IMG/VR virus record: IMGVR_UViG_3300020403_000035
Coordinates: 1-36,624 of that record
From: a virus
Lineage: Duplodnaviria > Caudoviricetes
Reading direction: 5' to 3' (one strand)
Length of the DNA stretch: 36,624 bases
The first letter of the stretch is position 1. Every line of letters begins with the position of its first letter. Shown piece by piece: positions 1 to 36,624 of the stretch. A model generated the notes under the pieces. That model was not told the origin of the DNA, made no database searches, and saw nothing but the letters and a program-made list of their open reading frames with translations. Made by a program: the position numbers and the translations under genes.

Positions 1-492
1 TGTAAAGAAAAGTATTTACTCCAAGGTAACCATGATCTCTGGTTGGATAATTTTGCTAATAAATATCCTTACCTTTCTGATTACACTTTTTTCAAAGCGT
101 GTAAAATAAAAGAAAGAGGATATAAATATACGGAGTATAACTTGCCTATCCAGGTAGGTAAGTTAGCTTTCTTTCACGGTGCGTTTGCAACAACGTATCA
201 CGCAAAGAAACATTTAGAAACGTATGGAGAAAATGTAATGTATGGACATACGCACGATCTTCAAAGACATACACAAACAAAGCTAGGCGGTAATATAGCA
301 GCTTGGTCTTTAGGATGTTTAAAGAATATGTCACACGAAGATAATAAGTGGCTACGTGGTAGATTACATAATTGGGCACACGCATTTGCAATTGTAGATT
401 GGTTTACAAATGGTGAGTTCAAGGTAGAAATTGTAGAAATAATTGACGGTAAGACAACTGTGTGGGGTGAGATAATAGATGGAAACAAGTAA
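1..492 (+). CDS. Calcineurin-like metallophosphoesterase (5' partial)
   Basis: The frame is open from base 1 (CKEKYLLQGNHDLW). It carries the GNHD, FFHG and GHTH motifs of the metallophosphoesterase superfamily. Confidence 0.9.
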   Translation, partial: CKEKYLLQGNHDLWLDNFANKYPYLSDYTFFKACKIKERGYKYTEYNLPIQVGKLAFFHGAFATTYHAKKHLETYGENVMYGHTHDLQRHTQTKLGGNIAAWSLGCLKNMSHEDNKWLRGRLHNWAHAFAIVDWFTNGEFKVEIVEIIDGKTTVWGEIIDGNK

Positions 493-634
493 TACCATAT
501 CAGATAGTGTAAAAGGCACTTCTACAAACAATAGCAGAAGAAAGTATAACTTTACTGCTAAAAAGAAAAAAGTAAAGAAATTAAAAACAATGATGGACGT
601 AACTAGGAATGCCAAAAAAAATATTAAATATTAA
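479..634 (+). CDS. Small basic hypothetical protein (51 aa)
   Basis: ATG 479 to TAA 634 (METSNTISDS...KKKKVKKLK). It fills the gap between, and overlaps, both neighbours. Not in the ORF track. Confidence 0.55.
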   Translation: METSNTISDSVKGTSTNNSRRKYNFTAKKKKVKKLKTMMDVTRNAKKNIKY

Positions 635-3089
635 TAACTTTAGTGGCGGTCTTAATGAAAAGACTACTCCAAGAGACTTAGCACCTAACGAGTTTCAACG
701 TGCAGACAACATGAATAATGAAATTCCTGGTAAGTTAACGGTATTTGGAGAGTCTGTAGATGGACCGTATACTGGTAATTTAGGTCCTAGCAATAATTAT
801 ATTACTGCGTTAAGTCGTGGTACTGGATTACATCATGTAAATTTAGATAGAGATGTAGATGATGAATCTGTTGGTCCTAATCAATATTTGTTTGTTAATG
901 ATCTTGCAGATTCTGAAGTTAGAATTGTAGATATTACAGCAACTGGTAGTTTAGTTACTAAAACTATTGATTATGGTAATAGTGCTTCTAATGTAGATAT
1001 GTATACTATTGATGGATCTACAAGAATAATACCAGAAAGTACTGCAAGTTTAAATGCGCCAAAAGTTTTTGAATATTATAATTATGAAAGAAAATTAGGA
1101 ACTACTAGTACTGATGCAATTACTAACACTCAAGAGTTGTATGATACTTCTGATATGTATTTAGCACCTTTACGTACAAATGTAGCAGGTTACGATGTAG
1201 ATGATTTACATTATGCTAATTTTTTTGATCCAACAAGAAAAAGCGAAGTATTTTTATTTGATAATTACAGTGTAAACAATGTACAACAAATAAGTAATGC
1301 TAATTTATTTGATACTGGAGCAGCAGATAGTTTATATGGAGAACTAGATAGTTATCCTAATCATGGAACAGATAAAGGTTCTTGGGCTTTTATGGCACAT
1401 TTAACTGATACAACTGACAATGATCCTGGTGGTAGTATTTTAGTTAGTCAAAGTTATAGATATGGTTTATTTTGTTCTTTAGTTTATAAATCACAAGATG
1501 GATTAACTCCACAAGAATCTTCTCCTGTGTTTATTGGAACAGCTAAACAATCTATTACTGCATCTACTGCTGAAGATAAAAATCAAAAACTATATATTCA
1601 TGTTGTTGGTAGAATGGGAGAGCGTTTAAATAGAGTTGCTGGTTTCAAAGTTTATTGGGCAAGAATCCGTAATTATGTAGATATAGGAGGTACTTCAAAC
1701 CGCACTGGCGACGTTGGACCAAAGTATTTATTATGTGAAGTAGACTATGAACAAGGATTAAGAACTGGAGGAGAGGATACTTATTTTCCATTTAGAGTAA
1801 AAGATATTACATCAAGTAATAATCATTTTATTTTTCCAGAAGACGGTTGGAATGGTACTGCAGGAAGTACTGCTGCTTACAGTATTTTAAAACCTTTAGC
1901 TATATCTTCTTTATCAGTTTCAGAACCATATACAGGTTCTAAAAAACCTACTGCTTTAGGAAGACAAGGAACTACTTTTAAAAGCAATGTAATGATAAAT
2001 AGAAGAGTATATGCTGGTAATGTTAAGTATTATGATGAAGATAATAAGTTAGTTGTAAAAAATGATAGGGTTTTTAAGTCAATACCAAACAAATTTGATT
2101 ACTTTCCTACTAATAGTTTTTTAGATGTAGCAGTAGAAGACGGAGATGAAATAATACATTTAGCTGCTATTAACAGTAAATTGCTACAATTTAAAAAGAA
2201 TAAATTGTTTATTGTAAATTGTCAAAGAGATCTTGAGTTTTTAGAAGTAGAATTAAAGTACAAAGGTTGTGAACGTTCATATCACGTTACAACAGGTGCT
2301 GGTTTTGTTGCCTGGTTTAATCGACAAGGCGTATATTTGTATGATGGTCAACGTTTAATAGACTTAGACATATCTAGAGTAGGGCAAGGTCGTTTTACGA
2401 GCATATATGACAAATTAGGTGGATCTGTTGTAGGTGCTGGATTTTTAGAAAGCAGCATAGGATATTTACCTGAATCTAAAGAATTGATTATTGCTAATCC
2501 TTCAGGTCAAGTATTAAAGTACGATATTAAATCTGAAAGCTGGAGTGAAGGTAAAAATTTTGATAGCAATGCTAACTCTTCTAATGTTGTATCAAGAGCA
2601 TCAGATGCTGATATAACTAATTTTGTAAATATCAACAACGGAGATTTGGTCTATGGCATAGAACGTAATTCTAACAATCCTAATGATGGATCTAGATTGC
2701 GTAAATGGAATAATAATTCTGCTGCATTTACTGCTAGTGGACAAATTGTATTTAAGTCAAAAGAGTTTGATATGGACACTCCAAGTGTTAATAAAAGTAT
2801 TGTAAATATATACATTACTTATAAACGTGGAGAAAACATACTAATAAAAGGATTTGGAGTTAGAATAGATGGTACTGAGGTTAATGATACCTTGGTAGCA
2901 GGACAAACACAAGAATTAACAAATACTAGTAATGATTTTAAAACACAAAAAATTAAAGTAAGTAATACTGTTTTTAAAAATATAGCAGCATTTGGTATAC
3001 AACTTTATGCTGATAATTCTGGTACTGTACATAAAGATTTTACTATAAATGATATACAAATTGTTTTTAGAGATAAGGTTGCTAGATGA
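609..3089 (+). CDS. Tail tubular protein B / nozzle (stabilisation protein)
   Basis: 826 aa and beta-rich. The N-terminal NNFSGGLN...PRDL..NE....NM pattern and the C-terminal KSKEFD..TPSVNK pattern are typical of podovirus nozzle proteins. It lies upstream of the ejection genes. Confidence 0.7.
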   Translation: MPKKILNINNFSGGLNEKTTPRDLAPNEFQRADNMNNEIPGKLTVFGESVDGPYTGNLGPSNNYITALSRGTGLHHVNLDRDVDDESVGPNQYLFVNDLADSEVRIVDITATGSLVTKTIDYGNSASNVDMYTIDGSTRIIPESTASLNAPKVFEYYNYERKLGTTSTDAITNTQELYDTSDMYLAPLRTNVAGYDVDDLHYANFFDPTRKSEVFLFDNYSVNNVQQISNANLFDTGAADSLYGELDSYPNHGTDKGSWAFMAHLTDTTDNDPGGSILVSQSYRYGLFCSLVYKSQDGLTPQESSPVFIGTAKQSITASTAEDKNQKLYIHVVGRMGERLNRVAGFKVYWARIRNYVDIGGTSNRTGDVGPKYLLCEVDYEQGLRTGGEDTYFPFRVKDITSSNNHFIFPEDGWNGTAGSTAAYSILKPLAISSLSVSEPYTGSKKPTALGRQGTTFKSNVMINRRVYAGNVKYYDEDNKLVVKNDRVFKSIPNKFDYFPTNSFLDVAVEDGDEIIHLAAINSKLLQFKKNKLFIVNCQRDLEFLEVELKYKGCERSYHVTTGAGFVAWFNRQGVYLYDGQRLIDLDISRVGQGRFTSIYDKLGGSVVGAGFLESSIGYLPESKELIIANPSGQVLKYDIKSESWSEGKNFDSNANSSNVVSRASDADITNFVNINNGDLVYGIERNSNNPNDGSRLRKWNNNSAAFTASGQIVFKSKEFDMDTPSVNKSIVNIYITYKRGENILIKGFGVRIDGTEVNDTLVAGQTQELTNTSNDFKTQKIKVSNTVFKNIAAFGIQLYADNSGTVHKDFTINDIQIVFRDKVAR

Positions 3090-3223
3090 GAAAAGGTTTT
3101 GGATCTGTAGAAGTTAGAAAACCTACAAAGAAAAAAACTAGACAAGGTCGTGGCAAACGCACTAAATACGGTAATAAGTTAAGCAAGAAGTATTATAAAA
3201 AACGTAAAAGAGGACAAGGATAA
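3086..3223 (+). CDS. Tiny basic protein (45 aa, KKTRQG...KRGQG)
   Basis: ATGA overlap with the upstream stop and TAATG overlap with the downstream start. Very K/R-rich. Confidence 0.75.
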   Translation: MRKGFGSVEVRKPTKKKTRQGRGKRTKYGNKLSKKYYKKRKRGQG

Positions 3224-3510
3224 TGGCAAAGAAAAAAGATCCTAGGTTAGCAAGAGCTGGTGTATCTGGCTATAATAAACCTAAAAGAACACCTAATCAT
3301 CCTAAGAAATCACACGTAGTGGTTGCAAAAGTTGGTGATAAAGTAAAAACAATTAGGTTTGGACAGCAAGGCGTTAGAGGTGCTGGTAAAAATCCAAAAA
3401 GTAAAAAAGATAAAGCTAGACGTAAATCTTATTACGCTAGACATAATGCACAAGATGCCAAACCAAGCAAATTAAGTGCTAGGTATTGGTCACATAAAGT
3501 AAAATGGTAA
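3223..3510 (+). CDS. Basic hypothetical phage protein (95 aa)
   Basis: Translationally coupled ORF with IRFGQQG, YYARH and SARYWS motifs that I recall from environmental phage hypotheticals. Confidence 0.8.
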   Translation: MAKKKDPRLARAGVSGYNKPKRTPNHPKKSHVVVAKVGDKVKTIRFGQQGVRGAGKNPKSKKDKARRKSYYARHNAQDAKPSKLSARYWSHKVKW

Positions 3511-3521
3511 AGGAGTAAAAT

Positions 3522-3614
3522 ATGCCTTACGGAAAAGGAACATATGGAAGTAAAGTAGGTAGACCACCTAAAAAGAAAAAAAAGAAATCTAAGAAGAAAG
3601 GAAAGAAAAAATAA
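3522..3614 (+). CDS. Tiny poly-Lys protein (30 aa, MPYGKGTYGSKVGRPPKKK...)
   Basis: AAGGAG Shine-Dalgarno (SD) upstream, TAATG coupling downstream, and an AT-hook-like GRP core. Confidence 0.75.
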   Translation: MPYGKGTYGSKVGRPPKKKKKKSKKKGKKK

Positions 3615-3739
3615 TGGCTAAAACAGTAAGTTGGATGTGGGGTGGCAAACGTTATAAAGGTACTCTAATAAGAGAAACTAAAACACATAAATTTGCTAGA
3701 ACACATAACGGAAAAATTAAAAAGATTAAAAAGAAATAA
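3614..3739 (+). CDS. Tiny basic protein (41 aa, MAKTVSWMWGGKRYKG...)
   Basis: Coupled at both ends (TAATG upstream, TAA immediately followed by ATG downstream). Confidence 0.75.
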   Translation: MAKTVSWMWGGKRYKGTLIRETKTHKFARTHNGKIKKIKKK

Positions 3740-3958
3740 ATGTTAAGAGAAAGTATATTAAGCGTTTTAAGAGAACAATCTTCTAAGGTTACTGAAGTAG
3801 AAAGCTCTATGGAAACACCTATTCAGGTACAATCAGAAGTACCAGATAATAGTGATGGTTTTAGTGGCGATCGTGTAGTAGTAGAAAACGACGCTGGTAG
3901 TTTTTTATATATTAAAGTTGCTGAAAGATGGATGAAAACAGATTTGGAGGAAGTATAA
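3740..3958 (+). CDS. Hypothetical protein (72 aa)
   Basis: Coupled ORF within the structural operon. Confidence 0.7.
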   Translation: MLRESILSVLREQSSKVTEVESSMETPIQVQSEVPDNSDGFSGDRVVVENDAGSFLYIKVAERWMKTDLEEV

Positions 3959-4923
3959 TGTCGGATCAAGACAACAGAACAAGAACTGCTGCTGATATAG
4001 TTGGCGAATCGTCTTTAGCTATTGCAGAAGATACTGTAGAAAGACAGAATAGATTTGCTAATTCTGCTATTGGACAAGCATTGTTTTATGGTACAGCAAT
4101 GACACAAATGGCTAGATTAGGCGGTCAGGTAGAAAAAACTATACCAGCTATAAAAGAAGGTATAGGAGAAATGACGCAGTTTTTTAAAGATAGAAAAGGT
4201 TTTAGAGAAAAATTTAATAATTTATCTGATGCTGAAAAAAAAGGTTTTACAGGGTTTAGAGATTATATGCGTCAACAAAGAAGAAAAGTTGATTTAGGTA
4301 TGCAAAATTTTGGGGTTGGAGATGAAATGACATTTTACGGTAAAGATGGTCCAGTATCTGCTGGTACTAGATCTTTGAAACCTTTAGAAGATAGAAATAA
4401 ATTAAGAGCATTTTTCTTAAACAGTGTAGAAGATTATCAGTTTAATCCTGAAACTGGAGAAACGCTGCAGGTAAATCCTGGTTCAAATGTATTAAATATT
4501 GTTGAAGAATCTGCTCCTCCAGCTGGATCGTTTAGATATAGTCCTACTTTGAAATCAACCTTACAGTTGCATAGTGGACCTAATCCTCAAGCAAATACTA
4601 TTGGTGTAATACCTCAAAACATAACAACACCAGGAGTTGTAAATGCTGCTGGACCAAATACAGGTACTCCGCAAGATCCATCTGCTCGTCCTGCTATATT
4701 CCAAGGCCCTTTAACTGGAACTCCTGGTATAGCTCAAGATTATTTAAATATGAATTATAATATTGGAAAAGGTATTTATAATTATGGACAACAAGGAGTT
4801 AATAGTGTTTTAGATTTTTACAATCAAAACATAGCTGGTAATGAAGGAACAATAGCTAGAACAGCATTTGGTACTACAATGAACTTAATTGGTTCAAGGT
4901 TTGGGTATAGCCGTGATAATTAA
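3958..4923 (+). CDS. Hypothetical protein, probable internal virion/ejection protein
   Basis: GGAGG SD and TAATG coupling favour ATG 3958 over 3928. G/Q/P-rich composition and position support an ejection role. Confidence 0.55.
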   Translation: MSDQDNRTRTAADIVGESSLAIAEDTVERQNRFANSAIGQALFYGTAMTQMARLGGQVEKTIPAIKEGIGEMTQFFKDRKGFREKFNNLSDAEKKGFTGFRDYMRQQRRKVDLGMQNFGVGDEMTFYGKDGPVSAGTRSLKPLEDRNKLRAFFLNSVEDYQFNPETGETLQVNPGSNVLNIVEESAPPAGSFRYSPTLKSTLQLHSGPNPQANTIGVIPQNITTPGVVNAAGPNTGTPQDPSARPAIFQGPLTGTPGIAQDYLNMNYNIGKGIYNYGQQGVNSVLDFYNQNIAGNEGTIARTAFGTTMNLIGSRFGYSRDN

Positions 4924-5413
4924 TAAAAAACCTAAATTCGATGAAAAGCTTTATGCACACATGAAGTTGCGTGAAGGATATAAAAATGAAGTATATTTAG
5001 ATACTTTAGGAAAACCTACTTGTGGAGTTGGACATTTACTTACAAAACAAGAACAAAAAGATTTTCCTGTGGGAACTGAAGTAGATGATTACAAAATTAA
5101 AGAATGGTATATGGAAGATATTACCACTGCATTAGAAGCAGCTAAGAAACAAGCAAGCATACTATCTACAGATGATGAACATATTGTTATAGCATTAACA
5201 TCTGTTAACTATCAACTAGGTAGAAGTTGGACTAAAAAGTTTCCTACTGCTTGGAAGTGTTTGTGCCATAAAGAGTATGATCGTGCTATTGATGAAATAA
5301 TGTACGCAGACAAGGATTCGGGTAGACATTCACGTTGGTACAAACAAACACCAGTACGTGTAGAAGATTTTGTAACAGCAATAAAAAGATTAAAGGAGAT
5401 ACATAATGGCTAA
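4889..5413 (+). CDS. T4-like lysozyme (GH24 muramidase)
   Basis: Catalytic E-x8-D-x5-T triad in REGYKNEVYLDTLGKPTCGVGH, plus C-terminal SRWYKQTPVR. The start is uncertain (TTG 4889 or GTG 4913). Confidence 0.9.
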   Translation: MVQGLGIAVIINKKPKFDEKLYAHMKLREGYKNEVYLDTLGKPTCGVGHLLTKQEQKDFPVGTEVDDYKIKEWYMEDITTALEAAKKQASILSTDDEHIVIALTSVNYQLGRSWTKKFPTAWKCLCHKEYDRAIDEIMYADKDSGRHSRWYKQTPVRVEDFVTAIKRLKEIHNG

Positions 5414-6113
5414 AATGTATGATAATATTTTAGAGTGGGCTAAAGACAATGAAGTTGAATTATCTTCTAAAGATAGAAATCTTATTGTTAAGTCAGGCGG
5501 TATAACTTCTTTAAAAAATGCTACACCAGCTAATTATTATCAGATGGGTGTTGAACCAACAAATAAGAATTACAAGGATATGTATAAAGAAATTAAAAAA
5601 CAAGGAGATGGAATGGCTAATCGTGATTTTATGACAGACTATCAACGTGGGAATGCTCACGTTTGGGGAAGAATAAGTGGAGAGTCTCAAACATTAAGAA
5701 GTGGTTTAAAGTCTACAATAAAACATGGAAGTTTATATAAAAAATTCGAAAATGATAAAAATTTTCAAAAATTTTATAAAGCTGAAACAACTGATAAAAA
5801 AATAAAAGTTATTAAAGATGTTTTAGGTAAGAAAACAATGGCACCTTTTGATGAATATAGCTTTGAGGACTATGATAAATATTTTAAAAAACATATGGCT
5901 GTTATGCCTGAAGAACCAGTGCGTAGTAAAGTTGTACAACCGTATGTAGATAGAGAGCAACAGAATTACGATGAAATGGAAGCACGTGTAGATGCGGTTA
6001 AAAAACAAGCGTCTTTAGAATATGCGCAATATTTTAATGAAATGAATTGGTTAAAAGCTATTTCTCCTAATTTAGAATTTAAACCATTTGGTAGTCAAAA
6101 GGAGGTATCATAA
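5406..6113 (+). CDS. Hypothetical protein (235 aa)
   Basis: AAGGAG SD and coupling to neighbours. No motif recognised. Confidence 0.7.
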   Translation: MAKMYDNILEWAKDNEVELSSKDRNLIVKSGGITSLKNATPANYYQMGVEPTNKNYKDMYKEIKKQGDGMANRDFMTDYQRGNAHVWGRISGESQTLRSGLKSTIKHGSLYKKFENDKNFQKFYKAETTDKKIKVIKDVLGKKTMAPFDEYSFEDYDKYFKKHMAVMPEEPVRSKVVQPYVDREQQNYDEMEARVDAVKKQASLEYAQYFNEMNWLKAISPNLEFKPFGSQKEVS

Positions 6114-6580
6114 TGATGGGATACATAGTAGGTGCTATTGCTGGTGGTGTAATGGCAAATGCTCAAAAGAAAGCAGAACAAGAACGTAAAAATCAAGTAA
6201 GAAATACAACATCTCAAGGTATAAGAGATTTACAACCATTATATGCTGATTACAGAGCTGATGCTGCTATTGCAGCAGGATTACAATTTAATCAACAAAA
6301 TTTAGCCGTAGCTAATGCACAAAGCGGTTATGATATGGAAATGAGTGGATATGGTAGAACTAACTTAGCAGGTTTTGAAAATCCAGCAATAGGAGATCCT
6401 ACTAGCAGATTACAAGCTATAGGCATACAAAATCAATCTAGCTTACTAGCAAACTCACAAGCATTAGAAAATAGACTAGAAACTTTAGATGCAGCAGAAA
6501 GACAGCTAAGAGGACAAGCGTTGCAGAGTGGAGTAGTATTACCTAGTACAGAAACAATTTTAGCACAGGGGGAAAAATAA
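6113..6580 (+). CDS. Probable internal virion/ejection protein
   Basis: Hydrophobic G/A-rich N-terminus followed by A/Q-rich helices, as in small podovirus ejection proteins. AGGAGG SD. Confidence 0.6.
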   Translation: MMGYIVGAIAGGVMANAQKKAEQERKNQVRNTTSQGIRDLQPLYADYRADAAIAAGLQFNQQNLAVANAQSGYDMEMSGYGRTNLAGFENPAIGDPTSRLQAIGIQNQSSLLANSQALENRLETLDAAERQLRGQALQSGVVLPSTETILAQGEK

Positions 6581-7782
6581 TGGCAAATTATCAAACAGAT
6601 TTTTTACAGGCATTATCTATGGCTGGTAATTCTTTGTCAGGATTAATGCAGGATATACGTGAACCAACTTTTCAAGAACAGTTAAAGTTGCGTGAAGAAT
6701 CTCAAATGAGATTAAATCAACAAGGACAAAACTTTGCTTTAGAAAGAATGGGCGTAGATCAAGATTATGCTTTAGAAAGAATGGATAAATCAACTGAAGA
6801 AGCTTTAGAGCAATATGGTGGACAAAAAATAATAGACTTTCAGGATATGAAAGATAGGGATGAATATCTTAATTTAAATCCTGAAAGAGCAGAACAAATG
6901 CAAAAAATAGAACAAGCTATTAAAGAAAGAGATACAGATTGGCTAAGAGATAATTATGAAGAAAATATTGATCTTCATAAAGATATAGAAATATATGCTG
7001 AAAAAGCTAACAAAAAAGTCAATGAACAAGATTGGTTAAATTATTTATCCTTTGGTATGTTTGGATATGAAGGTAAAGATAAAATACAAGCTGAAAGAGA
7101 CGATTTCTTTTTTGATAAAGAAACAGGAAGAATGTTAAGAAGAAACGATGAGTTTTACAAACAAGAAAGAGACTTTAGAGAAGTAAACAAAGTAGTAGAA
7201 CAAGCAGCTGGTGTAAGTCCTGAGTTCAGTCAAGAAAATCAAGATATGCAGGGCGGTTTAAATTCTTACTACGGAATGTTTGACTTAAACGATCCTAATC
7301 AAATGAATGCAGCACATACATTTTTTCGTATGCAAAATGAAGGTATGTATGCTGAAATGCTTGTTCAGAATCAAAAAATGACAGCAATGGATGCTATACT
7401 CGGAGAAGGTAAAACTCCTGAATTGAGTGTAGAAGATATTATTGCGGGTGTAGATAAACAAGTACCTAAAGATAGATTGTTAAGAAGAACTCCAGATAAT
7501 AGAATGGAATACACAGCAGCACAAAAAAATGCTTACGCAAGTTCTTTAGGTTTGGTTACCTTGCAAGCACAGTATGCTTTACAAGATAAGTTCGGTGGTA
7601 TTAATAGAGACCGTCAAAAAGAAGCGTTAAAGGATCTTGTACAAGCTAAATCTATGGCTGAAAAGCTAATGAAGAACACTAAGTTTGGTAGTACTCCAAA
7701 AGATCAAATAGATAGAGATAAAAAATATTATCAAGAATCTATTAAATTAATTAATACTTGGATGTCTGCATTGCAGCGATAA
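6580..7782 (+). CDS. Probable internal virion/ejection protein (400 aa)
   Basis: Helical Q/E/M-rich protein with an 11-aa ALERM repeat. It lies directly upstream of the giant gene. Confidence 0.55.
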   Translation: MANYQTDFLQALSMAGNSLSGLMQDIREPTFQEQLKLREESQMRLNQQGQNFALERMGVDQDYALERMDKSTEEALEQYGGQKIIDFQDMKDRDEYLNLNPERAEQMQKIEQAIKERDTDWLRDNYEENIDLHKDIEIYAEKANKKVNEQDWLNYLSFGMFGYEGKDKIQAERDDFFFDKETGRMLRRNDEFYKQERDFREVNKVVEQAAGVSPEFSQENQDMQGGLNSYYGMFDLNDPNQMNAAHTFFRMQNEGMYAEMLVQNQKMTAMDAILGEGKTPELSVEDIIAGVDKQVPKDRLLRRTPDNRMEYTAAQKNAYASSLGLVTLQAQYALQDKFGGINRDRQKEALKDLVQAKSMAEKLMKNTKFGSTPKDQIDRDKKYYQESIKLINTWMSALQR

Positions 7783-7785
7783 AAA

Positions 7786-10700
7786 ATGTTCAAGTTAGAT
7801 AGAAGAATAGAATTACTTCAAAATGAACTTGAAGGCGGTAGAATTGATGAATTTCAATTTGCTATGGGCCTTAAAAAGTTCTATGATCGTACGCCTACAT
7901 CATTTGATACACGTAGTCTGCGTTTTATGGAGACTAAAATCAATGAAGCAGGATTACCTCTTACAGAAGGTAGGCAAGGCCGTAGTGACGGTATTTTAGC
8001 ACAAACTGTATCTGGGTTAATTGAAGGTTTTACAACTTTTGGTTTTGCAGATACGCCTGATACATCCGCAGAGCGTATAGCTAACAACGTTGGACACTTA
8101 ATTGGTTTAGCACCAAGTTTAGTAGTTTCTACTATTACTGGTGGTAGAGCTGCAGTAGGTGTTGTAAGTCGTGGTTTAAGAGAAAAAGCTAGAAAAAGTA
8201 AGAATGAACGTATAGCAAAAATTGCTGATCGTTTAGACGAAAGTTCACAGTCTTGGGAAAATAGCAATCTAAAGATTAAAAAAGGTATGGATGCTATGGC
8301 TAGACTTACTAGAATGAAAGGTTCTCCTACTGGTTTTGATCCTCAAACAGGAAAACCTTTGTATGGTCTTGTATCTTTTCCTGGTTTAGCAGCAAACTTT
8401 ATTCAAAAACAAGCTACTAAAGGACTTCACAATAACAATGTAAGAGTCTTAGAGTATATGAATAAAGGAATACTTAAGAGCAAGTACATAGATAAAGGTG
8501 CTGTAGAAAACATTGTAAATCAATCTATACACTTAAGTTTATTAATGGCTATGTCTTCACAACCTTTAGGTACTAGAGGCGAAGGTATGAAAGGTATGGC
8601 TTTAGCTGGTGTTCATGGAGCTGTAGCAGGTGCAATATTTGGAGGTATTGGCGAGTATGTAAACATTGGTAGGATGTTAGGTAGCAGCAATAAGATAGTA
8701 AGAACTTCTGGTGAAAATGTTGTACGCAGTTTTGCTAAAGCTTTAGGAACACAACCAAATAGAATTGACCAATATAACACTATTAATTTTATTATGCGTG
8801 GTGGTGCAGGGGTAGGTTATGGTACAGTTACTTCAGAACTTCATGATTTACCATTAGAAGATCAAATATATGAAACATTATTAGCTGCGTTTTTTAGTGT
8901 AAACAGTAGAGCATCTTTTGAGAATAGAGCTACTAGAGATATATATAACTCTATGAATGCAATACCAAGAGATTATAATATGAAACAAGCTAGAAAATGG
9001 CTTACTGAACAACCTTGGTATCAAAACGAAACTTCTGAGTATCAAGCATATTGGAGTAGATATTTAAAAAATATACAACAACAACAGATAGATTATACTG
9101 TTAATCAATTTAACGACATTGTTTTGGCTTATGCAGAAACATACAAAGAATTAAAAGAAAAAGGTATTATTACTCCTGAAATGGAGCAAAAAGCTAAAAC
9201 AGATCGTAAAGCTAAAGAAAAAATATTATCTGAAATGTATGATGCTTTAGATAAACAAAAAGCTGAAATAGAAGAAAGCATTATAGCTAATCGTACAGAA
9301 AAACAAATAGGTGACACAGAACAAGTTGCTAAAGATATTGAACAGAAAAAATTTAGATTAGACTCTATTACGTTAGAAGACGGTAGAACTATTGAATATC
9401 AGGTACAAGAAGTTGATCCGTTGTCTGAACATTTGCCTAAACAAAAATCTTTAAAAGATATATTTGTTGAAGTTAAACGTAAAAATAAAAGTGCAAGCGT
9501 ACAAGATTTGCACAATATGTTTAAAAAGACTATAGATGATGCAAATTATGATGTAAATACTTTTGTTAGAGATGTTGTAAAAAAATATAGAATTAATATT
9601 AGTGAACAACAACAAAGAGATTTAATACAATCTGCACATTATTTAAAAAATATTGATCGTTTTCCTATAGCTAGAGTTTACATAGTAGGTGAAAAAAGTT
9701 TAAAACAAGAAAAAGAAATGGATCCATTGCTTGAAAAAGAAGCTCCTGAAACTGATATTTATGATAAACCTATAGGTGGTGATAAAGCAGGTAACGCTAC
9801 GCACGGTTCTAGTCGTGTAAATAAAAACAATAATTTTAACACCAAAGATGGTGATACGTTGCATTACGATTACGATTATTTAACTACTCGTATATTAGAA
9901 CGTATATGGGATCATCAATCTAATCAATATAGAAATAGACCTAGAGTTAAAAATGTTGCACCGTTGTCTGTAGATATTTTTAGATATATACCTAAATCAG
10001 AAAGAGATGATAAAGGTAGACGTATTAGACCATTAGAGTTAGCAGAACATATGACTAACAAACAATTAACTAATATGGCTAAACAATTAGAAAAAGAAGG
10101 TGCATTTATTTATGCAGCTAACGGTGAAACTGGTAGAATACAAGTAAGAGCTTATCCTTGGAGAACAGGAACAAAATTAAAAGAAATAAAAAAGATAAAT
10201 GATTTTTTAATTGATGATTTAAAAATACCAGTTACAAAAGCTAGGTATAAAAGTAATGTAGCTACTTTAATGTGGCGTATGCAAGAAACAGGATTAATTA
10301 GATTAGGCGAAATGCCTACTAAAAAATTGATACGTGAATGGGTTAAAACAGAACCGTATGAAAGTGTAACTAAATTTCAAAAACGTACTAAACATCATTC
10401 TGGTATTGAAATGGCTTTAGATCCAGCATATTTTATTGGATACAAAAACATTACAAAAACACGTCAAATTAATAGAGAAACCTTTAATCCTAAAAATTTT
10501 ACAGATATTAAATTATCGTTAGATGTTGATACTATTAACAGGTTTTTAAATGATAAACGTTATACAGATATTGATATGGAACCAATATTTGAAAACACAT
10601 ATATTACATTGTACGGTGAGCGTTCTAGCAAAGTTAATAATGATAGATATGCACAATTTGAAAAAGATAATCCTGAGCTAATAAAACGTGTAGAAGAACA

Positions 10701-13700
10701 TAATAAAAAAGTATTAGAAACTATAGAGTCTAACACATACCGCTTGCAAGACAAGTTTAATGAACTAACTTTTAATCAACTTGGAAAAATACCTGAGTAT
10801 GAAGCTTTGAGCAAAATAGATATGGATGTTACTTCAAGATATGATGGTGCTACTTTTAGACATATTGTAATAGAAGATTTGCCTAGTAGTGTAAAAAATA
10901 TGGGTGAAGCATTAAAGGAAAATAATTCTGGTACAGATGGTGTTACAATGACACACAACAAGTTAGCTGATATTATTATAAAAAATTATGGTTACGATCC
11001 TAGAACAGGTGTAATGAAAACATTAGGACTGTTTAGACCTAAGTATGGCGTACAGGGACAAATAATTAATAAGACTGCTGATTTTACTATGGATAGTTAT
11101 TGGCAAGCTTTTGCAGATAAACATGGTTTAGATAAAATACATTATGCTTCTGGTATTAAAGAAATGACTGGAGTAGAACCAACTAAAGTACGCTGGAATG
11201 AAAAAACAAAAGAGTTTGAACTTGTTGGTAAATTAAATGTATTTAAATCTAAAATAGAAGACAATTATTTGAATTTAAATGTTTATGAGAATTTTAATAA
11301 GATAGGTAATCAAAAACTATTGCAGCAGGTTATGTCTAATATGAATACTTTTGAAATGGACCCTAACACTGAGATAGGTAGGAATTATTGGAAAAAATGG
11401 GAAGAGCTTGTAGCTAAGGCATCAGCTGGAGATCCTAAAGCAACAATGCTTGCAGAAAAAGAATTTGCTGCAGGAAAAGAATTGTCAGGTAAAATAGATG
11501 ATATAAGTATAAAAGTTTTAGATCATATATTGTTTGAAAAACCTGATAGTAAAGCAGCTCGTAGCATTATAAAACAAATTTTAGAAATAGAACGTACATC
11601 TGATTTTGATAAAGTAGCTATGCAGGAATGGACTGAATATCGTCAAAACACTTACAATAGACAATTAGTAGAAGAGTATTTAATAGATACTAACTTTGAT
11701 CCTGGTACATATTTAAGACCTGGTGTTAGGGAGTATATTAATGATAGAATACAACAATATGTAGCTAAAAGACTTACTAGGCCACGTATTAAGCACTCAT
11801 ATAGCTCTAAATTGGGCTTATATGACGTTTTAATTAGTCAACGTAAGCAAAAGTACTCTAAAGCAAAGAAAGGCCTTGCAAACGACGAATTTATGATGAA
11901 CGAAGGTGCAAGAGATGTTATTGAAGTGACTGTATATGAAGGTAAGAAAAACGAAAAAACAATGACACTTGGAAAGTTTTGGGATACTTGGGTAGATATG
12001 AAAGAGAATCCTGCTAGCAAGAAATCACAACGTGATTTTGAAGAGTATGATTTTGTCCGTAAAAATGTAGGTTTTATACGTTCACCTATGATAAGTAATG
12101 GTGGTTTTCGTATAGGAGAATTTGTAGGGTTTGCTAAAACACGTAAAGGTATATCATTAATTACAAACGAATACAATGATTTTATGATGTCTGGTGCTGA
12201 CAAAGACATTGACTCTGCACATATGTTTTGGGGACTACCAAAAGAATTGACTGCTGCATACAAACAATCTATGGTACAAGATCAGTTAGTTCGTATTAAA
12301 GACGGAAAGAAAGATACTGTAGATTTAAAAGATAAAGCTATTGGTAAAGAGTTAGCAAATGCAGAACCACCAGCTAATAAAAAAAGAGTACAACATTTAG
12401 CAGATATTTTAGATACTACTACTAAATTGAAAAATGGTAAAATTGCTACAATGTCTCAGGACTCTATTGGTTTAATTACCAATGGTGTTAATTTAATTGG
12501 TTTAGAGCTAGATATTAATAAACAACTAGAAGATGTTACTCCTCGTACTACAGAAATACAGCGTGAATCTATACGTAAAAATTATTTAAATGCATTTAAT
12601 GAATTAATTATACATAGAAACGTATTATTAAATAGTTATATAGATGCAGCAGATCTTGCTAATATAGATTTACCTATTGTTGCTTTACGTAAAATGCGTG
12701 GAATGTATGAATGGATGTATGAAGGAGCAGAGACTGGTGCTATGATGGATAGAAGACAAGCTATCAAAAATATGCACAAACTAGTATTTGGTGCTAAACG
12801 TAAAGGAGATATGCCTTTAGATATACAAGAAACAGTAATTAATTATTTAGATAAAACCGATGGTGCTAGATCTTATTTAACTTTAATAGCAGAACAATAT
12901 AATGGTTTGCGTTTAGAGTTAAATCCTTGGAATGTTTTTAGTAAAGAACAAAGTGTAGCATTATTAAAAGACATATCTGCAGAAATAAAAAATCATCCTA
13001 TATATCGTAAAGTAGGAATAAAAGATTTTTCTGAACATTTTATGAAAGGTTTAGATCCTAAAGAGTTTGACAACATTGTTGAGTATGAAACATTTTTATG
13101 GAACAAACTAAATCAAGTTATAGATTTGTCTACTGCACTGAGAAAGTCTAATGAATTTAAAGAATATGCTATAAAAGAATTAGAAATGACAAACGAATCT
13201 GTAGATGATTTTATTACACAGGTAGTAGAGCTTACATTTGAGCAGCGTAATAGACTATATCAATCGTTTAACAATAATCAGAAATATTTTAAAAAACACA
13301 ACAGGCGTTCTTATGGTGATCAAATAGCTTACACCAAAGTTATATTAAGAGAGCAACTACAGGAATTATCTAATAGAAGAAAAGAAGAGGGTAAACCATT
13401 ACCAAAAGAAGCTTTTGAAAAAGTAGAAGATTTATTTGATATGTTTTATATAGCAACTCCATTGATTAAATCTGATTTTGTAGGATTTAAAGGAGAAAAT
13501 CGTTTTAAGTTTTTAAAATCAGTAAATAGCAAAATAAATGAGTTAGTAAAAGAAAAACAACAAAAAGAAAAACTTGGAGAATTTTTTAATAAAGATGTAG
13601 AGTTAGAAAATTTATATGCACAACGTGCTGCATTGCAAGCAGAGTTTACAGGACAATTACCTGATCGTGAACAGACTTGGGCTATACGTGCTAGAAATAA

Positions 13701-16700
13701 AGAGTATATGTCTAAAGCTAGATATGAAACATTAAAACTTTCTCAAGAATCAAGAGAAAAAAGAATTAAAGAAATACGTAAAGAGTTAGATTTAGATAAG
13801 TTTGAAGAAGTTGTAATGGACGATTTAAATGCTCCACCTAACGGAAGACAGTCTAAGGTAGAAAGTGATGGTAAACAAGTTGTACTAAAAACAAAGAAAA
13901 TGGTTCCCGATTTAATTGATTTGGATATATTAACTGATCCAGTAAAACTTGACGCATTAATAGACAGCTTACAACCTTTAAAGAAAACGCAAACTCCTCA
14001 GTTAAGAGAAAACTTAAAAGAATTAAGAAATTTAATTTACTCACAAACAGCAGTTGGTAATGAAAAGCTCTTGTTTAATTTACCAAGTGAATATGCATTT
14101 TTCTTAAAACGTGTAGATAGAGTATCTGATTTTATGCAGAATATAGATGGTACACGTTTTGGTTTCTTTATGAAAGCAATGAACAATAAATACGGAAAAG
14201 AAGATGTGTTAACAAAGATTAAAAGAAACAAAGAATTGTTAAAAGAAGCAGAAAATACAATTAAAGCAGATATCACTAACGATGTTCCTTTAGATACTTT
14301 TGATGAGTTTTATAAAAAACGTGCAAAAGAAAATACAAAAGAAGAGTTTATGGCTATATCGCAGCAATATAAAGTGTATGTAGAAAGCTGGGCAAAAGGA
14401 AATAAAGATGCAATTAATGAAGTTGCAGATAAAACTGAAGCTAAGATATTAAAAGATTCTGATAATATTATATATGCATATAATGAAAAAACGCAAAAGA
14501 TACAAAAATTTGCTACTAGAGAAGCTTTTGAAAAAGCAAATAACAAATTTGTTTATATACAAGAGCTAGAACCTTCTAGATTGTCTGAATTAATTACTAA
14601 TGAAATTAATATATTAAATCCAAGTAGAGCACATTTGCGTGATCCTAAAGGGTTAGACCAGGTTTTAGGTATTTATCAAAGATTAAATAGAGAGATTGCT
14701 CCTTATGAACAACGTTTACAATTTGATAGGGTATTAAAATTCAACGAAAAGACTGGACAAATGGAAGAGTATGGTATTAGCGTACCTACTTCTACATTAA
14801 AAACTATTGCTGATACAATATACAGATTGCATGTAAATGCTAATCAGTTATCAGACTTTAATACCAAGTATGTTGGTTTAATTAAAAAGGTTTTAAATGA
14901 ATCTCAAAAAGGTTATAAAGATCATGGACCAGCATTATGGGAATATGCAGCAGTTAAGCATACACTTGGTAATGATAATCTTGGACCTAAGAAAGATCAA
15001 ACAACCGTAGAAGAACAAGTAGATTTGTTAAATCGTTTTGATAAAGCAGAAAAAGAATTAAAAAAAATAAAACAAAAATTTTATTACATAGATAAAAACG
15101 GAAACAAAGAATTTGTAAGTGCTGTAGAGTATGCTGATATAATAAGAACTAAAGTAATACAACCTATTATGGAATACTCTTTAAACAGTATGATTAAAAG
15201 TAATTACAAAAATATAGATAAATTATTTGCACAACAAAATTTATTCCCTGTAGAATTTTTTGGTAAAAAAACATTGCCAGAAACTCATCCAAAATATTGG
15301 CAGCAACGTATGGCTCAACTGTTTTTGAATAAACATGGACTTATAGAAGTTCGTAGATTATTATGGTTTGATAAAACAGTTCGTTTACAAGCAGACAAAC
15401 AAACAGGATTTGATTTACAAAAAAATCATTTTCATTATGACGATGTTGTCTGGATAAAATTTCATTTAAATTTACGTGATCATATACTTGACAAATATTC
15501 TGAATACGTAACTAAAGGCGGTTCATTAGACTGGAATGCATTAACCAGAACTAAAATTAAAGTTGGTAAAAAAACTATAACTATGGCAGACAGAGTTCGT
15601 AAAGACATACAAAACTTTACTGGTAAGTACGGAGAATGGTCAAGCGAAGTTGGTAAGTTTGCTGAAGATGGTGTTTCTGATAGGTTCTTTCCACAAATGG
15701 GACAAATGGATACTAATTTAAATAAAAAGTTTTTAGAAGAAAGTTGGTTACCTTCTGAGAAAAAACGTATTATGGAAAAAAAGAATTATCTACAATTAGT
15801 AGATGCTAATTTGCGTGATGATGTAAAGAATAGATTAATTACATTTAAAGAAGCAAAAGAATTAGAATACCAAAGATTAGAAAATAAACTTTTAGGTATG
15901 AATAAATATGAAAATCCTTATATAGATTTAGATGCTATGGATATGTTAAATCAAATAAGTACTAGAAAAGGAAAAAATCCTTATCCTGGTATGGGTACTA
16001 CAACACACGCAAGATCACGTTTAGAACGTTCTATGCCTGGCTGGAGAAGTGATGGTAATGTACCGTTAGACTATATGAATAGTTTAAGTAGAGGATTGAT
16101 GCAGAATATAGGTGCAATGTATAGTAGAATATATTTAGATAAGTTTTTAACACAAGCTAGACAAAATCCACGTATGCGTGAAAATGCTGAATTATGGCAT
16201 ACTACAATGATTGATTTTACTAGAGGTTATATGGGATTCCCTTCAACAAGAGTTTTAGAAGTACACGGTGTAACGGCTAAAGAAATGCAGTTATTAAAAG
16301 AATGGCAAGCATCTGGGTTTGATCAAAGCTGGAAAACTGGAAAGTTGGATGTTGTAAGTAAAAAATTATTGTATGATTTAGAGCAACAATCTATACCTAC
16401 TTTAAGTGAACAACGTATGAAAAAACGTCAATTAATTGTTAATGCTTACAAATCTACAAATGGTAATAAATTAAATGCATTACGCAAAGAATTAAAAACT
16501 GTTAAAAATGAAACTCGCAAAGAAGAAATAATAGTTGAAATGGCAAATTTAAAACAAAAAATGTTTGAACTTGTTAAAAAACAATATGCTGCTTATCTAA
16601 AAAAAGAGACTTTAAAAAACTTAAACGATTTTATTAAAGATGAAAACATAGATAAATTAAATATTACCAAGACACCAAGACAATGGTTTAGTGATGAAAG

Positions 16701-18114
16701 CGTTGGTAATGTTGCATTAAAGCTAGAAAACAGAGTATCTAGTGTTTTTGGTAAGATTACAGGTAAAAAATTATTTCCTAAATTACCAGACGATATACAA
16801 TTAAGACATAAAGCTTTAGTAGAGCGTGCACAATACATATCAGATCTAGAAGGTAGATTTGAGTTGTTATCATTATTGTTTACGCCTAAAGCAGCTATTA
16901 CTAATGTATACGGAGGTTATCAAAATATTATTACAGATACTGGTTTTGACCACTTTTTTAAGGCATTTGATGAAAAATACCTAATAAAAGAAGTATTTGC
17001 TGGTCAAAAGTTTAAATTATTTAATAAACAAACAGGTAAGTTTGAGTTTAGAGAGTTAAAAAATAAAGAAGATATACATGAAATGATTGATTCTTTAGGA
17101 CTATTAGAAGGTAATTTGTTGCAAGAATTAGCATACATACAAGCAAATGAACCAGTAAATGCTAAAAAGTTTTTAAAAGAATTAGTTAAAAAAGTAAATG
17201 CACATACAAGATCACAAAAGTTGTTTGGAAATACTAAAGAAATAAACAGGCAAATTGATGAGTATGTTAATAAAACTGTAAAAGAACTAGCTAATCAATA
17301 CGGAGTAAGTCAAGCCGTTATGGATAAAGGTAGTTTCTTTATGTCTACTACAGAAAAACATTTAAGACGTAAAGCGTTTTTAGCACATTATTTAAAAGCT
17401 AGAGAAATATATTCTGATCTAGAAGGTAATATAAAAGTAACTGATGACTTTTTAGTAGATGCAGCAAGAAAAGGTGTTGAAGGTTCACAGTTTATTTATC
17501 ACGCTACATACAGACCAAACTTTAGTAATACAGCGTTTGGTAGAGTTATGACACGTTTTCAACCATATGCTTGGAATAGTATAAGACGTAGAAAACAAGT
17601 GTTTGAAGATATGATGGCGGTAGAAGGACATCCTAATTTTGAAGCTAGTAGACGTTTTCAAAGACAAGTTGCTAACGATATGATGACAATGGCATTAGGT
17701 ACATTGTTTGCATACTCTATATTTGAATATGCGTTAGCACCTCCTATGTCTTGGATGAAAGAGAGTGCGGAGTTTTTATTTGGCGATGAAGAAACTAGAA
17801 AAAATGCATTCTTTAGTCAGTATCCAATAAGACAGTTAGCACCATTACAAATTATTACACCTCCAGCTAGTAGATTTATATTACCTCCTTTAAATGGTAT
17901 TATAAATGGTGATTGGGAAGCATTTACTAAATACACTTTATGGACTTATGCACCAGGAGGTAGACTTATGCGTGATATGTACAAGACATATAATAATCCT
18001 AAATATGCTGTAGAATATCAGACTGGACTACCATATAATAGTTTCAAATGGCATATGGCAAAAGTAAAGCGTCAAGCCGAGCAGAGAGAGATTAACGAAG
18101 ATCCAACGACTTGA
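7786..18114 (+). CDS. Giant virion protein containing a single-chain double-psi-beta-barrel RNA polymerase (crAss/phi14:2 gp66-like virion RNAP)
   Basis: 3442 aa. Ordered motifs FQKR, TDG (D1051), VMK, NKT, SGIK, IRSP (R1432) and SGADKDIDS (D1472/D1474/D1476). Also G/A-rich N-terminal segments and an ejection-protein-like C-terminus. Confidence 0.8.
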   Translation: MFKLDRRIELLQNELEGGRIDEFQFAMGLKKFYDRTPTSFDTRSLRFMETKINEAGLPLTEGRQGRSDGILAQTVSGLIEGFTTFGFADTPDTSAERIANNVGHLIGLAPSLVVSTITGGRAAVGVVSRGLREKARKSKNERIAKIADRLDESSQSWENSNLKIKKGMDAMARLTRMKGSPTGFDPQTGKPLYGLVSFPGLAANFIQKQATKGLHNNNVRVLEYMNKGILKSKYIDKGAVENIVNQSIHLSLLMAMSSQPLGTRGEGMKGMALAGVHGAVAGAIFGGIGEYVNIGRMLGSSNKIVRTSGENVVRSFAKALGTQPNRIDQYNTINFIMRGGAGVGYGTVTSELHDLPLEDQIYETLLAAFFSVNSRASFENRATRDIYNSMNAIPRDYNMKQARKWLTEQPWYQNETSEYQAYWSRYLKNIQQQQIDYTVNQFNDIVLAYAETYKELKEKGIITPEMEQKAKTDRKAKEKILSEMYDALDKQKAEIEESIIANRTEKQIGDTEQVAKDIEQKKFRLDSITLEDGRTIEYQVQEVDPLSEHLPKQKSLKDIFVEVKRKNKSASVQDLHNMFKKTIDDANYDVNTFVRDVVKKYRINISEQQQRDLIQSAHYLKNIDRFPIARVYIVGEKSLKQEKEMDPLLEKEAPETDIYDKPIGGDKAGNATHGSSRVNKNNNFNTKDGDTLHYDYDYLTTRILERIWDHQSNQYRNRPRVKNVAPLSVDIFRYIPKSERDDKGRRIRPLELAEHMTNKQLTNMAKQLEKEGAFIYAANGETGRIQVRAYPWRTGTKLKEIKKINDFLIDDLKIPVTKARYKSNVATLMWRMQETGLIRLGEMPTKKLIREWVKTEPYESVTKFQKRTKHHSGIEMALDPAYFIGYKNITKTRQINRETFNPKNFTDIKLSLDVDTINRFLNDKRYTDIDMEPIFENTYITLYGERSSKVNNDRYAQFEKDNPELIKRVEEHNKKVLETIESNTYRLQDKFNELTFNQLGKIPEYEALSKIDMDVTSRYDGATFRHIVIEDLPSSVKNMGEALKENNSGTDGVTMTHNKLADIIIKNYGYDPRTGVMKTLGLFRPKYGVQGQIINKTADFTMDSYWQAFADKHGLDKIHYASGIKEMTGVEPTKVRWNEKTKEFELVGKLNVFKSKIEDNYLNLNVYENFNKIGNQKLLQQVMSNMNTFEMDPNTEIGRNYWKKWEELVAKASAGDPKATMLAEKEFAAGKELSGKIDDISIKVLDHILFEKPDSKAARSIIKQILEIERTSDFDKVAMQEWTEYRQNTYNRQLVEEYLIDTNFDPGTYLRPGVREYINDRIQQYVAKRLTRPRIKHSYSSKLGLYDVLISQRKQKYSKAKKGLANDEFMMNEGARDVIEVTVYEGKKNEKTMTLGKFWDTWVDMKENPASKKSQRDFEEYDFVRKNVGFIRSPMISNGGFRIGEFVGFAKTRKGISLITNEYNDFMMSGADKDIDSAHMFWGLPKELTAAYKQSMVQDQLVRIKDGKKDTVDLKDKAIGKELANAEPPANKKRVQHLADILDTTTKLKNGKIATMSQDSIGLITNGVNLIGLELDINKQLEDVTPRTTEIQRESIRKNYLNAFNELIIHRNVLLNSYIDAADLANIDLPIVALRKMRGMYEWMYEGAETGAMMDRRQAIKNMHKLVFGAKRKGDMPLDIQETVINYLDKTDGARSYLTLIAEQYNGLRLELNPWNVFSKEQSVALLKDISAEIKNHPIYRKVGIKDFSEHFMKGLDPKEFDNIVEYETFLWNKLNQVIDLSTALRKSNEFKEYAIKELEMTNESVDDFITQVVELTFEQRNRLYQSFNNNQKYFKKHNRRSYGDQIAYTKVILREQLQELSNRRKEEGKPLPKEAFEKVEDLFDMFYIATPLIKSDFVGFKGENRFKFLKSVNSKINELVKEKQQKEKLGEFFNKDVELENLYAQRAALQAEFTGQLPDREQTWAIRARNKEYMSKARYETLKLSQESREKRIKEIRKELDLDKFEEVVMDDLNAPPNGRQSKVESDGKQVVLKTKKMVPDLIDLDILTDPVKLDALIDSLQPLKKTQTPQLRENLKELRNLIYSQTAVGNEKLLFNLPSEYAFFLKRVDRVSDFMQNIDGTRFGFFMKAMNNKYGKEDVLTKIKRNKELLKEAENTIKADITNDVPLDTFDEFYKKRAKENTKEEFMAISQQYKVYVESWAKGNKDAINEVADKTEAKILKDSDNIIYAYNEKTQKIQKFATREAFEKANNKFVYIQELEPSRLSELITNEINILNPSRAHLRDPKGLDQVLGIYQRLNREIAPYEQRLQFDRVLKFNEKTGQMEEYGISVPTSTLKTIADTIYRLHVNANQLSDFNTKYVGLIKKVLNESQKGYKDHGPALWEYAAVKHTLGNDNLGPKKDQTTVEEQVDLLNRFDKAEKELKKIKQKFYYIDKNGNKEFVSAVEYADIIRTKVIQPIMEYSLNSMIKSNYKNIDKLFAQQNLFPVEFFGKKTLPETHPKYWQQRMAQLFLNKHGLIEVRRLLWFDKTVRLQADKQTGFDLQKNHFHYDDVVWIKFHLNLRDHILDKYSEYVTKGGSLDWNALTRTKIKVGKKTITMADRVRKDIQNFTGKYGEWSSEVGKFAEDGVSDRFFPQMGQMDTNLNKKFLEESWLPSEKKRIMEKKNYLQLVDANLRDDVKNRLITFKEAKELEYQRLENKLLGMNKYENPYIDLDAMDMLNQISTRKGKNPYPGMGTTTHARSRLERSMPGWRSDGNVPLDYMNSLSRGLMQNIGAMYSRIYLDKFLTQARQNPRMRENAELWHTTMIDFTRGYMGFPSTRVLEVHGVTAKEMQLLKEWQASGFDQSWKTGKLDVVSKKLLYDLEQQSIPTLSEQRMKKRQLIVNAYKSTNGNKLNALRKELKTVKNETRKEEIIVEMANLKQKMFELVKKQYAAYLKKETLKNLNDFIKDENIDKLNITKTPRQWFSDESVGNVALKLENRVSSVFGKITGKKLFPKLPDDIQLRHKALVERAQYISDLEGRFELLSLLFTPKAAITNVYGGYQNIITDTGFDHFFKAFDEKYLIKEVFAGQKFKLFNKQTGKFEFRELKNKEDIHEMIDSLGLLEGNLLQELAYIQANEPVNAKKFLKELVKKVNAHTRSQKLFGNTKEINRQIDEYVNKTVKELANQYGVSQAVMDKGSFFMSTTEKHLRRKAFLAHYLKAREIYSDLEGNIKVTDDFLVDAARKGVEGSQFIYHATYRPNFSNTAFGRVMTRFQPYAWNSIRRRKQVFEDMMAVEGHPNFEASRRFQRQVANDMMTMALGTLFAYSIFEYALAPPMSWMKESAEFLFGDEETRKNAFFSQYPIRQLAPLQIITPPASRFILPPLNGIINGDWEAFTKYTLWTYAPGGRLMRDMYKTYNNPKYAVEYQTGLPYNSFKWHMAKVKRQAEQREINEDPTT

Positions 18115-18118
18115 CGCT
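18068..18118. terminator. Inverted repeat at the convergence of late and early units; possible bidirectional terminator
   Basis: AGCGTCAAGCCG / CGACTTGACGCT forms 12 bp with one G-U on the minus RNA. It is followed by GTTTT on + and TTACTTTT on -. The 27-nt loop is large for a terminator. Confidence 0.5.
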
Positions 18119-18137
18119 GTTTTCATACGGCAACAAA

Positions 18138-18269
18138 TTATTTTTTTAAAATACGCAACAAATCTTTTAACCTTTTGTGTTTTTTTGTCAAAAGATTTAT
18201 TGCTTCTTCTGTTAATTCTATAAGTTCTTTTGTTTCTTTTAAAAACATTTCTTTTTCTACTTTGTCCAT
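18138..18269 (-). CDS. Small coiled-coil protein (43 aa, MDKVEKEMFLKE...)
   Basis: ATG with AAGGAAAG upstream and TAA at 18138. Not in the ORF track. Confidence 0.65.
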   Translation of the reverse strand: MDKVEKEMFLKETKELIELTEEAINLLTKKHKRLKDLLRILKK

Positions 18270-18285
18270 ATTTGCTTTCCTTTCG

Positions 18286-18406
18286 AACCGCCCGCTTATG
18301 TTATAATCTCTTTCAGATCATCTATACATAAATACGAAGACATAGCGACTAAGTTATGTCTTGTTTTAGTAGCCAACCAAACATGTATTTTCATAAGCGG
18401 GCAGTT
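18286..18406 (-). ncRNA. Putative structured RNA (121 nt, 15-bp closing stem)
   Basis: AACTGCCCGCTTATG / CATAAGCGGGCGGTT closes the element. It contains an internal AAGACATA/TATGTCTT hairpin and fills the intergenic gap. Confidence 0.5.
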
Positions 18407-18429
18407 TTGTTATATGGTAATAAACAACT

Positions 18430-18624
18430 TTAATCGTTACATTCTTCACATTTTTCTGGTGCTCTAACACCAGTCAAATCAATATCATCGTGATCAAGCC
18501 TATCTTCGGTTGATCTTACAATTTTATTGTTATTTTTTTCTATTGCAACAATAATTTTCTTAGCTATTGATAGTATAGCTTCAGCTTCTTTCTTGTTCAA
18601 ATCCATCACGATTCTCCTTTTCAA
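18430..18624 (-). CDS. Hypothetical protein with C-terminal CxxC
   Basis: ORF ending KCEECND. The real start is probably the second Met (MDLNKK), which follows an AGGAG SD. Confidence 0.65.
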   Translation of the reverse strand: MKRRIVMDLNKKEAEAILSIAKKIIVAIEKNNNKIVRSTEDRLDHDDIDLTGVRAPEKCEECND

Positions 18625-18934
18625 TTTGTAATAGTCTTAAGAATCTCTTTAATGGTATTATAGCAAGAGCTTCTTTTCTATCCATACGTGTAACAACTGC
18701 ATCAACATCGTCTCCGTGATAGTCTGGATACAACCATTGAGCAACTTTCTTTCTTCGTTTTGCTTGTATTGTAGTATCTTCTACTATCACATCAACTACT
18801 TCTGATTTTCCTAACGATCTACCATCGGAAGCATAGGCACGTTTTGCATACATGCCCATGTCCTTAGCTGTGTTTACTATCTCACGTTCGAGATTGTTAC
18901 CACGTACTTTATTTTTATGCGTCACTTCCGCCAA
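18581..18934 (-). CDS. Hjc-like Holliday junction resolvase (PD-(D/E)XK nuclease)
   Basis: K.RG...ERE N-terminal helix, D in VDVIV, and IQAK motif. It lies in the replication module. Confidence 0.8.
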   Translation of the reverse strand: MAEVTHKNKVRGNNLEREIVNTAKDMGMYAKRAYASDGRSLGKSEVVDVIVEDTTIQAKRRKKVAQWLYPDYHGDDVDAVVTRMDRKEALAIIPLKRFLRLLQIEKENRDGFEQERS

Positions 18935-19178
18935 GATTTCCTTGCATACTAACGATGTTGAAATCTTCCTCGTATTTTTTGATAGCTTCTGGTGACTCGT
19001 CCCAGTATCTTAGACCAAATGAAAATTCCATTGGACCGAATCTGGTATCGAACCATAAATGGTTACCAAAATTATTATCCATTCTTGTTGAAAGAACAAT
19101 AAACTTTAACAAACGCAATTCTGCTTTTTGTATATTATTCTTATCTACATATTGTGCGTTAAACAACTTCTTCAACAT
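18915..19178 (-). CDS. Hypothetical protein (87 aa)
   Basis: GGAGG SD and overlap with both neighbours. Confidence 0.7.
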   Translation of the reverse strand: MLKKLFNAQYVDKNNIQKAELRLLKFIVLSTRMDNNFGNHLWFDTRFGPMEFSFGLRYWDESPEAIKKYEEDFNIVSMQGNLGGSDA

Positions 19179-20994
19179 ATGTATTTCCTCCGTTTATTTG
19201 TTTAAATGTCATGTTCGTTGCATTGAATGCAGCTAACATCTTAAATTGACCTTCGTCACGAGATTTTACTGATGTAATTTCTCTAGCTGGATCGTTTCTA
19301 TTACCTTTAATTAATAGAACCTTATCTGCTTTTTGTACAACATTACTACTACCTTTCAAAGAATGTAGATTAATAACATTGTTAGCTGCTGATGTTTTGT
19401 TAAGATGATGTATTGCAATAATAATTACATTAGTTTTCTGTGCTATTTGTTTTAATGCACCTATAACTACGTTTTGCTTTTCTATTTCACCTTTTACAAA
19501 ATCAACTTCAACTTCGTCAGTAGTATCTACAACAAGAACCTTTGGTTCATATTCTGCTACTACTTTCTTGATAGAATCTATCCTTGGTGCTATTGTCATT
19601 ACTTGTACGTGATCTAACTTATCTTTAATACTAAAGTCTGGATTTTCTTTGTATTGTTGTAAAACCCATTCTTTAGGTTTGTTTGTAGCAATTTGTACAA
19701 ATCTTCTAAAGATAAGTTGTTCGTTCATTTCTAACGACAAGAACAATGTCTTTTGTTTTGCTTTCACAATTAGATCTTGTATGAACGCAGTCTTACCAAG
19801 ACCAGTATCACCAGAGAATATAACTAACTCGCCAGGACTAAATTGATATGGATTACAACCATATATTTCTTCTAGCTTAATAGAGTTTTGCTCTAGTTGT
19901 TTTGTTACATAAGTTCTTAACGCATCTTCTAATGCGTCTACACCTTTAATATCTAAAGTATAGTCTTTACGCTTGTAATAGATACATTTTGAATCGCAAT
20001 ATTCTGCCATAATGTGATCATCACAACCATATTGATATGAACCCTCGTAAACATTTGTAACTGTTCTTGTTATTTCTTCTTCAGACATTGTGTTATTTGC
20101 CCAGGTAAACATACCATTAAGGGCAACTAACATTGGAACACCAGCTCTTTTATATGAACTAACCATTCGCATTAGCTTCATATTTCTAGAACCTTTCATA
20201 GGACCTTCGTTAAATACATGCTGCATACAAGAAACTACTGATGTAACATCAGAATCTGTTTTGGTATTCTTGTTATCATACTGAATAGTAGGTGATGCAA
20301 CAACCATAGATTGTAAATACGGTTCTACACTTGGTTCTTTAAATAGAGTACTAAAGAAACTTTCGTTCATACTTGCTTGTGTTTTATTGACATAACTCAT
20401 ATAGCTGCCTTCGCTACTTGCCATTTGTTGTATGTCGTCCATACTTAGTTCTGACAATAGCTGCAACGGTATCCATACTTTATAGAGGTTTGTTTTTGTG
20501 TTTAACGACCATTTGCATCGAATGATCCTTGTCTTATCATAGATGCTATCTGCAAAGTCGAAATGCTTATTCATTGTTAGTTTAAGCTTATCGTGTATAT
20601 CTCTGCTTGGTTGTAAACCAAATACATTCTGTATTTCAATATGGAAACCGCTACCGCTAAACCATAAGTTTATGTCTTCTTCCATTACTCCCTTATCAAA
20701 CATTTCAGATATGCATTGTTGTACATATCCAATAAAATGATCATTAGGTATTTCGCCTTTATCGATGTCAAGTATAATGTAATCGATATATGCAATACCG
20801 TTAAATCCTTTTACTGAATCTGTATCATGTACATGTTCTTCAAAGTCTTTACCAAATGTAAAATAAGAACGATACATTTCATTCTTAAATGCATTTTTTG
20901 TGACTTTACTTTGATAGGTATTAACGTTAGCAACAGTGTTACGTTCGGATAGACCACCTTCTACTAGTTCTAGATAGTATTTATCTTCTTCCAT
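19159..20994 (-). CDS. AEP primase-polymerase fused to a Cys-rich helical domain and an SF4 (DnaB-like) helicase
   Basis: AEP motifs LDID, FSGSGFH and D..YD..R. Middle region SCM...G.RN...YGC...C...C. Helicase motifs GDTGLGKT, SLEM, VLVVD, HHLNK, LKGS and KSR. Confidence 0.88.
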   Translation of the reverse strand: MEEDKYYLELVEGGLSERNTVANVNTYQSKVTKNAFKNEMYRSYFTFGKDFEEHVHDTDSVKGFNGIAYIDYIILDIDKGEIPNDHFIGYVQQCISEMFDKGVMEEDINLWFSGSGFHIEIQNVFGLQPSRDIHDKLKLTMNKHFDFADSIYDKTRIIRCKWSLNTKTNLYKVWIPLQLLSELSMDDIQQMASSEGSYMSYVNKTQASMNESFFSTLFKEPSVEPYLQSMVVASPTIQYDNKNTKTDSDVTSVVSCMQHVFNEGPMKGSRNMKLMRMVSSYKRAGVPMLVALNGMFTWANNTMSEEEITRTVTNVYEGSYQYGCDDHIMAEYCDSKCIYYKRKDYTLDIKGVDALEDALRTYVTKQLEQNSIKLEEIYGCNPYQFSPGELVIFSGDTGLGKTAFIQDLIVKAKQKTLFLSLEMNEQLIFRRFVQIATNKPKEWVLQQYKENPDFSIKDKLDHVQVMTIAPRIDSIKKVVAEYEPKVLVVDTTDEVEVDFVKGEIEKQNVVIGALKQIAQKTNVIIIAIHHLNKTSAANNVINLHSLKGSSNVVQKADKVLLIKGNRNDPAREITSVKSRDEGQFKMLAAFNATNMTFKQINGGNTYVEEVV

Positions 20995-21236
20995 CCTTTT
21001 ATTTTCCCATTAGTTGCTGATTTAACTTCTTTTAGTGCAAATCCCATAAGCTCGTCCGTGAATATATTTTCTTCACGTAACTTTCTAAATGCTCTGGAAT
21101 ATGTACTTGCCGTATGTATTTTGTTATACTTGATTTTACCATAATGTGGTACTTGACTCTCAAAGTTCCAAGTAAAGAATACTTCACCGTTTTCTAAAGA
21201 GTCAAGCCAATTGATAACAATAGTTTTAGCAGTCAT
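20970..21236 (-). CDS. Hypothetical protein, possible winged HTH
   Basis: TASTYSRAFRKLRE resembles an HTH recognition helix followed by a beta wing. Confidence 0.45.
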   Translation of the reverse strand: MTAKTIVINWLDSLENGEVFFTWNFESQVPHYGKIKYNKIHTASTYSRAFRKLREENIFTDELMGFALKEVKSATNGKIKGWKKINTI

Positions 21237-21760
21237 TAAAATGGAAAGTCATCTGCGTTTACACTTTCTTGAACTTCAGGTACGGCAGGTTCTGAAGGTC
21301 CTTTACGAAAGTTTTTCGGATAACCGTCTTTTAATGATTTTTGAAAGTCTTTCTCGAGTTGATCTGTATCATCCCAAGAAGAAACTCTATTCCAAAGATT
21401 GCGTTTATACTTACCAGTAGACTGATAACTAAGCACTGCAATTTCAGAATCTATTAATACATCTAAGTTAATATCACCAGTATCTGATACATCTAAATCT
21501 TTACCAGCTGCAAGATATAATGTATTTACCAAGTCAGGATATTTTAAATCCGTAACTACACCATTTGTATCTTTATCATAGTTTTGATTTAGAAATAAAT
21601 TAGACTTGTATCCATTTGTAGAATCTTCAAGTTCTAATTTAACTGTTGTATCAGTATATTGTGATTCAACTTGTTCTGCTGCAATAATTTTACATTTATT
21701 AATGAAATAAGGTTTATTGCCGCCACCTTGTGACTTTACCTTAGTACCCGTAATTGCCAT
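21236..21760 (-). CDS. Probable single-stranded DNA-binding protein
   Basis: Beta-rich body with an acidic-aromatic tail (ADDFPF). It sits between the annealing protein and the primase-helicase. Confidence 0.75.
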   Translation of the reverse strand: MAITGTKVKSQGGGNKPYFINKCKIIAAEQVESQYTDTTVKLELEDSTNGYKSNLFLNQNYDKDTNGVVTDLKYPDLVNTLYLAAGKDLDVSDTGDINLDVLIDSEIAVLSYQSTGKYKRNLWNRVSSWDDTDQLEKDFQKSLKDGYPKNFRKGPSEPAVPEVQESVNADDFPF

Positions 21761-21771
21761 ATGATACCTCC

Positions 21772-22026
21772 TTACTTTTGGTCATTAGCGTGATCTTGAT
21801 TACGTTCATGTGCACCGTCAATTAGCCCTTGATTGATACTCTCAATATAAGTGCTAAGTGCATCCATTGATTTAGCATAGTCTGCTAATTCTACATCTAG
21901 TAATTCGTCTTTCTCGAATGGTATTCTAATTAAAACAAAAGTACCAAAGTCGTTTACTATATGTTTTGTTTCGCCAGGTTTCATAGCACCAATTCTATGT
22001 TCACTAGGCATTTTCTTTTTTGACAT
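21772..22026 (-). CDS. Hypothetical protein (84 aa)
   Basis: AAGGAGG SD and overlap with the upstream gene. Confidence 0.7.
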   Translation of the reverse strand: MSKKKMPSEHRIGAMKPGETKHIVNDFGTFVLIRIPFEKDELLDVELADYAKSMDALSTYIESINQGLIDGAHERNQDHANDQK

Positions 22027-22585
22027 TCTCTGCCTCCTTAAGTTGATCTTCGAAATATTTCTTAGCTGTTTTTACTCTAGCAACAGTATCATAAAATCCG
22101 CTTTCACGTTTTTTAGTATATGCTAGATAAGCTTCTTCGGGAATTACTTGAGCTTTTTCACACTTTTTTGCAAGCGTGTCAATTTCTGTAAGTTCTTTAA
22201 CTTTAGGTTTGAATACTGCTTGTTTTGCCTTAGCATTCTCAACTTCTTCTTTGCTAGCAATGGCAAAATCTGCACCAATACCCATATTGGCCAATGCCCT
22301 ACCGACGGCACTCGTCTCGCAATTTTCCATAGCACTCGTCTTATTAACAAAACCAGTATTGTCTCGCTCAGCTGCTGTTCCAGTGAAGTATCTTTCTGGT
22401 ACTTCGAGTACATTAGGCGTGACCGTTGCTTGGATTCTGTATTCATTGCATTGTTCTCCAGTTGGTGTATCTATTATTTGTGTGACTTCTATTACTTTAG
22501 TCACTATCATGCCGTATGGATACATATTATGAAACTCTTTAATACGATCGTTAACTAAGGCATAATCTTTCAGATTAAATCCCAT
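22004..22585 (-). CDS. Single-strand annealing protein (Rad52/Sak-like)
   Basis: DY..V.DRI..F...YP.G and TGTA.E...SAMENCETSAVGRALANMGIG patterns, located next to the SSB. Confidence 0.7.
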   Translation of the reverse strand: MGFNLKDYALVNDRIKEFHNMYPYGMIVTKVIEVTQIIDTPTGEQCNEYRIQATVTPNVLEVPERYFTGTAAERDNTGFVNKTSAMENCETSAVGRALANMGIGADFAIASKEEVENAKAKQAVFKPKVKELTEIDTLAKKCEKAQVIPEEAYLAYTKKRESGFYDTVARVKTAKKYFEDQLKEAENVKKENA

Positions 22586-22618
22586 AAGGTTCCTCCGTTT
22601 ATTTGTTTTTATTGGTTA

Positions 22619-22661
22619 GCTTGGACAACTAAGTTAGTATTCCCAACTCAATTATCCAAGC
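22619..22661 (-). promoter_or_regulatory. 19-bp RNA hairpin (possible RNase III site or terminator)
   Basis: Fully paired only on the minus RNA, using four G-U pairs. GAAUA loop and no U tail. Confidence 0.6.
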
Positions 22662-22668
22662 ATTTTTA

Positions 22669-22752
22669 CTACTGTTTATCAGATTTATTTACATAATTAC
22701 AAGCATATAATATGCCGTAACATACTGCAAATAATAGAAGTAATTCTAACAT
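22669..22752 (-). CDS. 27-aa hydrophobic membrane peptide
   Basis: AGGAGGA SD. Translates as MLELLLLFAVCYGILYACNYVNKSDKQ. Not in the ORF track. Confidence 0.65.
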   Translation of the reverse strand: MLELLLLFAVCYGILYACNYVNKSDKQ

Positions 22753-22762
22753 TAATTCCTCC

Positions 22763-23095
22763 TTAATCTAGTAGTTTCATGTACGCTTCAGCATTGTTCC
22801 ATTTGAACCAATCTAAACCTTTGCGTACAATTTTTTGTGCATCAGGATCTAGAAAATAATTAGGCGATTTTAATTGTGCTCTCATTATTTTTCTATATAC
22901 TGCTTCTTCTACTGGTGATAGTTTGTAAGATTCACCACTAAAAGGATTTCTGACATCTAAATCGATGTCTTCATGATCTAGGAACTTACATTCAGACATA
23001 TCGTATGGAAATTTAGTATACTTTCTTGTTGTAGTATGTTCATAACCATATATGTCAGTGTAAGTTATACTGGTTTTACTCGGACTACTTCCCAT
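22763..23095 (-). CDS. Hypothetical early protein (110 aa)
   Basis: AGGAGG SD. Contains V.NPFSGES..L and AYM.LLD patterns. Confidence 0.75.
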   Translation of the reverse strand: MGSSPSKTSITYTDIYGYEHTTTRKYTKFPYDMSECKFLDHEDIDLDVRNPFSGESYKLSPVEEAVYRKIMRAQLKSPNYFLDPDAQKIVRKGLDWFKWNNAEAYMKLLD

Positions 23096-23292
23096 GTAAA
23101 TCCCTCCTTTGATAGTTTATCAAGCAACTTTTTGTGCCATATTTTAGCTTCTTCCTCTGTAGCATAATTAGGATAAAACTCAGCATTTCTAGCTGCTTGA
23201 TAGTGTTTGACTGATAGTATTTTAAGCAATACTATATAGTTTGGATCTGGATGACTTTCTGCTACTGAAACCACATAATGTTTATTCATCAT
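23065..23292 (-). CDS. Hypothetical early protein (75 aa)
   Basis: Overlapping ORF within the tightly packed operon. Confidence 0.65.
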   Translation of the reverse strand: MMNKHYVVSVAESHPDPNYIVLLKILSVKHYQAARNAEFYPNYATEEEAKIWHKKLLDKLSKEGFTWEVVRVKPV

Positions 23293-23755
23293 CTGGTGTT
23301 ATTCTTCCAGTTATTTCATTCATTACGATTTCCAATGGTTTGAATTTAGTTCTTACTGGTATTGATTTATCTTCATAATCATCTTTATTTACATCTAAGT
23401 AAGTTAATTCAGACATCATCCATTGAACTCCGTCCCAATAGTAGATATATTCAATCCATATATCTCCTTGTGTCATACGAAAATATTGTTTTATATCTTC
23501 ATATGAATCATATTCTTTTTTATTGCCCATATACTCAATTTGAGCATCAGAAATAGAACGAATAGATTTAAGTTGTATTTCATCTACTGCTGACTGAGTA
23601 TTGAAATGATGTAGTAATTCATAACCAACTCCACCTATCATTTCGTTGCTTCTTATAAAGCCAGGATAACCGTCAAAGTGACAATAAACTGCTTTTACTG
23701 TTTTAAAGCCTTCTTCGTCGGTTCTTTTAAATACGATGTTTGATCGTGTTGACAT
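23282..23755 (-). CDS. Conserved phage protein with HxDGYP motif
   Basis: MSTRS.I, YCHFDGYP, G.G..L and EYIYYWDG..W pattern, recalled from many phage hypotheticals. Confidence 0.75.
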   Translation of the reverse strand: MSTRSNIVFKRTDEEGFKTVKAVYCHFDGYPGFIRSNEMIGGVGYELLHHFNTQSAVDEIQLKSIRSISDAQIEYMGNKKEYDSYEDIKQYFRMTQGDIWIEYIYYWDGVQWMMSELTYLDVNKDDYEDKSIPVRTKFKPLEIVMNEITGRITPDDE

Positions 23756-23958
23756 TAGACACCTCTCTTTCTACGTATTGATGTTATCATACTGCCTTTA
23801 CCGTCTTGGACATACATAAATTCATATCCCAAATCATCAAGTAAAGCAATTTGATCTTTGATTGTTCTTTGTGCTTGTAATGCAAGTTCAGATACGCTGC
23901 TTTCATCTAGCTCATCTAATTCTTGTCTTACTGCATCCATTTCGGATAGTTTACCCAT
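23755..23958 (-). CDS. Hypothetical early protein (67 aa)
   Basis: Translationally coupled ORF. Confidence 0.7.
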   Translation of the reverse strand: MGKLSEMDAVRQELDELDESSVSELALQAQRTIKDQIALLDDLGYEFMYVQDGKGSMITSIRRKRGV

Positions 23959-24397
23959 TTGTTACCCCTTCCACTTCATTTGCTAAATTATTGATTTCAT
24001 CAACTTTGTTAGCAATCATTTCTTTATTAGCTTCAACAATTTTATCAATAGCTTCATTTTCAGCTTCTATTTCTTTTTGTCTCCACTCTGCTGTTTCCAT
24101 AACGCCTACTGGTAATATTCCGTCTGGTTCTATGAAAACACTTTCACCATTACCTATGTCTACTTGCATAGATTTTTCTCTTCCAGTGTTCCAATGTAAA
24201 GCACCAGGACCATTACCTTCGTCGTCCATAGATACAAATATTGCGACTCCACTATCTAGTACTAATACTAAACCAGTAGTACTGTTTTCATCCCATTTTT
24301 TCCATAAGACGTGTTCTATTTTTTGTCCTTGCAATAAAGCAAAAGCTTTCTTGTGCCAGCCTTCTGTTCTTTGCATAGTTTTCTTAATGTCCTCCAT
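23951..24397 (-). CDS. Hypothetical early protein (148 aa)
   Basis: GGAGGA SD and an SMDDEGNGPGAL motif. Confidence 0.75.
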   Translation of the reverse strand: MEDIKKTMQRTEGWHKKAFALLQGQKIEHVLWKKWDENSTTGLVLVLDSGVAIFVSMDDEGNGPGALHWNTGREKSMQVDIGNGESVFIEPDGILPVGVMETAEWRQKEIEAENEAIDKIVEANKEMIANKVDEINNLANEVEGVTNG

Positions 24398-24692
24398 TAT
24401 ATAGTCCTCCCCATTTATATTGGTTTATGTGATTATTGTATTTCGGTTCTTTGTTTAGCATTACATCGTTAAACGTACCAAGATCTGCAAGATATATATC
24501 ATTTTGCGGACCTCTTATATACCAATCGTATATTTCTTTTACCATTTTTTCGAACTTCTTTTTATACTCTTTTTTAAAAGTATGTAAAGAATACTTAGCT
24601 TGTATTTTACATCGTTTACAAGTATAAGTATCTCTCTCAATTATAGTATAAAAGCTATCGTATACTTCTTGATATGTTAATTTTTCTTTCAC
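24384..24692 (-). CDS. Hypothetical early protein (102 aa)
   Basis: GTG start with GGAGGA SD and a GTGA overlap. Confidence 0.65.
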   Translation of the reverse strand: MKEKLTYQEVYDSFYTIIERDTYTCKRCKIQAKYSLHTFKKEYKKKFEKMVKEIYDWYIRGPQNDIYLADLGTFNDVMLNKEPKYNNHINQYKWGGLYNGGH

Positions 24693-25012
24693 GATCTTCC
24701 TCCATCTAATATTTTCATATATTTATCTTTATTGCCATTGCAATCTTCAATTACTTTTTCTTCCCATTCAGATTGTTTCATTGGATAGTCAAAGTTTCCA
24801 CAACAATCTGCTGCATATTCTGACTCTACGGTTTCTTTGCTGTAATCTTGTTTACCAGTATTCATATTTATAAATACTTTTTCGTAAACTGCATCACTAC
24901 CACACCAATTACATACAAAATAATCTTCTACTTTTTTAGGTTTTTGTTTGAAAGTTTTAGAATATAATTTTTTTGTAATAGGCCTAAATATTGCTGCTAC
25001 TTCATCATTCAT
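24689..25012 (-). CDS. Hypothetical protein with putative Zn ribbon
   Basis: CNWCGS...DCCG motif and GGAGGA SD. Confidence 0.7.
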   Translation of the reverse strand: MNDEVAAIFRPITKKLYSKTFKQKPKKVEDYFVCNWCGSDAVYEKVFINMNTGKQDYSKETVESEYAADCCGNFDYPMKQSEWEEKVIEDCNGNKDKYMKILDGGRS

Positions 25013-25250
25013 TACTGTGTTCCTCCATTTTCCAGTATTGATAAATCCATTGATCTTTATGTTTTTCTACTGAATTGTTTTCTGTAAACAACCACCAAGC
25101 TCTTCCATATTTCTTGGAAAATGCTTCACGTTCAGCAATTCCCTCTTTTGACCAAGGATCGTTAAACTTCATTTTTTTCATTCTTTCGTGTATTGTTTCT
25201 GGTTCTTTCAAACCTTTACGTTTCCTCCACGCCATTTCTCTATTGTTCAT
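25005..25250 (-). CDS. Hypothetical early protein (81 aa)
   Basis: Coupled ORF with SD. Confidence 0.7.
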   Translation of the reverse strand: MNNREMAWRKRKGLKEPETIHERMKKMKFNDPWSKEGIAEREAFSKKYGRAWWLFTENNSVEKHKDQWIYQYWKMEEHSNE

Positions 25251-25498
25251 TAGTTTCCCTCTTCTTTGTATTGTTCAAATGCTTCTTCAAACAATTCAAT
25301 GTTATCAGAGTATTTAGGGTGTTCACTTTCAGTTTGATAAATCCACCCCATTGGCTCTGTATCATTTAAACCCCAAAACCATTTCATAAAACCATCCCAC
25401 TCTTTCTTAGTCAATGATTTTCTGTGTAGTTTTGCTTCATCATAGCTAAGGTACATAGGTACCCATCTTGTGTACATTTTATCATCTTTCATTTTCAT
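25250..25498 (-). CDS. Hypothetical early protein (82 aa)
   Basis: AAGGAG SD. Confidence 0.7.
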   Translation of the reverse strand: MKMKDDKMYTRWVPMYLSYDEAKLHRKSLTKKEWDGFMKWFWGLNDTEPMGWIYQTESEHPKYSDNIELFEEAFEQYKEEGN

Positions 25499-25515
25499 TT
25501 GTTCTCCTTACAATT

Positions 25516-25575
25516 ATTAGTGCAAGAATGGTCTGCCGTGGCGGACCTAGCCACTGTTTTTTATCTTGCACTAAT
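25516..25575 (-). ncRNA. Putative structured RNA: 12-bp stem enclosing an H-type pseudoknot
   Basis: Perfect ATTAGTGCAAGA/TCTTGCACTAAT stem. Inside, GUGGC/GCCAC and GGUC/GACC pair across each other. Confidence 0.5.
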
Positions 25576-25581
25576 TTATTT

Positions 25582-25756
25582 TCAGAACTGAGGCAACTAT
25601 ACTTCACTATTCAGGCTTCCATGGACCTTATATAAGACTCGCCTATTTTGAAGTATTTACTGGAGCTCTTCCATGTATCTTAGGCTGATTATTAGATAAC
25701 CATTTAACTATCACTTCGGCAATGGCCAGATAGCACCTTAGTTGCCTCTATTCTGA
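25582..25756 (-). ncRNA. Putative 175-nt multibranch structured RNA
   Basis: Closing stems TCAGAA/TTCTGA and GAGGCAACTA/TAGTTGCCTC, with nested ATACTTCA/TGAAGTAT and AGGC/GCCT. No minus-strand ORF is listed here. Confidence 0.55.
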
Positions 25757-25845
25757 TTTAAGTCACTCAGGAACTTGTTCAATACAAGGAACTGTAATGT
25801 GACTATTATTGCACTGCAACTATCGTCGTCTTACGTGCGCTACGC

Positions 25846-25871
25846 AATCACCAGGAATATCCTGGTTGATT
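25846..25871 (-). promoter_or_regulatory. Hairpin at the stop codon of the upstream gene
   Basis: AATCA(A)CCAGGA-TAT-TCCTGGTGATT on the minus strand. Confidence 0.45.
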
Positions 25872-26208
25872 ATATTTCATTTGGTCGTTTACCGACTTTC
25901 ATCATCCAAGGTTCTAATGACATATGCAATAACCAGTCTGACATTGAAATAAGCTTACCTATGTCTTCTACGACATGTTGTTCGCCTATTTGTCTTACTG
26001 GTACTTTTCTGCCATCAGAATTGGTGATGTATTTACCAAATACGTCAATACACCAACCAATACCTTCTGTATGATGTCTCATTGATCTGTGAGTTGGTAG
26101 TGAACAACCACGCTTAGAATCATCAAACCAATGATGAATCTTAATGTAGTCGTCTACTGTACCGCCCCACTTCTTTACACTGCTTTTACTATGATAAAGA
26201 GGATCCAT
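25870..26208 (-). CDS. His-rich conserved protein (DUF6915-like)
   Basis: P..HS.SS.KKWGG..DDY..IH.WFD.SK...HR..RHH.EG...ITNSDG+.VPVR.IGEQHV.ED. Family name is from memory. Confidence 0.75.
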   Translation of the reverse strand: MDPLYHSKSSVKKWGGTVDDYIKIHHWFDDSKRGCSLPTHRSMRHHTEGIGWCIDVFGKYITNSDGRKVPVRQIGEQHVVEDIGKLISMSDWLLHMSLEPWMMKVGKRPNEI

Positions 26209-27245
26209 TACTCTACCTCCTCAGTTTTACGCTCTACTTTTTCGTTAAGCATATCTGTAATAAAATCGTGTAGTTGTTTTAGTTTTGGCTGATCTTTCTT
26301 CAAAGAAATATCTAATTCAACATCTTCATAAGACTTTTTCTTAGGAAATATATCCTTTAAAAATCCTTGAAATCTTTTTGAAAGTGTTTCATCTAATATT
26401 ACTTCTGTCTTTTCAGACTCTTGAACCATTACATTTGTTTCTTGGTTAACATTAAGTTTAACTTTGCCATTATCAAACTCTACTTTAAAGTAGTTTTGGC
26501 TACCGTGATTGTTTTGCCAACCAGGATGCAACATTTGATAAAATGCTTCATCAACATTTTCCCATTCATCTTTGCGTACTCTTGGATACATTAATTGTAA
26601 AATTCTTGTATCAAAGTGTGTAAACTCATCATATACATATGATTGTGTTCTACGCAATGTAATGCCACGTTCACCACTACCAGGTACGGTTGTGATTTCA
26701 TGTATTGACCATCCTAAATCTAAAACGCTTTGAACAACGCCATTAGACCAATCTTCTAGATCCATAGTAGCAAACGCCTCTGGTTCCATATCTATAAGAT
26801 ATTGTTTGCGTTCTTCTATGTGCTTTCTTAGTGATCTTGTATGTTCGTCAGATTCCCATAACGAATAGTTGATTACGGTTTCTGGATTTACGTTTTCACC
26901 GTGATGTGTGTGCATATAAAAATGTCTCATTATATGCGATGGATGTATTTGTGCACCATTTTCATCACGAAGTTCTACATTTTCTAAACAACCGTCATCA
27001 CCATATCCGTTGTATTCAAGCTTGATACTTTTGATATTAGTATGTTCCATAATTGATTTAAACTTTTCGTGTAAGTCAATTTTAGTTGCATAGTTTCTAA
27101 ACATATCTTGTATACTACTAAGTTGGCTCCAACCATAACCGTGCACTTTTATTGGTGAACCGTCTTTGTTTGAACCAAGCGTTTTATTCATAGCTTTACC
27201 AAACTTAATTTTAAGGTTTGTAAAGTTTACATCATTAAAGCTCAT
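26208..27245 (-). CDS. DUF6878-like protein with a large insertion (345 aa)
   Basis: Y.G.GD.G and HPGW.NN.G motifs, coupled to the DUF6915-like gene. Family name is from memory. Confidence 0.6.
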   Translation of the reverse strand: MSFNDVNFTNLKIKFGKAMNKTLGSNKDGSPIKVHGYGWSQLSSIQDMFRNYATKIDLHEKFKSIMEHTNIKSIKLEYNGYGDDGCLENVELRDENGAQIHPSHIMRHFYMHTHHGENVNPETVINYSLWESDEHTRSLRKHIEERKQYLIDMEPEAFATMDLEDWSNGVVQSVLDLGWSIHEITTVPGSGERGITLRRTQSYVYDEFTHFDTRILQLMYPRVRKDEWENVDEAFYQMLHPGWQNNHGSQNYFKVEFDNGKVKLNVNQETNVMVQESEKTEVILDETLSKRFQGFLKDIFPKKKSYEDVELDISLKKDQPKLKQLHDFITDMLNEKVERKTEEVE

Positions 27246-27475
27246 TATTGTCTCCTCTTTGTTTTATTCTGTAACTCAATTAACATTGCTGCAAGATATA
27301 CTATCATATCTAACGCCTCTTCAATAGCATCTTGCAAGTGATCTCTTGTACCGTCTAATGGTACTTCTTCTCCGTGCTCTATAGCACCGTGTCGAAGTCT
27401 TTCTCTTATTAGTTCAAGTATTGTTTCGTTATTACTTTTTTTAATACCTAACCAATGTAATATTTTTTTAAACAT
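27245..27475 (-). CDS. Small all-alpha NTP-pyrophosphatase (MazG-like) protein
   Basis: R..G...HG...L.DAIEEALDMIVYL, containing an EExxD metal motif. Confidence 0.55.
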   Translation of the reverse strand: MFKKILHWLGIKKSNNETILELIRERLRHGAIEHGEEVPLDGTRDHLQDAIEEALDMIVYLAAMLIELQNKTKRRQ

Positions 27476-27493
27476 TTTATTTCCCTTTTAGTT

Positions 27494-27585
27494 TATTTTA
27501 TAGCCAAGTGTATACGCCAACCAGCTTTTTATTGTATACATTTGCCTAGGCTTCAGGCTATCGTAGATAACTTGGCTATAAAATA
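27494..27585 (-). ncRNA. Putative structured RNA: 16-bp perfect stem closing a multi-hairpin junction
   Basis: TATTTTATAGCCAAGT/ACTTGGCTATAAAATA encloses TATC/GATA, GCCT/AGGC and GTATAC/GTATAC hairpins. Confidence 0.55.
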
Positions 27586-27590
27586 TAATC

Positions 27591-27622
27591 GCATATAGCG
27601 GCAAGAGAGAACCGCTATACAC
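27591..27622 (-). promoter_or_regulatory. 12-bp RNA hairpin with pyrimidine loop
   Basis: GUGUAUAGCGGU-UCUCUCUU-GCCGCUAUAUGC, with G-U pairs only on the minus RNA. Confidence 0.5.
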
Positions 27623-27630
27623 TATCTTGT

Positions 27631-27876
27631 TCATCTATTGATTTCCCAAGAATAAAAAGAAGGCTCTATTTCGCCTTTGTTACCTTCCTTTTTTAAACTT
27701 GGTTTTTCACTCTCTTGGACATCGTTCATCACTGATCTTGATAGCATACTTAAACTATCATCACAACATTCTTCTTTGATTACAAAGTTGTATTGTTGTT
27801 TTTCATAGTTATATTCACTTTCTGCTATCGTTACTCTACATGCTGAACATACTACTCTTAATGGTTCTTTTTTCAT
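27631..27876 (-). CDS. Hypothetical Cys-containing protein
   Basis: The start is probably ATG 27876 (ATGA overlap) rather than 27933. CSAC...ECC motif. Confidence 0.6.
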   Translation of the reverse strand: MKKEPLRVVCSACRVTIAESEYNYEKQQYNFVIKEECCDDSLSMLSRSVMNDVQESEKPSLKKEGNKGEIEPSFYSWEINR

Positions 27877-28073
27877 TTGTTCACCACATTGTAGTATATT
27901 GCCCACATCAAAGGTTTTGACATTTTCTTGCACACTACATTTAACGCTGGATCGTATGCGTTATCTGCTCTCTTTTGTAATGGTTTCAAATCAATGTTGT
28001 ATTGATGTTTAAACCAGTCACTAAATAGTGTAGAATGCTGCAACCTTGTGTGGTATATTGCTTTCTTAGTCAT
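27873..28073 (-). CDS. Hypothetical early protein (66 aa)
   Basis: Translationally coupled ORF. Confidence 0.6.
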   Translation of the reverse strand: MTKKAIYHTRLQHSTLFSDWFKHQYNIDLKPLQKRADNAYDPALNVVCKKMSKPLMWAIYYNVVNK

Positions 28074-28251
28074 CTTTTAGCACCTTTATATTTACGGTTT
28101 TTGACTTAACATTGACAAAAGTTTCTACTACTTCAGTAAATGGTTCAAAGTATTCTACATCTGAATCATCAAAGGTTAGATTTATGTCAATGTTCTTTGG
28201 CAATGGTACATGTTTCTTTCTTGGTTTTTTATCGTCTTTTTTACCAGTCAT
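28066..28251 (-). CDS. Hypothetical early protein (61 aa)
   Basis: Overlapping ORF within the operon. Confidence 0.6.
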   Translation of the reverse strand: MTGKKDDKKPRKKHVPLPKNIDINLTFDDSDVEYFEPFTEVVETFVNVKSKTVNIKVLKDD

Positions 28252-28585
28252 AGAATAACTGCTTTCTAAGACGCTCTAAACTATCATAAATAACTTCTGC
28301 TATTTTTAGCACAAGCATTATGCTAATGAAGAAGAAAAACCATAAAGACAAGTCTAATGCTATTGAAGATATGGTATTCATATACTCTGCTGTAAACATA
28401 GAGTATTTCGTATCAAATCGTACAAATAGTACTATACTTGTTACTACTGTTGCTATACTAAGTATAATATACTTTAGTACATTTATTAGGTAATTGTTAA
28501 TGCAAGCGTATGCAAATCCAGCGTCCTTACCTTTGTACGCTGTTTTTATTTTCATAGCATATCGCTTTATGTATTTAACGGGCAT
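28241..28585 (-). CDS. Two-TM membrane protein
   Basis: GAGGTG SD and two long hydrophobic stretches. Confidence 0.7.
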   Translation of the reverse strand: MPVKYIKRYAMKIKTAYKGKDAGFAYACINNYLINVLKYIILSIATVVTSIVLFVRFDTKYSMFTAEYMNTISSIALDLSLWFFFFISIMLVLKIAEVIYDSLERLRKQLFYDW

Positions 28586-28618
28586 TTTTGCACCTCTCTT
28601 ATTGTTAATAAAAAGCTT

Positions 28619-28695
28619 TGCCGACTAACATTGTGGATTAACTGATATAGGGTATATTGATATGATGTTGTGATCTGTTTTGATATTAGTCGGCA
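28619..28695 (-). ncRNA. Putative sRNA/leader: 13-bp stem with an A/C-rich AUCA-repeat loop
   Basis: UGCCGACUAAUAU/AUGUUAGUCGGCA stem, beginning at the predicted +1 of a sigma70-like promoter. Confidence 0.5.
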
Positions 28696-28701
28696 TAAGT
28701 T

Positions 28702-28730
28702 ATAATAATTATTTCTTATACCAATGGCAA
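28702..28730 (-). promoter_or_regulatory. Sigma70-like promoter
   Basis: TTGCCA-N17-TATTAT on the minus strand. Confidence 0.55.
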
Positions 28731-28795
28731 GTCGTTTTTCCATACGGCAATTCTAATGATTTAAAAAGCTCTTCGATGCGATAGCACCGATGGTT

Positions 28796-28833
28796 GCACT
28801 ATGGTACCAACATTTCTGCTGATACCATAGTAC
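28796..28833 (-). promoter_or_regulatory. 17-bp RNA hairpin with GAAA tetraloop
   Basis: Fully paired only on the minus RNA, using three G-U pairs. It lies 17 nt after the stop of the first early gene and has no U tail. Confidence 0.6.
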
Positions 28834-28850
28834 TGTTAGATTAACGATAA

Positions 28851-29306
28851 TTATTCTTCATCATCATATTCTAACTCGCCAACATTATCGTTAGCTGGTT
28901 GGACATATAAGGTAATCAGGTTAACTGATTCGTCCTTATTATATGGATAAGACTGATACTCAATCTTATTACCGTCGCCGTCCTCGGTGATAACTTGCAA
29001 ATTCTTTAGTGCAAGGTATTTCTCTAAGGATGGACGGAATGTTGCACTCGTCCAACTGTCGGATCGTAGGGTTATCAGATAGATAAATCTATACTTCTTA
29101 TCAGAATATAGTTCATTCTGGGATTGAAGTGTTTTACCGCTGATAGAACCTAATGTGACATTCTCAGCAAGTTTATTGCGAACACTATCTTTCTTACAAG
29201 TAGTAGTGGTTGGACGCATCTTAGTGTTTACTAAGTAATCCTTGATTGAGATGTCACGACTATTAAGCATAGTCCATGCATCTTTTAACGCTATTTTATT
29301 AGACAT
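28851..29306 (-). CDS. First early gene; hypothetical protein with acidic C-tail (151 aa)
   Basis: AAAGAGAG upstream. The protein ends GELEYDDEE. Confidence 0.8.
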   Translation of the reverse strand: MSNKIALKDAWTMLNSRDISIKDYLVNTKMRPTTTTCKKDSVRNKLAENVTLGSISGKTLQSQNELYSDKKYRFIYLITLRSDSWTSATFRPSLEKYLALKNLQVITEDGDGNKIEYQSYPYNKDESVNLITLYVQPANDNVGELEYDDEE

Positions 29307-29341
29307 TGTTAACTCTCTTTCTTTTTGTTTTATTATTATTA

Positions 29342-29356
29342 GGGGACGCAGTCCCC
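29342..29356 (+). promoter_or_regulatory. GNA-triloop DNA hairpin; candidate virion-RNAP promoter for leftward transcription
   Basis: GGGGAC-GCA-GTCCCC on the template strand, 35 nt upstream of the first early ATG. Confidence 0.45.
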
Positions 29357-29363
29357 GAGGGTG

Positions 29364-29460
29364 CAGCTACGCCCGTTAAGCAAATATTGACTTGGAATAT
29401 TCAAACGAATATTTTCAACGATATTGAATATGAAAAGTCAATATTTGTAGGGTGTAGGTG
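29364..29460. repeat. Long imperfect inverted repeat with inward-facing TTGACT boxes
   Basis: Perfect 13-bp arms at 29381-29393 and 29435-29447, inner ATATTCAA/TTGAATAT, outer CTACGCCC/GGGTGTAG. The + strand reads TTGACT-N17-TATTTT. Confidence 0.8.
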
Positions 29461-29506
29461 TTATATATACTACGCACACGCAATCTAGGGCAATTTTTTA
29501 AAATGA

Positions 29507-29538
29507 TTGCAAGGTAGCTAAAAAAATGATTAAGTTAA
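29507..29538 (+). promoter_or_regulatory. Candidate rightward promoter
   Basis: TTGCAA-N18-TAAGTT(AA), the same layout as at 32393. Confidence 0.4.
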
Positions 29539-29541
29539 AAT

Positions 29542-29757
29542 ATGAAACAGGTAAAAAAACTAATTACGTTTCTTAAAAAGAATAAAGTAATGGAAAGATA
29601 TAATAAAGACAAAAATAAATGGGAAGAGGTTGAATTAGATCTAGGAGATGAGGAAACCTTTGGTTTAGTACAAACAATGTCTGCTGAATTGGATATTATG
29701 GTTACTATAGAAGAAATGGAATTAGGAATTAAGCCTAACAAGAATAAGATGAACTAG
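29542..29757 (+). CDS. Hypothetical protein (71 aa)
   Basis: First rightward ORF, with purine-rich coding bias. Confidence 0.65.
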   Translation: MKQVKKLITFLKKNKVMERYNKDKNKWEEVELDLGDEETFGLVQTMSAELDIMVTIEEMELGIKPNKNKMN

Positions 29758-29769
29758 TGCAAGGTATAA

Positions 29770-29842
29770 ACGTATATATATACGTATATATAAATGTACA
29801 TTTATACATACATTTATGTATTGCTATATTATAAACGTTTAT
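29770..29842. repeat. Cluster of overlapping AT-rich palindromes
   Basis: Perfect palindromes at 29770-29785, 29775-29792, 29789-29806 and 29831-29842. ATAAACGT occurs three times nearby. Confidence 0.8.
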
Positions 29843-29851
29843 GATAAACGT

Positions 29852-30070
29852 ATGAAGCAAAAAAAGAATAAACCGACTTTGAAAGAAGTTGTAGGATTAA
29901 TAGGAATACTAGCCAATCAAGTAGAGCAGTTGAAGATGCAAATTTGGAACGGCGATAGGGCCCTTGATCTATATTTAGAGATGAAAGGCGATAAAGAAGA
30001 CTTTAAAAAATTTTTGGAAGAAAAATTCCCTATAGATGATAAAGATAACAAAAAGACTGAAGAAAAATAA
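29852..30070 (+). CDS. Hypothetical coiled-coil protein
   Basis: The start is probably ATG 29852. The upstream extension to 29816 runs through the palindrome cluster. Confidence 0.65.
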   Translation: MKQKKNKPTLKEVVGLIGILANQVEQLKMQIWNGDRALDLYLEMKGDKEDFKKFLEEKFPIDDKDNKKTEEK

Positions 30071-30812
30071 TTTTCAGCCAAAAGAATACGTAGTGTATAC
30101 TACCAAAGACAAAAGTATACCAGAGTATGTACATTGGCAAGAATGCGATGTAGACGATTGGGGAATTAGCGATGATGGATACATTAGTAAGTGTATTTAT
30201 CGCAATGTGTACAAAAAAGGGACGCTAGTGACATTTCCGTACGGTAGGCAATGGTTAGGTAGCAAAAGACGTTTAGAATTTGAACCACACTGGCATTCTG
30301 GCAATTTAAACAACGTTTCTACAAAACCGTACAGTGAAATAGAAACACGCTCTAAAAGAGCAGGGTTAGCAGTAGATGCATTTATTGCATATAAGGTAGC
30401 GGGGGAAAAACCTGATATGGAACAGATTGGTAAGATATATAGACCAGATCAAGCAGAACCGCATATAGCTGCAAAAAGATTATTTAAGCTGAAGGAGACA
30501 AAGCAAATGATAAAAGATAAGTTACAAGAAGTGTTAACTGAAAAAGGTATAGATGAAGGATATGTATTAGATGTGATGAAAGACGCAGTTACTGTAGCAC
30601 AAATGAAAGAAGATCCAGGAAATATGATACGTGCAGCAGATAAGTTGTCTGAGTTTTTAGATATGAAACCACAGAAGACTCAACAAACAGAAACTTTAGA
30701 AATGGATATAAGCCATCAAATATCAAATCAGTTTGAAACGCAAAAGAAAAAGTTGAAAGCTACACAAACTAGAGAGATAGGCGATGGAGAAGAAGATAAT
30801 ACTAAAAGGTAA
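30036..30812 (+). CDS. Probable terminase small subunit
   Basis: Upstream of TerL. The helical C-terminal half (GIDEGYVL...MIRAADKLSEFLDM) resembles TerS oligomerisation regions. Confidence 0.5.
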   Translation: MIKITKRLKKNNFQPKEYVVYTTKDKSIPEYVHWQECDVDDWGISDDGYISKCIYRNVYKKGTLVTFPYGRQWLGSKRRLEFEPHWHSGNLNNVSTKPYSEIETRSKRAGLAVDAFIAYKVAGEKPDMEQIGKIYRPDQAEPHIAAKRLFKLKETKQMIKDKLQEVLTEKGIDEGYVLDVMKDAVTVAQMKEDPGNMIRAADKLSEFLDMKPQKTQQTETLEMDISHQISNQFETQKKKLKATQTREIGDGEEDNTKR

Positions 30813-30903
30813 AGAGGATAATATCTTAGTATTTTTAGCTACAATGGTACAAGTAGCAAAAGATATGGATTTAGAATTTACTATTATTATAGATGAAAAA
30901 TAA
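30784..30903 (+). CDS. Small hypothetical protein (39 aa)
   Basis: MEKKIILKGKEDNILVFL... bridges the TerS and TerL genes and overlaps both. Not in the ORF track. Confidence 0.55.
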   Translation: MEKKIILKGKEDNILVFLATMVQVAKDMDLEFTIIIDEK

Positions 30904-32386
30904 AAAACAAAGTATTATACAAGAGATGCAACAAGATATGTTGTTATTTGGTAGAATGGTAATGCCTAATATGTTTAGTAGTGAGTCTCCTCCATTCCAT
31001 TACGATCTTACAGAACATTTATTAGACAAGGAACGCAAACAAATAAATATTATAGCTCCACGTGGACACGCTAAGTCGTCAGTAGTTGCTGGTATTTATC
31101 CCTTGTTTCATTTAATGTTTGACGAAGGTGTAAAGGTTATTGTTCTAGTATCTAGGACACAATCACACGCTACTAAACTATTAGGTACTATAAAAGATGT
31201 ATTAGACTATTCTCAAGAGTTTAGATACTTCTTTGGTTATTGGGGAATGCAATCAGCACGTAAATGGACAAACACGGAAATAGAATTAAAAGATGGTAGC
31301 GTTATTATTTGTAAAGGTACAGGACAACAGATACGTGGTATTAAACACGGAAATCAACGACCTACTCTTTTAATATTAGATGATCCAGAAGATGAAAACA
31401 ATACCAAGACCGCAGAAGCTATGGAATATAACTTACGTTGGTTGTTGCAATCTGGTGTTCCGTCCTTGGACCCGTTATCTGGAAGAATTTGTGTTATTGG
31501 TACTCCGCAGCACGAACGTTGTATGGTAGAAACATTAAAAGATATGAAAGGTTGGAAGACTTTAGAGTTTAGACCAGATCTTGAAAAGAAAGTTGCTTTG
31601 TGGGATGAAGTATGGCCTGTAGAAAAATTAATACAGAAAAAAGAAGAATTAGATAGTATTAATAGACTTTCTGTGTTTTATAGAGAATATCTATGTCAAA
31701 TAGTAGGTGACGAAGATAATTTATTTAAAAAAGAAGATATACAGTATTATGATGGTTATATAGAGCAGGACGAAGCAGGATTGTCGACTCTTGTCCTGAC
31801 GAGCCTAAATGGTGAGGAAGTAGACGAGAGAAGACCTGTAAACGTGTTTACTGGTGTCGATCCTGCATCTAGTACGAAAAAAACTGCAGACTTTTCTGTA
31901 ATTTTTAATATAGCCATAGATGATAACAATAATAGATTTGTTTTGCCTTACTATAGGAAAAGAGCTAAACCGTTATCATTAGCAGATGCTATTATACGTA
32001 ATTTTAAAAATTATCGTAGTTCTAAAACAAGAATAGAGTCTGTAGGTTATCAGGAGATGCTAAGGCAATACATTAAAGAAGAATCTGAAAAACTTGGATT
32101 GTTTATCCCTGGACTTGAAATAAAAGAAAACCCTAGAACTAGAAAATCATACAGATTAGAAAGCTTACAACCATTGTTTGCTAATAGAAAAGTCTACATT
32201 AACAAAAATATGCAAGCATTAGAAGATGAGCTGTTATTATACCCTCGTGGTAAACACGATGACTTGTTAGACGGATTCTTTTATGCTAACAAGAATTCTT
32301 ATAGACCATCACATAGTTTTACATCTTCGGTACCAAAAAAAGACACTTTTTACCATTCTCCTCAAAAAAGTTGGAAAATTAACTAA
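30893..32386 (+). CDS. terL: Terminase large subunit
   Basis: Walker A APRGHAKS, Walker B LILDD, coupling motif IGTP, and nuclease motifs GVDPA, IESVGYQ and HDDLLD. Confidence 0.96.
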   Translation: MKNKKQSIIQEMQQDMLLFGRMVMPNMFSSESPPFHYDLTEHLLDKERKQINIIAPRGHAKSSVVAGIYPLFHLMFDEGVKVIVLVSRTQSHATKLLGTIKDVLDYSQEFRYFFGYWGMQSARKWTNTEIELKDGSVIICKGTGQQIRGIKHGNQRPTLLILDDPEDENNTKTAEAMEYNLRWLLQSGVPSLDPLSGRICVIGTPQHERCMVETLKDMKGWKTLEFRPDLEKKVALWDEVWPVEKLIQKKEELDSINRLSVFYREYLCQIVGDEDNLFKKEDIQYYDGYIEQDEAGLSTLVLTSLNGEEVDERRPVNVFTGVDPASSTKKTADFSVIFNIAIDDNNNRFVLPYYRKRAKPLSLADAIIRNFKNYRSSKTRIESVGYQEMLRQYIKEESEKLGLFIPGLEIKENPRTRKSYRLESLQPLFANRKVYINKNMQALEDELLLYPRGKHDDLLDGFFYANKNSYRPSHSFTSSVPKKDTFYHSPQKSWKIN

Positions 32387-32392
32387 TATTCC

Positions 32393-32424
32393 TTGACTTT
32401 TCTCGATTTTATCTTATAAGTTAA
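32393..32424 (+). promoter_or_regulatory. Candidate promoter for the head operon
   Basis: TTGACT-N18-TAAGTT(AA) in the gap after terL. Confidence 0.5.
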
Positions 32425-32430
32425 TATAAG

Positions 32431-32586
32431 GTGCAAATAGATTTATTAAAGTATATGTTTAAGAAAGGTAGCTATGTGGAGCTGCTAGACAAACATACAA
32501 CAATAGAAGTACCAAAAGGATATAAGGTAATAGATGCCAGACAGCGTAAAAAAAACAAAGAGAAAACAAAGAAGTCAGAACTATAA
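32431..32586 (+). CDS. Small basic hypothetical protein (51 aa)
   Basis: GTG 32431 to TAA 32586, overlapping the portal start. The start codon is uncertain. Confidence 0.4.
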   Translation: MQIDLLKYMFKKGSYVELLDKHTTIEVPKGYKVIDARQRKKNKEKTKKSEL

Positions 32587-34867
32587 TGATCTGATTGATG
32601 TGTTTGGTTATATTCCTGGAAGACTTAATAAAGAGTCTGGGGAAATAGCTGATGAAGTACAAGAGTCTTTAGAACTTTTAGACGAGTACAATAATTTGCG
32701 TGAAATCTGGGCTGTAAAGTTCCAAGAAGCATTAGAGTTTAGAGCTGGAGCACAATGGTCTCAAGAAGAACGTGATGTTCTAGAACAACGTGGACAAGCA
32801 CCTATTGTAGTAAATCGTATACATCCTATTGTAGAAACTGCAAAATCTTTACTTACTTACAATTCTCCTGAGTTTCGTTCTAGTGCTAGAGAAGACTCTG
32901 ATAGAGATACTGCAAAAGTATTTTCTGATTTATTTGCCTGGATGTGGGATCAATCATCTGGTAATGAAGAATTGAAAAAAATTGTAGACGATTACTATGT
33001 CGGTGGTATGGGCGTAATGCACATTTATCAAGATCCTATGGCTGATTTAGGTAAAGGTGAAGTATTTTTAAAATCTATTAATCCATTAGATGTATATATA
33101 GATCCAAATGCAAAAGATGTATATGCACGTGATGCTGCTCACATATTAGTAGTGAAGTATATTACTGACGAACAAGCAATGCAATTATATCCAGATTTTA
33201 TGGACATTATAGAAGATTCTGATAGTGCTATTGATAATGATGAAGAAATACCAGCAACAGACTTAGCTGCTACTGAAGGTCAAATATTTAATACTGATGA
33301 AGATACAAATTATCATACTAAAAGAAAGTATATAGAACGTTACACAAAAGAAATGCATACTTATTATAGTATTTATGAACCTTTCTCTCAGAAAGAATAT
33401 TTGTTTAATGCTGATGAATATGCAGAGTATAAAAAAACTTATTATATGCGTTTAACTAAAGCAACGGGCGAAGAAGTTTATATTTCTGATGAAGACGCAA
33501 AAGAAGAATTATTAAAAGTTATAGAAGAGTTTGGTCCAATATTTCATTTTGAATTACCTGATCCTGAGATAGATGATAAAGGTAATCTTATTCCGCAACC
33601 TCCTGTAAAGGTAAAAGGAATGGAAGGACCAGATGCTATACCTGGAAGTACTACAGTTATTACACCATTAACTGCAGAGGAAATGATAGGTATGGAAAAT
33701 ATTATGATGAATAAAATTGAAAAGTGTTGCGTAAAATTAACAGCAACAGTTGGTAACAATGTTTTATATACTAGAATACTACCAACAGAAGAATATCCTA
33801 TTGTACCATTAATGAACGTACATCACAGAAATCCTTATCCAGAGTCTGATGTTAGACTATATAGACCGCTGCAAGAATACATAAATAAAATACGTTCATT
33901 AATTATTGCACACGCAAGTACAAGTACAAATGTAAAACTATTGATTCCTCGTGGCTCAGCAGATCTTCGTCAAATCGAAGAAGAATGGAGTAGAGCAGGT
34001 ACCAGTGTTATTGAGTTCGATGCTGAGCTAGGTGCACCTATTGTTGCTGGTCCTGTGCCATTACCAAATGAATTGTATAAAAATGAAGCAGACGCTAAAT
34101 ACGATCTTGAATACGGATTTGGTATTTTTGAACTTATGCAAGGTAGTGGTATGAACTCTCCGTCAACTTATAGAGGAACACTTGTCGTTGATGAGTTTGG
34201 TCAACGAAGAATTAAATCTCGCAGAGATGATATAGAAAACTTTTTAAATCAATGTGCAAAAGTTGCTGTACCTTTAATGCAGCAAATATACACAGAAGAA
34301 AAGGTAATTAGATTAGTACAACCAAATGGATTGGAAAAAGAAGAACGCTTTAACTTTTTTAAAGAAATGGACAATGGCGATGTTATGAGATTTCATGATG
34401 TAACCATAGGAAGATATGATGTTAAAGTAGTGTCTGGTTCTACATTACCAACAAATAGAATGGCTATGCTAAACACATATATGCAAATGTATCAAGCTGG
34501 ATTGATTGATCAAGTAGAAGTCTTGAAGAAATCTGAACTAGTGGATATAGATGGAGTATTAGCAAGAAGTGGTCAAGCAAGACAAATGGCACAACAAATG
34601 CAAATGTTGCAAGAAGAATTAAAGAAAGTCAAAGGTGACTTACAAACTGCTACACGTGAAGAGCTACACGCTAAGAAACGTTTAGAAGTAGAAAAATTTA
34701 GTTCCGATTTAGATAAAATATCTAATAGGGCTGAATCTGCTACTCAGCTTTACAAGGCTAGAATAGCAGACGTTGAAAACAATCTAATGAACTCTGTTGG
34801 CTCCGTAGAGAAAGAACTAGCTGAAGAGCTAGATCAGGAACCTCAACTAGGAGAGATGGAGAGTTAG
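32534..34867 (+). CDS. Portal protein (P22-like)
   Basis: G.QWS.EE...L..RGQ.PIVVNRI.P, YIDP.A, and C-terminal G.YDV.V..G...PT.R patterns. Follows terL. Confidence 0.92.
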   Translation: MPDSVKKTKRKQRSQNYNDLIDVFGYIPGRLNKESGEIADEVQESLELLDEYNNLREIWAVKFQEALEFRAGAQWSQEERDVLEQRGQAPIVVNRIHPIVETAKSLLTYNSPEFRSSAREDSDRDTAKVFSDLFAWMWDQSSGNEELKKIVDDYYVGGMGVMHIYQDPMADLGKGEVFLKSINPLDVYIDPNAKDVYARDAAHILVVKYITDEQAMQLYPDFMDIIEDSDSAIDNDEEIPATDLAATEGQIFNTDEDTNYHTKRKYIERYTKEMHTYYSIYEPFSQKEYLFNADEYAEYKKTYYMRLTKATGEEVYISDEDAKEELLKVIEEFGPIFHFELPDPEIDDKGNLIPQPPVKVKGMEGPDAIPGSTTVITPLTAEEMIGMENIMMNKIEKCCVKLTATVGNNVLYTRILPTEEYPIVPLMNVHHRNPYPESDVRLYRPLQEYINKIRSLIIAHASTSTNVKLLIPRGSADLRQIEEEWSRAGTSVIEFDAELGAPIVAGPVPLPNELYKNEADAKYDLEYGFGIFELMQGSGMNSPSTYRGTLVVDEFGQRRIKSRRDDIENFLNQCAKVAVPLMQQIYTEEKVIRLVQPNGLEKEERFNFFKEMDNGDVMRFHDVTIGRYDVKVVSGSTLPTNRMAMLNTYMQMYQAGLIDQVEVLKKSELVDIDGVLARSGQARQMAQQMQMLQEELKKVKGDLQTATREELHAKKRLEVEKFSSDLDKISNRAESATQLYKARIADVENNLMNSVGSVEKELAEELDQEPQLGEMES

Positions 34868-34876
34868 GAGGATAAT

Positions 34877-35764
34877 ATGAGTAACGAAAATGAGATGCTA
34901 AACACAGAACAATCAGTAGATCCACTTACAACTGCTAGTGTACCTACTGGTGATGATGACATTTTTAAGGAAGTATTTGGAGTAGACACCGACCAATTTG
35001 TAGCTAAAGTTGGCGAAGAAGTTCAAGAAACCTCTACAAATGAACCATCTGAAGTATCTGATGTTAGTAATCCAAAGGAAAGTCCTGACCAATTTCAATA
35101 TTGGCAGAGTCAAGCAGATAAAAAAGCTGCTGAAGTTGAAGCGTTGAAAAAGGAAGTAGAAGCTCTTAAGTCGAAAGAAACTTCTGCACCAGAACAACCT
35201 CAACCTGCAGTTGAGTCTCAGGAAATAGTTAGACCTATTAAACCTGTTAGACCGTCTGGTTTTGATAATTCCGAAGCACTAACTGATCCTGATAGTAAAT
35301 CTGCAAAATATCTTGCAGCAAAGGAACAGTATTTAGACGATATGACTGAATACTTAATGTCTCAGGAAGAAAAACGTAATCAACTTACAGAACAACAGCT
35401 GGCACAGCAACAAAAGTTGCAGTCACAAAATCAATTGTTGTCTGATTTACAAACTGGATACGGATATACTCCTGAAGAAGCTAATGACTTTTTAGATAAA
35501 ATGTCTAAGCCTGAGTCGTTGTCGCTAGATAACTTAGTTAAATTACATAAGTCTTTATCATCAAGAGAAAGTGAAAACATCCCGATGACACAACCTAATG
35601 TAATTGATCCAAGACAAAGTGAAATGGCACAAAGACAACAGAAGTTAGCAATTCCTAAACCTATCACGACACAAGCTGGTGCTAGTAAGCAGTCATCTAA
35701 AAGTATAGAAGATCAAATGATGGATTCTATGGTTGCAAACTATAAGAAAAAGAATCCATTTTAA
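34877..35764 (+). CDS. Probable scaffolding protein
   Basis: Acidic, Q-rich coiled-coil protein between portal and capsid genes. AGGAGGA SD. Confidence 0.75.
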   Translation: MSNENEMLNTEQSVDPLTTASVPTGDDDIFKEVFGVDTDQFVAKVGEEVQETSTNEPSEVSDVSNPKESPDQFQYWQSQADKKAAEVEALKKEVEALKSKETSAPEQPQPAVESQEIVRPIKPVRPSGFDNSEALTDPDSKSAKYLAAKEQYLDDMTEYLMSQEEKRNQLTEQQLAQQQKLQSQNQLLSDLQTGYGYTPEEANDFLDKMSKPESLSLDNLVKLHKSLSSRESENIPMTQPNVIDPRQSEMAQRQQKLAIPKPITTQAGASKQSSKSIEDQMMDSMVANYKKKNPF

Positions 35765-35780
35765 TTAAGGAGAAAATAAG

Positions 35781-36624
35781 ATGGCGATTTATAGCATAAA
35801 TCCAGGAGATGCACAGGGCTCTTTAGCTTCAACAAGTATTAATGATTCTAGAAGAATCTTTAACTTTGGAGAGAGAGTAGCTGAGCTTGCACCTCAACAA
35901 TCACCTTTTCTTACTTATTTATCAAAAGTTTCAAATAAGCCTACAGATGATCCTGTATTTAAATTTTTGGAACAAAGACATCAATACCAAAGAAGAAACT
36001 TTCAAATTCAAGCTGCTAAATCTACTGCTGCTTACAGTAGTGGTTTTGACGTAGCAACTTCTTTGGAACTTGATGCTGATGTATTATATGATAAATATGG
36101 AAGAGAAGTATCAACAGCAACAGCACCTGAGTTTTTACTCAAAGATCAAATCGTAGCTATCGAATGTGAATACGATGCTAACGGACAAGATGCTGGTGCG
36201 GGCAGTGAAACAGCTGCTATTGCTTATTATAAGTTAGACGCTGATCCAGCAAAAGTAGATCCCGTTAATAACGTGAACACTGCTGCTAGATTAGATATGA
36301 CTTTTTTAAGAGTAAACTATAAACCTACTGGTTCTAACGGACAAACAGCAACAAACGCAGGACAAATTTCACCTGCTAATGCTTCTAAGTTACACTTTAG
36401 AGAAAATGCAGATGCACAAGTAGTTGGTTCAGCTTTTGCTGAAGGTTCTGCAGATCCAGAAGGTTGGAGAGACGAGTTCTACAACAGAGAAGGATACACA
36501 CAAATCTTTAAGACTAGTGTGCCTCTATTCTCTGGTACAGCATTAGCTACTCGTTATCGTGGACTATCTAACGAATACATGAGAGTATATCAAGAAAAAC
36601 TTATGGAACATAAGATGGATCTTG
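35781..36624 (+). CDS. Major capsid protein (DUF5309/SU10-like), 3' partial
   Basis: AAGGAG SD and a frame open to the window end. Motifs LAPQQSPFL, F.FLE, GSAFAEGS, YTQIFKT, SGTALA and KLMEHKMDL. Confidence 0.88.
   Translation, partial: MAIYSINPGDAQGSLASTSINDSRRIFNFGERVAELAPQQSPFLTYLSKVSNKPTDDPVFKFLEQRHQYQRRNFQIQAAKSTAAYSSGFDVATSLELDADVLYDKYGREVSTATAPEFLLKDQIVAIECEYDANGQDAGAGSETAAIAYYKLDADPAKVDPVNNVNTAARLDMTFLRVNYKPTGSNGQTATNAGQISPANASKLHFRENADAQVVGSAFAEGSADPEGWRDEFYNREGYTQIFKTSVPLFSGTALATRYRGLSNEYMRVYQEKLMEHKMDL

Follow-up and report, generated by a model that had tools for sequence, protein, structure and literature searches.

A 3442-residue protein of a marine phage with a predicted single-chain, two-barrel RNA polymerase, probably carried in the virion

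A cysteine-free protein of 3442 residues, encoded by an uncultured marine phage, is probably a DNA-dependent, single-chain, two-barrel RNA polymerase (RNAP) that is likely packed in the virion, ejected into the host and used there to transcribe early genes. Residues 690-1716 are modelled, almost certainly correctly, as a two-barrel RNAP fold. Candidate catalytic residues are invariant across the family, and part of the C-terminal half resembles gp16-type ejection proteins.

The window, meaning the whole stretch of 36,624 nt analysed here, is a linear record estimated by CheckV to be ~79% complete. The gene was proposed in an earlier note, made from the sequence alone, to close the ejection-protein operon, and it is indeed the last large plus-strand gene before a convergent minus-strand block (Table 1). 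One contig from another marine run covers the whole window with 23 substitutions and 0 gaps. Indels were listed in none of the 3 runs compared with the window, and 35 of 40 listed substitutions, counted by hand, fall in third codon positions. Given the gapless spanning contig, the lack of indels and the mostly third-position substitutions, the open reading frame (ORF) is no assembly artefact.

Table 1. Coordinates of the giant gene, its motifs and regions, and neighbouring features in the window
Feature	Position (nt)	Strand	Content or basis
Gene for 3442-aa cysteine-free protein	7786..18114	+	Translated ORF; N-terminal helical segment, two-barrel RNAP, C-terminal ejection-type domains
TDG	10933-10941	+	D1051
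VMK	11011-11019	+	K1078
NKT	11068-11076	+	K1096
SGIK	11149-11160	+	K1125
IRSP	12076-12087	+	R1432, P1434
SGADKDIDS	12190-12216	+	D1472, D1474, D1476
Loop aspartates D1472, D1474, D1476	12199-12213	+	
Gly/Ala-rich conserved segment, residues 1-450	7786..9135	+	Conservation, hydropathy
Predicted single-chain two-barrel RNAP core, residues 690-1716	9853..12933	+	AlphaFold model and fold searches
Beta-rich first barrel (putative DPBB-B), residues ~1013-1162	10822..11271	+	Model; invariant D1051, K1078, K1096, K1125
Second barrel (putative DPBB-A), residues ~1337-1482	11794..12231	+	R1432-x-P1434 and loop GADKDID
Two long helices, residues 1544-1620, ending at invariant D1620	12415..12645	+	Model
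Helical region, residues 2333-3163	14782..17274	+	Long structural matches only to gp16-type ejection proteins (phiM1 8VB2, T7 9JYY)
Residues 3164-3442	17275..18111	+	Most conserved part of protein; low model confidence; LPD38/LPD39-like lead
Upstream cassette	3928..7782	+	ORFs around lysozyme gene
Cysteine-free cassette ORFs	3928-4923, 5406-6113, 6113-6580, 6580-7782	+	
Lysozyme gene	4889-5413	+	
Presumed early block	18584..29306	-	Resolvase-like gene, primase-helicase fusion, many small genes
Primase-helicase fusion	19159-20994	-	
Conserved non-coding element	29415..29498	.	Between divergent operons, single-copy

The motifs in Table 1 had all been claimed in that note, and a sequence check located every one there. 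The SGADKDIDS loop is the single occurrence of DxDxD in the protein. Motifs alone are weak evidence, because shuffled sequences often satisfy the published filter. That filter, [RK]xPx{20,100}DxDxD (from the supplement of PMC10770324), was passed by 405 of 2000 shuffles of the 3442-aa protein, and motif occurrence by itself was therefore rejected as proof of an RNAP. GxDxDxD arose in 72/2000 shuffles and RxP-x20-60-GxDxDxD in 8/2000. The motifs go beyond chance because they are conserved across a family and the predicted fold matches.

Residues 690-1759 were modelled with AlphaFold from 38 sequences (pLDDT 85.8, pTM 0.80). The model has two beta-rich units with a helical connector between them; two long helices come next and are assigned by position as a putative bridge helix and trigger element. 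All 6 Foldseek matches in the PDB at E <= 0.001 were gp66, RDR2 or QDE-1. The gp66 protein of crAss-like phage phi14:2 ranked first (E 3.3e-10, TM 0.39), followed by RDR2, QDE-1 and then beta-prime chains of multisubunit RNAPs. VIA-align returned QDE-1 at Z 17.8 (512 aligned, rmsd 5.4), gp66 at Z 13.0 (659 aligned, rmsd 4.7), P23-45 gp64 at Z 12.6 (471 aligned, rmsd 5.3) and P23-45 gp96 at Z 9.1 (401 aligned, rmsd 5.5). A Foldseek-independent search of 48,161 chains returned QDE-1 at Z 17.4 (535 aligned, rmsd 5.3), gp66 at Z 13.8 (656 aligned, rmsd 4.7), RDR2 at Z 13.7 (498 aligned, rmsd 5.1) and P74 gp62 at Z 12.7 (460 aligned, rmsd 5.3); its first unrelated chain reached Z 9.1 with 86 residues aligned. 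The superpositions are loose globally (rmsd 4.3-6 A, identity 9-12%), and the predicted core aligns across both barrels of QDE-1 (532-1179) and gp66 (609-1815). Among predicted viral structures, the best matches were unnamed proteins, followed by crAss-like phage proteins. The earlier proposal of a gp66/QDE-1-type two-barrel RNAP is thus borne out by the AlphaFold model, three fold searches and the invariant residues. The polymerase probably extends beyond 690-1716 on both sides, because the alignments span from the first model residues to ~1716, and part of residues 1717-2292 may be a polymerase clamp.

D1472, D1474 and D1476 are predicted to bind Mg2+, and the first barrel to supply K1078 and K1096. 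The first barrel of QDE-1 bears K743 and K767 (PMC1750930), to which K1078, K1096 and K1125 would correspond at the residue level, judging by position. The predicted RNAP is very probably an active enzyme.

Protein searches returned 15, 27 and 29 relatives, giving 61 distinct identifiers including the query. Scans of viral contigs gave 14 and 78 loci; the second scan was seeded with the motif, and its loci were left out of the motif census. The 61-protein set is redundant and partly profile-selected, a bias that favours conservation, and within it D1472, D1474, D1476, G1470, R1432 and P1434 are invariant in all 59 sequences that cover the loop (2 fragments do not reach it). Conservation of the three aspartates in homologues had been set as a check on the original proposal, and it holds throughout. 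D1051, K1078, K1096 and K1125 are invariant in 54/54 sequences covering the first barrel, and D1620 in 52/52 covering that position, despite an overall identity among family sequences of just 20-30%.

The loop reads DKDID in 21 of the 59 sequences, DKDAD in 21, DKDGD in 6, DKDSD in 6, DNDGD in 2, DLDID in 2 and DLDGD in 1. Lysine at the usual aromatic position, remarked on from the query alone, is found at position 2 in 54 sequences (Leu 3, Asn 2, Phe 0). It is therefore a family signature and no oddity of a single phage, with DKDxD the norm. Position 4 is Ile in 23, Ala in 21, Gly in 9 and Ser in 6, so the metal-binding loop appears to tolerate Lys at position 2 with any of these four residues at position 4. 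In a quick tree of the core, the DKDID sequences lying near the query cluster together, and those with DKDAD, DKDGD or DKDSD fall in other groups. The tree holds no crAss or eukaryotic sequences, and no claim on descent is therefore made. The family offers a deep branch for the question of RNAi polymerase origin. Residues 1-450 and 3000-3420 are more conserved than the polymerase core, and linker length differs widely near residues 870-1000 and 2100-2300.

Neither Pfam, PHROGs nor PDB profile searches detect the family. Pfam and PHROGs gave no sequence link to known polymerases (no real match in PHROGs), and PDB sequences, searched plainly or with two profiles, yielded no solved RNAP. No match to crAss RNAPs was obtained by tblastn of 50,697 annotated phage records at E <= 1. 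No description of the motif or family was found in the literature searched, in which subscription journals are thinly covered. GADKD, DKDID and DKDAD are absent from the accessible supplements of PMC10770324, whose 23 RNAP-family alignments might include the present family.

The best Foldseek match, gp66, also gives the longest structural alignment (656-659 residues, gp66 609-1815). Both proteins are single chains with the same barrel order, a helical connector and a DxDID loop with Ile at position 4. The likeness is by fold alone, with no detectable sequence similarity. The gp66 loop has Phe where Lys stands here, and gp66 has 2180 residues against 3442. In the present phage the gp16-like region lies on the same chain, and the genome is ~46 kb with non-crAss structural and replication genes. 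As described in 10.1101/2020.03.07.982082, gp66 is packaged in the virion, makes rifampicin-resistant early transcripts and is active with Ile at the fourth loop position, and Crassvirales virion RNAPs carry a DFDxD loop with Ile or Val at position 4. The present family has neither the DFDxD loop nor the sequence-detectable orthology that define gp66 orthologues. Its natural series DKDID/DKDAD/DKDGD offers a way to test whether, as proposed, Ile at position 4 keeps gp66 in an inactive conformation.

The eukaryotic RNAi polymerases QDE-1 and plant RDR2 (PDB 7Y7R, 2J7N, 7W82) give the highest scores (Z 17.2-17.8, 451-535 aligned) and likewise have two invariant lysines in the first barrel (PMC1750930). 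Unlike the present, probably packaged protein, they are cellular, are not packaged and have a DxDGD-type loop; identity is 10-11%. Their higher Z compared with gp66 may reflect shorter chains and is no evidence of closer descent.

Outside the core, residues 1-450 contain two mildly hydrophobic stretches (about 102-120 and 267-285), and residues 3164-3442 contain one mildly hydrophobic helix (about 3299-3317). Mean hydropathy of these stretches is 1.2-1.3, and there is therefore no clear transmembrane helix. Residues 1-450 are likely a membrane or tunnel contact. Residues 2293-3442 were modelled as all-helical (pLDDT 69.5), with the last 300 residues poor. The top match among 48,161 chains was the phiM1 ejectosome chain 8VB2_A (Z 8.1, 250 aligned, rmsd 4.7), with model positions 41-815 set against chain positions 562-1219. 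This chain is the T7 gp16 counterpart, and the matched part lies behind its endolysin-like domain (PMC11440229). A second fold search returned the T7 core chain 9JYY_I (Z 7.0, 286 aligned, rmsd 7.0), taken to be gp16 by its length and numbering. By the tool's own guidance, helical proteins commonly reach Z 7-8; the gp16 lead is credible because the two matches come from one functional class. Other listed matches cover fewer than 130 residues, mostly one helical hairpin. The C-terminal domain of N4 gp50 was absent among the fold matches of this model, which excludes nothing.

From these models, residues 2333-3163 would on balance be a gp16-like ejection hub. About 1900 C-terminal residues had been described as unexplained in the earlier note. 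That description does not wholly hold: residues 2333-3163 are likely gp16-like by structural matches at Z 7-8, part of 1717-2292 may be the clamp, and the C-terminal sequence thus has a partial explanation. In the ESM Atlas, the last 560 residues fell near LPD38/LPD39 clusters and the first 600 near LPD22, both below the tool's recognition level. In BFVD, the C-terminal model first matched two unnamed proteins, both of which are matched by the polymerase model as well, and after these gave weak matches to polyvalent proteins.

Cysteine is absent from all 49 family proteins over 2400 aa. A single cysteine occurs among the 214,123 residues of the 76 locus ORFs, compared with a content of 0.64% in other window ORFs and 1.1% in primase-helicases. 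The four upstream cassette proteins and their relatives also have no cysteine and are likely smaller ejection proteins. Suppression of cysteine in the Schitoviridae ejection operon is ascribed to passage through the periplasm (PMC11445570). Gene order runs from a tail-type gene through small genes, lysozyme, two cysteine-free genes and the giant gene to the convergent primase block. It is kept in 29 of the 30 loci shown, as far as each reaches, with L080 the one that differs. The absence of cysteine and the gp16-like match lend indirect support to packaging of the 3442-aa protein in the virion, which is likely.

Comparable designs are known. Coliphage N4 gp50 and Pseudomonas phage DEV gp71 of the Schitoviridae are also ~3400-3500 aa, cysteine-free and three-part in layout, and lie in an ejection cassette with smaller genes (PMC5512222, PMC13434306, PMC11445570). 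N4 gp50 is a three-part, membrane-associated enzyme involved in genome injection (PMC5512222, PMC13434306, PMC4496689). Their polymerase has the T7 right-hand fold, in contrast to the two-barrel fold predicted here, and their C-terminus has an HExxH metallopeptidase domain (PMC5512222) that the 3442-aa protein lacks. The likeness is one of design by analogy, and homology is not implied. The tetrameric ejection proteins T7 gp16 and phiM1 gp48 align weakly with residues 2333-3163 (250-286 residues, Z 7.0-8.1); both include a peptidoglycan hydrolase but lack a polymerase. The motor in T7 is the host RNAP, which gp16 recruits (PMC13434306). In Thermus phage P23-45, gp96 joins a two-barrel virion RNAP to a DNA-delivery protein, as is predicted for the present protein (Z 9.0-9.1, ~400 aligned). 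It differs as a siphovirus tape measure fusion with an N-terminal, clamp-less polymerase and a DFDGD loop, and its phage has a second, non-virion RNAP (10.1101/2022.12.01.518664). Injected two-barrel polymerases, characterised in phi14:2 and P23-45, would also occur in small podovirus-like phages of marine origin.

The window carries genes for TerL, a P22-like portal and a primase-helicase fusion, together with a resolvase-like gene and the beginning of an SU10-type capsid gene; a complete relative additionally has tail fibre genes. TerL is present in 26 of 30 related records, including 17/17 of those at least 90% complete, and full-length matches share 78-90% identity with one exception at 64%. 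Genomes are 43.6-53.7 kb in 15 of the 17 records at least 90% complete. The phage thus belongs to a syntenic marine clade with genomes of about 44-54 kb. At least half of the record's sampled words were held by 7 marine metagenome runs from 3 studies, one of which is possibly the source run; no RNA runs were among the listed holders.

The replication module had been described as not crAss-like, and the gene content agrees. The primase-helicase fusion matches solely Bacillus and Moorella phage primases (6/6 records, <30% identity), and neither PolA nor PolB was found in 5 complete relatives. Crassvirales genomes are about 100 kb or larger and encode a Bacteroidetes-type primase and PolA or PolB (PMC10136315), and the phage differs from them in both replication genes and genome size. 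No crAss phage was among the best 25 of 823 TerL matches, the 5 of 5 capsid matches or the 10 of 10 portal matches, all at <30% identity. No prophage or host contig was found in GTDB genomes with the polymerase alignment or TerL as query. Shine-Dalgarno-like words precede 22 of 38 genes, compared with a 6% background. Bacteroidota largely lack Shine-Dalgarno words, and the host is therefore likely another diderm.

Other accounts of the 3442-aa protein were weighed. It may be a polyprotein whose cleavage releases individual ejection proteins and a free polymerase, in which case nothing mechanical would follow from the fusion. In some crAss-like phages, three module proteins are fused in a polyprotein that is proposed to be cleaved (10.1101/2020.03.07.982082), and the variable linkers of the family would suit such cuts. 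This account is nevertheless unlikely: the HExxH protease motif is missing from the protein and from 4 of 5 other homologues checked, N4 gp50, which equals the protein in size and layout, remains uncut (PMC13434306), and P23-45 gp96 is full-length in virions (10.1101/2022.12.01.518664). Cleavage would leave the polymerase claim intact and bear solely against the tethered-motor step.

A two-barrel RNAP that is active and non-virion, made during infection for middle or late genes like P23-45 gp64 or SPbeta YonO, is improbable. The P23-45 and P74 non-virion RNAPs do match the model about as well as gp66 (Z 12.5-12.7). However, the gene is last in the structural operon, outside the early block, gp64 is a fifth as large as the protein, cysteine is missing from the protein and its neighbours, and the C-terminal region is similar to ejection proteins of the gp16 type.

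In a third account, the polymerase-derived domain of an ejection protein has lost mRNA synthesis and serves as a DNA clamp, a channel part or a maker of short primers for replication without PolA or PolB. This would fit the Lys and Ile in place of the usual aromatic residue and Gly, the lack of PolA/PolB in relatives and the lower overall conservation of the RNAP region than of the C-terminal domain, but is very doubtful given that all catalytic-type residues are invariant at such low identity, that gp66 is active with Ile at position four (10.1101/2020.03.07.982082) and that the phage already encodes a primase-helicase.

An ejected, membrane-seated polymerase is the most likely reading, by analogy with gp66, N4 gp50 and T7 gp16. 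The protein would be a late product, enter the virion unfolded or loosely folded along with the smaller cassette proteins, and be threaded through a short tail and the periplasm. The N-terminal segment and the gp16-like C-terminal region would seat it at the inner membrane, and the polymerase would refold on the cytoplasmic side. Transcription would start at or near the element at 29415-29498 and proceed through the leftward operon, which may also help to pull the genome in. The early block is the likely transcription target.

The fullest form of this scheme joins a crAss/RNAi-type two-barrel polymerase, built into a T7 gp16-like ejection protein seated at the inner membrane, to transcription-driven genome entry from a single conserved promoter. 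In that combined form it is a possibility but rather an unlikely one. If true, a 46-kb phage would have reached the N4 design separately, by way of an unrelated polymerase, and a defined promoter would become available for an enzyme class whose initiation signal went unfound in phi14:2. The relation of N4 and crAss virion polymerases and ejection systems is left open in a 2026 paper (PMC13434306). The 3442-aa protein bears on that relation because it combines an N4 layout, a crAss-type core and a gp16-like region.

Repeated promoter motifs were not found in the early block, sigma-70 scans of the element region gave chance-level results, and no consensus hairpin was found in the element. The candidate promoter element sets this phage apart from phi14:2, for whose gp66-dependent early genes no shared motif was reported (10.1101/2020.03.07.982082). 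The element comprises a TCAAC box, a variable spacer of fixed length, a G-rich tract, TATATA, a CAC-rich box and a T run. It was found by pattern in 23 of 24 regions (20 distinct cores), and the 24th shows it in its sequence. It is single-copy in the window and the five complete relatives scanned, and absent from a fragment of the most distant relative. Assignment as the promoter of the 3442-aa polymerase is tentative; it could equally be a packaging or replication/origin site. All three readings stand because the element is near both the first leftward gene, directly upstream of which it lies, and the presumed small terminase gene. The 19 element copies align with one single-base gap, and the TCAAC box keeps a fixed distance from the G-rich tract, TATATA and the CAC-rich box.

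TerL is 78–90% identical throughout the clade of syntenic marine phages related to the window, whereas in the polymerase region identity drops to about 20%; rates are very uneven within one genome. Coordinates are collected in the table below. A more distant phage (record G024, locus L080; L106/L107) has a TerL with 64% identity. Its polymerase-type protein is shorter, at 2630 aa, with the loop DKDID, and the cassette upstream of its polymerase gene differs. The 89.8-kb record G003 carries two polymerase loci (L009/L021 and L066) and two TerL genes. These copies belong to different clade branches, and G003 is probably two genomes joined.

Features in the window and in related loci
Feature	Coordinates	Remarks
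826-aa protein gene	609–3089	Ahead of the ejection cassette
72-aa ORF	3740–3958	
Polymerase gene	7786–18114	
DUF6915 and DUF6878 genes	25870–27245	Neighbours in the early block
Inverted repeat arms	29381–29404; 29424–29447	
Conserved non-coding element	29415–29498	Between divergent operons; single-copy, internal spacing fixed
First rightward gene	29542–29757	Without a Shine-Dalgarno word
TerL gene	30893–32386	
Three-gene block of some relatives	L097:3378–6826; L101:8169–11751	Early region

The 826-aa protein was found in 67 loci. Pfam and PHROG searches returned no match for it, and it is possibly a tail nozzle. The 72-aa ORF has a much longer counterpart of 450–575 aa in several relatives, and this difference in length suggests a small tail-associated protein with a variable extension.

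The TCAAC box of the conserved non-coding element is flanked by a long inverted repeat, which is present in the window and its close relatives and is not found in every member of the clade. Directly 5′ of the start of the first rightward gene, a sigma-70-like pair was seen by eye in several relatives; it was not among the matches listed by the promoter scan. This gene is perhaps expressed from a leaderless transcript of the host RNA polymerase.

The three-gene block, which is absent from the window, encodes a 620–680-aa protein of no clear family, a JAB-domain protein, and a ThiF/E1-like protein (the last tested in L097), resembling a prokaryotic ubiquitin-like system. The DUF6915 and DUF6878 genes are retained together in close relatives.
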